DNA of 64,000 nt. Source: Clostridiales bacterium. GTDB taxonomy: Bacteria > Bacillota > Clostridia > Saccharofermentanales > DTU023. The notes beneath the pieces were generated by a model. It saw only the letters and a list, made by a program, of their open reading frames with translations. It was not told the DNA's origin and ran no database searches. A program made the position numbers and the translations under genes. Shown here piece by piece: positions 1-64,000 of the stretch. The stretch spans positions 356-64,355 of the forward strand of contig SFGY01000005.1 in NCBI GenBank assembly GCA_004556455.1. Reading direction: 5' to 3'. Numbering within the stretch: the first letter of the stretch is position 1; every line of letters begins with the position of its first letter.

Positions 1-115
1 TGCGTGAATTAACGCTGACAATTTCTTAACATACATTGAAAATACTGATCGTGTTACCTACACTCAGGGTATTCATTTGGAAATACCTGATTTTAGGAGA
101 TTGTAGGAGCCGATT

Positions 116-292
116 ATGAAGAGAATATTATCTGCAGCTATGCTGGCTGCTCTGCTTTTGTTCGATCTTTTATTTATTCCTTTTTCGGTTCGCGCTGAAG
201 AAGCTGCAATGCCGTCTTCACCTCTTCGGGAAGAATTGAGCGATACTACCCCCCTCCCCCCCCCCCCCCCCCCCCCCACCCTTCTGATTTAG
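116..292 (+). other. Out-of-frame signal-peptide leader ORF of the downstream LPXTG surface protein gene
   Basis: GGAG at 106-109 precedes ATG 116. The translation is MKRILSAAMLAALLLFDLLFIPFSVRA/EEAAMPSSPLREELSDTTPLPPPPPPPTLLI*, a typical n-h-c signal peptide. It reads through the C22 tract and stops at TAG 290-292. The frame of ORF 325..3615 is open back to 199 and is offset by one base. Confidence 0.7.
256..277 (+). repeat. Homopolymeric C22 tract (candidate slipped-strand phase-variation switch), preceded by C6-T
   Basis: Counted directly: C at 249-254, T at 255, C at 256-277, A at 278. The tract lies between the signal-peptide ORF and the body of the adhesin ORF. Confidence 0.95.
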
Positions 293-324
293 AGGGAACT
301 GAGGAAAAAACGGAAACTGATTCT

Positions 325-3300
325 GTGCCTGAAGTCAGTACAGAAGGAGACGCACTTCAAACAGCTCTTCCAGAAACAGAGAATATTTACACCGAATCTC
401 CTCCGAATGAAATCAATTTGGTCGATCATGTGCAGGATGTCCCTGAACAGGCTGCTTCGATGCAGACCGATCTTCCAGAAGCTATAGCAGTTAAAGAGAT
501 TTTTAATTTTGATTTTCTGAGCCTCTCCCTCTCTAATATTGACGAAGCTTTCAGCGAAGCAATTACACCTCATGTTAAAGAACTTAAAGACGACGATCTT
601 CAGTCCGTTGAAGTGGCCATCAAGGCAGCGCTTCAGGATGAGCGGGAATTACTGGCTCCAGCGGGGAATGGAGATTCGGGTTTACAGGACTTGCAGGCTT
701 TATCCACGGACTCAGGCCTCAGAAATAACGAGGTAACGCCACAGGTAGAATTTACAGACGAATGGGCTAATCCTCTGCCTGAATCGTCTCCGGAAACGGT
801 GATGGCCGACAGTGCTTACAGGGTGTTGGCTTATGATTTTCAATTTCTTAATTCCGTTGGTGAATGTCTGGAACCGCAGACGGAAATAAACCTGTGCTTC
901 AGCTCTCCTCTTTTCTCACAGGCTGAAGTTCGTGCATTCCATATTTACGCGGATGAAAACGGCGCTTTAAAAGCAGTGGAAGTGGCAGCGGAACTGACAG
1001 CTGCTCAGACTTTGTCAGCACAAAGTGAAGCTACGAAGGAAGGTGAACTGGAATCACAGGCGGATAATGAAATACCACCAGCTTATACTACAGTCACAAT
1101 CCGAGCCAAAGATTTTTCAGTCTATGCTCTTTTGCTGATGCCACAGACATACGCCAGCGGAAAGCTGAATGAGGAGCCCCTGAGAGTTCCCTCAGTTTCC
1201 CAGATTTATCTAAACGGTCAGAACGGCAATGATGCCAACGACGGAAGTTCAGCTGATGCAGCGGTACGGAGTTTCGCCAGAGCAAAGGAACTGGCCATGA
1301 AGAACAGCGCCATTACCGACATTCTTGTCACCGGAACCACAGAGCTGGAAGGCGACATCAGCCTTCAGGGTACTATGGCAGCCATTAAACGGGAAAACAA
1401 CTTTGGCGGCTACCTTTTTAATGTCGCGATGGGGAAATCCGCCACTTTACATGACCTGACGATTGACGGCGAAAGCTCTGCCGATATACTGCGAAAAGCT
1501 CTTATCAAAGTTAACGGACATCTGAATATACAGGATGGAACGGTCTTACAGAATAATCGCTCAAAGGCAGAAAAAAACATGTGTGCCTGGGGCGGAGCTA
1601 TTGAGGCTTATGAGGCCACCGTCAGCATGTCTGGCGGCCTGATTCAGAATAACGAGGCGACCAACGGTGGCGGGATTTATCTCGGTAAGTCGAGTATGGA
1701 ACTGTCGGGAGGTCAGATCAGCAAGAATCATGCGAAACGTGTGAGTGATACTTTTGCTGACCAAATTTATGCTGCTGGTGGGGGAATTGCTCTGTATCAC
1801 GGCAGTACGCTCACTATTAGCGGGCAGCCACTTATTGAAAGTAACGTGTCCGATGAAGTTGGCGGAGGGATCAGTGCTGGAACGCGCCAGGCAAGTTATG
1901 GTCATGATTGCGTATTTATGAACGGTGGAATTATAAGAGGAAATTCTGCCGGTGCGTCAGGCGGTGGACTTTTTGTCCAGGCGGGTCTGAATAATGTGCA
2001 CAATGCCTCTGCCACTATCACTGCCGGCCAGATCATCAATAATGTGATGAATGGTAATGGCTATACCGAAAAGACCTTTGGTGGGGGCGGCATTTATGTC
2101 AATGGCGGACCGGAGACCTGGCTTTGGCAGGGAAATGAATATCATATGCGCAATGGGGAACTCCAGATCAGCAATGCCCTGATTGAGGATAATACGGCAG
2201 ATCAGTTTGGCGGCGGCGGTCTTGCGGCCTGCCCCGTCTCTAAAACATATGTCTATCTGACAGAGGGAGCGGCTATTATTGGAAATCACACGACGCCTTC
2301 TCCTCAAGGCGATGACATCTTCATTTACTCTAATCTGAACTTTGGCGCACATTCCGGACTTGCTGAATATGAGATTGCCACGCGCATGCTGGGAGGTACG
2401 CCTTACCTCTGGCATGATTATTATGACAATCCTGTTCCTGATGAGCGCCTGAAGGGAACCCTGGCCGATAAGGATATGTTGGTTCTGACTGCTACAGGCC
2501 AGATCAGTGCTGAGGCCAGACAACTGGCGACGGTTGTGATTTCGGGCAATCGCTCGGCTACCCGAGGTGGAGGTATTGGCTCCAATGGCACCGTCATTAT
2601 TGGTAAAAAAGAAGAGAAAAAAGATCTGCAAGTGATCAAGACCTGGGGACAGGGTCTCAATCCCCAACCCATTACTGTCGAATTGAGAGGTAAATCGAAA
2701 AACAGCGGGCTTGACTGGCTGATTGAAGCCGTCGAGCTAAACGAAAGCAATCAGTTCTCCCATGTTTTCCGTGATCTGGCGCAGAGCTTTTTTGATCCGA
2801 ACTCTGACGTTTCGCTTTACATCAGAGAACCCCAGTCAGATCAGTACAAGGTGACTGTGTCTCCATTTGTGGCTTTACCACAGGGAAAGACGCTCTCGTT
2901 TACACTGAGACGCCCACAGTTTTCTCAGTGGGATAACGCCTATGCTGCCTATTACAACTACTATCGGAAGCATCCTGAGGCAGGTATCTTTGATACGGGG
3001 AAGAGGGAGTTGAAAGATTTTACTGTTAAATACACTCTTCTGGATGAAAAAGGTCAAAGACTTGCTGAGAGCAGCATGTCTTATGAGGCTGAAGGTTATC
3101 ACTGGAACGGAAAGGCGGCTTTTGCAGGAATCCCTGTTAATGCAGAAGCTCTGGAAATTCAATATTATGACAATCAAGGTCAGTTAATCGAGCCGTGGCT
3201 GTTGCAGTACAATCTCTATCTGGAAAGGCATGACGATAAAACGATTCTGAAAGTGCCTAAGCTTAAGCCGACCAGGGACGACGCCATTACCGGGGATGAA

Positions 3301-3615
3301 ATTATCCTATCCGTGGAGGAACCAAAAGTCACGACGCCAAGTCAAGGCATTTATCAAATCACCATTGAAAATAAAAAACCGGAACCACCAAAACCGACAG
3401 AACCTACACATCCCACAGAACCTACTCATCCCACGGAACCCACACGACCAACGGAACCGTGTTGTACAACGGTGCGTTATTGTTGTGAGACCACAGTGCC
3501 CGTTACCAAAGCCAGCGTGCTCCCACGTACGGGTCAGCACGAGTTATGGGGGCTGCCCCTTCTTTTCCTGGCAGCGGCGGGTTTCCTCTTAATTCTTAAA
3601 AAACCGAAGATATAA
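325..3615 (+). CDS. LPXTG-anchored cell-wall surface protein with right-handed beta-helix / Pmp-like repeats (adhesin-like). The body ORF lacks its own signal peptide as sequenced.
   Basis: 1096-aa ORF. It carries recurrent glycine-turn motifs (GGAIEAY, NGGGIYLG, AAGGGIALY, VGGGISAG, SGGGLFVQ, FGGGGIYVNG, FGGGGLAACP, RGGGIGSNG). The C-terminus has a PTEPTH repeat stalk, LPRTG, a hydrophobic helix and a KKPK tail. Confidence 0.85.
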   Translation: MPEVSTEGDALQTALPETENIYTESPPNEINLVDHVQDVPEQAASMQTDLPEAIAVKEIFNFDFLSLSLSNIDEAFSEAITPHVKELKDDDLQSVEVAIKAALQDERELLAPAGNGDSGLQDLQALSTDSGLRNNEVTPQVEFTDEWANPLPESSPETVMADSAYRVLAYDFQFLNSVGECLEPQTEINLCFSSPLFSQAEVRAFHIYADENGALKAVEVAAELTAAQTLSAQSEATKEGELESQADNEIPPAYTTVTIRAKDFSVYALLLMPQTYASGKLNEEPLRVPSVSQIYLNGQNGNDANDGSSADAAVRSFARAKELAMKNSAITDILVTGTTELEGDISLQGTMAAIKRENNFGGYLFNVAMGKSATLHDLTIDGESSADILRKALIKVNGHLNIQDGTVLQNNRSKAEKNMCAWGGAIEAYEATVSMSGGLIQNNEATNGGGIYLGKSSMELSGGQISKNHAKRVSDTFADQIYAAGGGIALYHGSTLTISGQPLIESNVSDEVGGGISAGTRQASYGHDCVFMNGGIIRGNSAGASGGGLFVQAGLNNVHNASATITAGQIINNVMNGNGYTEKTFGGGGIYVNGGPETWLWQGNEYHMRNGELQISNALIEDNTADQFGGGGLAACPVSKTYVYLTEGAAIIGNHTTPSPQGDDIFIYSNLNFGAHSGLAEYEIATRMLGGTPYLWHDYYDNPVPDERLKGTLADKDMLVLTATGQISAEARQLATVVISGNRSATRGGGIGSNGTVIIGKKEEKKDLQVIKTWGQGLNPQPITVELRGKSKNSGLDWLIEAVELNESNQFSHVFRDLAQSFFDPNSDVSLYIREPQSDQYKVTVSPFVALPQGKTLSFTLRRPQFSQWDNAYAAYYNYYRKHPEAGIFDTGKRELKDFTVKYTLLDEKGQRLAESSMSYEAEGYHWNGKAAFAGIPVNAEALEIQYYDNQGQLIEPWLLQYNLYLERHDDKTILKVPKLKPTRDDAITGDEIILSVEEPKVTTPSQGIYQITIENKKPEPPKPTEPTHPTEPTHPTEPTRPTEPCCTTVRYCCETTVPVTKASVLPRTGQHELWGLPLLFLAAAGFLLILKKPKI
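3394..3459 (+). repeat. 18-bp coding tandem repeat (PTEPTH x ~3.7), Pro/Thr wall-spanning stalk
   Basis: ccgacagaacctacacat / cccacagaacctactcat / cccacggaacccacacga / ccaacggaaccg. Confidence 0.9.
3520..3534 (+). other. Sortase sorting motif LPRTG
   Basis: ctc cca cgt acg ggt, followed by QHELWGLPLLFLAAAGFLLILKKPKI*. Confidence 0.9.
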
Positions 3616-3685
3616 CCGTTCTGCCCTTAGAAAATCTGAACATTGTGGATATCTAATTACGACATTCTCTCATGAGAATAAGAAA

Positions 3686-3730
3686 GGGAGCTGTCCCGCT
3701 ACACTTGCGTGTTTTGGGACAGCTCCCTTT
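3686..3730. terminator. Bidirectional rho-independent terminator between the convergent adhesin gene and citF
   Basis: The perfect 12-bp stem GGGAGCTGTCCC (3686-3697) pairs with GGGACAGCTCCC (3716-3727). It is followed by TTT and preceded by AGAAA. Confidence 0.75.
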
Positions 3731-3809
3731 CAGGTGAGGCTTTATTTCTTGCTATAAGGCTCTTGCCTCAGGCTTTTTATGAAAAATGCGATCAGTTATT
3801 GTCGCGATC

Positions 3810-5222
3810 TCAGTCCTTGACCTCATGCAGTTCGGAGATGATGCGGCCGTCGCGGTAGCGCACTTTGCCGACGACTCTGCCGGAGAGATCGAGGGGCTGG
3901 GGCTTACCGGAAAAGCTTTCGGCTTTTTGCTGCAGCTCTTCCATGGTGAGCAGGGGCAGCTTCGCCTCTTTAAAGCGTGCGAGAAGATCTTCGCGCCGTG
4001 GGTTGACGGCCAGGCCGTACTGGGTAACCAGGCAATCGATGCTTTCGCCGGGCGTGGAAATACAGGCCAGCTGATCGACGATCAGGGGAAGGCGGGCGCG
4101 AATCAGCGGGGCGATAATCATGGCCATTTTTGCGCCTGCAGCGGTATCGCTGTGTCCGCCGGAACCGCCCATGATCTCTCCCTGCGAGTTGGTGTGCACG
4201 TTGACGTTAAAATCTTTGTCCATCTCGGTTGCGCCGAGGATGACGACGTCCAGATTATCTACCAGCGAGCTCTTTACATCGGGGCGGGGACCGGCATATT
4301 TGAGGGCAGAGACTTCGCAATGGCGGCGATCCTCGCGGATACTGCGCACGGCTTCGAGGTCAAAGCACTGCACGTCCATGAGACTTTCAAAGCAGCCTTC
4401 CTCCAGCATCTGAACCAGGTAGGCCGTGATGCCGCCCATGCCGAAGCTGCCGTGAATTTTTTTCTCAAGCATGAGGTCCTTCAAAAAGGCCGCTGTGGCC
4501 AGGGAGGCCCCACCAGCGCCGGTCTGGAAGGAAAACCCGTCTTTGAGCAGACCCGAGGCGTCGATGGCCCGGCAGGCATACTGAGCCATGAGCAGGCCGA
4601 TGGGGTCGCGGGTAATCTTCGTTGTGCCGGAGACGATCCCTTCAGGATTGCCAATGCGGTCGATCTCGACGACATAGTCCACGTCCGTTTCGGAAATACT
4701 GACATCGGCGAGGGGATAGGGAACGAGATGGTCAGTCACGGCCACGACTTTTTTGGCGTAAGCGGCATCCGCCATGGCGTAGCCCAGAGAGCCGCAGGCT
4801 GAGGGCCCGTATTTGCCGGAGATATTGCCCATTTTATCGGCAGTTGGCGCAGCAATAAAGGCGATGTCGATGGGTGAGCGTCCCTGGGCGATGTCGGCGG
4901 GACGCCCGCCATGCGTGCGGAAAATGACCGGATCCTCTAAGAGGCCGTGGGAAATCTCCCGACCGATGCGGGCGCTCATGTAATTACATTCCAGATGAGT
5001 GACCACGCCGCGGCGAATCAATTCGATCAGCGGGGCGTGAATGTCGAAAAGTGAGCTGGTGTTGACGTGAAGATCACGAAAGCCCAGCTGATCTGCGGCC
5101 GCAAGCACCTGATTCAGCACAAAATCGCCGTTGCGCAGGTGATGGTGGAAAGACAGGGTCATGCCGTCCCTGAGACCGGCCAGCTGCAGAGCCTGCTTGA
5201 TGTCCTTCAGTACCTTATCCAT
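3810..5222 (-). CDS. citF: Citrate lyase alpha subunit (citrate CoA-transferase)
   Basis: Start MDKVLKD at 5222, with GAGGAGG 9 nt upstream. The sequence reads as the CitF family throughout (SFHHHLRNGD, QTGAGGASLA, GGSGGHSDTA). It sits immediately downstream of citE. Confidence 0.9.
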   Translation of the reverse strand: MDKVLKDIKQALQLAGLRDGMTLSFHHHLRNGDFVLNQVLAAADQLGFRDLHVNTSSLFDIHAPLIELIRRGVVTHLECNYMSARIGREISHGLLEDPVIFRTHGGRPADIAQGRSPIDIAFIAAPTADKMGNISGKYGPSACGSLGYAMADAAYAKKVVAVTDHLVPYPLADVSISETDVDYVVEIDRIGNPEGIVSGTTKITRDPIGLLMAQYACRAIDASGLLKDGFSFQTGAGGASLATAAFLKDLMLEKKIHGSFGMGGITAYLVQMLEEGCFESLMDVQCFDLEAVRSIREDRRHCEVSALKYAGPRPDVKSSLVDNLDVVILGATEMDKDFNVNVHTNSQGEIMGGSGGHSDTAAGAKMAMIIAPLIRARLPLIVDQLACISTPGESIDCLVTQYGLAVNPRREDLLARFKEAKLPLLTMEELQQKAESFSGKPQPLDLSGRVVGKVRYRDGRIISELHEVKD

Positions 5223-5223
5223 A

Positions 5224-6093
5224 TCAGCGCACCTCCTCAATCGCTCTGGCGGTGGCGAGAATTTGCTCCGCCCTCATGACGATGGGCTTATCGACCATTT
5301 TGCCGTGCAGAGAAACAGCGCCCTTGCCCAGACGCTTGCCCTCGGCGATCACGGCCATCACATCTTTGGCCCAGAGAATTTCTTTTTCGCCCGGCGAAAA
5401 GACCTGATTCACGGTTTCAAGATGCCGCGGGGAAATGACTGCTTTTCCGGAGAAACCCAAGCTACGGGCAAAGCTGGCGTCCTTCTTGAGGCCCTCTAAA
5501 TCATCGGTGTCCGTGAAAGGTGTATCGATGACGTCGATGCCACTTGCTCTTGCGGCGACGATCAGGCGGGTGCGCGCATAGAAAATCTCTTTGCCCTCCT
5601 TTGTGCGGGGACAGCGCAGATCGGCGCTCAAATCTTCGCCGCCCAGGAAGAGGGCGACCACCCGCGGGGAAGCCTGGGCGATTTCAAGAGCCTTTTCCAC
5701 ACCCATGGCGGTCTCGATCAGCGGCAGAATTTTAAAACAGCCATCCGCCAGCCCAAGTTCTTTCTCTTTGGCTCCCAGGGCTGCTGCCAGTTTCTGAATG
5801 GTGGCGCCGGAGGCCACTTTCGGAGGCATCAGCACGGACGGCCTGCCGGGCAGAATAGTCGCGAGATCAGCTTCCCAATAGGGACTTTCCAGGTCATTGA
5901 TGCGGACGACGATTTCTCTGCGGCCAAAATCAAAATGCTCGAGAGCGCCCCGAACCAGCTCGCGCGCCGCATCCTTCTGATCGGGGGCGACAGCGTCTTC
6001 AAGGTCGAGAATGAGGCTGTCTGCCGGGAGCACACAGCCGTTAATCAGCATACTCGGACTGTTGCCGGGCAAAAACATCATGCTGCGTCTCAT
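5224..6093 (-). CDS. citE: Citrate lyase beta subunit (citryl-CoA lyase)
   Basis: MRRSMMFLPGNSPSM..LDLEDAV..GGEDLSADL is characteristic of the HpcH/CitE family. Its start overlaps the citD stop (ATGA). Confidence 0.9.
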   Translation of the reverse strand: MRRSMMFLPGNSPSMLINGCVLPADSLILDLEDAVAPDQKDAARELVRGALEHFDFGRREIVVRINDLESPYWEADLATILPGRPSVLMPPKVASGATIQKLAAALGAKEKELGLADGCFKILPLIETAMGVEKALEIAQASPRVVALFLGGEDLSADLRCPRTKEGKEIFYARTRLIVAARASGIDVIDTPFTDTDDLEGLKKDASFARSLGFSGKAVISPRHLETVNQVFSPGEKEILWAKDVMAVIAEGKRLGKGAVSLHGKMVDKPIVMRAEQILATARAIEEVR

Positions 6094-6383
6094 CAGGCTT
6101 GCCCTCCTTCCGCTTTTTCGGGCTCACTGGCACGTGCCAGGCAGGTTTTCAGTCTGGCCATAATGGTGCAGTCCAAAGCCCCTTTATCTTCCAGCTCGAC
6201 ACGCCCGACACTCACACCGGCCTCGTTAAGCCACTGGCGCACCTGAGCTTCAATCGACGCACCGTACTGCGCCTTGACGGGGGAGGAGAGAATGACTTCC
6301 AGGGGATGACCGCTGGGTTCCATTTTGATGAGAACATCACTGGACTCCAGGGTTCCCGCGATGGCTTCTCGGCGAATTTGCAT
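6093..6383 (-). CDS. citD: Citrate lyase acyl carrier protein (gamma subunit)
   Basis: 96 aa. It contains the AGTLESSDV prosthetic-group serine motif near the N-terminus. Confidence 0.9.
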   Translation of the reverse strand: MQIRREAIAGTLESSDVLIKMEPSGHPLEVILSSPVKAQYGASIEAQVRQWLNEAGVSVGRVELEDKGALDCTIMARLKTCLARASEPEKAEGGQA

Positions 6384-6950
6384 GATGAGTCTCCTTTTTT
6401 CTTATGATCTGCTTTTGATCTGCTTTGCTTTTGTCTTTCAGAGCTGTGCTGAAGAAAGCGTTTCCGGGCGTGAGATTCTGAACATCCTGTTCTTGGATGG
6501 TACTGTAGCTCAGATCGTGCTGTGGCTCCGCACATTGGAATCAAAGCCCACTTTTGCAACTATGCATCTGCTGGCCTGTTTAAGCACGATCTGGCGCTCG
6601 ATAGAACGCCCGTAAGCGGGACGAGCTTATACAGCCTGAAAACAGCTGCCTTTTTCTACTGTTTAACAGCTTAGCCCCTGTCGTTAAATTATTCCAGCCC
6701 CGAAGGCTCAGATTTGTCGCTCGGGTAATCGGGCTATACCATCATTCGACTGACACATTTTTCTGTACGGATTGCTTTAAGACAAACAAAGGAGTTTGCG
6801 CAGCTTTGATCAGGTAAAACTTACCAGTCTTCTATGTAGTAAGTTTTAATGAAAAACTTTAATGATTTTAATAATATTGAAATAAATTTGAATATTGATT
6901 TTAATTTTATTTAAGTATACTATAGAAAAAGTAAAGGCGGTTAGAACGAT

Positions 6951-7250
6951 ATGCGCAGTGCGGAATTACCGCAATGGCTTTACAGCCTGGGAGATGAGGA
7001 TATCCGTTTGATGAAGGAATTTGTCCTCAGCTCAGGCTCATTGAAAGCCATGGCAGGTCTTTATCAGGTGACTTATCCCACCATCAGGCTGCGTCTGGAT
7101 CGTCTGATCGACAAAGTGAAGCAGGCCGAAGCAAGCGAAGAGACGCGCTTTGAAGGCCTGCTGAAGGATCTGACCCTGGCTGAGGAAATTAAGCCTTCGG
7201 CCGCGCGCAGACTCCTTCGGGCGTATGAGAAGGAAAAACGAGAACGCTAG
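6951..7250 (+). CDS. Small DUF2089-like HTH protein (C-terminal half of the family, no zinc ribbon)
   Basis: LGDEDIRLMKEFVLSSGSLKAMAGLYQVTYPTIRLRLDRLIDKV matches the remembered DUF2089 core (..F...GslK.....vSYPT.R.RLd). It is preceded by an AT-rich promoter region at 6830-6950. Confidence 0.55.
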   Translation: MRSAELPQWLYSLGDEDIRLMKEFVLSSGSLKAMAGLYQVTYPTIRLRLDRLIDKVKQAEASEETRFEGLLKDLTLAEEIKPSAARRLLRAYEKEKRER

Positions 7251-7374
7251 GATTTGCTGCGTTTGGCATGTCCTCTTAGTTTTAAGTCTTTTCCCTCAGC
7301 TGCGAAGAAAGACAAAGAGAGGAGTGCTGTACGAGGCCGGACTCCCAAGTCCAGACGGACAGCGATGAAGAGGC

Positions 7375-7674
7375 ATGACCCTTGGCCAGAGTTTATTTTT
7401 TCTTTTAGCCCTTTGTTTTTTGGAAATCTTACTCACCGAATGGAATAGCGTTTATGGCGTGGTCTTTTGTCCGCTAAGCTTAACTGCTGCGGCCTTTGAC
7501 CTGCGCTTGCTCATCTTGCCCCTGCTGCTGATTTCATTACATATCTTTTATCTGGGTCTGAGAGAGCAGAAGCTCCTTCGTCTGACCGAAGAACGTGAAC
7601 GCAAGCAACGCCTCCGGGCCCTTCAGGAAATGGCTCATCAGCAGTATCTTCGCCAGTGCGTTCGCATTCTCTGA
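7375..7674 (+). CDS. Hypothetical small membrane protein (2-3 TM helices plus a basic coiled tail)
   Basis: ORF only. It has hydrophobic segments LFFLLALCFLEILL and LLILPLLLISLHIFYLGL, and I recognise no family. Confidence 0.35.
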   Translation: MTLGQSLFFLLALCFLEILLTEWNSVYGVVFCPLSLTAAAFDLRLLILPLLLISLHIFYLGLREQKLLRLTEERERKQRLRALQEMAHQQYLRQCVRIL

Positions 7675-7707
7675 AGTGAACCTGTTCTCTGGTGGGATTA
7701 AGCATTC

Positions 7708-9720
7708 GTGAGCATCCTGGTCAAAAACATAAGATTATCATTAAATTATAGTGATGAAGATATCCTGAAGAGGCTGCGTCGCGAACTTCAGTTCGCCCCT
7801 GATTGCAGGCCAGCCTGGTGTTTTCGTCGCCGCTCTCTGGATGCCCGCCGTAAAAATGACCTGCATTTTCTGGCCGATATCGAAGTCGACTTGCCCTGGC
7901 ATCGGAGCTATGCGGCCAGGCCAAACCTTTCACTGATTGAGGAGAAAAAGGCTGAAAAGTGGTGCAGTAAAGAGAACGTAAGTGCTGCTTCAAAAGGACA
8001 GGAGTGTCAGACTGCCACCTCAGCCGATCAGGAGAATCAGACTGCTGGCTTGGCAGGTCAGGAAAATCAAGCTGTTGTCTCGTCAAGTCCGAATCATGAG
8101 AGTGCAAACACAGCCTGTCTGTTGAGCCAGCAGCACAATAAATTACGTCCTCTCGTTGTCGGGTCAGGTCCGGCAGGACTCTTTGCGGCCTGGGCCCTCG
8201 CCTGTGAAGGCATTCCACCCATCATTCTCGAACGCGGACCTGAACTATCTGAGCGCATCCGTAAAGTGGAGGATTTTCGCCGTGGCGGCCCTTTTGACCC
8301 GGAAGCGAATATTCCCTTTGGCGAAGGGGGAGCGGGCACGTTCTCTGATGGCAAGCTGCTCAGTCGTATCAAAGACACGCGGGCGGCTCTGGTGCCCAGA
8401 ATTTTTGCTCTCTGTGGCGCTCCCGAAGAAATTCTCTGGGAGCAAAAGCCCCATATCGGCACAGATCGGCTGAGAGCGGTTCTCTATAAGATGCGGCAGA
8501 AACTCATTCAAATGGGTGTGGAATTTCGCTTTAACTGCCGCGTCGACGGGCTTTGGATAGATTCTAGCGGTGACGCCGTGTCCCCGCGACAGCTGCTCGG
8601 CGTCTGTGTCGGGGCTGAAAAAATTGCCGCGTCCACGGTCATTTTTGCCTGTGGCCACAGTGCAGATGACAGCGCCCGCATGCTGCGCGAAGCCGGACTG
8701 AGACTTGAAAACAAAGCATTTGCTGTCGGCTTTCGCATTGAGCATCCACAGAAACTGATTAACCTCGCGCAATACGGAAAATTTGCCGAACACCCGCGTC
8801 TGGGAGCTGCAGATTATCGTCTCAGCTGGCAGAGCAAAAGCGGGCGCGGGGTTTTTACCTTCTGCATGTGTCCGGGTGGAGAAGTCGTGGCCTCCAATGC
8901 CCGTCCCGAGAGTATCGTGACCAACGGCATGAGCGCCTATGCCCGGGCAGAGGACAATGCCAACTCGGCGCTGATCTGTCAGGTTTCCCAGGAAGATTTT
9001 GGTGAAGAAGACCTGGATGGCCTCAGCTTTCAGGAAGAACTTGAACGTAAGGCCTGTTTTTTGGGGCAGGAGGGAGCAACTGAGGACGAGCCCAAGGCAG
9101 TGACCGCAGACGATAGCAGCAAAGCTAGAGCAAACGTTGCCAGGGCATCCGCCGAAGACGGCACCCCAAAAGCTACAACAGACGATGCCGTGAAACTTAG
9201 CTCAGACTATGCCAAAGAAGCAGCCGAAAATTGTGCCAATGAAACTCGCTTAGATTATGCTGCGCCCGTGCAGGAAGTCGGCGATTTCATCAACGCCGTC
9301 CTCTCACGCTATCCTGAGGCAAAAGCTGAGCTCGATGACGTCCTTGTTCGCGTCCGGCACATCAACGCGGCTCTTCCTGCCGAACTTCGGCGCGCCCGGC
9401 CCAGCTATAAACCGCTGGTTCGCCCAGCCGACCTGTCCGGCCTATATCCCAGGGAAATTACCCTCGCCCTCTGTGAAGCCCTGCTCCACATGGGCACAAA
9501 ACTGCAGGGCTTCGCTGCTGGTCAGGCCGTCCTGACAGCAGCTGAAACACGCTCCAGCTCGGCGCTTCGTATCTTGCGCGATATCGAGAGCCTGGAATCC
9601 GTCGAACTACCCGGCTTCTATCCCTGCGGGGAGGGCGCAGGCTATGCCGGTGGAATTACCTCTGCAGCTGTTGATGGTCTCCGCGTTGCCGAAAAAATCA
9701 TCGCCAGACTCAGAGGCTGA
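7708..9720 (+). CDS. FAD-dependent oxidoreductase, COG2509-like, with two low-complexity insertions
   Basis: GTG start after GGTGGGA. The dinucleotide-binding motif is VVGSGPAGLFAAWALACEGIPPIILERG. The C-terminal GFYPCGEGAGYAGGITSAAVDG is typical of the family. Confidence 0.75.
   Translation: MSILVKNIRLSLNYSDEDILKRLRRELQFAPDCRPAWCFRRRSLDARRKNDLHFLADIEVDLPWHRSYAARPNLSLIEEKKAEKWCSKENVSAASKGQECQTATSADQENQTAGLAGQENQAVVSSSPNHESANTACLLSQQHNKLRPLVVGSGPAGLFAAWALACEGIPPIILERGPELSERIRKVEDFRRGGPFDPEANIPFGEGGAGTFSDGKLLSRIKDTRAALVPRIFALCGAPEEILWEQKPHIGTDRLRAVLYKMRQKLIQMGVEFRFNCRVDGLWIDSSGDAVSPRQLLGVCVGAEKIAASTVIFACGHSADDSARMLREAGLRLENKAFAVGFRIEHPQKLINLAQYGKFAEHPRLGAADYRLSWQSKSGRGVFTFCMCPGGEVVASNARPESIVTNGMSAYARAEDNANSALICQVSQEDFGEEDLDGLSFQEELERKACFLGQEGATEDEPKAVTADDSSKARANVARASAEDGTPKATTDDAVKLSSDYAKEAAENCANETRLDYAAPVQEVGDFINAVLSRYPEAKAELDDVLVRVRHINAALPAELRRARPSYKPLVRPADLSGLYPREITLALCEALLHMGTKLQGFAAGQAVLTAAETRSSSALRILRDIESLESVELPGFYPCGEGAGYAGGITSAAVDGLRVAEKIIARLRG
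7996..8085 (+). repeat. 30-bp in-frame tandem repeat x3 inside the FAD protein (GQECQTATSA/DQENQTAGLA/GQENQAVVSS)
   Basis: The units caggagtgtcagactgc, caggagaatcagactgc and caggaaaatcaagctgt recur at 30-nt spacing. Confidence 0.8.
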
Positions 9721-9930
9721 ATTCTGAACACCTGAACGGAGAATAAATATTGCGAACCCCTAAACCAAGAGGCTGAGTACAGCTTCTGACAGGTCCTTCT
9801 GGGGAACTGTTGCAGAAAAATCACCGCCTGATTCAAAGAAAAATAGTGGCAGACTCAAGGTAAAAAAGGCCAATCCCCATCATCGCTTGAAAGCAGGAGA
9901 GAAGTGCGAGAGAAGCGGGAGAGAAATGTT

Positions 9931-10323
9931 TTAAAGATATTGTTTGCAGAATTCTGCTGGGGACATGATTTCAGGATCTTTCGGAAAATGTGCGAGATTG
10001 CCGGTAACAAGGGTGGCATGACAGAATTTCGCGACTTCATAAAACTTGCGGTCCGATTCATCGCGCTCGAAAGAGATTTCAGGCATGGGCTCGGCTAGAA
10101 CAGAGATGCCGTTCCTGATGAGCGGATCAAGGATGGCGTTGATTTCCCATTCACTGAAATCCAGTTTGGGGTAGTGGAGAACCCGCTCATATTCCTCAAG
10201 AATGCGGAAGTCATAACAGACGGTAAAACTTTGTGCAAAAACAGCCGTCAGAATATGGCTAGCCTTACGTCCAGGAGACCAGGCCGCAGAGACGAGAATA
10301 TTGGTGTCAAGGACAATGTTCAT
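9931..10323 (-). CDS. PIN-domain toxin (type II TA, PIN_3/TIGR00305-like)
   Basis: It has the N-terminal MNIVLDTNILVSA acidic motif, an internal ERDESDRKF and a C-terminal LVTGN. It overlaps the upstream antitoxin gene by 4 nt. Confidence 0.8.
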   Translation of the reverse strand: MNIVLDTNILVSAAWSPGRKASHILTAVFAQSFTVCYDFRILEEYERVLHYPKLDFSEWEINAILDPLIRNGISVLAEPMPEISFERDESDRKFYEVAKFCHATLVTGNLAHFPKDPEIMSPAEFCKQYL

Positions 10324-10598
10324 TCAGCTTCTGCTCTTGCCTCCGAGATGAGGGATTCGATTTCATTATCCGTCATATAACCGGCTTTTGCGGCTTTTTT
10401 TCGCATACTGTTCAAGGCAATCATAGCTTTGGCCTGTCGAACAGCTTGAACGGTTTCGTCAAAGCCCTCTTCGGGAATGTCAATGATCAGGGCGGAAGGT
10501 TTGCCATTGTTGGTAAGGATAACCTCATTCCCGCATTTCAAATCTGTCCACATTTTTTTTGAATTGCTGCGTAAGTCTCGTACAGAAAAGAAATTCAT
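10320..10598 (-). CDS. Phd/YefM-like antitoxin
   Basis: The start MNFFSVRDLRSNSKKMW..EVILTNNGKPSALII is at 10598, after AAGGTGA. The ATGA overlap with the PIN gene fits the usual small antitoxin-first TA arrangement. Confidence 0.7.
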   Translation of the reverse strand: MNFFSVRDLRSNSKKMWTDLKCGNEVILTNNGKPSALIIDIPEEGFDETVQAVRQAKAMIALNSMRKKAAKAGYMTDNEIESLISEARAEAE

Positions 10599-10851
10599 AA
10601 GATCACCTTCCAAAATCATGGTACATAATATGGTCCAAAATGTCAACGCTTTGTGAGCTCAAGCAAACTGCATCCTCTCCCAAAATGCGAAGGATCAATG
10701 TGAGGGAAGATTGAATTTTATTTCTGTTTTATTTATACTGATTCTATATTTATTTGCACGTTGAGGTGGCATGAGCATATAAGAATCACGTAAACATGAT
10801 AATTTTGGTCCAGCGATTCCTGCTATTTTTATCCTAAACGGAGGCTGTACT

Positions 10852-13107
10852 ATGAAACAGTATAGATGCTTCTTGACGATTTTTCTTACCCTCATACTTT
10901 TATTCAGTTTCTGCCCTGTGCCTGAAGTTTGGGCTGAGGAAGACGATATTTATTATTTTCATGAGCAGGTACTTGAAGATCAACCAAAAGATTCAGAATT
11001 ATACATGAATTTGTTTTCTTATAAAGATCAAGTGTCTAGATTGAGCTCAGATGGGGATCATCTTGTCATTGAGTCTCTGGCAAACGGCGAGGCTCTGGAT
11101 GACCTGGCTTTCAATTATAAGAGTTTGTTTCAGGAAAATGGAAGCCGATGCAGCGGACTTTTCACTTTTGATCAAAAGCTCTTTTTTGTCTTTGCTGATA
11201 CGAAGAAAAAAGAAGTGAGTGTCCGCGGCGTCAATGGAGAGCGGAAACTGGACAAGCCCCTGGTATTGAAAGACTTCCCTGGACTATTTGATGAGTACGG
11301 AATTTCCCTGAGACGCGCAGCTGCTGATGCTGACGCAATATTTCTTTTTGTTGCACAGAGAGGCCAGAAGGCTCTTTTTGTTTATGACTGGTCAGGACAA
11401 CTTCGAGACAGTTATTATGCAATAGAAAGCTTCGATACTGATGGGCAGGGTCATTTTATTTATTTGCAGAGCCCATCGGAGGCTAAACACTACGGCTTAT
11501 TCTGTGTCAGTTCGGACAATCTTAAAGAGTTATTTCAGAATCAGAAAATAACATCGGGCATTGCTCGTTACAGCTTTGATCGGGAAAAACTACTTGTTCT
11601 GGATACGAATCGGAAGCTGCACAGCCTGAGTGTGAAAACGGGTCAGGAGCTGGGAGAGCCCTATGCTCTTCTTCAAGATAGTAACTATCTTGAAGAACCC
11701 TACAGTACAGTGGATATGCTGCCGGGAAAAGACGATTCGCTTTACTTTTGCTATTTTTACACCAATGATGAACAGGCAAAGGAAAATCCCGGTCTCTTCA
11801 TGAATGCTTTTGTGTGTTATGAGAAGAGTAAAGGGACACGAGAATCTCGGGATGTGACCTTGACTATTACTATGCCATATCGAACAGACTTCATGATGGA
11901 AGCTATTCTGCGCTATGAAAAAGCCCATCCTGAAGAGCACGTTATTCTTGATACGGCTTATAACAGCCAGGAACAGTATCTAAATCATGTCGATGAGTAT
12001 GGAGAAAAGCTGGCATTGCGTGTTATTGCGGGGGATATTGGCGATATTGTAAAAACGGGTGGATCCCATCTTGCTTACAGAAACTTTGCTCAGACAGATG
12101 TTTTTCTTCCTCTAAATGACTGGCTCGGAAATAACAGCCACCTTAATCAACTCAATCCCTCTATTCTGGAAGGTCTGAAGATTCGCGGCGATATCTGGGG
12201 TCTGCCCGTTTTTTACATGTTCACTCAATATGAGTGGAATGAGGAGCTTGCCGATCAGCTGGGGCTGCATGTTCAAGCTGACGAACTCACTTGGTCGGGC
12301 TTATTGAAGTTTCTTCCCGCCTTGGAAGAGAAAGCGCCGGGACACCATCTGCTGGCCGTAGAAATCGGGGATGAATCCCCGTGGATGGGGCTGGGGGTTG
12401 ATCTTCTTATCGTCAATATGCCTGATCTGATTGACTTTGAAAAGCAGACTTTTGATCTGCATCAGGACTGGTTTATAAGTCTTCTGAAACAGTTTAAGAA
12501 GGCCTCGGATTCTGCTCAGTTCGTAAACAGAGACATTCCATTTAACCTTCAGGATCGCTTGCAGGGAGCTTTGCTGCGCCCCTGGTCCAGCTACGATCGG
12601 GATCTGCGTGACGGCCAGGCCGACTTTGTTCAACATAATCGAAAGCAGGCCTCCACCATGATCCCGATGATCCGTGGAGAGAAACATCCGAACCGTATTG
12701 CCTACAGCAATTACATGTATTCGATCAACGCCCGCAGTGAGCGGACGGAAAGTGCCCTTAAATTTCTGGATTTCCTTCTGAGCCCCAGTATTGAGAGCCT
12801 GAATGTCACCAGCAGAATGGTTCCGCTTAATCAGGAGGCGCTTAAAATTAAGTTGGATCGTGCAGACAAAGAAAATACACCCGGGGATTCCTTTACTGGT
12901 GAGGATAAGGACCTGATTGTCCGGAAAATTCACGAATACCGCGATGCCTTTGAGAAGCATTCCAGCATGGTGGATTATCTTTATGATATGGATTATCTGA
13001 AGCAGGATATAATGTTGCCGATTGAACGTTACATGAAAGATGAGATTGACTTGGATGAGGCCCTCCAGCTAGCTGAAGAAAACGTCACCATACGACTTTT
13101 TGAATAG
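10852..13107 (+). CDS. Secreted ABC solute-binding protein (CUT1-like C-terminal half) fused to an uncharacterised ~330-aa N-terminal domain
   Basis: The signal peptide is MKQYRCFLTIFLTLILLFSFCPVPEVWA/EE. The C-terminal half from ITMPYRTDFMMEAILRYEKAHPEEHVILD resembles extracellular sugar-binding proteins. Two permease genes follow. Confidence 0.7.
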   Translation: MKQYRCFLTIFLTLILLFSFCPVPEVWAEEDDIYYFHEQVLEDQPKDSELYMNLFSYKDQVSRLSSDGDHLVIESLANGEALDDLAFNYKSLFQENGSRCSGLFTFDQKLFFVFADTKKKEVSVRGVNGERKLDKPLVLKDFPGLFDEYGISLRRAAADADAIFLFVAQRGQKALFVYDWSGQLRDSYYAIESFDTDGQGHFIYLQSPSEAKHYGLFCVSSDNLKELFQNQKITSGIARYSFDREKLLVLDTNRKLHSLSVKTGQELGEPYALLQDSNYLEEPYSTVDMLPGKDDSLYFCYFYTNDEQAKENPGLFMNAFVCYEKSKGTRESRDVTLTITMPYRTDFMMEAILRYEKAHPEEHVILDTAYNSQEQYLNHVDEYGEKLALRVIAGDIGDIVKTGGSHLAYRNFAQTDVFLPLNDWLGNNSHLNQLNPSILEGLKIRGDIWGLPVFYMFTQYEWNEELADQLGLHVQADELTWSGLLKFLPALEEKAPGHHLLAVEIGDESPWMGLGVDLLIVNMPDLIDFEKQTFDLHQDWFISLLKQFKKASDSAQFVNRDIPFNLQDRLQGALLRPWSSYDRDLRDGQADFVQHNRKQASTMIPMIRGEKHPNRIAYSNYMYSINARSERTESALKFLDFLLSPSIESLNVTSRMVPLNQEALKIKLDRADKENTPGDSFTGEDKDLIVRKIHEYRDAFEKHSSMVDYLYDMDYLKQDIMLPIERYMKDEIDLDEALQLAEENVTIRLFE

Positions 13108-13128
13108 AAAAAGCGGAAAAGGGAAAAG

Positions 13129-13965
13129 ATGAGACGCTTCAACAGAGTAGGCTTTTATTTCGTGCTTCCCGGCCTCTTCGGCTTAATCATTTTCTTTTTT
13201 TTGCCTTTTGGGATCAGTCTTTACTATGCGCTGACCAAGGGTATTACGAAAGCCCGTTTTGTCGGGTTACAGAATTTCCATGAACTTCTGAAAAATCCGG
13301 CTTTTCTGCTGGCCGCTAAAAACACCTTATTCTTTATTATAATTGGGGTTCCCATCGTAACTTTTATCTCGCTGTTTCTGAGCTTGCTTATGGAAAACAA
13401 GCTTTACAGGTTTCCGCGCTGGGCGATGTTGTCGCCGATGATCGTGCCGGTTGCTTCCGGGATCATGGGCTGGCAGGGCGTTTTCGGGGAGACAGGGATG
13501 GTGAACCTGATCCTTGTTTCCCTTGGCCTTGAACCCAGGGATTTCTTTTCCAACACCATGGCGATCGGCACAGTGATGTTTATTTTTATCATCAAGGACA
13601 TCGGCTTCATGTGCATTATCTTCAGTGGAAAATTGTCAACTCTGAATCGTGAGTACAAGGAAGTTTTTCTTTTGGAATCCTCTTCCTACTGGAAGTATTT
13701 CTGGAAAATTATCGTGCCTCTTGTTGCGCCTACCATCTTTTTTGTTTTTATCATGGGAACCGTTCATTCTTTCCAGATTTTCCGAGAGGTCTATGCACTC
13801 TACGGTGATAACCCTCCCAGAAGCCTGTACCTATTACAGTATTTTCTGAACAACAACTTTTATAAGCTCAATTATCAAAGACTGAGTACGGCTGCCTTTA
13901 TTCTGGTCATCATGATCTCTGTGATCATGATAGGTTTTCAACGTGCGAGTGAAATGAAGCTTTGA
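13129..13965 (+). CDS. Carbohydrate ABC transporter permease (MalF/BPD_transp_1 type)
   Basis: 278 aa with 6 predicted TM segments, in typical sugar-permease context directly after the binding protein. Confidence 0.8.
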   Translation: MRRFNRVGFYFVLPGLFGLIIFFFLPFGISLYYALTKGITKARFVGLQNFHELLKNPAFLLAAKNTLFFIIIGVPIVTFISLFLSLLMENKLYRFPRWAMLSPMIVPVASGIMGWQGVFGETGMVNLILVSLGLEPRDFFSNTMAIGTVMFIFIIKDIGFMCIIFSGKLSTLNREYKEVFLLESSSYWKYFWKIIVPLVAPTIFFVFIMGTVHSFQIFREVYALYGDNPPRSLYLLQYFLNNNFYKLNYQRLSTAAFILVIMISVIMIGFQRASEMKL

Positions 13966-13974
13966 GGTTTGGAG

Positions 13975-15258
13975 ATGGGGAAGCGCATTAAAGGCATGGA
14001 GATCGTGATCAGCAGCATCGTGTACGCGACTGCGATTATCTGTATCCTGCCGCTTTTCATGATGATTCTCTATTCTCTGAAGAACAGTTCCGGCGGAACT
14101 TGGAGCCTCCTTCAATACGCCCGGGTACTTTTACAGACACCAGATTTTTTTCAGGGCTTCTGGAATTCTGTCCTTTATACAGGCGTGACGCTCGCTTTCA
14201 ACATCCCTATCTCTCTGTTAGCGGCTTATGGCTTCAGCTTTTTCAAGTGGAACGGCCGAAAAACACTATTCTGGCTTTACATCGTTCTGATGCTCCTGCC
14301 CTTTCAGGCCACAATTGTGGCGCAGTACATTATCCTGAAGCAGCTTAAACTGCTTGGGCGGCCCATGGCTGTCATTCTGCCGAATTTTTTTGCAACCTTT
14401 GGCACAGTTCTTGCCGCTCAGAATATGCGCGGAGAAAGTCAAGATACCCTTGAAGCGGGACGGATTGATGGCTGTAATGAATTCGTGCTTTTTATCCGCA
14501 TTGTTCTCCCGGCCATGCGGCCAGTCGTTACCTCTCTGATGCTTCTGACCTTTATCAGCAGTTGGTCCATGGTGGAACAACCGCTGGTTTTTCTGGAAGA
14601 TCCAGCTTTGATGCCCCTTTCTGTAAGTTTGCAGAGCAATGCACGCTTTCGTCCCATCGCTTTTGCGAGTGGCACACTCTTCAGCGTTTTACCGATACTC
14701 CTTTACCAGTTTGCTTATGATGATCTTGTTCTGGGAATTCGGCTGGGTGCCCCTGCGAAGCGGGTGGAGAGCAAGGAAGTTCAGGAAAGGCCAATACGCC
14801 ATCGTCAGCTTATATTCGGGGAGCAAAAAGAAGTGCTCAGTCGTAAGCAAAAGATGTTCAAAGCCACTCTGTTTTTCTTTATCCTTATGCTGGTCTTTAC
14901 CTTAATGACACAGAAGATTGAGCATCTGATGATGCCCACAGTGGAAGCTGTTCACGCAAATAGCGCTGAACTTAAACTCGATCCCGCTGATCCTGAAAGT
15001 GAGTCCCTGGGTTTCTATCACAAAGTACTTCCCATCCAGTGCCTTCACGATGAAGGGGGAAGACCAGCAGTCTATATTCTTGCCGAGGAAAAATCAGCTC
15101 TCAGACGCATGGAAGTATTGCGTGTCGATGTCAAGGTTGAGAAGCAAAATGCAAAGTATGTGGCGCTCACAGGAGCTTTTACCTATGAAGATCAGGTTGT
15201 TCAGTATTCCAGCCGCCCTTTGCAGCCAGGCATATTTGTCCGTGTGGTGGAGGAATAA
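13975..15258 (+). CDS. Carbohydrate ABC transporter permease (MalG type) with a ~150-aa C-terminal extension (extra TM plus a beta-rich domain)
   Basis: The EAA loop is EAGRIDGCNEFVLFIRIVLPAMRPV. ATG 13975 follows GAGG; the ORF track opens at TTG 13969. The extension runs FFFILMLVFTLM..VLPIQCLHDEGGRPAVYILAEE..VLRVDVKVEKQNAKYVALTG. Confidence 0.75.
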   Translation: MGKRIKGMEIVISSIVYATAIICILPLFMMILYSLKNSSGGTWSLLQYARVLLQTPDFFQGFWNSVLYTGVTLAFNIPISLLAAYGFSFFKWNGRKTLFWLYIVLMLLPFQATIVAQYIILKQLKLLGRPMAVILPNFFATFGTVLAAQNMRGESQDTLEAGRIDGCNEFVLFIRIVLPAMRPVVTSLMLLTFISSWSMVEQPLVFLEDPALMPLSVSLQSNARFRPIAFASGTLFSVLPILLYQFAYDDLVLGIRLGAPAKRVESKEVQERPIRHRQLIFGEQKEVLSRKQKMFKATLFFFILMLVFTLMTQKIEHLMMPTVEAVHANSAELKLDPADPESESLGFYHKVLPIQCLHDEGGRPAVYILAEEKSALRRMEVLRVDVKVEKQNAKYVALTGAFTYEDQVVQYSSRPLQPGIFVRVVEE

Positions 15259-15259
15259 T

Positions 15260-16198
15260 ATGATCAAAAGCAATATTTGCCTTATTGGGATTCTTTCTTT
15301 TTCCCTGGTTATCATCCTCTTTTCTATGTGGAACTCTGTTGCCGAGTTTGAGCCGTTTGTCTGCCGCTATGAGCTTTTTATTAAGAAAGAGGATACATTC
15401 GCAAAACAGGCTGAGAATCGCCTTTCATCAGAGATTGTAGAGCAAAGTACACAGATTGAGCGTGCAGAAAAAATAGCGGCAATACTCAATGCAGATGAAC
15501 AGATTGTGAAGCATTTTGAGCAGTCCTTCAGTCTTTCTGATAGCACCAATATTGACTTTACTGTCCTGAGTGCGCAGAGGCATAAGGGTTATGATGTTCC
15601 ATTTATGCGTGAAAAATTACTGTACGTTCTCCGCGGGGCTGGGGAAGAGCAGAATTTGAATTTTGAAATCCGGAATTATACAGAAGCGGCGACTTTGTTG
15701 AGTCAGTTTCCACGCGGTATGATCTGCTTGACGGCGCTTTCTCTTTTGGCTCTGCTTGTCTGTGCAGGGGTTCAACTGACACGTTATCTTTATGTCTGGG
15801 TTAAAAATGGCCTGAAACGATATTATGTAGCTGAACTGATCCGAAATAAGTGGAAAAGTTTGTTAAAATTCTTAGGCGTGTTTTTTCTTCTCCTTATCCC
15901 TGCTGTCGGGCTTCTGCAAAAAGTTATCCATTTTCAATTTGACGTTGCAGGCCTTTATTTGCCAGAACGTGATGTATTTGACCTGGCTTTCTACAGAGCA
16001 AGAAAGCAGAACCCCGTAAATCTTGCAAGTCAGGCCAGTATCAGCTTTACCCGTCTGTTATCCCGGCTGGAAATTTTTAGTGCAGTTTATATGCTGTTCC
16101 TGATCCTTCTGTTTATCTTGCTGTTGATTGAAATCCAAAAGAAACGTAAAGTAGACTCGTGTTTTAATGAAAACTCAAGAAATGAAAATACAAGATAA
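15260..16198 (+). CDS. Hypothetical multi-pass membrane protein, last gene of the ABC operon
   Basis: ATG 15260 lies 1 nt after the preceding TAA and follows GGTGGAGGA. It has an N-terminal TM (ICLIGILSFSLVIILF) and three more hydrophobic helices. The N-terminal part of ORF 14999.. is only overlap with the permease. Confidence 0.6.
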   Translation: MIKSNICLIGILSFSLVIILFSMWNSVAEFEPFVCRYELFIKKEDTFAKQAENRLSSEIVEQSTQIERAEKIAAILNADEQIVKHFEQSFSLSDSTNIDFTVLSAQRHKGYDVPFMREKLLYVLRGAGEEQNLNFEIRNYTEAATLLSQFPRGMICLTALSLLALLVCAGVQLTRYLYVWVKNGLKRYYVAELIRNKWKSLLKFLGVFFLLLIPAVGLLQKVIHFQFDVAGLYLPERDVFDLAFYRARKQNPVNLASQASISFTRLLSRLEIFSAVYMLFLILLFILLLIEIQKKRKVDSCFNENSRNENTR

Positions 16199-16273
16199 GA
16201 GTAAAAGATAAGCGCCGAGTTAGGCGAGTGAGCGATTTAGGTTAGATAAGAGTAGAAGGTTAGCGCCGAGTTT

Positions 16274-17557
16274 ATGCTTAAGAATCTCTGCGAAAAGGAC
16301 CCTGCTGCCGATCAGCAGAAAAAGACGACAAAGAGCCTTTCAAAAAAGACCCTTTCATCGGCCATGAGCTTTATTGTTCTCTTCGGCCTGGTGAGCCTTT
16401 TTTCGGATATGACGCACGAAGGGGCGGCGAGTATTCGAGGAGCCTACTTTGCGCTTCTGGGCGCTTCGGCAGGGACGATCGGTTTTGTTTCCGGTCTGGG
16501 CGAGCTGGTCGGCTACTCCCTGCGCCTCCTCTTCGGCAGAATTACGGATAAGACGAAGAAATACTGGCCGCTGGTCATTGCAGGCTATGTGCTGGATGTG
16601 TTGGCGGTTCCGGCTCTCGCACTGGTAGGCGAGCATGGCTGGATCGCCGCAGCGGCCCTTTTGATCATCCAGCGTATGGGCAAGGCCATCAAGAAACCAG
16701 CCAAAGATACGCTCATGTCCTTTGCTGCCACGCAGGAAGGGGTTGGTAAAAGCTTCGGCATCCAGGAGGTGCTCGATCAGATCGGCGCATTTCTCGGGCC
16801 GGTGCTGCTCTACCTCGTCATGCTTTTCCGCACGGAGGGCACAAGCTTTGAGATCTACTCCTTTGCCTTTGCTCTTCTGTCGATACCGGGAGCGGTCACT
16901 CTGATTCTCCTTTTGTTCACGAAACGGAAATTTCCTCATCCCGAACATTTTGAGCCGGAAGTGGAAGTGCCTGCTCCTTTAAAGTTGAAAAAGCCCTTTA
17001 TTTTTTACATCATTGGAATCAGCTTTTTTGCCTTTGGCTTCATGGATTATTCCCTGATTATCATGCATGTCTCCAGAACTTATACGGCTCTCAGCTGCAG
17101 TCTTACCGAAACGACCTCACTGGTGAGCACGGGAACTCTGCCGCTGCTCTATGCCGGAGCCATGTTGATCGACGCGATAAGTTCGCTGGTTTTTGGCCTC
17201 CTTTTCGATAAAAAGGGAAGCCTCGCCCTGGTGTTATCGACGCTCATTTCCGCGCCTTTTGCCTTCCTGGTATTTTCCCTGCATACCGTTCCGTCCCTCT
17301 TGCTTGGCATCGCCTTGTGGGGCGTGGGCATGGGCGCGCAGGAATCCATCCTGAAAGCGGCCGTATCCACCATGATTCCCAAGGCAAGCCGGGCCACAGG
17401 CTATGGCTTCTTTGAATTTTTCTTCGGGGTCTTTTTCTTTCTGGGCAGCTGGCTCCTGGGCAGTCTTTACGATCTGAACCTCACTGCCATGGTCGCTCTT
17501 TCCGTCCTGGCTCAGCTCGCGGCCATCCCCTTTTTCTGGGTTTCCGGGCGAAAATAG
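16274..17557 (+). CDS. MFS transporter
   Basis: 427 aa with ~12 hydrophobic segments and a GRITDK-like loop between TM2 and TM3. Confidence 0.75.
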   Translation: MLKNLCEKDPAADQQKKTTKSLSKKTLSSAMSFIVLFGLVSLFSDMTHEGAASIRGAYFALLGASAGTIGFVSGLGELVGYSLRLLFGRITDKTKKYWPLVIAGYVLDVLAVPALALVGEHGWIAAAALLIIQRMGKAIKKPAKDTLMSFAATQEGVGKSFGIQEVLDQIGAFLGPVLLYLVMLFRTEGTSFEIYSFAFALLSIPGAVTLILLLFTKRKFPHPEHFEPEVEVPAPLKLKKPFIFYIIGISFFAFGFMDYSLIIMHVSRTYTALSCSLTETTSLVSTGTLPLLYAGAMLIDAISSLVFGLLFDKKGSLALVLSTLISAPFAFLVFSLHTVPSLLLGIALWGVGMGAQESILKAAVSTMIPKASRATGYGFFEFFFGVFFFLGSWLLGSLYDLNLTAMVALSVLAQLAAIPFFWVSGRK

Positions 17558-17656
17558 AACGGCTGCTTCCTCTCTCTTTGATATTTGCATCTTTCCATTG
17601 AGCCTGAAATAATGACCCTGTGTTCAAGCAAGATGTTTTCTGGGGGGTGAAGGTCG

Positions 17657-19438
17657 ATGGAGTCGGAGTGGTGGAGACAAAGGGTTGTCTATCAAATTTA
17701 CCCGCGAAGTTTTTGTGACAGTAATGGCGACGGCTTAGGGGATATCGGCGGCATCCTCTCGCGCCTTGATTATTTAAAAGACCTGGGTGTGGGCGTGCTC
17801 TGGCTTTCGCCTCTTTATCCTTCGCCGGATGTGGATAACGGTTATGATATCAGCGATTATTGCGACATTCACCCACAGTTCGGGACGCTGGAGCAGATGG
17901 ACGAGCTCATCGCGGAAGCTCACCGCCGCGATATTAAAATCATCATGGATCTGGTGATTAATCACACTTCGGATCAGCACGAGTGGTTTCAGAAGAGCCG
18001 GCAGAGGATTGAACCTTATACGGATTTCTATATCTGGCGTAAGGGCGAAAAGGGACGCAAACCCAATAACTGGGGCAGTTTTTTCGGAGGGGATGTCTGG
18101 ACCTTTGATGAGCTGCGCGGGGAGTATTACCTCCACCTTTTTGCCCGGGAACAGCCCGATCTCAATTACCACAATGAAGCAGTTATCGAGGCCGTTCAGG
18201 ACGTCATGCGCTTCTGGCTGGAGCGTGGGGTAGATGGCTTTCGCTGCGATGTTATAAACATTCTTTATAAGGAATCTTTGGAGAATGGGCGCTGGCGTCC
18301 CGCGTTGACGGGTTGCGAGCACTATTTGTCGACGCCCGGTCTGCATCGTCTCCTGCAGTGCTTTCACACAGAGGTTTTCAGCCGTTACGACTGCTTTACC
18401 GTGGGGGAGACAGTCTTTGTGACGCCGAAAAAGGCGGCTGATCTGACCCTTCCTGAGAGGGGCGAGCTGAATGCGGTCTTTGCCTTTGACCACATGGAGA
18501 CAGATTGTTTTGGCGTCAAATGGTTTTTGCGGCGCTTTTCGCCCCGGCGTTTCCTCAGGACGCTGAGCCGCTGGCAAAAAGAGCTGGACTGGAATGCCAA
18601 TTATTTTGAAAATCATGATCAGCCCCGTTCCATCCCCCGTTTTGGAGATGAGAAGCGTTACCGCAAAGAAAGCGGCAAAGCTCTGGCTCTCCTGCTCCTC
18701 TCTCTGAGGGGTACCCCTTTTATTTATCAGGGGCAGGAAATTGGCATGAGCAACTTTGATTTTTGCTCCATCGAGGAAGTGAAGGATGTCGAGTCGCTCA
18801 ATATCTGGAAACTCACGAAGAAACTCCATTTCCCCAAAGCCTGGCGCTGGAAGATGATACGTCTGAAGAGCCGAGATAACGCGCGTACGCCCATGCAGTG
18901 GGATGCTTCAGCAGAAGCGGGATTTACGTCGGGTACGCCCTGGCTGAAAGTGAACGGCCAATATCCCAAGGTTAATGTAGCTGCAGAAGAAGAGGAGCAG
19001 GATTCGATTCTGCATTTTTACAAGGCTTTTCTGCGTTTTCGTCAGACGACTGATACGCTGCAGACCGGCAGTTACCGGGAGCTTTTCCAGAAAGGCCCTG
19101 TCCTGGCCTTTGCCCGCGAAAAGGATGGGGAGCAGCTGCTGGCTGTGCTCAACTTGAGTGCCAAAGAAGTCCGCTGCCCCCATTTTTCGGGCGAGCTGCT
19201 CTTTCACAGCTACCCGGGGTCGCTCCAGCAGGGCAGGCTTCGGCCTTATGAGGCGGCTTTGATGCGGACGAGCAACGATGAGGAAAACCTTCCATCTTCC
19301 GGGCCGGATGTGGACATAACAGCTCCGTTGACTGGAAAAGACAGCGGTCGAGCAAGCCACTTTACCACCGAGGTAAAGGCGGAGACAAGAGCTCCTTTGG
19401 CCAGAACTGCCAGGCAGGAGGAAGAAGGCCATGATTGA
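17657..19438 (+). CDS. GH13 alpha-glucosidase / oligo-1,6-glucosidase family enzyme with a ~50-aa low-complexity C-terminal tail
   Basis: WWRQRVVYQIYPRSFCDSNGDGLGDIGG, DLVINHTSDQH, GFRCDVINIL, GETV and FENHDQPR are the four conserved GH13 regions. Confidence 0.9.
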   Translation: MESEWWRQRVVYQIYPRSFCDSNGDGLGDIGGILSRLDYLKDLGVGVLWLSPLYPSPDVDNGYDISDYCDIHPQFGTLEQMDELIAEAHRRDIKIIMDLVINHTSDQHEWFQKSRQRIEPYTDFYIWRKGEKGRKPNNWGSFFGGDVWTFDELRGEYYLHLFAREQPDLNYHNEAVIEAVQDVMRFWLERGVDGFRCDVINILYKESLENGRWRPALTGCEHYLSTPGLHRLLQCFHTEVFSRYDCFTVGETVFVTPKKAADLTLPERGELNAVFAFDHMETDCFGVKWFLRRFSPRRFLRTLSRWQKELDWNANYFENHDQPRSIPRFGDEKRYRKESGKALALLLLSLRGTPFIYQGQEIGMSNFDFCSIEEVKDVESLNIWKLTKKLHFPKAWRWKMIRLKSRDNARTPMQWDASAEAGFTSGTPWLKVNGQYPKVNVAAEEEEQDSILHFYKAFLRFRQTTDTLQTGSYRELFQKGPVLAFAREKDGEQLLAVLNLSAKEVRCPHFSGELLFHSYPGSLQQGRLRPYEAALMRTSNDEENLPSSGPDVDITAPLTGKDSGRASHFTTEVKAETRAPLARTARQEEEGHD

Positions 19439-21893
19439 AGTCCGGGACAAGCTTTTCCATCTGCAGACGGATGCCAGCTCCTATCTTTTCTGCGTGGGGG
19501 ATTTTGGCCATCTGGAACAGATCTACTATGGCCCCAGAGTGCAGACCGAAGATGCTGAGGCTCTGCGTTATCGTCGGACGATGCCCTATGGCTCTCAGGT
19601 CATGTGGGATGAAGAAAGCGAATTTTCCCTCGACAATCTGCCCCTCAACTGGTCGGGTGTCGGGCGGGGAGATTTTCGTCAGCCTCCCCTGGAACTGTGT
19701 TTTGCCGATGGCAGCCTGAGCCATGATTTTCTCTTTGTCGACTACGACTTATGTGACGGTGTCAAGCCGATGCAGGGACTTCCCACAGCGACAGCAGGGG
19801 ATTCTTCCCGGGTACAGACGCTGACCTTGACCCTGCAGGAACAGGCGCATCCGCTGCGTCTGCAGTTGATCTACACCGTTTTTCCGGAGACCAATGTGAT
19901 CAGCCGGCGGGCGGTTTTATTGAACCAGGGAGAAGAAGCGGTGACTCTGCACCGTTTTCTGAGCTTTCTCCTGGATCTGCCCAATCGCAATTTCCGTATG
20001 CTCAGCCTGACGGGCGACTGGATCCGGGAAGCGGAAAGAACCGAACAGCCGCTTGTTCAGGGTCTACTGATCAATCAGAGCACTACCGGGGACTCTTCGA
20101 ATCGTCAGAATCCAGGGGTTATTCTGGCTGAAGCAGGGGCAAACGAGGATCAGGGCTTTGTCTATGGATTTAACCTTGTGTACAGCGGCAACCATTTCAC
20201 GCTGCTTGAATTAAGTTCGCATGGGCTTGTTCGGGTGGCGGGAGGGATCAATCCCCAGTCCTTTCATTGGCAACTGGATCAGGGAGCAGCCTTTGAGACA
20301 CCCGAAGCGATCCTCAGTTTTTCGGATCAGGGCCTGAACGGCTTGAGCCAGAATTTTCACCGCTTTGTCAACGAGCACATCGTCCGCGGTCCCTGGAGGA
20401 TGAAAGAGCGCCCGCTTCTCCTGAACAGCTGGGAGGCTCTGAATTTTGATTTTACCGAGAAAAAGCTGCTGAAACTGGCAGAACAGGGGCGCAAACTGGG
20501 CATGGAACTCTTTGTGTTGGACGATGGCTGGTTTGCTGCGAGAGATAACGACCGCGCCGGTCTCGGAGATTACACGGTTAATTCCAGAAAACTTCCTTCC
20601 GGCCTCCCGGCTCTGGCCCGCCGCATTCATGAGATGGGCCTCAGCTTCGGACTCTGGCTGGAACCGGAGTCGGTCAACCCGGACAGCGATCTCTATCGGG
20701 CTCATCCTGACTACGCCATTTCCGCGCCCGGGCTTAAGCCGTTGACCTCGCGGCATCAGTTTTTGCTGGATCTGACTCGCCAGGAGGTTCGCGACTACAT
20801 TGTGAAGGAAGTCTCAGAACTTCTGGACAGCGCCGAGATTGACTATGTCAAATGGGATATGAACCGGCACATGAGCGAATTTTATTCGCCCGGCTACTTT
20901 GCCGGAGAATTCTGCCATCGCTATATCCTTGGCCTCTACGAGATTCTGGATCGCATTTTCGGGCCGCGGCCGCAGATTTTGCTGGAGAGCTGTTCTTCCG
21001 GGGGCAATCGCTTTGACCTCGGTATGCTGGCTTTTTCCCCGCAGATCTGGGCTTCCGACAATACTGACCCGATCGAACGGTTGCGGATTCAAAGCGGACT
21101 TTCGCTTTTTTATCCACTTTCCAGCATGGGGGCGCATGTCTCGCTGGCTCCGCATCAGCAGACTCTGCGCAACACGCCCCTCAGCACTCGTTTCAATGTG
21201 GCCGCTTTTGGTCTGCTTGGCTACGAGCTGGATCCCGGTGAACTGAGCAAAGAAGAAGCGAAGGAAGTCGAGCAGCAGCTGGCATTTTACAAGCGGTACC
21301 GGCGGCTTTTCCAATTTGGAAAATTTTATCGGGGCGAGAGCTTTAAAACGAACAAGTATCAGTGGCTCTGTGTGGATGAGTCCGGGAAACAGGCCGTAGC
21401 GCTGCTGGCTCAGACCCTGGTCCGGGCGGCAGAGAGCAATGATATGCTTTGTCTGAAAGGCCTTTTGCCTGAAGTACGCTATCAGCTGAAAACCGTGCCG
21501 CAGAAGCTGTCCCTTCGCCGCTTCGGGCATCTGATCAAACATGCCCTGCCCATCAAAATCAAAGCGCGCAGTCCGCTTTTTACCCTGATCGACGCCCGAT
21601 ACAGTCTGGATGATGGAGCTTTTTCTGTTCAGGCCAGCAGCGCGGCCCTGGCGGCGGGCATTTGCCTGAATAATCAGTTTATCGGCACGGGTTATCATAA
21701 GGATCTGCGGCTCTGGGGGGATTTTGGCTCACAGCTCTATCTGCTCCAGGCCGAAGATGGTCAGGCCGAAGCTCGTCAGCCGGAAGTTTGTCAGGATGAA
21801 GGTTGCCAGGAAAAAGGTCGTCAAGCAGAAGCGCATAAGGCCGAAGCACATCAAAGCAAAGATCATCAAGAGGAAAGTGGTGAAGAAAAATGA
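19431..21893 (+). CDS. GH36 alpha-galactosidase
   Basis: ELFVLDDGWF, YVKWDMNR and CSSGGNRFD are present. The start overlaps the GH13 stop by 8 nt. Confidence 0.9.
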   Translation: MIEVRDKLFHLQTDASSYLFCVGDFGHLEQIYYGPRVQTEDAEALRYRRTMPYGSQVMWDEESEFSLDNLPLNWSGVGRGDFRQPPLELCFADGSLSHDFLFVDYDLCDGVKPMQGLPTATAGDSSRVQTLTLTLQEQAHPLRLQLIYTVFPETNVISRRAVLLNQGEEAVTLHRFLSFLLDLPNRNFRMLSLTGDWIREAERTEQPLVQGLLINQSTTGDSSNRQNPGVILAEAGANEDQGFVYGFNLVYSGNHFTLLELSSHGLVRVAGGINPQSFHWQLDQGAAFETPEAILSFSDQGLNGLSQNFHRFVNEHIVRGPWRMKERPLLLNSWEALNFDFTEKKLLKLAEQGRKLGMELFVLDDGWFAARDNDRAGLGDYTVNSRKLPSGLPALARRIHEMGLSFGLWLEPESVNPDSDLYRAHPDYAISAPGLKPLTSRHQFLLDLTRQEVRDYIVKEVSELLDSAEIDYVKWDMNRHMSEFYSPGYFAGEFCHRYILGLYEILDRIFGPRPQILLESCSSGGNRFDLGMLAFSPQIWASDNTDPIERLRIQSGLSLFYPLSSMGAHVSLAPHQQTLRNTPLSTRFNVAAFGLLGYELDPGELSKEEAKEVEQQLAFYKRYRRLFQFGKFYRGESFKTNKYQWLCVDESGKQAVALLAQTLVRAAESNDMLCLKGLLPEVRYQLKTVPQKLSLRRFGHLIKHALPIKIKARSPLFTLIDARYSLDDGAFSVQASSAALAAGICLNNQFIGTGYHKDLRLWGDFGSQLYLLQAEDGQAEARQPEVCQDEGCQEKGRQAEAHKAEAHQSKDHQEESGEEK
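21759..21878 (+). repeat. 15-bp in-frame tandem repeat x8 (pentapeptides GQAEA RQPEV CQDEG CQEKG RQAEA HKAEA HQSKD HQEES) forming the C-terminal tail of GH36
   Basis: The period is visible directly: ggtcaggccgaagct cgtcagccggaagtt tgtcaggatgaaggt tgccaggaaaaaggt cgtcaagcagaagcg cataaggccgaagca catcaaagcaaagat catcaagaggaaagt. Confidence 0.85.
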
Positions 21894-23251
21894 AGCAAGA
21901 AGACCGGAAAAACATGATTTATTTCGGACTCGGGACGATAGGGCGAGACATGTTCTACGCCCTCGAAGCGAATGCGCTGATCTATTATCTGTCGAATGTC
22001 CTGGATCTGCCCAAAGCCCTTTTTGTCACGACCAGCCTTATCTATACGATTCTGCGTGTTTTTGATGCCCTCAACGACCCGCTGATGGGCCTCATCGTCG
22101 ACAATGGCCGCTGGAAGAGAGGAAAATTCAAGCCGCCCATGCTGATCGGCGCTCTGGTCGGAGGCGTGAGCTATATGTTCTTCTTTACCGATTTTGGTTT
22201 CCGCGATTCCCGCTTTGTGATCGTCTTCCTGCTGGCCTATCTGGTCTGGGATATCTTTTACGGCCTCAACGATATTGCCTACTGGTCCATGTTGCCTTCG
22301 CTCAGTGTCGATCAGAAAGTGCGCGAGAAAATGGGGGCTTTTGCCCGTATCTGTGCGAATATCGGCATGTTTGCCATTATGGTCGGCTGGCAGCCGCTGA
22401 GCAAAGCCCTCGGGGGCGACAGCCGGGCCTGGTTCCAGATTGCGCTTGGCTGTACACTGGCGATGCTTTTCTTCCAGCTCTTTACCATCTTCGGCGTGCG
22501 CGAAAAAGTCCAGACACACGAGCAGGAAAAGACCAGCCTGGCAGGACTCTGGCACGTGCTGACGGCCAACGATCAGTTGCTCTGGACGACGCTTTCGATG
22601 TCTCTGTTTACGATTGGTTATATGAGCACGACAACTCTTTCCATCTATTTTATGCAGTATGTTTTCGGTAACGCGGATATGTATCCCGTGCTCGGTGCGG
22701 TTGTGGGCGTCGCACAGCTTAGCTCCCTCACGATCTTTCCCCTGATTTCAAAACGCCTCAATCGCCGCAGCTTTTATGCCCTGGCGACGGGCCTTGTGCT
22801 CGTGGGCTACGCCATCTTTTTCTTCGCAGACAGCAGCCTCGGCTTAATCAGTCTTGCCGCCCTTTTCCTCTTTGTCGGCCAGGCTTTCATTCAGCTTCTG
22901 ATGTTGATGTTCCTCGCGGATACCGTGGAATACGGCCAGCTCAAGCTGGGCAAACGCAACGAGAGCATCACTTTCTCCGTCCAGCCTCTTATCAATAAAA
23001 TCGGCGGTGCCGTGGCTATGGGTCTGACCAGCTTCTGCCTGCTGCTTTCGGGAGTTAAGGCAGGGGACACTGCTGCTGAAGTCCTCGATGCGAGCGGAAA
23101 ACTGACCATCAAGATTTTTATGCTCGTCCTGCCGCTGGTCTTCATTTTGCTGGGCTACTGGATCTATCGCCGGAAGTACATTATCAGCGAAGACTATTAC
23201 CAGAAAATTGTCCGCGAGCTGGAGCAAAAAGGCGAACTGAACGTCCATTAG
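21890..23251 (+). CDS. Glycoside-pentoside-hexuronide (GPH):cation symporter, MelB-like
   Basis: GLGTIGRDMFYAL and RVFDALNDPLMGLIVDN are GPH signatures. There are ~12 TM segments and an ATGA overlap with the GH36 gene. Confidence 0.85.
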   Translation: MKQEDRKNMIYFGLGTIGRDMFYALEANALIYYLSNVLDLPKALFVTTSLIYTILRVFDALNDPLMGLIVDNGRWKRGKFKPPMLIGALVGGVSYMFFFTDFGFRDSRFVIVFLLAYLVWDIFYGLNDIAYWSMLPSLSVDQKVREKMGAFARICANIGMFAIMVGWQPLSKALGGDSRAWFQIALGCTLAMLFFQLFTIFGVREKVQTHEQEKTSLAGLWHVLTANDQLLWTTLSMSLFTIGYMSTTTLSIYFMQYVFGNADMYPVLGAVVGVAQLSSLTIFPLISKRLNRRSFYALATGLVLVGYAIFFFADSSLGLISLAALFLFVGQAFIQLLMLMFLADTVEYGQLKLGKRNESITFSVQPLINKIGGAVAMGLTSFCLLLSGVKAGDTAAEVLDASGKLTIKIFMLVLPLVFILLGYWIYRRKYIISEDYYQKIVRELEQKGELNVH

Positions 23252-24537
23252 TCCGGCTCGTCCATGGGATATTCTAAGCCCTGGACGTAGGTTTCATAGA
23301 TGTCCTGGCTTGTGCTGCCCTGGCGGATGAGCTCCCGATACATCAGCGCACTTTTCTTGAGGCTGCGCTTCTGCGTTTCATAATCGCAGGCGACGAGGCC
23401 GAAGCGAGGGCGCTCGCCTTCTTTCCATTCAAAATTATCGACGAAACACCAGTGATAATAGTGGGTGATAGGGAGGCTGGACCCTTCGAGCAGGCGAACG
23501 TGCTCGTAGATGAAGCGGGGCCGGAAGCGGTCGTCCTGGTCGCAGCAGCCGTTTTCTGTAATCATGATGGGCAGGGGACAAATGTTGTAGAGGTTTTCGG
23601 CAGATTGGATGAGGCCTTCAGGGTAGATTTCCCAGCCCAGATCATTATGCGGCACGCCCTTTTGATCATAGTGGCGAAATGCATGGACCATGCCCCGTGA
23701 ATAATAATTGATGGCAATAGCATCCAGGTAGCAGCCGCTTTTGAGTCCGCTGAAATTACGCAGAGGGAAGGGAAAGTGACCGCTGGTGATGGCGCGGAAA
23801 AAGTCGCTCTGGAAGAGCCGGTCGTAGAGTTTGGCGCCTGCGCGGTCGATAAAATTATCTTTTTCCGGGGTGAAACAGCGCAGGTGCAGGGCCAGGCTGA
23901 CCTTGACCTCGCCCCACTGACGCTGCCGATAAATTTCGTGGATTTTTGTATAGGAGAGCAGGTGGATGGAGGCAAAGATACTCATAACTCGCAGCGTCTT
24001 AAAGAGCTTTTTTTCCTCGTTCAGCCACTCGCCAAAGAGAAAACAGTTGACGGCGTAGACATTCGGTTCGTTGAGCGTACAGTAGGCGGGGATCAGGTCG
24101 CCGAGCGCTTCCACCGTATATTCGACAAAGCGCAGGAAAATGGGGATGTTTTCTTTTCGTGTAAAAGCTCCACGATCTTCGAACCACTGGGGATGGCTGA
24201 AGTGATAGAGGGTCAGCAGAACTTCGATGCCCCTGTCCCGCATGAGCTGAATTTCCCGGCGGTAATGGGCGATGGCCTCGGGGTTCCATTGTCCCTCCTG
24301 AGGCTCTATGCGGGCCCACTCCACGCTCATGCGGTAGTAGCGGATGCCCAGCTCATCTAAAAGCTCAATGTCTTCTTCGTAACGATTCCAGTGGTCGGTG
24401 GCTCTCCGGATATTGCTGTGATCGCGGATTTTACCGGCGTTGGAATAATGGTTCCAGTTGGAACCGACTGCTCCGCCTTCGATCTGAGCGGAAGCGGTGG
24501 CCACACCGAATTTCAGGGCTGCTTTTTCAGACTTCAT
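23248..24537 (-). CDS. GH1 beta-glucosidase / beta-galactosidase family enzyme
   Basis: FGVATASAQIEGG, TLNEPN (acid/base Glu) and ITENG (nucleophile Glu) are present. The preferred start ATG 24537 follows AGGAGAAAAT. An upstream in-frame ATG at 24594 lies inside a duplicated leader. Confidence 0.85.
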   Translation of the reverse strand: MKSEKAALKFGVATASAQIEGGAVGSNWNHYSNAGKIRDHSNIRRATDHWNRYEEDIELLDELGIRYYRMSVEWARIEPQEGQWNPEAIAHYRREIQLMRDRGIEVLLTLYHFSHPQWFEDRGAFTRKENIPIFLRFVEYTVEALGDLIPAYCTLNEPNVYAVNCFLFGEWLNEEKKLFKTLRVMSIFASIHLLSYTKIHEIYRQRQWGEVKVSLALHLRCFTPEKDNFIDRAGAKLYDRLFQSDFFRAITSGHFPFPLRNFSGLKSGCYLDAIAINYYSRGMVHAFRHYDQKGVPHNDLGWEIYPEGLIQSAENLYNICPLPIMITENGCCDQDDRFRPRFIYEHVRLLEGSSLPITHYYHWCFVDNFEWKEGERPRFGLVACDYETQKRSLKKSALMYRELIRQGSTSQDIYETYVQGLEYPMDEPD

Positions 24538-24680
24538 ATTTTCTCCTGGCTCTCCTGCGGGGGATTCATCAAAAAAGTGGCTTTTGCTTTCCATGCTTAA
24601 TTTAACATACTTTTTCCGGGCTCTTCTGCTGAGGATTCATCAAAGAAGCGATTTTCTCTCCACGCTTAATTTATCATAGA
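24535..24680 (-). repeat. Two tandem ~71-bp copies of the GH1 translation-initiation region
   Basis: On the plus strand, 24552-24609 (ctcctgcgggggattcatcaaaaaagtggcttttgctttccatgcttaatttaacata) matches 24623-24678 (cttctgctgaggattcatcaaagaagcgattttctctccacgcttaatttatcata). Confidence 0.8.
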
Positions 24681-24940
24681 AGCAGTTTTTATCGTAATGG
24701 AAATGGCCCTGTCTGGTGACAAAAATGCGCTTTGCTGCGTATGATTTCTGTTAGGGTTCGGCGAAAAAAGTTTGCAGCTGGCGGAGAGAACTTTCCGCTG
24801 GAAATGACTTCGCTCAAGCGAGCTGATGCTGCCATGCCTCACCGCAGCAAACCCGTGAAAGAATTGAGTAGCCTGTAATAATCGAACACCGCGGAGCTGC
24901 AATCAAACGATGATTTTCAGCCCGGAGAAAGGAGCTCACA

Positions 24941-26047
24941 ATGAAAAAGAAAGTACTCTGGATTTTGCTCAGCCTTCTGCTTTGCTGTGTCTGTTTTGCA
25001 GCCTGCGCGGCCAATTCTGTACCCTCAGGCGAGGTCATTCAACCGGACGAAATGAATGGAAGTGTCAGACGGAATGTTCCGACTGTAGCTTTCCCTGCTG
25101 ATTTTGAGGCCAAGCGCATGGAAGCCTCTGAGCCCACATCGCAAGCGTTTGAAGCAGAGGGGAGGGACTCTGTCAGGCAGGATTCCGGCCGCATGATTGC
25201 GCTCACTTACAGCTTTCAACTGGAGAGCACCGACTACGAAAAGGATGTGGCGACCCTGGATCGCCTGATCGCTGAAAATGAGGGCTACATTTCTTCCTCA
25301 GATCTTAGCGTTCAGCCGAGCAAAGAAAAGGATCTCCACTCGGCTTTCTTTCAGGTTAAAATTCCCCGGGATAAGGCTGAGTTTTTCCGAAAGGCTGTGA
25401 CGGCTGAGGTGGGCACGCTTCGTTCCTCATCCTCGAATAGCCAGGATTTCACAGAAAGCTACAGCGATACGGCGCTTCGTCTGGTCTCTGAGAAGAAAAA
25501 ACTGGAGGCCTTCAATGCGCTCTATAAAAGAGCCGAAAGCATGGAAGATATCATGGCCATTCAGTCGCAGATTATTGACTGCCAGAGCCGCATCGACCAG
25601 ATGGAGGCAAGTCAGAGGGTGATCGAGGGAAAAGTGAATTTTTCAGACTTCTCTATCTCGCTGAAAGAGGTTTTTTTACTGAGCCCTGTAGCCTCTCAGG
25701 ACCCCTCTTTTTCCAGCCGCCTCAGCGAGGCTTTTGCGGCCTCATTGACAGGCCTGAAATCCGGATTGGAAGAGCTGCTCCTCTTTATCGTGGAATTTTG
25801 GCCGATTCTGCTTGTCCTTATCTTCATCGTTTTGCTGATTGTTGGCTTTAAACAACGTGTCGCCAGTCGTCGGAAAAAGAAAGAAGAAAAGGCTGAAGCC
25901 CGTGTTTCTGCAGTGAAGTCGGCTGAGACCAGGGTAACTGGCGCTAAGATAACTGAGGCCAGGGCAAGTGAAGCAAAGCCGGTTGAGGCAAAGACTGCGG
26001 ATAAGAATAGCAGCGAGACGTCATCTTCTGGCTCAGACTCGAACTGA
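24941..26047 (+). CDS. DUF4349-like lipoprotein with a C-terminal TM helix and a low-complexity tail
   Basis: The lipobox is LLCCVCFAAC. The core YSFQLESTDYEKDVATLDRLIAENEGYISSS...VKIPRDKAEFF...DFTESYSDTALRL...IQSQIIDCQSRIDQMEA follows the remembered DUF4349 pattern. The TM helix is FWPILLVLIFIVLLIVGF. Confidence 0.65.
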   Translation: MKKKVLWILLSLLLCCVCFAACAANSVPSGEVIQPDEMNGSVRRNVPTVAFPADFEAKRMEASEPTSQAFEAEGRDSVRQDSGRMIALTYSFQLESTDYEKDVATLDRLIAENEGYISSSDLSVQPSKEKDLHSAFFQVKIPRDKAEFFRKAVTAEVGTLRSSSSNSQDFTESYSDTALRLVSEKKKLEAFNALYKRAESMEDIMAIQSQIIDCQSRIDQMEASQRVIEGKVNFSDFSISLKEVFLLSPVASQDPSFSSRLSEAFAASLTGLKSGLEELLLFIVEFWPILLVLIFIVLLIVGFKQRVASRRKKKEEKAEARVSAVKSAETRVTGAKITEARASEAKPVEAKTADKNSSETSSSGSDSN

Positions 26048-26119
26048 AGCCTGCGGTGATGAATTTGGTGGAGTGGGTGGCTGGCCAGTTTGTATTCGAG
26101 CTGCGTAGAACTGCCCTGG

Positions 26120-27547
26120 CTAATCTGGCCCGAAGACAGGCAGGCCCGGAGGATGGATTTCGTCCGGGGTTTGTTCGGCAAAGTCGAGGTCACGCTGAAG
26201 CACAGCCCAGCTTACGCTCTTTTCGCCGAAGCGCCCGCGCAGGTTGTAAATACAGTCCTCAATTTTCTCCAGGCGCTCTAGCTCGCGTGCATCTGAAAAA
26301 AAGTTCAGCTGCAGCGGCTGCTCCAGGGGAATGAGCTGGATGGCACGGATGCCCACGGCTCTAAGCGGTACCGGCATCTCGCTCATGCGGGTGAAGAGTT
26401 TATAGGCGCAGCGTGCAAGATACACGCTGCTGTGGCTGGGGTAGGGCAGAGGCGTCTGAAACTCTTCCTCGAAGAAGTTCTGATCGCGCAGGCTGATTTG
26501 CACACCGCCTGCGCGAAAGCCTCCGCTCCGTAAACGCAGGCCAACATTCTGGGCGAGGGCCAGGAAAACCGGCCAGAGGCTTTCTTTGCTGACGAGATCG
26601 TGGCGCAGGGTAAGACTGTGTCCGATACTCCTGACGGGCCCTCTCTCACCCAGTACGCGCACGCGCCCGTCATCCCAGCCGTTAGCCCAGCGCCAGAGGC
26701 GATAGCCGTTGATGCCGAGGCGGCGCTGCAGCAGTTCTGCCGGGGCGCGGGCGAGCTGGCCGATGGTGCTGATGCCCCAGAGGTTGAGCTTTCGTTTAGT
26801 CGCTGGGCCGACGCCCAGAAGGTCTTCGACTGGCAGGTTCCAGACCCTTTCGGGAATGTCTTCGCTGCGCAGGACGGTGACCGCATCTGGTTTTTTCATG
26901 TCGCTGCCGAGTTTGGCAAAGACCTTGTTGATACTGACGCCCACGGAAATGGTCAGACCCAGCTCCCGCTTGATACGCTGCCGCAGCAGCTCGGCGATGT
27001 CTTCGGGAGAGCCAAAAAGCTGGCGGCTGCCCCGTACATCCAGCCAGCATTCATCGAGGCCAAAGGGCTCGACCTGATTGCTGACCTCAGCGTAAATGGC
27101 CCGTGCCCGTTTGGAATAATGCACATAAGCTTCGTAGTGAGGAGGCACGATGTGGAGCTGGGGACATTTGCTCTGCGCCTGCCAGATGGTCTCGCCAGTT
27201 TTAACTCCCTGAATTTTCGCTTCCTGTGACTTGGCCAGTACAATCCCGTGGCGGTCTTCTACCGAGCCACAGACGGCCAAGGGCAGACCTTTGAAGGCTG
27301 GGTTCAGGACTTGTTCGACGGAAGCATAGTAGGCATTCATATCGCAGTGCAGAATACCCAGGCGGGGTTCCTGGCAACGGAGCTTGTCTGAGCCTCTGCC
27401 TGCTGCGCCTGCACCTGCGGTGTCTGAGCCGCTGCCCACTGTGCCTGAACCAGCGATACCCGGGCTTCTGCCTGCGCCTGCGATACCTGTGAGTGCAGTT
27501 GCTGAAGACCGTCTGCCGCTCGTTTTGGCAGGAATAAGTTCACCCAT
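26120..27547 (-). CDS. dinB: Y-family DNA polymerase (DinB/Pol IV-like) with a ~60-aa Gly/Ala/Ser-rich N-terminal extension
   Basis: ILHCDMNAYYASVEQ, LAVCGSVEDRHGIVLAKS, PFGLDECWLDV, ISVGVSINKVFAKLGSDMKKPD. ATG 27547 follows a strong GAGGAGG, and no alternative ATG lies closer to the catalytic core. Confidence 0.85.
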   Translation of the reverse strand: MGELIPAKTSGRRSSATALTGIAGAGRSPGIAGSGTVGSGSDTAGAGAAGRGSDKLRCQEPRLGILHCDMNAYYASVEQVLNPAFKGLPLAVCGSVEDRHGIVLAKSQEAKIQGVKTGETIWQAQSKCPQLHIVPPHYEAYVHYSKRARAIYAEVSNQVEPFGLDECWLDVRGSRQLFGSPEDIAELLRQRIKRELGLTISVGVSINKVFAKLGSDMKKPDAVTVLRSEDIPERVWNLPVEDLLGVGPATKRKLNLWGISTIGQLARAPAELLQRRLGINGYRLWRWANGWDDGRVRVLGERGPVRSIGHSLTLRHDLVSKESLWPVFLALAQNVGLRLRSGGFRAGGVQISLRDQNFFEEEFQTPLPYPSHSSVYLARCAYKLFTRMSEMPVPLRAVGIRAIQLIPLEQPLQLNFFSDARELERLEKIEDCIYNLRGRFGEKSVSWAVLQRDLDFAEQTPDEIHPPGLPVFGPD

Positions 27548-27560
27548 AGAGGCCTCCTCA

Positions 27561-27638
27561 AAATCAGCTCAGATAGCTCAGATGAAGTCTGTGAAATCAA
27601 CTCAAATGAAGTCTGTAAAATCAGTTCAGATAAAGTCT
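27561..27638. promoter_or_regulatory. Iterated operator-like motif in the dinB / XRE divergent region
   Basis: AAATCAGCTCAGATA (27561), AAATCAACTCAAATG (27594) and AAATCAGTTCAGATA (27618) are embedded in ~24-bp tandem units ctcagatgaagtctgtgaaatcaa / ctcaaatgaagtctgtaaaatcag. Confidence 0.45.
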
Positions 27639-27645
27639 TTTTTTC

Positions 27646-27675
27646 TTGACCCCACTGTGTTGGGCGGGATATACT
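27646..27675 (+). promoter_or_regulatory. Putative sigma-A promoter for the XRE-ImmA operon
   Basis: TTGACC (27646-27651), an 18-nt spacer, then TATACT (27670-27675). Confidence 0.4.
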
Positions 27676-27686
27676 GTGTTCGTAAA

Positions 27687-27725
27687 TGAAAGTACTTTCA
27701 CCTCTGTTGCACAGCATAGGTGCAA
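27687..27725. promoter_or_regulatory. Two palindromes downstream of the putative promoter (candidate repressor operators)
   Basis: A perfect 14-bp palindrome TGAAAGTACTTTCA lies at 27687-27700. The inverted repeat TTGCAC-N7-GTGCAA lies at 27707-27725. Confidence 0.4.
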
Positions 27726-27795
27726 ATAGTTTCATTGTCAACTGAAACTTGTTGCTTAATGCCTTGCTTAAGGCTTTGATGACGGGAGAAAAAAG

Positions 27796-28170
27796 GTGTT
27801 CGGTTCAAAAGTCAGAGATCTTCGTATTCGTAATAATCTCACACAGAAAGAGCTGGCCGCGCAACTTGGTGTTTCAACGCGCAGTCTGATCAACTATGAA
27901 ACAGGGCGCTGCTATCCCCGCCAGGCTTCGGTTGTGGCGCGTCTGGCAGAACTTCTCCATGTCTCCGCAGATTATCTGCTCTCAGACGGAGAGGAATCTG
28001 CTGCAAGCCATGAGACACAGGATGCACGTGCCGCCGACCGTCTTGTCAAAGAGCTTTCAGCCATGTTTGCAGGCGGACGCCTGAGCGAAGAAGACCGCGA
28101 TGCAGCCATGGAAGCGATACAACAGGCTTACTGGGACGGACGGCGTAATTCGCGCGAAAAAAAGAATTAG
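27796..28170 (+). CDS. XRE-family helix-turn-helix transcriptional regulator
   Basis: GTG start after GGGAG. VRDLRIRNNLTQKELAAQLGVSTRSLINYETGR is a canonical Cro/C1-type HTH. Confidence 0.85.
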   Translation: MFGSKVRDLRIRNNLTQKELAAQLGVSTRSLINYETGRCYPRQASVVARLAELLHVSADYLLSDGEESAASHETQDARAADRLVKELSAMFAGGRLSEEDRDAAMEAIQQAYWDGRRNSREKKN

Positions 28171-28191
28171 TCTGGGCGGGAAGTTCTTTTT

Positions 28192-28737
28192 ATGGCTCAG
28201 CGGAGAGCAATTCAAAGGGCGGAAGCAGCTGTCCGTAAGCTCCTTGCCTCCTGGGGAACTCGCGATGTGGAGCAACTTTGCAGGAATCTTGGCATCGCGC
28301 TTTATCCACGCTCAAATTTCCACCAGCTGAAAGGGATGTATGCCGTAGTGGAAGGGCGTCCCTGTATTTTTTATAAGGACAGCCTCAGCGAAGAGGATAA
28401 AAAACTGATTCTGGCCCATGAGCTGGGGCATGATCAGCTGCACCGTGAACTCGCGGGAAAGCAGATTCTCATCCGCGACCACATGTTTTTAGATATGAGC
28501 AGTCGTCCGGAGCTTGAGGCGAATCTCTTTGCTGCGGAGCTGTTGATTTCGGATGAAAGCTTTCTGGATTATGCAGAGCAGGGTTACAGCCTGGAGCAAG
28601 TTGCGGCGGCCTTGGCTTTTCCCGCGGATCTTCTGCGTCTGAAGGCGGAAATTCTCAGGGAGAAGGGCGAGCCTCTCCACCTCAGTGAGCCCTTGCCGGC
28701 GCACTTTTCTTTCGAAAGGGGAAAGGATAAAATTTAA
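28192..28737 (+). CDS. ImmA/IrrE-family (COG2856) zinc metallopeptidase
   Basis: It carries the HEXXH motif LILAHELGHDQLH and a downstream E(ANLFAAELL). It sits immediately after an XRE gene, the classic pairing. Confidence 0.8.
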   Translation: MAQRRAIQRAEAAVRKLLASWGTRDVEQLCRNLGIALYPRSNFHQLKGMYAVVEGRPCIFYKDSLSEEDKKLILAHELGHDQLHRELAGKQILIRDHMFLDMSSRPELEANLFAAELLISDESFLDYAEQGYSLEQVAAALAFPADLLRLKAEILREKGEPLHLSEPLPAHFSFERGKDKI

Positions 28738-28740
28738 GAC

Positions 28741-30138
28741 ATGAAAACCACGTCATGCCCGAAAAGATTTTTCAGCCTTCTCTTGCTTGGCTTTTTCCTG
28801 CTCACCCAGGGTTTTGCTTTATCTTCCTGCTCTGTTATTCAGAGGGCCGAAAGAGCTCCGCTTACGGTTGCCCGATATGGCGGCGGAGGACGCAAGAGCA
28901 GTCTGGATATCGTACAGAACTTTCCCTTCCGCGCCCCCGGATCCCCTGAAGAAAGGGCTCTGGCCGACTGGCTTAAAGCGGAACTTGAACGCCTGGGTCT
29001 GCAGGTTGAGATGCAGAGTTTTCAAGTGGGAGGTAAAAGCTCGCAGAATGTTTTGGCCACGATTAAAGGAAAGGGTTTAAAGCCTGCAGAGTCGCAGGAG
29101 GACGAGCAAATGGCCAAAAGTGCCGAAATGCAGCATCCTGCTGATCTGGAAGGTCGGCGCATTATTCTCGGCGCACACTATGACACTCTTTACAGCCGTG
29201 CGCAGGCGGAAGAAAAAGATCAGGAAGCTCAGGCGGCGGAAGTCGATGAAGAGGGAAATCCTGTGGCGAGTGACCCTAACCTGCCTAAATTGGCTCAAAG
29301 TGATGGCATCGACGATAATGCCGCAGCCCTCGGCGTCCTTTTGCAGACCGCCAGGCTTCTGGCAGCAAGGCCAGCTGCCTATGATGTGACCATCGCCTTT
29401 TTTGGCGCGGGACATGCTGATTTTGCGGGGGCTCAATTTGCAGCCGATCAGCTGAGTCCTGCTGAGCGTGGAAAAATTGATGCGCTCGTCGTTTTAGATT
29501 CTATTTATGCAGGGGACAAGGTTTATGCTCATGCAGGTCAAAATTCTGTGGAGAGCGGCGAAAAGAAAAAATATGCTTTGCGACGCAAACTCTATGAGTG
29601 TACCGACGTCTACTACGATAATCTTCTGCTGACCCGCAACGGTTTTGCCCTTTATACCAATCAGGCCGGCTGCGAAAAGGATTTGGCGGGCGTGGGAAAC
29701 TGCATTTACCGCGAGTGGACAGAAAAGAGAAGCGATCACAGTCCCTTCGATCAGCTGGGGATTCCCGTCGTCTTTTTCGACTCCGGCGACTATGATATTG
29801 AGCAATGTGACAGCCCGGTTAAAGAGAGCAACGATCCCTTTTTTGCCTCTGTGAATGGCATGATTGCCGGCAACGGTTTTGACAGCAGCGACCGCCTGCT
29901 CAATTATTTTGTCTCTGAAAAGCAGCAGAAGAATCGTGACCGCTTTGGCCGTTCAGAAGAAACAAGTCCGCTCAGCGAAGAGCGTCAAAGTGTGGCTGCG
30001 GAAAGCAGCCAGGATGATTATCTGAGCGAGGCGGATCGCCTGGAAATTCGCATCAATAATCTCGCTTTTATTCTCGAACAGCTTTGCCGCAATGTTCCGC
30101 CGGGAACCGTGGCCAAAGGAGCAAAGGAGCTTTCATAA
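28741..30138 (+). CDS. M28-family metallopeptidase lipoprotein
   Basis: The lipobox is FALSSC. Metal-ligand regions are ILGAHYDT, GIDDNAAALGVLL and FFGAGHADFAG, plus HSPFDQLGIPVVFF. Confidence 0.75.
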   Translation: MKTTSCPKRFFSLLLLGFFLLTQGFALSSCSVIQRAERAPLTVARYGGGGRKSSLDIVQNFPFRAPGSPEERALADWLKAELERLGLQVEMQSFQVGGKSSQNVLATIKGKGLKPAESQEDEQMAKSAEMQHPADLEGRRIILGAHYDTLYSRAQAEEKDQEAQAAEVDEEGNPVASDPNLPKLAQSDGIDDNAAALGVLLQTARLLAARPAAYDVTIAFFGAGHADFAGAQFAADQLSPAERGKIDALVVLDSIYAGDKVYAHAGQNSVESGEKKKYALRRKLYECTDVYYDNLLLTRNGFALYTNQAGCEKDLAGVGNCIYREWTEKRSDHSPFDQLGIPVVFFDSGDYDIEQCDSPVKESNDPFFASVNGMIAGNGFDSSDRLLNYFVSEKQQKNRDRFGRSEETSPLSEERQSVAAESSQDDYLSEADRLEIRINNLAFILEQLCRNVPPGTVAKGAKELS

Positions 30139-30590
30139 TGTGGATATTCTGGTTGGTCCTTATTGTACTTTTTCTTATTGCTGAAGCAGTGACCGTCAAT
30201 ATGACGACGATCTGGTTTGCGGCAGGTGCGCTGGCCTCTCTGATTGCCAATCTGCTGAACGTGGAGCTCTGGTTGCAGCTGCTGATCTTTTTCCTCGTTT
30301 CGGTTGTCTGTCTGCTGCTGTTTATCCTCGTTTTCAAACCGCGGATGGCCCCTCTGATCAAAAGGCCGGTATCCACTAATGCCGATCGCATTATCGGGGA
30401 AGAAGCTCGTGTCATTAAAGATATACTGCCGCTCAAAAAGGCCGGGCAGATCGAGGTCCTGGGTCAGATATGGTCGGCCATTGCGGAGGATGGGCAGAGC
30501 AGCATCCCGGAAGGTGCAACAGTCAGAGTGTTGGCGATCCATGGAGTTAAAGCTGTGGTCCGGCCCACAGACCCTGTGTCAGTGTCTTAA
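30138..30590 (+). CDS. NfeD-family membrane protein (short form)
   Basis: ATG overlaps the M28 stop (TAATG). There are three N-terminal TM helices, then an OB-fold-like tail GEEARVIKDILPLKKAGQIEVLGQIWSAIAEDGQSSIPEGATVRVLAIHGVKAVV. Confidence 0.8.
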   Translation: MWIFWLVLIVLFLIAEAVTVNMTTIWFAAGALASLIANLLNVELWLQLLIFFLVSVVCLLLFILVFKPRMAPLIKRPVSTNADRIIGEEARVIKDILPLKKAGQIEVLGQIWSAIAEDGQSSIPEGATVRVLAIHGVKAVVRPTDPVSVS

Positions 30591-30740
30591 ACTGTAAGCT
30601 TTGGGTTTTGACATAAAATTAACGTCGAGCTGACGAAAGTTTTAAGCAGAAATTGTTCTGTTCTGGCACAATATTTAAGGCGTGTTCTTACACAGGAGCA
30701 AAAGCGCCAGGCCGCCGCTGCTTTATAGAAAGGAATCATT

Positions 30741-31826
30741 ATGTTTCTTAGCATTCAAAACGGTTTTTCTGAGGACCGTATCGGTTCTCTCATCGCTCTT
30801 ATTTTTCTCGCCCTCGTGCTTCTGATTATCCTCATTCGCAATATTCGCGTCGTACCCCAGGCTCATAATTTCATCATTGAACGGCTGGGAACCTACAAAG
30901 CCACCTGGGACACCGGCCTTCATATGAAAGTGCCGTTTATTGATAAAGTGATCAAAAATATCTCGCTGAAAGAAAAGGTGGCGGATTTCGAGCCGCAGGC
31001 TGTGATCACCAAGGATAACGTCACCATGCAGATCGACACTGTGGTGTTTTACCAGATTGTCGACCCTAAGCTCTACACCTACGGCATCGAGAATCCTATT
31101 TCGGCCATCGAAAATCTTTCGGCAACGACTCTGCGTAACATCATCGGTGACCTGGAACTCGACGAAACGCTGACCTCCCGCGATGTCATTAACACGAGAA
31201 TGCGGGAAACGCTGGATATTGCCACAGATCCCTGGGGCATTAAAGTCAATCGCGTCGAACTGAAAAACATCATTCCGCCGAAAGAAATTCAGACCGCCAT
31301 GGAACGGCAGATGAAAGCGGAGCGTGAAAAACGCGAAAATATCCTGCGCGCTGAGGGCCAGAAGGAAGCGGCCATCCGTGTGGCCGAAGGTGAAAAAGAG
31401 GCGGCTATTCTTCGTGCAGAAGCGAAAAAGGAACAGGCCATTCGCGTGGCCGAAGGTCAGGCTCAGGCCATTCTCAAGGTGCAGGAAGCCACGGCCAAGG
31501 GTCTGGCCATGATTAAGGATGTGCAGGCCGATAAGAGCCTTATCGCTCTGAAAGGCCTTGAAGCCCTGACCAAGGTTGCTGATGGCCGCGCGACCAAGAT
31601 TATTATCCCTTCAAATATGCAAGGCATCGCTTCTGCCGCTGTCTCCATCAAGGAAATGATCACAGATCCTCAATTTTCTCCCGATCAGGTTGCAGAAAAA
31701 ACGGAGGCGGTGTCCCCCGTAGAAGAAAAATGGAGACCCGAAGCAGACGAGCGCAAACTCACGCAGTCGGCTGATGACCCCCTGTCAGGGCATCACTTTG
31801 AGCCTTCTGGCTTCTCCAAGATCTAA
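30741..31826 (+). CDS. SPFH/Band-7 (stomatin/QmcA-like) membrane protein
   Basis: It has an N-terminal TM, then RVVPQAHNFIIERLGTYKATWDTGLH, ITKDNVTMQIDTVVFYQIVDP and an EAERE-rich coiled coil. It is the partner of the upstream NfeD. Confidence 0.9.
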   Translation: MFLSIQNGFSEDRIGSLIALIFLALVLLIILIRNIRVVPQAHNFIIERLGTYKATWDTGLHMKVPFIDKVIKNISLKEKVADFEPQAVITKDNVTMQIDTVVFYQIVDPKLYTYGIENPISAIENLSATTLRNIIGDLELDETLTSRDVINTRMRETLDIATDPWGIKVNRVELKNIIPPKEIQTAMERQMKAEREKRENILRAEGQKEAAIRVAEGEKEAAILRAEAKKEQAIRVAEGQAQAILKVQEATAKGLAMIKDVQADKSLIALKGLEALTKVADGRATKIIIPSNMQGIASAAVSIKEMITDPQFSPDQVAEKTEAVSPVEEKWRPEADERKLTQSADDPLSGHHFEPSGFSKI

Positions 31827-31830
31827 ATCC

Positions 31831-31858
31831 CAGGGCTGCGCCATGTCGCAGCCCTTTT
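31831..31858 (+). terminator. Rho-independent terminator after the SPFH gene
   Basis: AGGGCTGCG (31831-31839), loop ccatgt, CGCAGCCCT (31846-31854), then TTTTG. Confidence 0.65.
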
Positions 31859-31873
31859 GCTGAGAGGAAAACT

Positions 31874-33112
31874 ATGCTTCGTTCGATTCATATTGAGCAG
31901 TTCGGTATTCTCAAAGATGTGACGATCGGACCGACGTCCGAAGAAATTCAGGCGGCTTTACAGAGGAAAGAGAAAATCTCAGGCGGCCTGAGCGCTCTCA
32001 GTTGTTTTATTGGCCGGAACGGCACGGGCAAAAGTGCTTTCCTGGGCAGCATCAGTTTTATCCGCGATGCCTTGCTCTATGGTCTTCCCCATGCGTCCAG
32101 CAGCGGCCAGCGTGGAGGTTTTGCCCGCCTGCGCACACGCCAGCTCCCGCTCTATGAGGGTGAAATCTGGAGCCTGGAAAGCAGAATCCCGCGCACTTTC
32201 CCGGAGAATAGCAGAGCTGCGGCTGAAGGATCTTCTGAGAAGAAAAATATGGTCTTTGATTTCATCTATGAACGGCGACCGGAACAGTTTCTTCACTACC
32301 ATATCAGCATGAATGGAGATAAACACAGCCGCCCCTTTATTTATGAAGAAACCGTACGCCTGCTCAGCTCTGAGGGAGAAAAAGAGTTGCTCTCGGTTCG
32401 TGAGGGAAAAGGCCATGTGAGTTCAGAGCGCTTTGGCAATGACGAAGTCCAGCTGCTGGACGAAAAGGTTCCGGCCCTCTCGCTCTTTGGACGCATGCTC
32501 CAGTACAAAGAGCTCTGCTGGCTTTATCTACAGCTCACCAGCAGCTTTGTCTGCCGCCCTGCGGAGATGCCAGATAAGGGGCTTTTAGCGAAAGAAAAGG
32601 GAGGGCATAAGCATCTCAATGAGCGCATGGATAATCTGCGTAATGTCCTGAATTACCGGGAAAAGGAAGACCCTAAGGCTTACGAACAGCTGCTCTCGCG
32701 CATTCTGGATCAGGTTCCTGATTACAAGAAGGTCGGTGATGCGTTTCTGGATCAGGGTATTTCCTCAGGAAATCTGAGACTTTTTGCTCTGCTGCTTCTG
32801 CTCGAAGATCCGCGTACTCTGATCTGTATCGATGAGCCTGACAACGGTCTCTATCACGATATGATCGAGGCCCTGATGCAGGCCACGCGCCACTACATTC
32901 TGGAGCAGAAGGACGCTCAGATTTTCCTTACGACTCACAACAGTTCGGTGCTCGAGGCTCTGAGCCCGGAAGAAGTATGGGCCTTCGAGCGCAGGAACGA
33001 TGGACGGATTCACGTGCGCTCCCTGGCGCAGGATGAGATTGTCCGTCAGATGTATAAAGAAGGCATCAATATGGGGATGCTCTGGTACGGCGGCCATCTG
33101 GGTGTCAACTGA
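31874..33112 (+). CDS. ABC/SMC-like AAA ATPase (AAA_21 / COG4637-like)
   Basis: Walker A is GRNGTGKS, the signature-like segment is ISSGNLRLFALLLLL, Walker B is LICIDEPDNGLYHD and the H-loop is FLTTHN. The C-terminal GMLWYGGHLG tail is typical of this ATPase group. Confidence 0.8.
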   Translation: MLRSIHIEQFGILKDVTIGPTSEEIQAALQRKEKISGGLSALSCFIGRNGTGKSAFLGSISFIRDALLYGLPHASSSGQRGGFARLRTRQLPLYEGEIWSLESRIPRTFPENSRAAAEGSSEKKNMVFDFIYERRPEQFLHYHISMNGDKHSRPFIYEETVRLLSSEGEKELLSVREGKGHVSSERFGNDEVQLLDEKVPALSLFGRMLQYKELCWLYLQLTSSFVCRPAEMPDKGLLAKEKGGHKHLNERMDNLRNVLNYREKEDPKAYEQLLSRILDQVPDYKKVGDAFLDQGISSGNLRLFALLLLLEDPRTLICIDEPDNGLYHDMIEALMQATRHYILEQKDAQIFLTTHNSSVLEALSPEEVWAFERRNDGRIHVRSLAQDEIVRQMYKEGINMGMLWYGGHLGVN

Positions 33113-33113
33113 G

Positions 33114-33941
33114 ATGCGCATTGAAGTCCTCTGTGAAGATAAATCCTCGGTCAGGGTGCTGAAAAAAATACTGGGGGACCTTCTTTTCTTTGGTCGCGAG
33201 CCCCTTTTTCCCGCAGCCGTCCAAGCTGCGGTTGAATCAACTCCAGGAGGAAAGGGCCTGGCTTTATGGCCCGGCGTGTCAGAGGAGAGCGAGCATCTGC
33301 TTTCACAAAATGGGGTTGTTCTCGACATTCATCCCCATCGCGGCAAGGGTTATATTCCTGCGAACCTTTTTGAAAAACCGGAGTATAGCCGCAGCGGCCT
33401 GCTCAATCTGCTCCCGGCCAAGCTCAGGGCTTATGCGCATTTGAATCGGGAAGAGGGACTGATCGTCTGCGTTGTTCTTGATTCAGACGATGATGATGTG
33501 AACAGGCTCTACCAGAAGATCGAGGCGCTCATTCGCCACTGCGCGCCGGGACGTTTCTTTGTGATCGGCATATCCGTCGAAGAGATGGAGGCCTGGCTGC
33601 TGGGAGATCCTCTTGCCCTCTGTCAGGCCTTTCCGGAAGCCGACCTGGCTCTCCTGAAATCCTACACTCAGGACGGCATCTGCGGGACCTGGGAGTTATT
33701 GGCACAAATCATTGAAGGTCAGGAGAAGGGTCGGGAACTTGCCCGTATCGGCTACCCTGCTGTGGGAATATATAAAGCGAAATGGGCCGAGGCTATTGCC
33801 CCATGGCTGGATCCTGAGCGCAATCAATCGCCGAGCTTGCAGAACTTCATCCATCGCTTTCGCACTATGGTTCGCCTTGCCGCCGGGAACGACAGGTCAG
33901 GACGCGCTGCAAAACAGACTTCGAAGCAGGACGACGCATGA
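33114..33941 (+). CDS. DUF4276-like / TOPRIM-like protein (putative nuclease partner of the upstream ATPase)
   Basis: ATG lies 1 nt after the ATPase stop. Motifs are MRIEVLCEDKSS (conserved Glu after the first strand), IVCVVLDSDDDD (DxD) and SVEEMEAWLLGD. The stop overlaps the hemW start (ATGA). Confidence 0.6.
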   Translation: MRIEVLCEDKSSVRVLKKILGDLLFFGREPLFPAAVQAAVESTPGGKGLALWPGVSEESEHLLSQNGVVLDIHPHRGKGYIPANLFEKPEYSRSGLLNLLPAKLRAYAHLNREEGLIVCVVLDSDDDDVNRLYQKIEALIRHCAPGRFFVIGISVEEMEAWLLGDPLALCQAFPEADLALLKSYTQDGICGTWELLAQIIEGQEKGRELARIGYPAVGIYKAKWAEAIAPWLDPERNQSPSLQNFIHRFRTMVRLAAGNDRSGRAAKQTSKQDDA

Positions 33942-35101
33942 TTCCAACGGCCGCTTATATCCATGTGCCCTTCTGCGCTTCCCGCTGCAGTTACTGTGAT
34001 TTTTACAGCCTTCGTCCGGGGGCAGATAGCTTTCAGCGTTATACCCGTGCCGTCTGCCTGGAGATTCGCGCCGAAGCGGCTGCCGCTGCGCAGAAAAATG
34101 CTGCGCCAGCGCCTCTCACGAGCTGCTATTTTGGTGGGGGCACGCCAAGTTTTCTGCCACTCTCTGCCCTCGAAAAAATCATGGACACGCTGCGCCGTAG
34201 TTTTGCTTTTGACGCGGAAGCAGAAATCACCCTTGAAGCCAATCCCGCCAAAAACCTTCCTGCCCGGCTCCCCGCCCTGCGGCGCATGGGGTTTAACCGC
34301 CTGAGCCTCGGTCTGCAATCCGCAGATAATCGCCTTTTAAAGCGTCTGGGCCGCATCCATACCCGCGAAGATTTCGCTGAATCCCTTCGTGCGGCCCGTG
34401 AAGCAGGTTTTGACAATATTTCTTCGGACCTGATCTTCGCTCTGCCCGGCCAGCGGCTGGAATCCTTCACTGAAGAGGTCGAATGGCTGCTGCAGTTTCC
34501 GCTCGAACACCTGAGTTTCTATTCCCTGCAGCTTGAAGAAGGTACCCCCCTGGCCGCCGAAATGGCCCGCGATCCCTCTGAACTGCCTGGCGAAGATGAA
34601 GAGCGCGCCATGTATCACAGCCTGCGCCGCCGCCTGAACCAAAGCGGGCTTATCCCCTACGAAATCTCCAATGCCGCCCGTCCCGGTTTTGCCTCCCGAC
34701 ACAATCTCGTTTACTGGAATGCTTTGCCTTACTACGCCTTCGGACCCGCTGCAGCCTCTTATACGGAGGGCGTGCGCCGTCACAATCCGCAGGACTTTGA
34801 GCTCTGGGAGCAAAAAGTGCTGGCCGCCGGGGAAACTCAGGCACATGCCGCTGCCATCGAAGACGAAAAAATCGACAGAGCCTCCGAGCAGGCAGAATAT
34901 GTCATGCTGCGTTTTCGCCTGACGGAAGGCCTCTCTTTTAAGGCCTATCGTGAACGCTTTGGCGAGGATCCACAGCGGCGCTTTGCAGGCGCATTTTCCC
35001 GGCTTCAGGAGCGCGGCCTCCTGCAAAAGACGCCAGCAGGGCTCGCCCTTTCGGAGCTGGGTCTTGATTTGGCCAACCAGGTGATGCTGGAGTTTGTCTA
35101 G
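33938..35101 (+). CDS. hemW: Radical SAM heme chaperone HemW (HemN-like, oxygen-independent coproporphyrinogen oxidase family)
   Basis: YIHVPFCASRCSYCDF (CxxxCxxC), GGGTPSFL and the HemN_C tail are present. It holds the conserved position upstream of hrcA-grpE-dnaK-dnaJ. Confidence 0.9.
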   Translation: MIPTAAYIHVPFCASRCSYCDFYSLRPGADSFQRYTRAVCLEIRAEAAAAAQKNAAPAPLTSCYFGGGTPSFLPLSALEKIMDTLRRSFAFDAEAEITLEANPAKNLPARLPALRRMGFNRLSLGLQSADNRLLKRLGRIHTREDFAESLRAAREAGFDNISSDLIFALPGQRLESFTEEVEWLLQFPLEHLSFYSLQLEEGTPLAAEMARDPSELPGEDEERAMYHSLRRRLNQSGLIPYEISNAARPGFASRHNLVYWNALPYYAFGPAAASYTEGVRRHNPQDFELWEQKVLAAGETQAHAAAIEDEKIDRASEQAEYVMLRFRLTEGLSFKAYRERFGEDPQRRFAGAFSRLQERGLLQKTPAGLALSELGLDLANQVMLEFV

Positions 35102-35120
35102 ATTGATTTGACTTTTTCAG

Positions 35121-35379
35121 CTCACCAGCGAGACGCGTAGCAGAGCCCCTTCGAGCGAGTTCGCGATCACGACCGCAGTAAAGTGAGCATCCTGTTCCCG
35201 GTGCAGCGGCACCAGGTGCTGCGCCGAAGAGAGAGCGTGTCTGAGACGAGAAGGGGCTGCTGCGGAGCAAGCGAGCGAAAACGCCCACGCCCGCCCGGGC
35301 TCACACCGCCCTCGCTCAAAAGTTCGCTGCGCTCACAATCGCTCGTGTCGGCGGATCCGGTCGGGCTTAGTGCCGTGCC
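35121..35379. repeat. Modular GC-rich intergenic repeat, copy A
   Basis: 35129-35170 matches 52027-52068 at 41 of 42 positions. 35262-35366 aligns with 52803-52906 at roughly 85-90 percent by eye. Confidence 0.85.
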
Positions 35380-35445
35380 TCAACTTGTCGCGGAGCTTTG
35401 AACTTTTCCTTCACAATCGTTCAAAATCCTTCACCTTGACTTTCC

Positions 35446-35474
35446 TTGACAGTCAACAGAGTGAATGATAAAGT
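35446..35474 (+). promoter_or_regulatory. Sigma-A promoter of the hrcA operon
   Basis: TTGACA (35446-35451), a 17-nt spacer, then TAAAGT (35469-35474), immediately followed by CIRCE. Confidence 0.6.
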
Positions 35475-35478
35475 GAAC

Positions 35479-35505
35479 TTGGCACTCGAGATCATCGAGT
35501 GCTAA
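35479..35505 (+). promoter_or_regulatory. CIRCE operator (HrcA binding site)
   Basis: TTGGCACTC-gagatcatc-GAGTGCTAA against the consensus TTAGCACTC-N9-GAGTGCTAA, with one mismatch. Confidence 0.9.
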
Positions 35506-35562
35506 AACATGCCAGGGTTCAGCCAGGGCTGTTTTATTAAGCGGCAAAGTGAGAAAGGAGCG

Positions 35563-36690
35563 ATGGCTTTGAGTTCAGAAGCGAAAAAACCTGCAAAACA
35601 TCTGGATCCGCGGAAACAGTCCATCCTCCGGGCTGTCGTCAATGATTATGTTGAGACGGCCGAGCCTGTCGGCTCCAAGGCTTTGCTGGCGCGGCATTCT
35701 CTGGGCGTAAGCTCGGCGACGGTGCGCAATGAGATGGCGGAGCTGGAAGAAATGGGCTACCTTGAGCAGCCCCATACTTCTGCCGGCCGTGTGCCCTCAG
35801 ATAAGGGCTACAGGGCTTATGTGGATGAGATTGAAGAACCGATGACGCTCTCTCCGGCCGAGACCAGGAAGATTCGTGAGGAGATTGGGGAAGGTCTCTC
35901 TGAAATCCGCGAATTGATTGGCAGGGCAGCAAAGAGCCTCAGTGAACAGACGAATTTCACTTCTCTTGTGCTCACGCCGACCTATGGCGAGAGCCGTCTG
36001 CGTCAGGTAAAGCTTCTCATGATTGAACCAGGCAAAGCCCTGGTCATCGTGGTGCTTTCGGCAGGGGTGGTGCGCGACAGGCTGATCCATATCCCCGATC
36101 TGCTGGATAACGAGCAGCTGAGCAGCCTTGCCGAGACCCTGGAGAAAGCTCTGGCCGGAAAAAAGCTTCACGACATCACCCTGCTTGCAGTGACCGATGC
36201 GGGAAAAAGCGAGCCCATTCCGGATTCACTCCTGAATCAGCTGCTTTTTGAGACCTACATTGCCATTAAGCAGGCTGAAAATATCGACCTCTACATCGAA
36301 GGTCAGCATCGCCTCCTGAAACAGCCGGAGTTTGCGGATGTGGATAAGGCTCATCGCTATCTCGATACGATGAGTAAAGAAGGTGTGGTGGCAGGGTATC
36401 TCTCGGAGATGCCGGATACAGAAGTGACGAAAGAAGATAAGATGCCGGCCTATGTGGTCCGTATCGGTCAGGAAATTGCTCTGAAAGGCATGGAGGACTG
36501 TAGTTTTATCTCGAGTTCATACCGTATTGGGGATAACATCTGCGGCAAGATTGCGGTTGTGGGCCCCAGGCGCATGATGTACTCAAAAATTATATCGGAC
36601 GTGAGCTTTGTGAATTACACCCTGAATAAGATGATCAGGCGCTGGGAAACACGAGGCGAAGCAGTGGAGGAAGAAAAGCATGAGTCATGA
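35563..36690 (+). CDS. hrcA: Heat-inducible transcription repressor HrcA
   Basis: ATG follows GAGAAAGGAG. RKQSILRAVVNDYVETAEPVGSKAL and VSSATVRNEMAELEEMGYLEQPHTSAGRVPSDKGYR are present. Confidence 0.95.
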   Translation: MALSSEAKKPAKHLDPRKQSILRAVVNDYVETAEPVGSKALLARHSLGVSSATVRNEMAELEEMGYLEQPHTSAGRVPSDKGYRAYVDEIEEPMTLSPAETRKIREEIGEGLSEIRELIGRAAKSLSEQTNFTSLVLTPTYGESRLRQVKLLMIEPGKALVIVVLSAGVVRDRLIHIPDLLDNEQLSSLAETLEKALAGKKLHDITLLAVTDAGKSEPIPDSLLNQLLFETYIAIKQAENIDLYIEGQHRLLKQPEFADVDKAHRYLDTMSKEGVVAGYLSEMPDTEVTKEDKMPAYVVRIGQEIALKGMEDCSFISSSYRIGDNICGKIAVVGPRRMMYSKIISDVSFVNYTLNKMIRRWETRGEAVEEEKHES

Positions 36691-37450
36691 ACACAAAAAA
36701 ACGTTCAGGCGCAGCCATGAGCAGTCCAAGTCGGACGGCGGTGCTGCTCCGGTCGAAGAAAAAGATCTGCGGCCGGAAGAGCAGAAAGATTTCAGGCAGG
36801 ATGAAAACCTTGAAGCTGGAGCCAGGAACCTGAGCGAAGCAGAACATAAAAAGGCAGAGCCTGAACGGACGGGACAGTCTGAAAAGTCGAAACCGGCTAA
36901 AACAGCTGAAACGGATCGTTCTGTTGCAGAAGAGAAGTCCGCTGAGCCACAGGATAAAGCAGAGGATGGAGAAGCTGCCCGCTACGCGAAGGCGCTGGCC
37001 GATCTTGAAAATAAAGAAAAAGAGCTGGCAGAGGCTCAGGATCGCTATCTGCGGCTGGCGGCAGAATACGAAAATTTCCGCCGTCGCACGCGCCAGGAAA
37101 AGTCGCGCTGCTACGAAGATGCCAAAGCAGATGCCGTCAAGGCTCTGCTGCCGGTTCTGGACAATTTGGATCGAGCCGTGGAGAGCGGTGAAAAGGCCAG
37201 CAGTGAAGAAAGCAAAAAAATGGCCGAAGGCATGGCCCTGGTTCGCAAAGTGGCGATCGAATCCATGGAAAAAATCGGCGTCATTGAAATCCCTGCGGCA
37301 GGTGAGAGCTTCGATCCGGAGCTGCACAATGCCGTTCAACATATAGAAGACAAGGATCTGGGCGAAAACAAAGTGGCCCAGGTTCTGCAAAAAGGTTATC
37401 GCTGCGGGGACCAGGTGATTCGTCACAGCGTCGTGGTGGTGGCCAACTAG
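36680..37450 (+). CDS. grpE: Nucleotide exchange factor GrpE
   Basis: DRYLRLAAEYENFRRRTRQEK and FDPELHNAV are present. It has a long acidic/basic N-terminal tail and overlaps the hrcA stop. Confidence 0.95.
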   Translation: MSHEHKKTFRRSHEQSKSDGGAAPVEEKDLRPEEQKDFRQDENLEAGARNLSEAEHKKAEPERTGQSEKSKPAKTAETDRSVAEEKSAEPQDKAEDGEAARYAKALADLENKEKELAEAQDRYLRLAAEYENFRRRTRQEKSRCYEDAKADAVKALLPVLDNLDRAVESGEKASSEESKKMAEGMALVRKVAIESMEKIGVIEIPAAGESFDPELHNAVQHIEDKDLGENKVAQVLQKGYRCGDQVIRHSVVVVAN

Positions 37451-37539
37451 CTCAAGGAAAAGTGTTTATTGACCGGCTGCCCTCGGGGGCAGGTCAGGAG
37501 AAAATATTCAGTCGGCGAAAGCCTTTGAATTTAAAATAG

Positions 37540-39429
<1,890 letters not shown>

Positions 39430-39484
39430 GCCTGAATGAAAGAAAGTTTGCGCTGCAAGTGCAGCCTGAGATAAACTACAGGAA

Positions 39485-39525
39485 AAGCAGTGCCGGCCCT
39501 GCTTCGGTTCGGCATTGCTTTTCTT
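39485..39525 (+). terminator. Stem-loop (partial terminator/attenuator) between dnaK and dnaJ
   Basis: AAGCAGTGCCG (39485-39495) pairs with CGGCATTGCTT (39510-39520) with one G-U pair, followed by TTCTT. Confidence 0.35.
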
Positions 39526-39566
39526 GAGTTTAAATTTGACCGGCCATCTCGGAAGGAGGACGCTCA

Positions 39567-40736
39567 ATGGCAAAAAAACGTGATTATTATGAGGTCCTGG
39601 GCGTCGATAAGGGAGCAGACGAAGGGCAGATTAAAAAAGCCTATTGGAAGCTGGCGAAAAAATATCATCCGGATGTTAATCCTGGCAATAAAGAAGCCGA
39701 GGAAAAGTTCAAGGAAGCCAATGAAGCTTATTCGGTGCTGAGCGACAAAGAGAAACGCGCGCGCTATGACCAATTCGGTATGGCCGGCGTGGATCCCAAC
39801 GCTTTTGGAGGAGGTGCAGGAGGCGGCTTCGGCGGCTTTGGCGCCAATATCAACCTGAACGATCTCTTCAATAGCATTTTTGGTGATTTTGGTTTTGCCG
39901 GGTCGAGGGCAGGCGGAAGTATTAACCGCAATACCCCCATGCCTGGAGCCAATCTTCGCTATCGCATGAATCTGGATTTTAATGAGGCGGCTTTTGGCTG
40001 TGAGCGCGAGATCAGCATTCGCAAAGAGGATCTCTGTGATCATTGCAAAGGCAGTGGTTCTGAAGATGGTTCAGAACCGGATACCTGCCCGGTCTGTCAT
40101 GGTTCGGGTCAGGTGACCCGCCAGCAGCAGACGCTCTTCGGGCAGATGATGACCACGATGCCCTGCAGCAATTGCCAGGGAACCGGTCAGGTCATCAAAA
40201 ACCCCTGCAAACACTGTGGGGGCAGCGGGCTCAAAGAAAAGAGCAAGCGCCTGATTGTCCAGGTTCCCGCAGGTATAGACGAGCACGAAATGCTCACGCT
40301 GCGGGGTGAAGGTGAACCCGGTCGCAGAGGAGGCCGCAATGGCGATCTCTACATCGAGATTCACATTCGTCCCCATCCGGTGTTCAGCCGTGAGGGCACA
40401 ACCACCTACTGTGAAGTGCCGATCACCTTTACACAGGCGGCTCTGGGCATGGAAATTGAAGTGCCCTGTATCGACGGACCGGAAAAATATAAACTTAAAG
40501 AAGGGACTCAGCCTGGGGATCTTTTTACGATCCACGGAAAGGGCATTCCCAAAATCAATGGCCGCGGACGCGGGGATCATCAGTTTCGGGTCAACATTGA
40601 AGTTCCCAAAAACCTCAGTGCAGACCAGAAGGCCCTTCTGGAAAAATTTGAGTCCAGCGTGAATGTGAGCCACTATCAAAAGCGGCAGGGCTTTTTTGAA
40701 CGCTTGCGCTCTGTCTTTTCGGGAGAGCGCAGCTGA
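39567..40736 (+). CDS. dnaJ: Co-chaperone DnaJ (Hsp40)
   Basis: It has the J-domain [23 protein letters not shown], a G/F region and four CxxCxGxG zinc motifs. Confidence 0.98.
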
Positions 40737-40757
40737 GCCTCGTCCTCGTAATACGAA

Positions 40758-40866
40758 GGAGCTGTCTCAAAAACACGAAAGTGTTGCGGTGTGCTCCCCC
40801 CTTTTAGTCACTTTTTTAGTGTCCTACAAGAGGGGAGCATAGCATTGTGAGGCAGCTCCTTTTTTA
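40758..40866 (+). terminator. Long compound stem-loop plus T-run ending the dnaK operon
   Basis: The outer stem pairs GGAGCTGTCTCA (40758-40769) with TGAGGCAGCTCC (40848-40859). The inner stem pairs GTGCTCCCCCC with GAGGGGAGCAT. TTTTTTATTT follows. Confidence 0.6.
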
Positions 40867-41063
40867 TTTGAAAAAACAGGTGCTTTAGCATTTAGTTTTC
40901 GTTTCTGCAAATAAAGACCCTCTCTTTTGAGATAAGAGCTTTTTATTAGCTTTTTTTATTCGCTTTTAATGTTAAAATAAAGGGAATCATTCCGCGGAGG
41001 CGCTGAAGCAGCCTCTTAAGCGGTTCGAAAGCCCTGCAGGGCAATGGTCAATAGGAGGTTAGC

Positions 41064-42182
41064 ATGAAAAAAACACCCTTGCATGACAAGCATCTTGCGC
41101 TCAATGCAAAAATGGGCGAATATGCAGGCTTTGATATGCCTATTCAATACGCCGGTATTAAAGAAGAAGTTCTGGCCGTGAGGGAAAAGGTCGGTATTTT
41201 TGATGTTTCCCACATGGGTGAAATCCGTGTCACGGGAACTTCCGCAGATGCCTTCCTCAACTGGGTCCTCAGCCGTGACATCAGCGGTAAAAAGACTGAA
41301 CTTGTCAGCTATGCTATTTTGCTCTACGAAGAAGGCGGCGCAGTGGACGATTTGCTCGCCTACCGTTTCCAGGAATCCGGCGATTACTGGCTGGTCGTGA
41401 ATGCAGCAAATAAAGATAAAGATTTTGCCTATCTGAACGATATTCTGCCCGTCTTCTATGAAAAGCATCCCGAGGCTGTGAAAGACGTGAAAATTGTGGA
41501 TGAGTCTGAGTTTTACGCTCAGATTGCCGTTCAGGGACCGAAAAGCCCGGAAATCATGAAGGCTCTCCTGGAAGAATTCGGCGAAGCCCCCGAATTCATC
41601 GAGAAGGTTCTCGCGATGAAAGGCTATCGCATGCAGCGCAAGCCGAATTTTAAAGGCGAACTTTCGATGATCATTTCCCGCACCGGTTACACGGGTGAGG
41701 ACGGCTTTGAGATCTATCTCCCTGCGGCAGAAGCGGGTCGTTTCTGGGATGCCCTGATAAAGCTTGGCGCAGAGCCTGCGGGTCTCGGCGCGAGAGATAC
41801 GCTGCGTCTGGAAGCTGGCATGCCCCTATATGGACATGAAATGAGTCAGGAGCTGAATCCGCTTGATGCAGGCGTCGGTTTCGCCGTCAAGACTGATCGG
41901 CCCTTTATTGCAGCAGGTAATCTCGTCCAGCACCATAAGCTTATACCCCTGATCAGTGAGGGAAGAGCCATTCCCCGCGAAGGCTACCCTGTGTTTGCAG
42001 ATGGCAAAGAAGTCGGGCATATCAGCTCCGGCACTTTCTCGCCAACCCTTGGCAAAGGCATTGCCTACGCCCTTGTAGATCCGGCTTTCCCCGATGAGGT
42101 GGAAGAATTTATGGTAGAAGTTCACCGCAAAGAGCAGCCCTTCAGGAAAACCACGGCGCCCTTTGTCAGAAGAGATCGTTAA
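41064..42182 (+). CDS. gcvT: Glycine cleavage system aminomethyltransferase T
   Basis: KTPLHDKHLALNAKMGEYAGFDMPIQY, FDVSHMGEI and RDTLRLEAGMPLYGHE are present. Confidence 0.95.
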   Translation: MKKTPLHDKHLALNAKMGEYAGFDMPIQYAGIKEEVLAVREKVGIFDVSHMGEIRVTGTSADAFLNWVLSRDISGKKTELVSYAILLYEEGGAVDDLLAYRFQESGDYWLVVNAANKDKDFAYLNDILPVFYEKHPEAVKDVKIVDESEFYAQIAVQGPKSPEIMKALLEEFGEAPEFIEKVLAMKGYRMQRKPNFKGELSMIISRTGYTGEDGFEIYLPAAEAGRFWDALIKLGAEPAGLGARDTLRLEAGMPLYGHEMSQELNPLDAGVGFAVKTDRPFIAAGNLVQHHKLIPLISEGRAIPREGYPVFADGKEVGHISSGTFSPTLGKGIAYALVDPAFPDEVEEFMVEVHRKEQPFRKTTAPFVRRDR

Positions 42183-42270
42183 GTCCCCGAAGCCAAAGGC
42201 AGAGGGAAGTGGCAGAAAGCCGCAGTGCCGGGAGACCGGAAGGCCCGGGGGGCCAGGAAAGGAAAAGAAA

Positions 42271-42666
42271 ATGTCTGTTGAAATTGATGTGAGAAATGAT
42301 CGTGTTTACACCAAAACCCATGAGTGGGTTCTGGTTGAGGGTGATATCGCTTCCGTCGGCATCTCCGATTATGCTCAGAAGGAACTGGGCGATCTTGTTT
42401 ACGCAGAAGCCGAACCGGTCGGCAGCGAACTCAGCAAGGGTGATGTCATCGCCAGCGTAGAATCCGTGAAGATGGCTGAGGATGTTTACAGCCCCGTTTC
42501 CGGCGAAATTGTGGAAGCCAACGAGAGCATTGAAGATGCACCGGATCAGCTGAACAGCGCTCCTTACGATACTTGGATTGCCAAAGTGAAACTTTCGGAT
42601 CCGTCTGAACTCGATGAGCTGCTGAAACCCGACGATTACCGGAAACTTTGTGAAGAGGCCCAATAA
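42271..42666 (+). CDS. gcvH: Glycine cleavage system H protein (lipoyl carrier)
   Basis: YTKTHEWV and VESVKMAEDVYSPVSGEI (lipoyl-lysine motif) are present. ATG follows GGAAAGGAAAAG. The longer ORF from 42163 is upstream read-through only. Confidence 0.9.
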   Translation: MSVEIDVRNDRVYTKTHEWVLVEGDIASVGISDYAQKELGDLVYAEAEPVGSELSKGDVIASVESVKMAEDVYSPVSGEIVEANESIEDAPDQLNSAPYDTWIAKVKLSDPSELDELLKPDDYRKLCEEAQ

Positions 42667-44015
42667 TGAGTAATTATGTCCCCATTGCTGCCGAAGAGCG
42701 GCACGCGATGCTCCGGGAAGTGGGCATCGATCCTGCCTCACTCTTCAGCCATATTCCGGAGGAACTCTGGCTGAAACGCCAGAAGCTGGATCATCTTGCG
42801 GAAAAAGGTCTGTCTGAGCAGGCGCTGCTGAAACTTTTTGATGAAGCGGCTCGTCAGAATAAAAATCTGGACGACTACGATTCCTACCTCGGTGCAGGCT
42901 TTTACGACCACGTTGTGCCCGCAGCGGTCCATCACCTCATCAACCGCGAAGAGTTCCTGACTTCCTACACGCCGTACCAGCAGGAAATTTCGCAGGGCAC
43001 CTTGCAGGCGACCTTTGAGTGGCAGAGCTTTATCTGCCGTCTTAGCGGTATGGATGTTGCCAACGCTTCCATGTATGACGGCGCCTCCGCCTGCGCGGAA
43101 ACGGCTCTCATGGCCATTCGCGAGAAGCGCAAGTCCAACAAGGTGTGGCTCTCCGCAGGCTTGAATCCCGAATATATTGAGTGCGTGAAAACGTACTTCA
43201 TTTCGCACGGCTTCGAATATGAAATCGGCGAGCTGAATGAGCACGGGACGTCTGCTGGTTGTTATCCTAAGGAAGGTGGCTACGCGGCCTTTATTATTCA
43301 AAGCCCCAACTTCTATGGCGTCGTCGAAAATCTGGATGAGCTCAGCAAGGCCGCCCATGATGCAGACGCCCTGGCCTGTGCGGCGATGGACCCTGTGGCC
43401 ATGGGCATCTTCAAGACGCCCGGTAAAGCCGGCCTTGATGTGGTTTTTGGCGAAGCTCAGCCGCTTGGCGCTTCTCTCAATTATGGCGGTCCGGCCCTCG
43501 GCTACATGTGTTGCACGAATAAGCTGGTGCGCAAAATGCCCGGACGTATCTGCGGACGTACGGTCGACCGTGACGGCGAGACGTCTTATGTCCTTACTCT
43601 GCAGGCGCGTGAACAGCATATCCGCCGCGAAAAGGCAACCTCCAACATCTGCACCGCGCAGGCTCTGCTGGCGACGGCTGCCGCCATCCACATGGCGCTG
43701 CTCGGCCGTCAGGGTTTGACTGAAGCAGCCTGGCAGTCGGCCGATAAAGCCCGTTACCTGCACGATGAATTGCTGAAGACCGGCCTCTTTGAAGAGGTCT
43801 ATGATGCGCCTTATTTCCGTGAATTTGCGTTAAAAGCAAAAGACGGTCTGGACCTCAGAGCGCTCAATAAGAAGCTGCTCGACAGAAAGATCCTCGGCGG
43901 TGTGGTTTTGGAGAATAATGTCTGGCTCCTCGCCACGACAGAGAAGAAGGACAAGGCACATCTCGACCGCTTCGTGGCCTCGGTGAAAGAACTGGCCGGG
44001 AAGGAGGAAAAATAA
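42666..44015 (+). CDS. gcvPA: Glycine dehydrogenase (decarboxylating) subunit 1
   Basis: YVPIAAEERHAMLREVGI and TSYTPYQQEISQGTLQATFEWQ are present, in operon position after gcvH. Confidence 0.95.
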   Translation: MSNYVPIAAEERHAMLREVGIDPASLFSHIPEELWLKRQKLDHLAEKGLSEQALLKLFDEAARQNKNLDDYDSYLGAGFYDHVVPAAVHHLINREEFLTSYTPYQQEISQGTLQATFEWQSFICRLSGMDVANASMYDGASACAETALMAIREKRKSNKVWLSAGLNPEYIECVKTYFISHGFEYEIGELNEHGTSAGCYPKEGGYAAFIIQSPNFYGVVENLDELSKAAHDADALACAAMDPVAMGIFKTPGKAGLDVVFGEAQPLGASLNYGGPALGYMCCTNKLVRKMPGRICGRTVDRDGETSYVLTLQAREQHIRREKATSNICTAQALLATAAAIHMALLGRQGLTEAAWQSADKARYLHDELLKTGLFEEVYDAPYFREFALKAKDGLDLRALNKKLLDRKILGGVVLENNVWLLATTEKKDKAHLDRFVASVKELAGKEEK

Positions 44016-45463
44016 TGATCAGCTATAAAACCGATTTGATCTTTGACCTTCCCCAGACCGGAGGAAACCGCACGTATTTCGATCACGAGCGACTGAGCTC
44101 CAATATCGAAGGCTGGTATGACAAAGCTCTGCTCAGGGAAGAAAAGCTGGATTTCCCCGACCTTTCGGAAATCCAGGTGGTGCGCCATTACACGAATCTC
44201 TCCACGAAAAACTTTGGCGTCGAAAATGGGCCCTATCCTCTGGGCTCCTGCACGATGAAGTACAATCCCAAAGTCAATGAGGATATTGTGGCGAACCCGG
44301 CATTTGCCCGCCTGCACCCTCTGCAGCCTGACGAGACCGTTCAGGGAACGCTGAAAATGCTCCATCTGCATGAACAGCAGCTCTGCGCCATTACCGGCAT
44401 GGATGCCTTTACCTTCCAGCCTGCAGCGGGCGCTCATGGTGAGCTGACCGGCGTCATGCTGATCGCCGCCTACCACCGTGATCGTCACGACGATAAGCGC
44501 CAGGTCATGCTCGTGCCTGACTCAGCTCATGGCACCAACCCTGCCTCCGCAGCGATGGCTGGCTTCGTCGTCCGTGAGGTGAAATCCACGGCGGCAGGCA
44601 CGGTCGACATGGAGGATCTTAAGTCGAAACTCGGCGATGATGTCGCCGGTATGATGCTGACGAACCCCAATACCATGGGGCGTTTTGAGACTGATATCAA
44701 GGAAATCTGCGATCTGGTGCATGAAGCCGGTGGCCTGATGTACTATGACGGAGCCAACTTTAATGCGATTCTCCTGCACGTTCGTCCCGGAGACATGGGC
44801 TTTGACTGTGTCCACCTCAACGTGCACAAAACCTTCTCCACCCCGCACGGTGGCGGTGGACCGGGTGCCGGACCGGTGGGCTGCAAAGATTTTCTGGCCT
44901 GCTATCTGCCCAAGCCTGTGTTGCAGGAAAAAGACGGCGTCTATAGCTGGGATTACGATCGACCCAAATCGATCGGCCGCATGAGAAGTTACAACGGCTC
45001 AACAGCCGTGCTGCTCCGCAGCTGCGCTTACATCCTGGCCATGGGAGCCGAGGGGCTTTACGATGCCTCCGAAGCGGCCGTGGCCAACGCCAACTACATT
45101 TTCACCAAAGTGAAAGACCACTTTGATCATCCGGAAGGCAAGCCCATGCACGAGTTCATCATCGCGGGAACACGCCAGAAAGATGAATACGGAGTGAGCA
45201 CGCTGGATATGGCGAAGGGTCTCATCGAGAACGGGGTTCATCCCCCGACCGTGTATTTCCCGCTCATTGTGCACGAAGCCATGATGGTTGAACCGACCGA
45301 TACGGAAACCCGCGAGGGTCTGGATCAGCTGGTCGAAGCCTTTATCAATGTGGCCGAAGAAGCGAAGGAGAATCCGGAAAAGCTGCTTGAAGCCCCGCAC
45401 AATACACCGGTGCGTCGTCCCGACGAGGTTAAAGCTGCCAAGGAGCTCGATCTTAAGGCGTAA
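44015..45463 (+). CDS. gcvPB: Glycine dehydrogenase (decarboxylating) subunit 2
   Basis: GSCTMKYNPK, VHLNVHKTFSTPHGGGGPG (PLP lysine region) and the overlapping start are present. Confidence 0.95.
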   Translation: MISYKTDLIFDLPQTGGNRTYFDHERLSSNIEGWYDKALLREEKLDFPDLSEIQVVRHYTNLSTKNFGVENGPYPLGSCTMKYNPKVNEDIVANPAFARLHPLQPDETVQGTLKMLHLHEQQLCAITGMDAFTFQPAAGAHGELTGVMLIAAYHRDRHDDKRQVMLVPDSAHGTNPASAAMAGFVVREVKSTAAGTVDMEDLKSKLGDDVAGMMLTNPNTMGRFETDIKEICDLVHEAGGLMYYDGANFNAILLHVRPGDMGFDCVHLNVHKTFSTPHGGGGPGAGPVGCKDFLACYLPKPVLQEKDGVYSWDYDRPKSIGRMRSYNGSTAVLLRSCAYILAMGAEGLYDASEAAVANANYIFTKVKDHFDHPEGKPMHEFIIAGTRQKDEYGVSTLDMAKGLIENGVHPPTVYFPLIVHEAMMVEPTDTETREGLDQLVEAFINVAEEAKENPEKLLEAPHNTPVRRPDEVKAAKELDLKA

Positions 45464-45510
45464 AGCCTCAGGAATTCAGCTTGAAAATTCGAGTTTAAGC
45501 GACCTGCATG

Positions 45511-45546
45511 AACGGGGGCGGATCAAAAGATCTGCTCCCGTTTTTT
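45511..45546 (+). terminator. Rho-independent terminator of the gcv operon
   Basis: AACGGGGGCGGATC-aaaa-GATCTGCTCCCGTT (with G-U pairs), followed by TTTTTG. Confidence 0.75.
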
Positions 45547-45794
45547 GATGGGTGCTTTTGTTTTCTTCGTTTCTGTTCTATGAATATTCAGCCCGCTGGA
45601 TTTTGCCTCGGGTCAACTTTGCGTCGGGTCGCATTTGTTTTAGTCGTAAAGACCTCGAAGGTCAGCCCGCCAGGTCCGAAAGAGGCTCTTAACTATGAGC
45701 TTTCTACGGCCCCTGGGCTGTCAAAGCGGCAAAACTTGAGCCTTCTCACCTTCATTTTTAGTCGTCATTGACAGTGGGAAATCTCGATAGTGGT

Positions 45795-45803
45795 TGTTAT
45801 AAT
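45795..45803 (+). promoter_or_regulatory. Extended -10 element (TGTTATAAT) upstream of gap
   Basis: TGnTATAAT lies ~110 nt upstream of the gap ATG. A TTGACA at 45768 is 24 nt away, too far to act as a canonical -35. Confidence 0.35.
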
Positions 45804-45810
45804 AAATTAA

Positions 45811-46989
<1,179 letters not shown>

Positions 46990-47008
46990 GCTTAAAAGTT
47001 TTAAAGAT

Positions 47009-47039
47009 AAACAAGCACCCGCAAAGCGGGTGCTTGTTT
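47009..47039. terminator. Bidirectional terminator between gap and hpf
   Basis: AAACAAGCACCCGC-aaa-GCGGGTGCTTGTTT is a perfect 14-bp stem flanked by A/T runs on both sides. Confidence 0.85.
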
Positions 47040-47086
47040 AATTTATATCAAAGCCAGAGCTGCCAAAAAGCGCTCTTCTCTAAAGA

Positions 47087-47626
47087 TCAGTATTCTGGCT
47101 CCAGTACGCCATAGTTGCCGTCGCGGCGTTTATAGACGCAGTTGACACGGCCGTTTTCCGGATTGAGGTAGAGGTGAAAATCGTGTTCCATCATCTCCAT
47201 CTGCAGGGCAGCCTCTTCCGCATCCATGGCTTCAATCGGGAAGCTCTTGCGGCGTTTGATCTTCGGCAGTTCGGCTTCGCTTAGGCTCTCTTCTTCGGGC
47301 AAAGCGGAGATGAATTCCTCCATGTTCTTGCTTTGATGTTTGCGCTTTTTCAGCTTCGCCTTATGTTTGCGGATCTGACCTGCCAGATTGTCCGTGGCCT
47401 CGTCCAGGGCGTCAAGGGCTTGATCGCCAACAGCCTCAGCACGGTAGATATCGCGGTGAATTTTCAGCGTCAGTTCCACGCGGAGTTTATTTTTTTCCGG
47501 TTGAACCTTAACCTGGCAGCTGGCCTCGTCGCCGAAATAGCGGTGAAACTTTTCCAGTTTCTTTTCGATTTTCTCCTCGAGAGAATCCGCAACCTTCATG
47601 TCAACGCCGGTGATATCAATTTTCAT
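47087..47626 (-). CDS. hpf: Ribosome hibernation promoting factor (long HPF)
   Basis: MKIDITGVDMKVADSLEEKIEKKLEKFHRYF and LKIHRDIYRAEA are present, with the C-terminal dimerisation domain FHLYLNPENGRVNCVYKRRDGNYGVLEP. Confidence 0.9.
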   Translation of the reverse strand: MKIDITGVDMKVADSLEEKIEKKLEKFHRYFGDEASCQVKVQPEKNKLRVELTLKIHRDIYRAEAVGDQALDALDEATDNLAGQIRKHKAKLKKRKHQSKNMEEFISALPEEESLSEAELPKIKRRKSFPIEAMDAEEAALQMEMMEHDFHLYLNPENGRVNCVYKRRDGNYGVLEPEY

Positions 47627-47906
47627 AGTTTTTGCTCCCTTCCAGCGAGCGCCGTCGGCCTGGTGGCCGACCGTCCTGATGATGAAAAAGAAGCCACTGA
47701 AAATTTTTCTTTCCAGCTGCTCCTTTCGTGTTTTTTATTATAGCCTAAAATGTTCCGATGAAAAACTCTTGCAGAAGGATGCATAAAAATGTAGACGCAA
47801 TATGAGCCGGAAGGGAAGAGCGGGATAGATCTTGCAGGATGGGGGTGACCCACGGGAAAAAGCAGGCGACAGGAAAGAAGCACGAGCCGATACAGCATGC
47901 GCAGTC

Positions 47907-47915
47907 TGCTATAAT
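47907..47915 (+). promoter_or_regulatory. Extended -10 element (TGCTATAAT) upstream of pcrA
   Basis: It lies ~30 nt upstream of ATG 47946. Confidence 0.35.
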
Positions 47916-47945
47916 GAAAAAGCGATTTTTTATGGGAGAAAGGGC

Positions 47946-50648
47946 ATGTCCGAACAAATTTTTGAGACAAAAGCAAGGGGTCAGCAGCAGTTTTCGGGAG
48001 CTGCTTCTCCAGAAGAGCGAGGCTTTATACCGCCTCTGCCGCCTGAGCCAATGCCGGGTGAGATGGATTTTGTTTCGCTGCCACCTGAGCAGGATGAAGT
48101 GCCTTTTAGGGGGCAGGCTTTAGCTACAGCGAGTTTAGCGGAAGTTGAAAAGAAGATCCTGGCCGGATTAAATCCTGAGCAGCGCGAGGCGGTCAGCTAT
48201 GGCAATGGGCCGCTTTTGATTCTGGCCGGGGCCGGTTCAGGTAAAACGCGTGTGATCACTCACCGCATGGCCTGGCTGGTTGCTCATGGTGTTCATCCTG
48301 CGCAGATTCTGGCCATTACTTTTACCAATAAAGCTGCGACAGAGATGAAAGAAAGGCTGAGCGGGCTGCTCGGTCCTGTGGCCTCGCGCATGTGGGTGGG
48401 CACCTTTCACAGCATGATGCTGCGCATTTTGCGCCGCCATGCCGAGGCGCTGGGCTTTGGCAGTAATTTTACGATCCTCGATACGGATGACCAGCAAAAC
48501 CTTCTGAAACGGATCATGAAAGAGCAAAACATCGACGATAAGCTGCTCCCTGTCAAAAACGTCCATGCTCAGATTTCAGCCGCGAAAAACAAACTGATCG
48601 ATCCCCAGGCCTTTGCCCACTCCGTCGGGAATGATTTTATTCGCCGCAAAGTCGCCGTGCTCTATGAGGCCTATCAAAAGGCTTTAAAAGAGCAGAACAG
48701 CATGGATTTTGACGATATCCTCACTTACGCTGTCGAACTCTTCAGAACACAGCCGCAGATTCTTGCCGCCTATCAGGAACGCTTTCTCCATGTCCTTGTC
48801 GATGAGTATCAGGATACCAATCACGCCCAATATATTCTGGTGCGCCAGCTTTCGGCGGCCCATAAAAATCTCTGCGTGGTTGGCGATGATGACCAGTCCA
48901 TTTACAGTTTCCGTGGCGCCAACCTGCAGAATATTCTCGATTTTGAAGACGATTTTAAAGGCTGTAAGCTCATCAAGCTGGAACAGAATTACCGCAGCAG
49001 CTCGTCGATTTTAGAGGCCGCCAATGCGGTCATCAGCCGCAATGAAGGCCGTAAGCAGAAACGGCTCTGGACGGCAGCGGGAGCCGGAGAAAAAATCTGT
49101 TTTTATGCAGCGCGCGATCAGTATGATGAAGCCCGCTGGGTTGCCCGCGAAGTCCTTCGCCTTATGCGCCGTGAGCCCCATCCGCTGCAGTGCAGGGATA
49201 TGGCCATTCTCTACCGGGTCAACGCACTTTCGCGCAATATGGAATTTGCCCTGAGGGAACTCGGGGTGCCCTATCAGATTTACGGCGGTCTGCGCTTTTA
49301 TGATCGAAAAGAAATTCGCGATACCCTGGCCTGGCTGCGTGTTATTGCCTCCCCGGAGGATCGCCTGGCCCTGCTGAGAGCGATCAATAGTCCACGGCGC
49401 GGTATCGGTCAGGTCAGCCTGGAGCGAATCGAAGATCTGGCGGCACAAACGGGTAAAACCGCATTTGAAATCATGGAACAAAGCCGCAGTTACCCGGAAC
49501 TTTCCCGGGCTGCCTCCGCCCTCACTGGCTTTACCCGCCTGATCCGCGAACTCCAGGCTGATCTGGCCCGGGAGGACATCAGCTATGCCGACTTTATCGC
49601 GATCGTCCAGGAAAAAAGCGGTCTGGAACATGACCTGGAGCTGCTTCGACAAAAAGACCGTCAGGACGGGGAGAACCGTCTGGAAAACCTTCGTGAGCTG
49701 CGTTCTGATGCCCTGGAATTTGAGCATCGTCTGGAGGAAGAATTGCGGCAGCTGCAACAGATGGCTGACTGGGGTGAGGAAAATCCTTACAGTCGGGATC
49801 TCCTCCCGGATGATCTCGTCGAAGGAGCGCAAAGGGAGAGTCTTGCGGAGAAAAATCAGGCGTTCCTGGAGCGGGCGACCCTTTACTCCGATCTGGATAG
49901 CGAGGAAGGGGCAGATGCCGTTTCCCTCATGACCATTCACAGTGCCAAAGGCCTCGAATTTGAGGCGGTTTTTCTGATTGGCGCAGAGGAAGGACTTTTC
50001 CCGGGCTATCGCGTCCTGGATCAGCCGGAGGAGCTGGAGGAAGAGCGCAGACTTGCCTATGTGGCCATTACCCGTGCCAAAAAGCGCCTTTCCATCACAG
50101 CGGCTCGCAGCCGCCTGCTCTATGGTTCGACGCAGTACAATCCTGTCTCGCGTTTCATCAGCGAAATTCCAGATGAGCTGGTTGAGGAACACGGAGGTTC
50201 TCGCCGGGGAGATGGTGAAGTCCAGCACTGGGACGACGATGAGTCCTATGCTTTCACAGAAGCTCCTTACCACGGCCAGAAATCCACGGTCAGCGGCTTT
50301 TCCCGAAATCGGGTCACGGCATATCGAGCAACGCCATCGAAGGCTTCGGACGCTGCAGGTGAAACGGCTTCAGAAGGGAGCAAAAACCTCTTTTTCCCGC
50401 GTAAAGTTCCACTCTTTGCCCGGCCGGCAGTCGCCGTGCCAAATCCGAAAGAAGAAGGGCAGGCGACTTTTGAAGAGCTGCGGGAGCTGAAAGCAGGCGC
50501 CAGGGTGCGCCATGTACGCTATGGAGAGGGCGAAGTCAGAAAAAACGAAAAGCTTTCAGGCGATGTCGTGCTCAGCATTGAATTTGACGGAAAGCTTCGA
50601 CATATGATGGCCAGCATGGCCAAACTTGAAATTCTCAGCAGGGACTGA
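47946..50648 (+). CDS. pcrA: ATP-dependent DNA helicase PcrA/UvrD (SF1) with N-terminal and internal extensions
   Basis: LNPEQREAVSYGNGPLLILAGAGSGKTRVITHR, VDEYQDTN and TIHSAKGLEFEAVFL are present, with the C-terminal Tudor-like VRHVRYGEGEV. ATG follows GGGAGAAAGGG. Confidence 0.9.
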   Translation: MSEQIFETKARGQQQFSGAASPEERGFIPPLPPEPMPGEMDFVSLPPEQDEVPFRGQALATASLAEVEKKILAGLNPEQREAVSYGNGPLLILAGAGSGKTRVITHRMAWLVAHGVHPAQILAITFTNKAATEMKERLSGLLGPVASRMWVGTFHSMMLRILRRHAEALGFGSNFTILDTDDQQNLLKRIMKEQNIDDKLLPVKNVHAQISAAKNKLIDPQAFAHSVGNDFIRRKVAVLYEAYQKALKEQNSMDFDDILTYAVELFRTQPQILAAYQERFLHVLVDEYQDTNHAQYILVRQLSAAHKNLCVVGDDDQSIYSFRGANLQNILDFEDDFKGCKLIKLEQNYRSSSSILEAANAVISRNEGRKQKRLWTAAGAGEKICFYAARDQYDEARWVAREVLRLMRREPHPLQCRDMAILYRVNALSRNMEFALRELGVPYQIYGGLRFYDRKEIRDTLAWLRVIASPEDRLALLRAINSPRRGIGQVSLERIEDLAAQTGKTAFEIMEQSRSYPELSRAASALTGFTRLIRELQADLAREDISYADFIAIVQEKSGLEHDLELLRQKDRQDGENRLENLRELRSDALEFEHRLEEELRQLQQMADWGEENPYSRDLLPDDLVEGAQRESLAEKNQAFLERATLYSDLDSEEGADAVSLMTIHSAKGLEFEAVFLIGAEEGLFPGYRVLDQPEELEEERRLAYVAITRAKKRLSITAARSRLLYGSTQYNPVSRFISEIPDELVEEHGGSRRGDGEVQHWDDDESYAFTEAPYHGQKSTVSGFSRNRVTAYRATPSKASDAAGETASEGSKNLFFPRKVPLFARPAVAVPNPKEEGQATFEELRELKAGARVRHVRYGEGEVRKNEKLSGDVVLSIEFDGKLRHMMASMAKLEILSRD

Positions 50649-50772
50649 GAGATCATACAGACGGAATGCCGGACTAATATTTTCCCGGCAGCATCGACTG
50701 GAGCTTGAGCAGGGTGAGAGCCAGCGCCAGAACAGGCCGAAAACCAGAGCCATGAATTTATGGAGGCAGGCA

Positions 50773-51975
50773 ATGATCCAGCGAAGTACAAAAAAAGAGC
50801 AGCAGCCTTATCCTGCAGAGGCTTTTAATTCTGCCGCTTCCGAAGCTTGCATCCGCGAAATCAAAGAAGAGGAAGAGGCAAGGGTTCTTTCGCCTTATGC
50901 CCAGCTTTCCAGCCGCAGCAGAGGCCGATTGAAAAAAGAAAAACCCTGTGAAATTCGCAGCTGCTACGAGCGGGATATTGGACGCATCCTTTATTCCCGG
51001 GAGTTTCGCCGTCTCCGTCAGAAAACGCAGGTCTTTTTCAATCCCCGCAATGACCATATCTGCACGCGCATGGAGCATGTGCTCTACGTCTCCTACATTG
51101 CCAAAACCATTGGCAGCGCGCTGGGGCTCAACACACAGCTTATCGAGGCCATTGCCCTCGGCCACGACCTCGGGCACGCTCCCTTCGGACACAGCGGGGA
51201 GCGCGAGCTCAACCAGTGCCTGATCTCCCATCATTATGACCGTCGCTTTAAGCACGAAGCCCAAAGCCTCCGTGTTGTCGACATTCTGGCCGGACGCAAC
51301 GGCAAAAATCAGGGCCTCAATTTAAGCTTTGAAGTGCGCGACGGCATCGTCTCTCACTGTGGCGAAAAATACCGTGAAAACGAACTTATCCCCCTGCGCC
51401 GGAAAAGTGAAGCCGAGCTGCAGCACAGCGCCGAAACCCATCTCCTGCCTGCAACCCTCGAAGGCTGCGTCGTGCGCATGGCCGATAAAATCGCCTATGT
51501 CGGACGTGATATCGAAGATGCCGCGCGCTCAGGTCTGATGAGTTTTGAAGACCTGCCGCGGGCAATCCGTTCAGAACTGGGCCGCAATAACGGAGAAATC
51601 GTCAACTCGCTTGTTCTCGACATCGTCCGATCCAGCCGCAAAAAAGACGCCATCTGCCTCTCGAGCGAAAGAGCCGAAAGTATGGAGGCCCTGCTGAATC
51701 AAAATGTTTCACTCATCTATCAGTCAGCAAAAATAAAACGCTACGAAATGTTGGCGAAAAATATGATTCAGGGCCTCTTTGAGGCCTATCTACAAGCCCT
51801 TGAAGATCCCGAAAAACTGGCCCGAAGCCAGGAAGAACCGCTGCGCCATTTTGCCGCCTACCTTGAGGCCTACCCTGACGCAGAAGCCGGTCCGGAAGTC
51901 AAAATCTGTGACTACATTGCCGGGATGAGCGACCACTTTGCGACGCAGAGTTTTAACTTGCTCTACCAGATTTAA
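50773..51975 (+). CDS. dgt: dGTPase-like HD-domain triphosphohydrolase
   Basis: RSCYERDIGRILYSREFRRLRQKTQVF, TRMEHVLYVSYIA and ALGHDLGHAPFGHSGE are present. ATG follows GGAGG. Confidence 0.85.
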   Translation: MIQRSTKKEQQPYPAEAFNSAASEACIREIKEEEEARVLSPYAQLSSRSRGRLKKEKPCEIRSCYERDIGRILYSREFRRLRQKTQVFFNPRNDHICTRMEHVLYVSYIAKTIGSALGLNTQLIEAIALGHDLGHAPFGHSGERELNQCLISHHYDRRFKHEAQSLRVVDILAGRNGKNQGLNLSFEVRDGIVSHCGEKYRENELIPLRRKSEAELQHSAETHLLPATLEGCVVRMADKIAYVGRDIEDAARSGLMSFEDLPRAIRSELGRNNGEIVNSLVLDIVRSSRKKDAICLSSERAESMEALLNQNVSLIYQSAKIKRYEMLAKNMIQGLFEAYLQALEDPEKLARSQEEPLRHFAAYLEAYPDAEAGPEVKICDYIAGMSDHFATQSFNLLYQI

Positions 51976-52119
51976 GGGCGCGAGCGAGCGCAGCCGGTCG
52001 CCCGCCCGGGCGCTGCACGTGACCCGCGAGACGCGAAGCAGAGCCCCTTCGAGCGAGTTCGCGATCACAATCGCTCGGGTCGGCGGATCCGGCCGGGCAT
52101 AACACGTGACCCGTGAGAC
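51976..52119. repeat. Modular GC-rich intergenic repeat, copy B
   Basis: It starts the base after the dgt stop. An internal direct repeat CACGTGACCCGCGAGAC (52015) / CACGTGACCCGTGAGAC (52103) is present. It shares modules with copies A and C. Confidence 0.85.
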
Positions 52120-52148
52120 ACAAAAACCATCAATGGAAAGGAAAACCC

Positions 52149-52784
52149 ATGAAAGCGCAAAAAGCCTTCTTCTTCGCCCTGCTCCACCGCATGCGCCTGA
52201 TTCGCCGCTGGAGCCTGATGCGCAATACGCAGAACGAAAATATACAGGAGCACAGTCTCGAAGTTGCCTACCTGGCCCACGCCCTTGCCCTTATTCGACT
52301 TCGCTGCTTTCCCGAAGAAACACCCTGCCCAGCCCCCGAGCGCTGCGTCATGCTCGCCCTCTATCATGACGCCGGAGAGATTATCACAGGAGATCTGCCG
52401 ACACCCGTCAAATACTACAATGCGGAGCTGCGCGGGGCCTTTCGCGGCATGGAAGAAGCCGCACAGAAGATTTTGTACGCCGGGATCCCTGAAGAAATTC
52501 GCGAAGATTACCGCCCGCTGCTCTTTCCCACGCAGGAAAGTCCTGAAGAGCAAATGGCTCAGAAGATCGTTAAAGCAGCAGATACTCTCTCAGCTTATAT
52601 CAAGTGTCTCGACGAGCGCCGCGCAGCCAACCGCGAGTTCGCAGATGCAGAACTTGAGATTCGGCAGAAACTGGAGAGTTATAAACTGCCGGAGCTGAAC
52701 CTTTTTCTTGAGCAGATGCTGCCTTCGTTTGAGCTGACGCTCGATGAACTGCGCTCTTTGGGTGAGGAACCGGCAAAACACTGA
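52149..52784 (+). CDS. yfbR: HD-domain 5'-deoxynucleotidase YfbR
   Basis: It aligns by eye along its whole length with E. coli YfbR (RWSLMRNTQNENIQEHSLEVAYLAHALA, LYHDAGEIITGDLPTPVKY, KAADTLSAYIKCL, PSFELTLDEL). Confidence 0.9.
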   Translation: MKAQKAFFFALLHRMRLIRRWSLMRNTQNENIQEHSLEVAYLAHALALIRLRCFPEETPCPAPERCVMLALYHDAGEIITGDLPTPVKYYNAELRGAFRGMEEAAQKILYAGIPEEIREDYRPLLFPTQESPEEQMAQKIVKAADTLSAYIKCLDERRAANREFADAELEIRQKLESYKLPELNLFLEQMLPSFELTLDELRSLGEEPAKH

Positions 52785-52802
52785 CAGCTTGCCCAGCGAT
52801 AT

Positions 52803-52938
52803 GCGAAGCAAGCGTGCGTCAATGATCGCGCCCGCCCGGGCACCGTCGCCCTCGCTCAAAAGTTCGCTTTGCTCACAATCGCTCGGGTCGGCGTTCCGGC
52901 CGGGCTTTACACGTGACTAGCAAGACGCGAAGCAGAGC
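52803..52938. repeat. Modular GC-rich intergenic repeat, copy C
   Basis: It starts ~18 nt after the yfbR stop. It aligns with copy A 35262-35366 and carries the cacgtgac..agacgcgaagcagagc module of copy B. Confidence 0.85.
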
Positions 52939-53143
52939 ATGAGTGCAAAAAGCTTCACTTATAAGCCCTGGAAGTGAAAGACGCAAGCCCTGGAGTTACA
53001 GGCAAATTACAGCCGAAATAAATTTACACTACAATTCTCAAAAAACCTGATTTTTAGGCCTTTCGTCCTGACTGAGGCCTCTTTGCGATGATAAAATACG
53101 GCTAAGTATTCCTCTGCCTTACAGGTGGAAAGGTGAAACAGCA

Positions 53144-55303
53144 GTGAAAAATCATCCGCGAAATTCTGGACTCAGGCTGCTCGGCAGGTGTCTTCCGCTC
53201 TTTTTACTTGCGGTCTTAATTGTCGAGTCTTTCTTTCTCTTTCGGGAGCTGCCCAAGGCGGAACCTGTTTTTCCCTGTCCCGGGGTGATTACGGCAGATC
53301 CTTCGTGCAACATGAGGCGTGACCCCAATACCTCGCGCGAAGTGCTGCGTGAGCTGCGCCGCGATGTCAAAGTCACCGTCCTCTCTCAGGTCGAAGGTGA
53401 GGCTGTTGGTGAAAATAATATCTGGTATGAAATCCAATATGGCAATATTTACGGCTATGTAAGTCAGATTTTCGTACGTCTGGAAGCGGAAACACCGACC
53501 CTGCCTCTGCCTCCCGCTATGAACATACCCGGTGAAGCGGAATTCCGCGCCTCCCTGGAAGCTGAAGGTTTCCCTGCGGATTATCAAGCCAAGTTGATGG
53601 CTTTGCATAGCCAGCATCCAGCCTGGAGTTTTAAGGCTCTGCATACCAACTATGCCTTTGAAAATGCCGTACGAGGAGAGTATCGGCCAGGTGTGAACAT
53701 GGTCACATCTACGGCCCCTCCGGAGTATAAATCCATGGCGGAGACAGATTTCAACTATGCGAGCAATAGCTGGGTGGAATATGAGCCAGGCTGGGTGGGC
53801 GCTTCAGAAGCCCTGATTGCCTACCAGATGGATCCCCGCAATTTTCTGGATGAAACGCAAATTTTCCAGTTCGAAAATCAACAGTATAATGCCGCGATGG
53901 ACTATCGTCATGGTCTGGCGGCCATTCTCGCTGAAAGTTTTATGAATCCCACGGTGCCTGTCAGTTATGTGGATACTTCAGCTTCGCAGCAAACGCTTGG
54001 ACTGTCCTATGTCGATTTGCTGGTTCAGGCCGGCGAAAGCTCCGGAGTGAGCCCCTACCATCTGGCTTCCAGAATCTTACAGGAGGTTTCTCCAAAGGGT
54101 TCGGACAGTGTCTCCGGAACCTATCAGGATATGATAGGCTATTACAATTTTTATAATATCGGCGCCTATGGCGGCAGTGATCCGGTTTATGCCGGACTGA
54201 TGACAGCCCGAGATGGGATCTCGGGTTATTCTGCAGCTAAGAATGAGAGCTTCCTCTTTCCCTGGACAGATCCGGCCCGAGCGATCAGCGGCGGGGCTGT
54301 TTTTATCGGACAGGATTACATCAACGTCGATCAGCAGACCCTTTATCTGCAGAAATTTAACTTGCTTTCACGCTTTACCCGGCCTTTTACCCATCAGTAC
54401 ATGGGCAATGTTCTGGCTCCTGAGTATGAGGCCATCGATGTCTACAAGGCCTATGTGCGCATGGGCGCCCTGGATGAGGCCAAGGAATTCCTGATTCCGG
54501 TCTTTGCCTCTATGCCTGCCCAGACGCCTTCGCCCACCGGAGGCGGGAACCCGAACAACTGGCTGCGAGACCTCTGGATCAATGGAAAGCCCATCCAGGA
54601 TTTTACCCCTGAAAAATTTGAATACCGTGTGGATATTTCCTCGGCAACCCGGGGCATATACGTCCAGGCCCTTCCCTGGAACCAGGAAAGCAGTGTTTAC
54701 GGTACCGGGGTTTACATACTGAAGCCCGGTGTCAACGAGATTCTTCTTCAGGTAACGGCGCCGGCGGGCGCCGTTCGACAATATCGGCTCTGTGTCGTTC
54801 AGGGTTCAGAGACGGCTGGTGTGGATCCTAAGGCCCTGCCCCAGCTGAAAAGTTCACAGTACAAGCTGAATGCTCTGGGTTATCTTTACGGCGCTGATCC
54901 GGCTCAGGGTCTGAATCAGGCTGAGCTGATTCGCAACAGTTATCCTGTGCCGGAAGGCTATCAGATTGATGTTGTGGATGCCAGTGGCGTCAGTGCGAGC
55001 GGGCCGGTTGGCACCGGAGCTGCCGTGAGGCTGATGGCGAATGGCCGTGTGCTCAATGAATTTCCCATCGTGATTTTAGGCGATGGCAACGGGGACGGAA
55101 ATATCGATGTTCTTGATATCAACATGCTTTTTTCGCGCATCTCTCAACTGAAGTCGCAGGGAGGGACCGCGGCCGATCTTGCCCTGGATGTCAATCAGGA
55201 TGGTTCCGCGGATGTCATGGATCTTAATCTGATCTTTCAGCAGATCAATGGTGGAGCAAAAATCAGCCAGACGCTGGTCGCAAAGAACGTGACCCAACGC
55301 TGA
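53144..55303 (+). CDS. Secreted/membrane-tethered SH3b + GH73-like N-acetylglucosaminidase-like protein with a C-terminal dockerin
   Basis: The N-terminal TM/signal is CLPLFLLAVLIVESFF. The SH3b-like segment is NMRRDPNTSREVLRELRRDVKVTVLSQVEGE..IWYEIQYGNIYGYV. The central region (SPYHLASRILQE, YNFYNIGAYGG, TLYLQKFN) resembles glucosaminidase domains. The dockerin lies at the C-terminus. Confidence 0.65.
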   Translation: MKNHPRNSGLRLLGRCLPLFLLAVLIVESFFLFRELPKAEPVFPCPGVITADPSCNMRRDPNTSREVLRELRRDVKVTVLSQVEGEAVGENNIWYEIQYGNIYGYVSQIFVRLEAETPTLPLPPAMNIPGEAEFRASLEAEGFPADYQAKLMALHSQHPAWSFKALHTNYAFENAVRGEYRPGVNMVTSTAPPEYKSMAETDFNYASNSWVEYEPGWVGASEALIAYQMDPRNFLDETQIFQFENQQYNAAMDYRHGLAAILAESFMNPTVPVSYVDTSASQQTLGLSYVDLLVQAGESSGVSPYHLASRILQEVSPKGSDSVSGTYQDMIGYYNFYNIGAYGGSDPVYAGLMTARDGISGYSAAKNESFLFPWTDPARAISGGAVFIGQDYINVDQQTLYLQKFNLLSRFTRPFTHQYMGNVLAPEYEAIDVYKAYVRMGALDEAKEFLIPVFASMPAQTPSPTGGGNPNNWLRDLWINGKPIQDFTPEKFEYRVDISSATRGIYVQALPWNQESSVYGTGVYILKPGVNEILLQVTAPAGAVRQYRLCVVQGSETAGVDPKALPQLKSSQYKLNALGYLYGADPAQGLNQAELIRNSYPVPEGYQIDVVDASGVSASGPVGTGAAVRLMANGRVLNEFPIVILGDGNGDGNIDVLDINMLFSRISQLKSQGGTAADLALDVNQDGSADVMDLNLIFQQINGGAKISQTLVAKNVTQR
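55079..55252 (+). other. Dockerin module (two EF-hand-like Ca-binding repeats)
   Basis: GDGNGDGNIDVLDINMLFSRI ... LDVNQDGSADVMDLNLIFQQING. Confidence 0.75.
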
Positions 55304-55338
55304 AAGCTCCAATGCATCTCAAGAAAGGAAAATGATTT

Positions 55339-56529
55339 ATGCGAATTCTTTTTCGGCACAAAAAATATCTACTCTCTTTCCTTCTGGCACTTAGCCTGCT
55401 GTCCTGTGTCTTTTCTGCCGCCGGTCTGAACCAGCTCTACGCTGAAGGCCTTGTGGGGATGGAATCTCCTGATGATGTTCAGCGCGGGCAGAGCTTTAAG
55501 GTGACGATCACGGCCACGGGAGCTGCAGGTGGGGTCGATGGGGTCCAGCTTTACCTCTATTATGACGCCAATGCCTTTACCTTTGTTAAAGCCAATTCGA
55601 CTCTTCTGGAAGCCTCCGGAGATGCGATCTCTTCCGGGACAGATGTACCCGGGCCGCGCAATCTGACCGACAATGGCTCTTTTGTAAATATTATCGCCTT
55701 TGGCAATGCTTATAATTGTCTCAACAATGTTGTTGCTCAGCTGGAATTTATGGCCAAAGCCGATGCCCCGATCAATAAAGCTTCTCTCGTTTTTAAAGGC
55801 GACTCCTTTGTCAGTGTCGTTGGCGTCGGAAAAGTGAAGGCGGTGACGGATAAACTGACCCTGGAGGTTGTCGATTCGAATGTGGCCGCCCAGGGACAGG
55901 AGGAACCCTATCAACCTTCAGAACCGCTTGGTGAAGCCGGAGTGGATCCAGGCCTGGAACAGCCCTTTGATCCCAACAATCAAGTTGCGCCCGTGGAAGC
56001 GGATCCCAATAAAACTCCCGGGGAGTATGGTGTAGACAGCCTTAACGGCGATGGACCTGCCGCGGAGACAACACCGGCCGAGACTTCTGCAAAACCGAAG
56101 CCGACGCCCAAGCCCAGTGAAGCCGCCACGACGGCTGAAAAAAAGGACCTGCTCACGGTCAATGGGCAAAAGCTCAACGTGCCTGCAGCAGGTCTTCCAC
56201 CGGAGCAGATTCCCAAAGGCTTCCAGGGCGGCAGCGAAGAAATCCTGAATCAGCAGTGCCCGCGTATCGCTTCGGCTGAAAAGAATCTGAAGCTTTATTA
56301 TCTGGAACTTGATGGTAAAGCCTCGTTCTATACGTATGACTCTGCAAGTCAGCGTTTTAAAGCGTTCGATATGAAAACTCTGGAGGGAAGCAAGCAGGAA
56401 AAGGATAAGTCCGCTTTTCGTGCCAAGGATGGAGCCCCTTCTACCTGGCTGATTCTGGCTCTGAGCCTGCTCGGTCTGACTTCTCTCAGCGTGATGCTCT
56501 TTACCCTCTTCCGCAATCTGCGGCGCTGA
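55339..56529 (+). CDS. Cohesin-domain protein with a Pro/Thr/Glu linker and a C-terminal membrane anchor
   Basis: The signal peptide is LSFLLALSLLSCVFSAAG. The cohesin-like segment is QRGQSFKVTITATGAAGGVDGVQLYLYYDANAFTFVKA...VAQLEFMAKADA. The linker is AETTPAETSAKPKPTPKPSEAATTAEKK. The C-terminal TM is WLILALSLLGLTSLSVMLFTLF, followed by RNLRR. Confidence 0.6.
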   Translation: MRILFRHKKYLLSFLLALSLLSCVFSAAGLNQLYAEGLVGMESPDDVQRGQSFKVTITATGAAGGVDGVQLYLYYDANAFTFVKANSTLLEASGDAISSGTDVPGPRNLTDNGSFVNIIAFGNAYNCLNNVVAQLEFMAKADAPINKASLVFKGDSFVSVVGVGKVKAVTDKLTLEVVDSNVAAQGQEEPYQPSEPLGEAGVDPGLEQPFDPNNQVAPVEADPNKTPGEYGVDSLNGDGPAAETTPAETSAKPKPTPKPSEAATTAEKKDLLTVNGQKLNVPAAGLPPEQIPKGFQGGSEEILNQQCPRIASAEKNLKLYYLELDGKASFYTYDSASQRFKAFDMKTLEGSKQEKDKSAFRAKDGAPSTWLILALSLLGLTSLSVMLFTLFRNLRR

Positions 56530-56537
56530 AAATTGCG

Positions 56538-57002
56538 ATGAACATTGAATCTTCCGGCTCTTTGAGAGCTTTACGTGAGCGTCTGTCCGGCGAAGGCGGC
56601 AGGGAAATCCTGCGTTACCTGATTGCGGGGGTTTTGACGACCCTCTTTAATCTTGTATTTTTTGCGGTGATCACGGCGATCTTCGGCATGGAGCAGCGCC
56701 ACATTTTCAATGTTATCGACATCGTCCTCTCCATTTTTGTCGCCTACCTGCTGAACCGCATTTATGTTTTTCGTTCCCGGGAAAAATGTCTTGCTGAATT
56801 TATTCGCTTTTTTAGCTCGCGCATCCTTATCTCCCTGCTCTTCGAAGTGGGGGGCTTTTGGTTTCTCTACGATTTTTGCGGACTCAAAGGAACCATTCTG
56901 GGCAGTGATTTTCATTGGGCAAAAGCTCTGACGCAGGTCTTTGTAGTCGTAGGCAATTATCTTGTGGGAAAACTGTTTGTCTTCGTGAGCAAAAGCAAGT
57001 AA
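56538..57002 (+). CDS. GtrA-family membrane protein
   Basis: 154 aa with 4 TM segments. LRYLIAGVLTTLFNLVFF and NRIYVFRS are typical GtrA features. Confidence 0.75.
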   Translation: MNIESSGSLRALRERLSGEGGREILRYLIAGVLTTLFNLVFFAVITAIFGMEQRHIFNVIDIVLSIFVAYLLNRIYVFRSREKCLAEFIRFFSSRILISLLFEVGGFWFLYDFCGLKGTILGSDFHWAKALTQVFVVVGNYLVGKLFVFVSKSK

Positions 57003-57059
57003 AATGTCGCCAGTCATCAGACAGAGAGCGAGAGCTTTTGTCGAAAGAAGGCGGATTTT

Positions 57060-58538
57060 ATGACATTTGAAGAATCACTCGCATATCTTTACAGTGCTGA
57101 AGTTTTTGGCAGCAGGCCGGGTCTTCAACGAATTGCTGAACTGCTCAGACGGCTGGGACATCCCGAAAAACAATATCCCGTTGTGCATATTGCCGGAACC
57201 AATGGCAAAGGTTCGGTGAGCAGTTTCTGTGCCCACATTGCGGCTGCAAAAGACTGGAAATGTGGCTGGTATACTTCACCTTATCTGGAAAGGTTTAATG
57301 AACGCATACGCCTTATTGATGGCCGTGCGGGTTTAGAGCGCTTTGAACAGAATTACCGTAGTCCCGAAATTCCCGACAGTCGTTTTGCCGCAATCATGAC
57401 AGAGATCCGTGAACAGGTTGAACGGATGCTCCAGGATGGTTTTGATCATCCCACCGTTTTTGAGCTGGAAACCGCAGCCGCACTTCTCTGGTATGCTCAG
57501 GAGAAGGTTGATCTGGTCGTGCTGGAAGTGGGTATGGGAGGTCGTCTTGATGCGACAAACGTCGTGGATCAGCCGTTATCCACGGTGATTTGCGCCCTCG
57601 GCTATGACCATATGGATCGTCTGGGTAACACCCTGGGCGAGATTGCGGGCGAGAAGGCGGGGATCATCAAAGAGGGTTGTCCTCTGGTCCTTTATCGTCC
57701 CTCTGACGCCACTCCTGATCCCGCAGAAGCCGCGTCAGCCCTTGCTGTTGTGCAAAAGAAAGCCAAAGATCTGCATGCGCCGCTCACGATTGTATCTTCC
57801 TCAGATATTAGAGAGAGAGAGCAGACGGAAAGAGGCCAGAGCTTTATTTATCAGCGCCCTGGGCAGAAAGTGGGCGAACGCTACGAAATTCAGCTGCTGG
57901 GGGATTACCAGGCAATGAATGCTGCCCTGGCGATTGAAGCCTGCAAATCCTTTGCGACGCCTGCGGAAATTCATGAGGGACTGGCACGGGCAACTTGGCC
58001 TGGACGACTGGAACTCATGCGCCTGCAGCCTCCGGTACTGATTGACGGAGCCCATAATGTGCAGGGCTGTGCAGGTCTGGCCAGGGAAATATCCCGGCGT
58101 TTTGCCGGCTCTGAGCTTATCTTTGTCGTAGGCATGCTGGCGGATAAACAGCACCAGGATATGCTGAAAATGGTTCTGCAGGCCGGGCAGCTGAAACCGG
58201 CATCGATCCTTTGTCTGCGTCCACCCATTGCCCGTGCTCTCGCGCCTGAAAAGCTGGCAGCTGAGGCGGCTGAAGCGTTAGGCCAGCCGCAGCAGCAGTG
58301 TTTACAGCTGAGCGGGAAAGAACTCGCAGATACCCTGGAAATGCTTTATAATCAAAAAGATGGATTTTGCCCGATCGTGAGCTGTGAAGATAACGAAGAA
58401 GGGCTGCTGGCGGCTTTGACCCTGGCAGAAAGCAAAGGTCTGCCCCTTGTTGTTTTTGGCTCACTTTATCTGCTTGGGCAGCTGCGTCCCATTTTGCGTC
58501 GTGTCCTTTGGGCCGATCGGGATCACAGGCAGGAGTAA
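57060..58538 (+). CDS. folC: Bifunctional folylpolyglutamate synthase / dihydrofolate synthase
   Basis: VVHIAGTNGKGSV (P-loop), TSPYLERFNERI, LEVGMGGRLDATN and DGAHN are present. Confidence 0.9.
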   Translation: MTFEESLAYLYSAEVFGSRPGLQRIAELLRRLGHPEKQYPVVHIAGTNGKGSVSSFCAHIAAAKDWKCGWYTSPYLERFNERIRLIDGRAGLERFEQNYRSPEIPDSRFAAIMTEIREQVERMLQDGFDHPTVFELETAAALLWYAQEKVDLVVLEVGMGGRLDATNVVDQPLSTVICALGYDHMDRLGNTLGEIAGEKAGIIKEGCPLVLYRPSDATPDPAEAASALAVVQKKAKDLHAPLTIVSSSDIREREQTERGQSFIYQRPGQKVGERYEIQLLGDYQAMNAALAIEACKSFATPAEIHEGLARATWPGRLELMRLQPPVLIDGAHNVQGCAGLAREISRRFAGSELIFVVGMLADKQHQDMLKMVLQAGQLKPASILCLRPPIARALAPEKLAAEAAEALGQPQQQCLQLSGKELADTLEMLYNQKDGFCPIVSCEDNEEGLLAALTLAESKGLPLVVFGSLYLLGQLRPILRRVLWADRDHRQE

Positions 58539-58541
58539 ATT

Positions 58542-59318
58542 TTGAACTGGAAACTTCGTGTCGATTATTTTCAGGCGCTGAGCGAGGAAGATCTGAGCCT
58601 TTTTGCACCTCCACGTGAAGTCATGCTGGCTGCTTCTTCTTACAATACCGTTTTGGAAATGTTGAGCGTAGGTCAGTTTGAGGCAAGTCAGGAACGAATC
58701 CGACAGATATCAACGGATTACCCGCTTTTTGCTCAGGCCTCGCATCTCTATGCAGTTCTGCTGGCCTCGGCAGGGGAGTTTGAGGAGGCGGAAGCACAGT
58801 TTAAGCGGGTGCGTCTGCTGGAACTGAGTGAGGAAGAGAGCCGGCATCTTGAAGAAGAGCTGGCCGCTGTTCTTAAGGAAACCTCCAGGATCCGCCGTGA
58901 GCGTGAGCGCCTCAAACTGCGAGAATCGATGCTTTTACCCATCCGTGCCGAGATGGCTGCAAGTATTCTGAAAAAGGCTTCGCCACCCCAAAAAGGGCGT
59001 TGGAAAAAATCAAACGATGCTTTTCATGCGGAAGCCGATGAAGCCTACGCCCTTTACCAGGAAGACCAGGCAAAAGAAAGGCGAAAGACAGCAATCATGG
59101 TGATTTCTGCTCTGGCGCTGGCCATTGCTCTGCTGCTTTTTTTCTTTTTCATCGTGCGGCCGGGGATCCTCCGGCGTCAGAGGAAACAGGCTGAGCTAAG
59201 TTCTCGCCTGGACTATCTGGAGAATGCTGTTCGTGAACTTGCCGGAAAGGATCAGGGAGCAGCAGATCTCTGGGAAAAATACGCGGACTGGCTCAAGGAA
59301 GCTCAGACGCAGAAGTAA
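58542..59318 (+). CDS. Hypothetical protein: TPR-like N-terminal half, basic coiled coil and one TM helix
   Basis: The TTG start lies 7 nt after GGAG and 3 nt after the folC stop. The TM helix is IMVISALALAIALLLFFFFIV. I recognise no family. Confidence 0.5.
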   Translation: MNWKLRVDYFQALSEEDLSLFAPPREVMLAASSYNTVLEMLSVGQFEASQERIRQISTDYPLFAQASHLYAVLLASAGEFEEAEAQFKRVRLLELSEEESRHLEEELAAVLKETSRIRRERERLKLRESMLLPIRAEMAASILKKASPPQKGRWKKSNDAFHAEADEAYALYQEDQAKERRKTAIMVISALALAIALLLFFFFIVRPGILRRQRKQAELSSRLDYLENAVRELAGKDQGAADLWEKYADWLKEAQTQK

Positions 59319-59386
59319 ACCATGAATGACCGGGGCTATCTGCGCAAGTCGTGCAGAAAAGCTGTTGATTTTTAGAGGAGAATCCT

Positions 59387-61039
59387 GTGAATTTTATTTC
59401 CAGCCGAAATGACAGCAAAGCAATCAGTTTCAGAGAAGCTTTCTGGCGCGGCCGCGCCGAAGATGGAGGCGCGTATCTTCCTGCTGATTTTGGCAGGCTC
59501 AGCGCATCCGGGCTTTCTTCAGTTCAGGGCCTGAGTTTTCGAGAAGGCTTTGCCTTTCTGCTCTCCCATCTCCTGCCGGAGATCGAGCTGAGCCGATCGA
59601 CTCAGATTGTGCAGGCCGCCTTCCCGGAGGAGCTCTTCGGGGAAGATCCGCTGAAGGCTGCGCCTCTGAATCCCTACAACGAGAAAGAACTGCTCTGGCT
59701 CGCTGAGGGCGGGCCCTCCGGCCATGCGCTCGATTTCAGTCTGGCTCTGGGACGGGAGCTGAGACGGGAATTTGCCGGAGCCGGAAGAGAGGATAAGCTC
59801 GTTCTCTGCGGCGATGGCACGATGGCCACAGCTCTGGCCATGCTGGCGTCACAACGCTGCCTGCCTGAGGGTGGGGAAAACTCTGAACAGCAGGCAAAGC
59901 TGCTCATATGCCTGGATCAGCGCGCCACAAAGGAAGAGCGCGAGATGATCTCGGCCCTGCTTGACGAGGAGGATTGCGGCCTCTTTCTCGATGAAGGAGC
60001 TGCCGACGCAGAGTTCTGCCTTTTGAAGCTTTTTTCAAATCCCGAAAAACGCCGGAAATGGGCTGAGAAAGGCTTCCTCTTGCAGGAGGCCGCAGGCCAT
60101 TCGCCGCTCAGCCTCGTGACCGATCTTATCCTCTTAATTCTCGCCTTTGCCCGGCTTGAAGAGAAATGTCCCCTCAGTGCGGAAGATCCTGTCGATCTTT
60201 ATCTTCCCCTCTATTCTTTTGGACCGCTTCTGGCGGCATTTTATGGTAAGGAGCTGGGGCTTCCTATACGTAAAATTATTGTGGTCAGTGGTCGCAATAA
60301 GATTTTCCCGGATTTTCTGAGAAGCGGGCGCTATAGCCTGGAGCGCCGTTTCTTTAAGACTTGCACGCCCTCGCTTGATCGCCTCTTGCCGGCCGGTCTG
60401 GAAGCTGTACTTTTCGAACTTTGCGGGCGCAAGCGGGAACTTCTCGAAGACTTGCGCAAGAGTCTGGCGGAAAAGCGGCTCTTTGAGGTTCCGCGCAGTT
60501 TGCAACGCAGCTGGGAGCTGCACCTGGCCTCCCTGTACTGTGAGGATCGCCTCATTCTCAGGGAATGCCGCAGCCTTTATGATTCGTCCGATTATCTTCT
60601 CGATGCAGGGGCCTGCGCAGCTTTTGCCTCCATCCACCAGCGTGGCAAAAAAGCCTCTGAACAGGCCAGGGTACTGGTCTATTCTGCCGAAAATCCGCTC
60701 TTGAACACGGAATTTTCGGCCAAAGCTATTTTTAATCGACAGCGCACAGATGAGGCCGCCAGGGAAGAATTGATTGAAGAGTGCGGCCTTTACAGGCCGG
60801 CTCTGGTCGATGTCATGAAGACTTACAGGAAGGCACAGCCTGAACTTCTTCTGCCTGTGAGCGCGGAAGAACTGGAAGAAAAACTTGCCGACCTGCTTTC
60901 CGTAAACAGGGACAAAGGCAGGGTGAAAGATGCTGCTTTGCCGTTGAAAGAAGCGGAGGAAAAGTTGTCAGAGCCAGAACTTGAAGAGAAGCCGAACTCT
61001 GCTGAAACGGGAGCTGTAGCGGAATTAGAAGAAGACTGA
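59387..61039 (+). CDS. Threonine synthase-like (ThrC fold type II PLP family) protein, apparently catalytically degenerate, with an acidic C-terminal tail
   Basis: GTG start after GAGGAG. The N-terminus SSRNDSKAISFREAFWRGRAEDGGAYLP matches Thr_synth_N. LPLYSFGPLLAAFYGKELGLPIRKIIVVSGRNKIFPDFLRSGRYS aligns with E. coli VPSGNFGDLTAGLLAKSLGLPVKRFIAATNVNDTVPRFLHDGQWS. Confidence 0.6.
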   Translation: MNFISSRNDSKAISFREAFWRGRAEDGGAYLPADFGRLSASGLSSVQGLSFREGFAFLLSHLLPEIELSRSTQIVQAAFPEELFGEDPLKAAPLNPYNEKELLWLAEGGPSGHALDFSLALGRELRREFAGAGREDKLVLCGDGTMATALAMLASQRCLPEGGENSEQQAKLLICLDQRATKEEREMISALLDEEDCGLFLDEGAADAEFCLLKLFSNPEKRRKWAEKGFLLQEAAGHSPLSLVTDLILLILAFARLEEKCPLSAEDPVDLYLPLYSFGPLLAAFYGKELGLPIRKIIVVSGRNKIFPDFLRSGRYSLERRFFKTCTPSLDRLLPAGLEAVLFELCGRKRELLEDLRKSLAEKRLFEVPRSLQRSWELHLASLYCEDRLILRECRSLYDSSDYLLDAGACAAFASIHQRGKKASEQARVLVYSAENPLLNTEFSAKAIFNRQRTDEAAREELIEECGLYRPALVDVMKTYRKAQPELLLPVSAEELEEKLADLLSVNRDKGRVKDAALPLKEAEEKLSEPELEEKPNSAETGAVAELEED

Positions 61040-61114
61040 GAGCCGGAGCTTCCTGCCCTTTTTCGGAAAAACAAAGAAATCTCAGGGGCTAAGCGCAGAC
61101 CATAAGAGCCGATC

Positions 61115-62746
61115 TCAGGGCTGAGCGGCTTCCTCAAGATCCTGAATGGAGAGAAGTTTGATGCCGGGATTGCGTTCTTCCACCCAGGAAGAGGCCCATT
61201 CGCTTTCAAAAAGCAAGACCAGGCGGTCATCTTTATCCAGGACTTCCAGAGCACTGCTGCCAATTTTCAGTTCTCCCGGCTGAGGCATTTTGGTCTGATC
61301 TTCAACTGTCACCCAGCGGGCGAGGCGAGAGGGCAGATGCTGGATGTGGAGATCGACTTTATATTCGTTTTTCAGACGAAATTCCAGGACGTCAAACTGC
61401 AGCTCGCCGACCACCCCGATGATGTAGGTTTCTGTGCCGATAGAAGGCTCCTGATACACCTGAATCGCCCCCTCCTCGGCCAGCTGCTCGATGCCTTTCT
61501 GAAACTGTTTGCGCTTCATGGAAATCCTGGCGGAAACCCGGGCAAAATGCTCAGGCGGGAAGACAGGGATAGGCTCAAAATCGATGCGTTTACCGGCAGA
61601 AAGAGAATCGCCGAGATGATACATGCCCGGGTCAAAAAGGCCGAGGATGTCTCCTGCGTAAGCTTCTTCAACGATTTCCCGGTCATTGGCCATGAACTGT
61701 GTCAGCTGAGCGAGCTTGACTTTGCGCCCGCTGCGGTTGTGCAGCACTTCCATATCTTTTTCAAAGCGTCCGGAGTTGATGCGGATAAAGGCAATACGAT
61801 CGTGGTGATCGGGGTTCATGTTGGCCTGAATCTTGAAGACGAAAGCCGAAAAAGGGGTGGCGACAGGGTCGATCGGGCCTTGTCCCGAAATTCTGGCTCC
61901 CGGAGCGGGGGCCATGCGGATAAATTCTCTGAGAAAAAATTCCACACCAAAGTTGGACAGTGCTGAGCCGAAAAAGAGCGGGGTCTGCTCACCGGTGAGG
62001 ATTTTCTGCGGATCAGGCTCGTCCCCGGCCAGATCAAGAAGCTCCAGATCAGCGTTGAGCTTTTCCAGGTAATAGGAACTGAGGACATTTTTAAGGGTGG
62101 GATCGTCAAGCTTAAAGACGGACGCTTCAATTTTTGATGCCCCGTGGTCGCCGCGCTCATGGAAAAGTTCGACCCGCTTCAGCCTGCGATTGTATACGCC
62201 CTGAAAATCCCCGTCAGTACCGATCGGCCAATTGTAGGGAACGGCAAAAATCCCGAGCACTTTTTCCAGCTCGTCCATGAGATCAAACGGGTTCTTCGCG
62301 GCCCGATCCATCTTGTTGATAAAAGTGAAAATGGGGATATGGCGCAGACGGCAGACTTTAAAGAGCTTGATGGTCTGTTCCTGAACGCCGCGCGCTCCGT
62401 CGATCATCATGACGGCCGAATCGGCTGCACAGAGGGTGCGATAGGTATCTTCAGAAAAATCCTGGTGGCCGGGGGTATCGAGAATGTTGATGCACATATT
62501 CTCGTATTCAAATTGCAGGACTGAGGAGGAAACGGAGATGCCGCGCTGTTTTTCGATTTCCATCCAGTCTGAGGTTGCATGCCGGTCCGCTTTACGCCCT
62601 TTTACCGTGCCGGCCAGGTGAATGGCTCCTCCGTAGAGAAGGAGCTTTTCCGTCATGGTCGTTTTCCCGGCGTCAGGGTGGGAGATGATGGCAAAACTGC
62701 GACGACGTGCCACTTCGGCGGCGATTTTTTCTTGTTTCTTATCCAT
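61115..62746 (-). CDS. prfC: Peptide chain release factor 3
   Basis: The start is MDKKQEKIAAEVARRRSFAIISHPDAGKTTMTEKLLLYGG. DTPGHQDF and INKMDR GTPase motifs are present. The upstream 51 codons of ORF 61115..62899 are leader repeat, not protein. Confidence 0.9.
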   Translation of the reverse strand: MDKKQEKIAAEVARRRSFAIISHPDAGKTTMTEKLLLYGGAIHLAGTVKGRKADRHATSDWMEIEKQRGISVSSSVLQFEYENMCINILDTPGHQDFSEDTYRTLCAADSAVMMIDGARGVQEQTIKLFKVCRLRHIPIFTFINKMDRAAKNPFDLMDELEKVLGIFAVPYNWPIGTDGDFQGVYNRRLKRVELFHERGDHGASKIEASVFKLDDPTLKNVLSSYYLEKLNADLELLDLAGDEPDPQKILTGEQTPLFFGSALSNFGVEFFLREFIRMAPAPGARISGQGPIDPVATPFSAFVFKIQANMNPDHHDRIAFIRINSGRFEKDMEVLHNRSGRKVKLAQLTQFMANDREIVEEAYAGDILGLFDPGMYHLGDSLSAGKRIDFEPIPVFPPEHFARVSARISMKRKQFQKGIEQLAEEGAIQVYQEPSIGTETYIIGVVGELQFDVLEFRLKNEYKVDLHIQHLPSRLARWVTVEDQTKMPQPGELKIGSSALEVLDKDDRLVLLFESEWASSWVEERNPGIKLLSIQDLEEAAQP

Positions 62747-62754
62747 AAAACATG

Positions 62755-62834
62755 GCCTCAATTCAGTGCTGGCGTGCTCATTGTCAGAAACTAACAGCCT
62801 CAATTCAGCGCTGGCATACTCGTTTTCAGATAAG
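62755..62834 (-). repeat. 42-bp tandem duplication in the prfC 5' leader
   Basis: On the plus strand, gcctcaattcagtgctggcgtgctcattgtcagaaac (62755-62791) matches gcctcaattcagcgctggcatactcgttttcagataag (62797-62834). Confidence 0.8.
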
Positions 62835-62939
62835 ACGATGCTTATACTTCTGTTAAGACAGCCGTCATGATGGGGCATGAACATTTCTTTTTTTCGCACA
62901 AAAGTATATCAAATGCTTCGCCTAAGTGGAATGTGCCTG

Positions 62940-62948
62940 TGCTATAAT
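62940..62948 (+). promoter_or_regulatory. Extended -10 element (TGCTATAAT) upstream of secD
   Basis: It lies ~35 nt upstream of ATG 62983, which is preceded by GAGGGGG. Confidence 0.4.
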
Positions 62949-62982
62949 GCTCACGATTGTTTAAAACTCTGAGGGGGATTCT

Positions 62983-64000
62983 ATGGCTAAACGTTCTTTC
63001 GCCCAGTCCAAAATCAAGGGTTCGCCCTGGACTGCATTTGTTATCCTGATTATGGTCGTTTTGCTGGGGCTGCTTGCGGCCTTCGGCTGGACCACGCCTT
63101 TCCGCGATGCGGAGGGGAATTTTATGGCGCTTAAAGGAGCGCCGCAGATTCGCTATGGCATTGATATCCGCGGTGGTGTCGAGGCTATTTTTGAGCCGGA
63201 CAACCTGGGCCGCAAAGCAGATGCACGCGAAATGGAAGCCGCGGCCAAAGTGCTCAATTTCCGTCTGGACCAGTTACAGATCCTCGACCGTGAAGTCATT
63301 ACCAGCCCCACCTCGTCTCGTATCACTGTGCGTTTCCCCTGGCGTTCGGATGAAAAGGATTTCAACCCGGATAAAGCCTTAAAAGAACTGGGCGAGATGG
63401 CTCTTCTCACTTTCAGAAGCCCTGACGGTAAGGTTCTTGTCGACGGCAAAAATGTCAGGAGTGCCGGCGTTGCGATCGACACCCGCAACAACATGCCCAT
63501 CGTTCAGCTCGAATTTGATGAAGAGGGCAAAAAACTTTTTGCCGAAGCCACGAAAAAATATCTGAAGCAACCCCTTGGTATCTATCTTGACGAACAACAG
63601 ATTTCCAACCCGGTCGTGCAGGATGTCATCTCCAACGGAACCGGAACCATCAATGGTAAATTTACCCGGGAAGAGGCTTTTGACCTGGCGGCTAAGATCA
63701 ACGGCGGTTCTCTGCCTTTTGCCATGAAGGCGACCTCTTCTTCAACGATCAGCCCTTCACTTGGCCAGAATTCCCTGCACGTCATGAGTAAGGCGGGTCT
63801 AATTGCCTTTATTGTCATCTGCATTTTCATGCTTCTGCGCTATCGTCTGCCTGGCTTTGTCGGCTGCATTTCACTTTCCGCCCAGGTGATCGGGATTTTG
63901 CTGGCCATTTCTATTCCTCAGCAGACCCTGACTTTGCAGGGCATCGCCGGTATTATTCTCTCCATAGGTATGGGCGTTGACGCCAACATTATTATGGCGG
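62983..64000 (+). CDS. secD: Protein translocase subunit SecD (or SecDF fusion), 5' part; runs off the window
   Basis: It is not in the ORF track because no stop lies in the window. My own translation reads MAKRSFAQSKIKGSPWTAFVILIMVVLLGLLAAF..IRYGIDIRGGVEAIFEP..LGIYLDEQQISNPVVQDVISNGTGTINGKFTREEAFDLAAKINGGSLPF..GIAGIILSIGMGVDANII. Confidence 0.85.
   Translation, partial: MAKRSFAQSKIKGSPWTAFVILIMVVLLGLLAAFGWTTPFRDAEGNFMALKGAPQIRYGIDIRGGVEAIFEPDNLGRKADAREMEAAAKVLNFRLDQLQILDREVITSPTSSRITVRFPWRSDEKDFNPDKALKELGEMALLTFRSPDGKVLVDGKNVRSAGVAIDTRNNMPIVQLEFDEEGKKLFAEATKKYLKQPLGIYLDEQQISNPVVQDVISNGTGTINGKFTREEAFDLAAKINGGSLPFAMKATSSSTISPSLGQNSLHVMSKAGLIAFIVICIFMLLRYRLPGFVGCISLSAQVIGILLAISIPQQTLTLQGIAGIILSIGMGVDANIIMA

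Follow-up and report, generated by a model that had tools for sequence, protein, structure and literature searches.

Pairs made of an ABC-type ATPase and a DUF4276 protein are counted as candidate defence systems in metagenomic surveys, none of them with demonstrated activity alone. In the stretch of Clostridiales DNA analysed here (64,000 nucleotides, called the window throughout), such a pair directly precedes hemW. This raises the question of whether the pair is a mobile defence element or a long-standing resident of the housekeeping operon, and of what function it may serve there. A preliminary description of the locus had proposed an uncharacterised conflict system, an interpretation that the present analysis supports in part. 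The pair type is in fact already catalogued as the PADLOC candidate HEC-01 and has relatives in Mad3/Mad4 of MADS; what is new here is the evolutionary result, its vertical fixation before hemW.

Organization of the locus

The extent of the two genes given in the preliminary description, the single nucleotide separating the stop codon of gene 1 from gene 2 on the same strand, the ATGA overlap with hemW and the motifs quoted for both proteins are all borne out in the sequence (Table 1). The start of gene 2 at 33114 is favoured over an upstream in-frame ATG (33000) since homologues share the N-terminus M-x-IEVL-x-ED. The neighbours of the pair are the genes for an M28 peptidase, NfeD, SPFH, hemW and hrcA-dnaK; NfeD and SPFH are found upstream of the pair in one sub-lineage only. 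Genes for an XRE regulator and an M78 peptidase open the tightly spaced, same-strand gene string that closes with hemW. No mobile-element genes, whose absence the preliminary description had also noted, occur within about 10 kb of the pair, and its neighbours include no defence genes.

The hemW product scores as an ordinary HemW (TIGR00539, 2.4e-75, over its cut-off) and no promoter of its own is visible for the gene in the window. The promoter-like site and CIRCE operator that follow (35446-35505) are the downstream boundary of the hemW unit, hrcA-grpE-dnaK-dnaJ being a separate operon.

The G+C-rich hairpin between the SPFH and ATPase genes had been described as a terminator (31831-31858). 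The hairpin itself is real, with a 9-bp stem at 31832-31855, but only 3-4 U follow the stem and a terminator scan did not list it at 31832-31858. Its stem is invariant in an 85%-identical relative, and a variant strain differs in the loop only. It is probably a weak terminator, an attenuator or an RNA-stability element. Rfam searches of the whole window identified no known RNA family, neither at the hairpin nor in the 400 nt between hemW and hrcA.

Table 1. Features of the pair and its surroundings (positions in the window)
Feature	Position	Strand	Remarks
Promoter-like site near XRE gene	27646-27675		
XRE-type HTH regulator	27796-28170	+	Pfam of identical protein in L001
M78/ImmA-like metallopeptidase	28192-28737	+	Pfam of identical protein in L001
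Peptidase_M28, lipoprotein-like signal	28741-30138	+	
NfeD	30138-30590	+	Pfam
SPFH/Band_7	30741-31826	+	Pfam
G+C-rich hairpin, 9-bp stem, then UUUU, between SPFH and ATPase genes	31832-31858	+	
Shine-Dalgarno-like GAGAGGA, 5 nt 5' of ATPase ATG	31862-31868	+	Read from sequence
Gene 1: ABC (SMC-head/OLD-like) ATPase, AAA_21/AAA_15 type, matches HEC-01A	31874-33112	+	412 aa
Gene 1 Walker A	32012-32035	+	
Gene 1 Walker B and D-loop (LICIDEPD)	32819-32842	+	
Gene 1 H-loop His355	32936-32938	+	
Gene 2: DUF4276-family putative metal-dependent nuclease, matches HEC-01B	33114-33941	+	275 aa
Gene 2 E8/D9	33135-33140	+	
Gene 2 lineage-specific insertion at residues ~36-69, in the segment joining helix 1 to strand 2	33219-33320	+	
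Gene 2 D123-S-D125	33480-33488	+	
Gene 2 E156-E157-x-E159-x-W161	33579-33596	+	
ATGA, gene 2 stop overlapping hemW start (translational coupling)	33938-33941	+	
hemW (radical-SAM heme chaperone family), which closes the unit	33938-35101	+	Radical_SAM and HemN_C domains
Promoter-like site of hrcA-grpE-dnaK-dnaJ operon	35446-35474	+	
CIRCE operator of hrcA-grpE-dnaK-dnaJ operon	35479-35505	+	1 mismatch

The ATPase

Gene 1 is an OLD/Septu/Gabija-like ABC ATPase. It carries a Walker A (G47RNGTGKS54), a signature-like motif (S297SG, in S297SGNLRLFALLLLL), a Walker B (ICID320E321, in L316ICIDEPDNG), an H-loop (H355, in T353THN) and the C-terminal sequence GMLWYGGHLG. The protein matches Pfam AAA_21 (4.4e-21; 76.7 bits, cut-off 27), an entry that Pfam annotates as a putative type IV TA toxin, AbiEii. 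Among the PADLOC models it matches HEC-01A (2.5e-66), AriA (4.9e-22) and AbiLi (1.2e-20), while the NCBIfam MAD3 equivalog gives 73.3 bits for a cut-off of 420. A phmmer search of the PDB sequences with the ATPase returned nothing beyond one marginal ABC transporter match. In Foldseek searches with the AF2 model (pLDDT 85.6), the top match is the OLD nuclease 6p74 (5.4e-10), and further matches at probability 1.0 include the Smc head 4i99, PtuA, GajA, the RecN head and the retron-Eco8 effector.

All 78 aligned ATPase orthologues keep the Walker A Lys, Q349 and H355. The catalytic Glu of the Walker B, however, is replaced in 64 of these 78 hemW-linked proteins and their signature motif is degenerate too, whereas the window ATPase, unlike most of them, retains both. 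The motifs are canonical in all six relatives from defence or viral contexts. The ATPase motifs of the lineage are graded, the window having the canonical form (DE) and most relatives a degenerate one, with ET in degenerate orthologues. The loss of the catalytic Glu and signature in most hemW-linked members suggests, from these alignments, a functional change after fixation.

The DUF4276 protein

Gene 2 contains the motifs MRIEVLCEDKSS, IVCVVLDSDDDD and EEMEAWLLGD, the last of which had been read as a mark of DUF4276. The HEC-01B model of PADLOC (1.8e-56, residues 67-251) and the 42 aligned homologues, which all match DUF4276 (best 2.1e-12), support this reading, but the window protein itself reaches only 27.9 bits against Pfam DUF4276 (PF14103; gathering score 30.2), in a match that spans residues 100-248 only. 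On sequence comparison, membership of DUF4276 is secure at the level of the clade, the window sequence alone being sub-threshold. DUF4276 is the only Pfam match of gene 2, its PADLOC matches do not include the AriB model and no family was found in NCBIfam. Two homologues show weak RloB matches (0.04).

None of 79 orthologues differs at residues E8, D9, D123, D125, E156, E157 or E159, and 20 residues of the protein are 100% invariant. In the AF2 model (pLDDT 85.8), a strand formed by residues 2-8 ends at E8/D9 and another (116-123) ends at D123-S-D125, with helices between strands. The model thus has a Glu ending strand 1 and a DxD ending strand 3, as in the four-stranded alpha/beta TOPRIM topology. 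The earlier proposal of an ABC-type ATPase associated with a DUF4276 protein carrying a TOPRIM-style acidic constellation is supported by the Pfam and PADLOC matches, by residue conservation and by the Foldseek results for gene 1. The TOPRIM fold of gene 2 itself was not confirmed by structure or profile searches. Foldseek gave a best E of 0.06 against the PDB (TM below 0.27, no TOPRIM protein among the matches) and no match against BFVD, and a profile of the 42 homologues identified nothing meaningful among PDB sequences. A comparison of the family profile with phage P2 Old by hhalign was not significant (probability 0.8%). The alignment paired VLCED and HRGKG with LLVEG and VDGKG of Old, respectively, but this is no more than suggestive. 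The TOPRIM assignment is putative and rests on topology, on the motifs and on published analyses that place DUF4276 in the TOPRIM superfamily.

The insertion between the Glu and DxD elements, first estimated at about 60 aa, is present but shorter (about 34-43 aa, residues ~26/36-69). It is modelled with low confidence, has a higher evolutionary rate than the remaining protein and is confined to the window species and a relative 85-86% identical to it.

Inheritance and loss of the pair

The order ATPase-DUF4276-hemW is retained in 80 of the 80 best species-level loci, which come from the genomes with the closest relatives, roughly 500 further species genomes being matched. Three different contexts occur upstream of the pair across carrier loci, and overlaps of -1, -4 or -8 into hemW predominate (86 loci). 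The hrcA-dnaK genes are no longer adjacent in part of the carrier clade, leaving the ATPase-DUF4276-hemW triad as the only constant unit. In one carrier lineage (L014) hemW is inverted and the pair intact. Distances between the proteins follow those of hrcA+dnaK+dnaJ (r=0.94 for the ATPase and 0.89 for DUF4276; Mantel p<=0.001), and a mobile defence island is rejected on this co-divergence and on synteny. The dN/dS values are 0.078 for the ATPase, 0.18 for DUF4276 and 0.096 for hemW. By this measure both genes are under purifying selection, and decaying pseudogenes are rejected on these values together with the invariant residues.

The pair is absent from three of five relatives sampled through hemW (L102, L103 and L106). 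Two of these three non-carriers nest among carriers, L106 and the carrier L026 being grouped in 99.5% of bootstraps. In the non-carriers the M28 peptidase gene directly precedes hemW, which abuts or overlaps its end, and nothing replaces the pair at this site. The preliminary description supposed that the pair stands in place of lepA. There is no lepA in the window, where the two ORFs of ~593 aa encode an alpha-amylase and RF3, and this replacement is rejected because the empty site is an M28-hemW junction. The proposed translational coupling to hemW is visible in the overlap of the two genes, but it is not specific to the pair. Its value as a functional link is downgraded because non-carriers have hemW adjoining the M28 gene in the same manner and one carrier has hemW inverted.

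We show here that the pair was acquired once, directly upstream of hemW, by the ancestor of Saccharofermentanales and allied 'Oscillospiraceae' MAGs, and that it has since been inherited vertically within the hemW transcription unit for the whole existence of the group. It was lost at least twice and is dispensable; loss without replacement at the site indicates that it is not essential. Syntenic conservation with hemW across the order, which the preliminary description would have taken as a sign of a core function, largely holds for position and descent (80/80 loci, co-divergence) but does not extend to universal presence, with three of five sampled relatives lacking the pair.

Relatives are nearly absent from plasmid (3/72,556) and phage (1/50,697) collections. 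Those found in other contexts occur without hemW. In one distant relative (L096) the pair is embedded in a helicase/methylase island and the HEC-01A/B models score 3e-193 and 2e-98. Another lies in a P2-like prophage, at the old/tin slot.

Possible functions of the pair

These results are best read as an ATP-gated nuclease module that is fixed in the chromosome and is either immune or domesticated. The whole explanation that we favour, tentatively and with slightly less than an even chance of being right, is a nuclease of the HEC-01 / Mad3-Mad4 kind, made of two proteins and gated by nucleotide, vertically fixed as a resident conflict module. If the pair works like PARIS, Gabija and OLD, an oligomer of the ATP-bound ATPase would keep the nuclease inactive until a trigger (a foreign protein or foreign nucleic acid, or falling nucleotide levels) releases or activates it. 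The nuclease might then cut DNA or tRNA via Mg2+ at E8/D123/D125, and its action would halt growth of the infected or stressed cell. The role, most likely that of a resident, non-mobile, abortive-infection-type conflict module, is the weakest step of this explanation. A conflict role of the wider family is suggested because deletion of mad3 or mad4 weakens MADS defence (bioRxiv 10.1101/2023.03.30.534895) and because of the relative in the old/tin slot. The immune reading is weakened because no experiment assigns a function to an ATPase + DUF4276 pair, as the preliminary description also stated, and because tests of HEC-01 in E. coli showed no protection (bioRxiv 10.1101/2024.01.29.577857). The degenerate ATPase motifs of most hemW-linked orthologues also count against it, as do the searches that failed to recover a TOPRIM fold for gene 2. 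The locus is also atypical of defence systems because of its vertical inheritance at the order level without signs of transfer, its hemW-like substitution rates, the lack of defence or mobile neighbours and the rarity of relatives on plasmids and phages.

Several of these features fit a domesticated housekeeping module, one put to a new cellular use, for instance in stress-linked RNA processing or DNA repair, and no longer immune, a reading that is possible but rather unlikely. Housekeeping analogues might be RecF-RecR, where an ABC ATPase likewise works with a Toprim protein, and the Toprim RNase M5. Domestication would account for synteny in all 80 best loci, co-divergence with hrcA/dnaK/dnaJ, purifying selection comparable to that on hemW, the lack of mobile or defence neighbours and a position in a string with stress-related genes, adjoining the CIRCE-controlled chaperone operon. 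It would also agree with the loss of the catalytic Glu and signature in most orthologues while the nuclease site is invariant, a pattern from which the defence-context relatives differ. However, on at least two occasions the pair was lost with nothing taking its place, and conflict contexts are the only other settings in which the family is known. We regard as similarly doubtful the broader proposal that a whole clade of HEC-01-type pairs was domesticated, having been captured once before hemW, mostly lost its ATP-hydrolysis residues, kept its nuclease site and taken a non-immune function.

The constancy of the triad, with variable upstream genes and an hrcA-dnaK that is not always adjacent, and the predominance of -1/-4 overlaps into hemW could also reflect a three-component system in which ATPase, DUF4276 nuclease and HemW act jointly. 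This is improbable: non-carriers keep hemW in its normal place after the M28 peptidase, hemW is inverted in one carrier lineage, relatives of the pair exist elsewhere without hemW, and the window hemW is of the ordinary type. Equally improbable is a selfish or entrenched element, either a TA-like addiction module or a pair kept because hemW is expressed by transcription and translation that pass through it. The AbiEii label of AAA_21, the overlap of gene 2 with a hemW lacking a visible promoter and the clean M28-hemW junctions of non-carriers, which indicate a site that tolerates both states, are consistent with it. Entrenchment alone, however, would not hold 20 nuclease residues 100% invariant or maintain dN/dS at 0.08-0.18, and the pair is intact even where hemW is inverted and cannot rely on the pair for its expression. 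The clean losses argue against strong addiction.

The group provides a natural experiment, one cassette having stayed in the same housekeeping operon across order-level divergence, with clean presence or absence at one site. If the pair is still immune, it represents an unusual core, non-mobile immunity wired into the hemW unit and adjoining the CIRCE-controlled chaperone operon. A domesticated pair would exemplify the recruitment of conflict modules to cellular functions and warn against defence calls based on HMM matches alone. Domestication of such an entire clade would be the first housekeeping role for the family, and PADLOC-type surveys would miscount such loci as defence. Either way, the comparison points experimenters to residues and cultured carriers worth testing. 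The cultured carriers include Saccharofermentans acetigenes, Mageeibacillus indolicus, Ruminococcaceae bacterium YAD3003 and KHP2, and Oscillospiraceae HV4-5-C5C.

Comparison with known systems

HEC-01 (Hma-embedded candidate 01, PADLOC-DB; Payne et al., bioRxiv 10.1101/2024.01.29.577857) is likewise a two-gene cassette of adjacent, co-oriented A and B genes, an ABC ATPase (AAA_21/AAA_15) followed by a DUF4276/TOPRIM-like protein, and the same work describes HEC-01B as having a conserved acidic metal site. The type cassette, however, sits inside Hma helicase/methylase/ATPase systems, whereas the window pair lies in a housekeeping operon before hemW, is vertically inherited and carries the 34-43 aa insertion. 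The adjoining defence system (Hma, RM) or mobile element expected of HEC-01 is absent from the neighbourhood of the window pair.

An ABC ATPase and a DUF4276 TOPRIM protein also form Mad3-Mad4 of MADS, the methylation-associated defence system of Pseudomonas aeruginosa, in which mad5 can be deleted only if mad2 or mad3 is deleted also, suggesting a part for the ATPase in self-toxicity (bioRxiv 10.1101/2023.03.30.534895). The window ATPase differs in falling far under the MAD3 cut-off, and no methyltransferase, mad6-8 equivalents or other mad genes are found nearby.

In PARIS, the ABC ATPase sensor AriA frees the TOPRIM effector AriB on a phage trigger, and AriB cleaves tRNA-Lys. As in the window, ATPase and nuclease (here a candidate) are separate proteins, and the window ATPase matches the AriA models. 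The effector family is DUF4435 in PARIS but DUF4276 here, and PARIS is typically found on phages or satellites. AbiL (AbiLi/AbiLii) and RloA/RloB pairs similarly combine an AAA_21-type ATPase with a small TOPRIM-like partner, although that partner is RloB rather than DUF4276 and the contexts are plasmids or RM islands. OLD and Gabija GajA differ in that both domains are fused, whereas two separate ORFs occur here, and Gabija needs the GajB helicase, while no helicase adjoins the window pair. They nevertheless share the ABC ATPase + TOPRIM combination, and the fold of the window ATPase is nearest to OLD of Thermus scotoductus (6p74), with GajA (8x5i, 8sm3) also among its structural relatives.

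Gene organization and expression of the hemW region

The pair comprises an ABC ATPase gene (gene 1) and a DUF4276 gene (gene 2), followed by hemW (NCBIfam equivalog TIGR00539, 2.4e-75, over cut-off). The start of gene 2 was placed at 33114 rather than at an in-frame ATG at 33000 because the N-terminus M-x-IEVL-x-ED is conserved among its homologues. The overlap of the gene 2 stop with the hemW start, which the preliminary description had reported, was confirmed from the sequence, and every motif quoted there was found in the window. Upstream of the pair, closely spaced and in the same orientation, are genes for an XRE regulator, an M78 (ImmA-like) peptidase, an M28 peptidase, NfeD and an SPFH/Band_7 protein. 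A terminator had been proposed ahead of the ATPase gene: a hairpin with a 9-bp G+C-rich stem and four U behind it does exist between the SPFH gene and gene 1, but it falls below the criteria of the terminator scan. Its stem is invariant in relatives while its loop is variable.

Downstream of hemW, the hrcA-grpE-dnaK-dnaJ operon carries its own promoter-like site and, directly behind it, a CIRCE operator, the classical HrcA control of these genes; the upstream unit therefore ends with hemW. Translation of hrcA probably begins at the ATG at 35564, after a GAAAGGAG, rather than at 35509.

The top sigma-70-like match of the region (CTGACA-16-TATGAT, 10/12; 32838-32865) falls within the ATPase gene where the Walker B codons lie, about 250 nt ahead of gene 2. 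It may be due to chance or serve gene 2 and hemW as an internal promoter. On the minus strand, the gene of a Y-family DNA polymerase (DinB-like, Pfam IMS) is divergent from the XRE and M78 genes (26120-28737), with back-to-back promoter-like sites at 27646-27675 (plus strand) and 27741-27713 (minus strand). This layout resembles ImmR/ImmA- or DdrO/IrrE-type damage-responsive switches, and a switch of this kind could control the entire gene string through hemW. Elsewhere, the window includes a 1096-aa ORF with no Pfam match at E<=1e-5 (325-3615), several glycoside hydrolase and sugar-transport genes (10-25 kb) and a 719-aa protein with an SH3_3 domain and a C-terminal type I dockerin (53144-55303), a hint that cellulosome-like complexes are made by the organism.

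Coordinates of the pair, of neighboring signals and of hemW junctions in relatives (L-numbers designate loci of relatives; other positions are those of the window)
Feature	Position	Strand	Basis or remark
Gene 1, ABC ATPase	31874-33112	+	ORF, 412 aa
Gene 2, DUF4276 protein	33114-33941	+	ORF, 275 aa; begins 1 base past the gene 1 stop
ATGA, gene 2 stop/hemW ATG overlap	33938-33941	+	sequence
Promoter-like site and CIRCE of the hrcA operon	35446-35505	+	TTGACA-17-TAAAGT, CIRCE immediately after
CIRCE operator of hrcA-grpE-dnaK-dnaJ	35479-35505	+	TTGGCACTC-N9-GAGTGCTAA, 1 mismatch
M28-hemW junction regions without the pair	L102 4680-7170; L103 4733-7200; L106 4648-7215
hemW on the opposite strand, between the intact pair and hrcA	L014 8693-9961; L015 8501-9769		GCA_034177165.1 and metagenome contig

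Nature of the two proteins

Gene 1 encodes an ABC, SMC-head-like ATPase. It matches Pfam AAA_21 (4.4e-21) and AAA_15, as well as HEC-01A of PADLOC-DB (2.5e-66), the ATPase of a candidate defence system. The best superposition of its AF2 model (pLDDT 85.6) is with the OLD nuclease from Thermus scotoductus, followed by the retron-Eco8 effector, an Smc head, PtuA (Septu), GajA (Gabija) and a RecN head, all, OLD included, with a probability of 1.0.

Gene 2 scores slightly under the threshold of Pfam DUF4276 (27.9 versus 30.2 bits). All 42 aligned homologues match this profile, and the protein itself matches HEC-01B, the DUF4276 partner of HEC-01A, at 1.8e-56. Together with the structural matches of gene 1, these results bear out the earlier assignment as an ABC-type ATPase and a DUF4276 protein. 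The confident gene 2 model (pLDDT 85.8) shows a strand-helix-strand-helix-strand-helix-strand order followed by a helical C-terminal domain. Strand 1 ends with E8/D9 and strand 3 with D123-S-D125, and E156/E157/E159 come past strand 4. Twenty residues, including all these acidic ones, are 100% conserved in 79 non-redundant hemW-linked DUF4276 proteins. DUF4276 has been placed in TOPRIM by two papers (one of them describing HEC-01, bioRxiv 10.1101/2024.01.29.577857). Our own structure and profile searches with gene 2 recovered no TOPRIM structure or profile. The TOPRIM-type nature suggested previously thus agrees with the order of strands, helices and acidic residues in the model, a fold consistent with TOPRIM though not independently confirmed. 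The insertion noted in gene 2 is real but shorter than first stated: it comprises 34-43 poorly predicted residues between helix 1 and strand 2 and is limited to the species of the window and its 85-86% identical relative.

Conservation and vertical inheritance with hemW

A pattern scan for relatives of gene 2, with one genome per species, detected them in at least 584 genomes, of which the best 80 were examined. In all 80 the order ATPase, DUF4276, hemW occurs on one strand, down to 27%, 35% and 32% identity, respectively, to the window proteins, usually with hrcA-grpE-dnaK-dnaJ downstream. The preliminary description had considered that conserved synteny with hemW would speak against a defence role, and this is largely what these best 80 genomes show. 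The named taxa all belong to the Clostridia and comprise Saccharofermentans, Mageeibacillus and Candidatus Scatonaster (order Saccharofermentanales) as well as many MAGs labelled 'Oscillospiraceae', 'Clostridiales' or 'Clostridiaceae'; metagenomic contigs give the same picture. Genes upstream of the ATPase vary with the sub-lineage (M28-NfeD-SPFH; M28 alone; rsmD-coaD with a 163-aa coiled-coil protein), so that what stays constant is the ATPase-DUF4276-hemW block. Most species have an overlap of 1, 4 or 8 bases at the junction into hemW.

In the Saccharofermentans-like sub-lineage (L034 5723-6711 and about 30 other loci), coaD (phosphopantetheine adenylyltransferase) precedes the pair, the conserved coiled-coil protein of unknown function lies between them, and an rsmD-like methyltransferase gene is found further upstream in some loci.

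Pairwise distances correlate with those of hrcA+dnaK+dnaJ (ATPase r=0.94, DUF4276 r=0.89; Mantel p<=0.001) and the mean divergence of the pair is comparable to that of hemW. Relative to the closest relative, dN/dS is 0.078 for the ATPase, 0.18 for DUF4276 and 0.096 for hemW. The pair is vertically inherited under purifying selection and is not a mobile island.

Losses of the pair and of ATPase catalytic residues

Sampling from the hemW side, unbiased as to the pair (five homologues, 43-51% identity), returned two carriers with full synteny (L104, L105) and three non-carriers (L102, L103, L106). In the latter, the M28 peptidase gene directly abuts hemW (4-base overlap to 3-base gap), and neither a remnant of the pair nor NfeD-SPFH is present. 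It seems that hemW in this group is always expressed from the preceding gene. Since hemW is joined to whichever gene precedes it, a functional link cannot be concluded from the ATGA overlap. In a neighbour-joining tree (hemW+hrcA+dnaK+dnaJ, 200 bootstraps), both non-carriers possessing the needed markers nest among carriers. L106 groups with the carrier L026 in 99.5% of bootstraps, within a clade supported at 100%, and the two non-carriers group together in none. The simplest reading is that the pair was lost independently at least twice; it is therefore dispensable. In one carrier lineage hemW alone underwent a local inversion that left the pair intact, which argues that the pair is retained for its own sake.

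None of the 78 hemW-linked partner ATPases (L016-L095) departs from the Walker A lysine, Q349 or the H-loop histidine. The glutamate following the Walker B acidic residue (window residues 320-321) is kept in 13 and replaced in 64, by T in 41 and otherwise by S, A, N, Q or D (ET, ES, EA, EN, DQ and others), and the signature S-x-G (window residues 297-300) is mostly lost. The canonical motifs (SDGTLK...FAY and ICIEEPENGLYH) occur in all six ATPases of island, stand-alone or viral contexts. From these residues we infer that most of the hemW-linked clade binds ATP but is poor at hydrolysing it. DE and SSG are retained in the window protein and its closest relatives, and the window copy may still be a working ATPase.

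Relatives outside the clade

Distant gene 2 relatives, those returning few or no hemW-linked loci, occupy typical conflict contexts. One pair (L096) lies among a ResIII helicase, a Bro-N protein, an N6/N4 methylase and a UvrD helicase; another (L099) is a stand-alone pair on a Gram-negative contig with a PIN-domain gene 4 kb away. Four IMG/VR viral contigs carry distant relatives. In one of these contigs, a P2-like prophage (IMGVR_UViG_2818991314_000002; L108 1802-10397), the pair lies between replication gene A and the portal/terminase/scaffold genes, the slot of old and tin in P2. The HEC-01A and HEC-01B models score 3e-193 and 2e-98 on the island-embedded pair, far above the window scores, and still about 1e-60 on hemW-linked orthologues, so that all of the clade would be labelled HEC-01 by PADLOC. 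The family has few members (1,804 cluster representatives of 1.84 billion, E<=0.001) and is nearly absent from the plasmid and phage collections searched.

Possible role of the pair

In the pair, an ABC ATPase is co-expressed with a protein whose TOPRIM-style metal site is invariant. Both are fixed within the hemW unit, and selection acts on them. We tentatively regard it as a resident, non-mobile conflict module, because its characterised relatives are all immune, a defence slot of a prophage is occupied by relatives and loss of the pair is possible. By analogy with PARIS, Gabija and OLD, an ATP-bound ATPase oligomer would restrain the nuclease, a trigger or a drop in nucleotide would free it, and the freed nuclease would cut DNA or tRNA. 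The main rival, domestication to a cellular function, fits the vertical history at the level of the order, rates resembling those of housekeeping genes and the decay of the hydrolysis motifs, and appears possible but rather unlikely.

Two further explanations are less likely than either a conflict module or domestication. That the pair acts jointly with HemW is improbable given that hemW abuts M28 in non-carriers and is inverted beside an intact pair in one carrier lineage. The latter observation, together with the dispensability of the pair and its two or more losses, also makes a selfish or entrenched element a poor candidate.

Comparison with known systems

HEC-01 was defined as an ABC ATPase together with a TOPRIM protein embedded in Hma (helicase-methylase-ATPase) systems; cloned in E. 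coli, it gave no protection against the phages used (bioRxiv 10.1101/2024.01.29.577857). The related Mad3-Mad4 pair is part of the eight-gene MADS (methylation-associated defence system) of Pseudomonas aeruginosa. Deletion of either mad3 or mad4 reduces defence, and mad5 could be deleted solely when mad2 or mad3 was also deleted, suggesting that loss of mad5 alone is lethal (bioRxiv 10.1101/2023.03.30.534895). The PARIS paper lists MADS3-4, OLD, Gabija, PARIS and AbiL as ABC ATPase and TOPRIM systems. Calling the pair uncharacterised was thus fair as to function, although its type is already catalogued as HEC-01/Mad3-4, yet functionally unproven. What is new here is the variant, a cassette of conflict type that has become frozen within a housekeeping operon, whose carrier and non-carrier states are clean and whose ATPase shows a graded loss of its catalytic residues.
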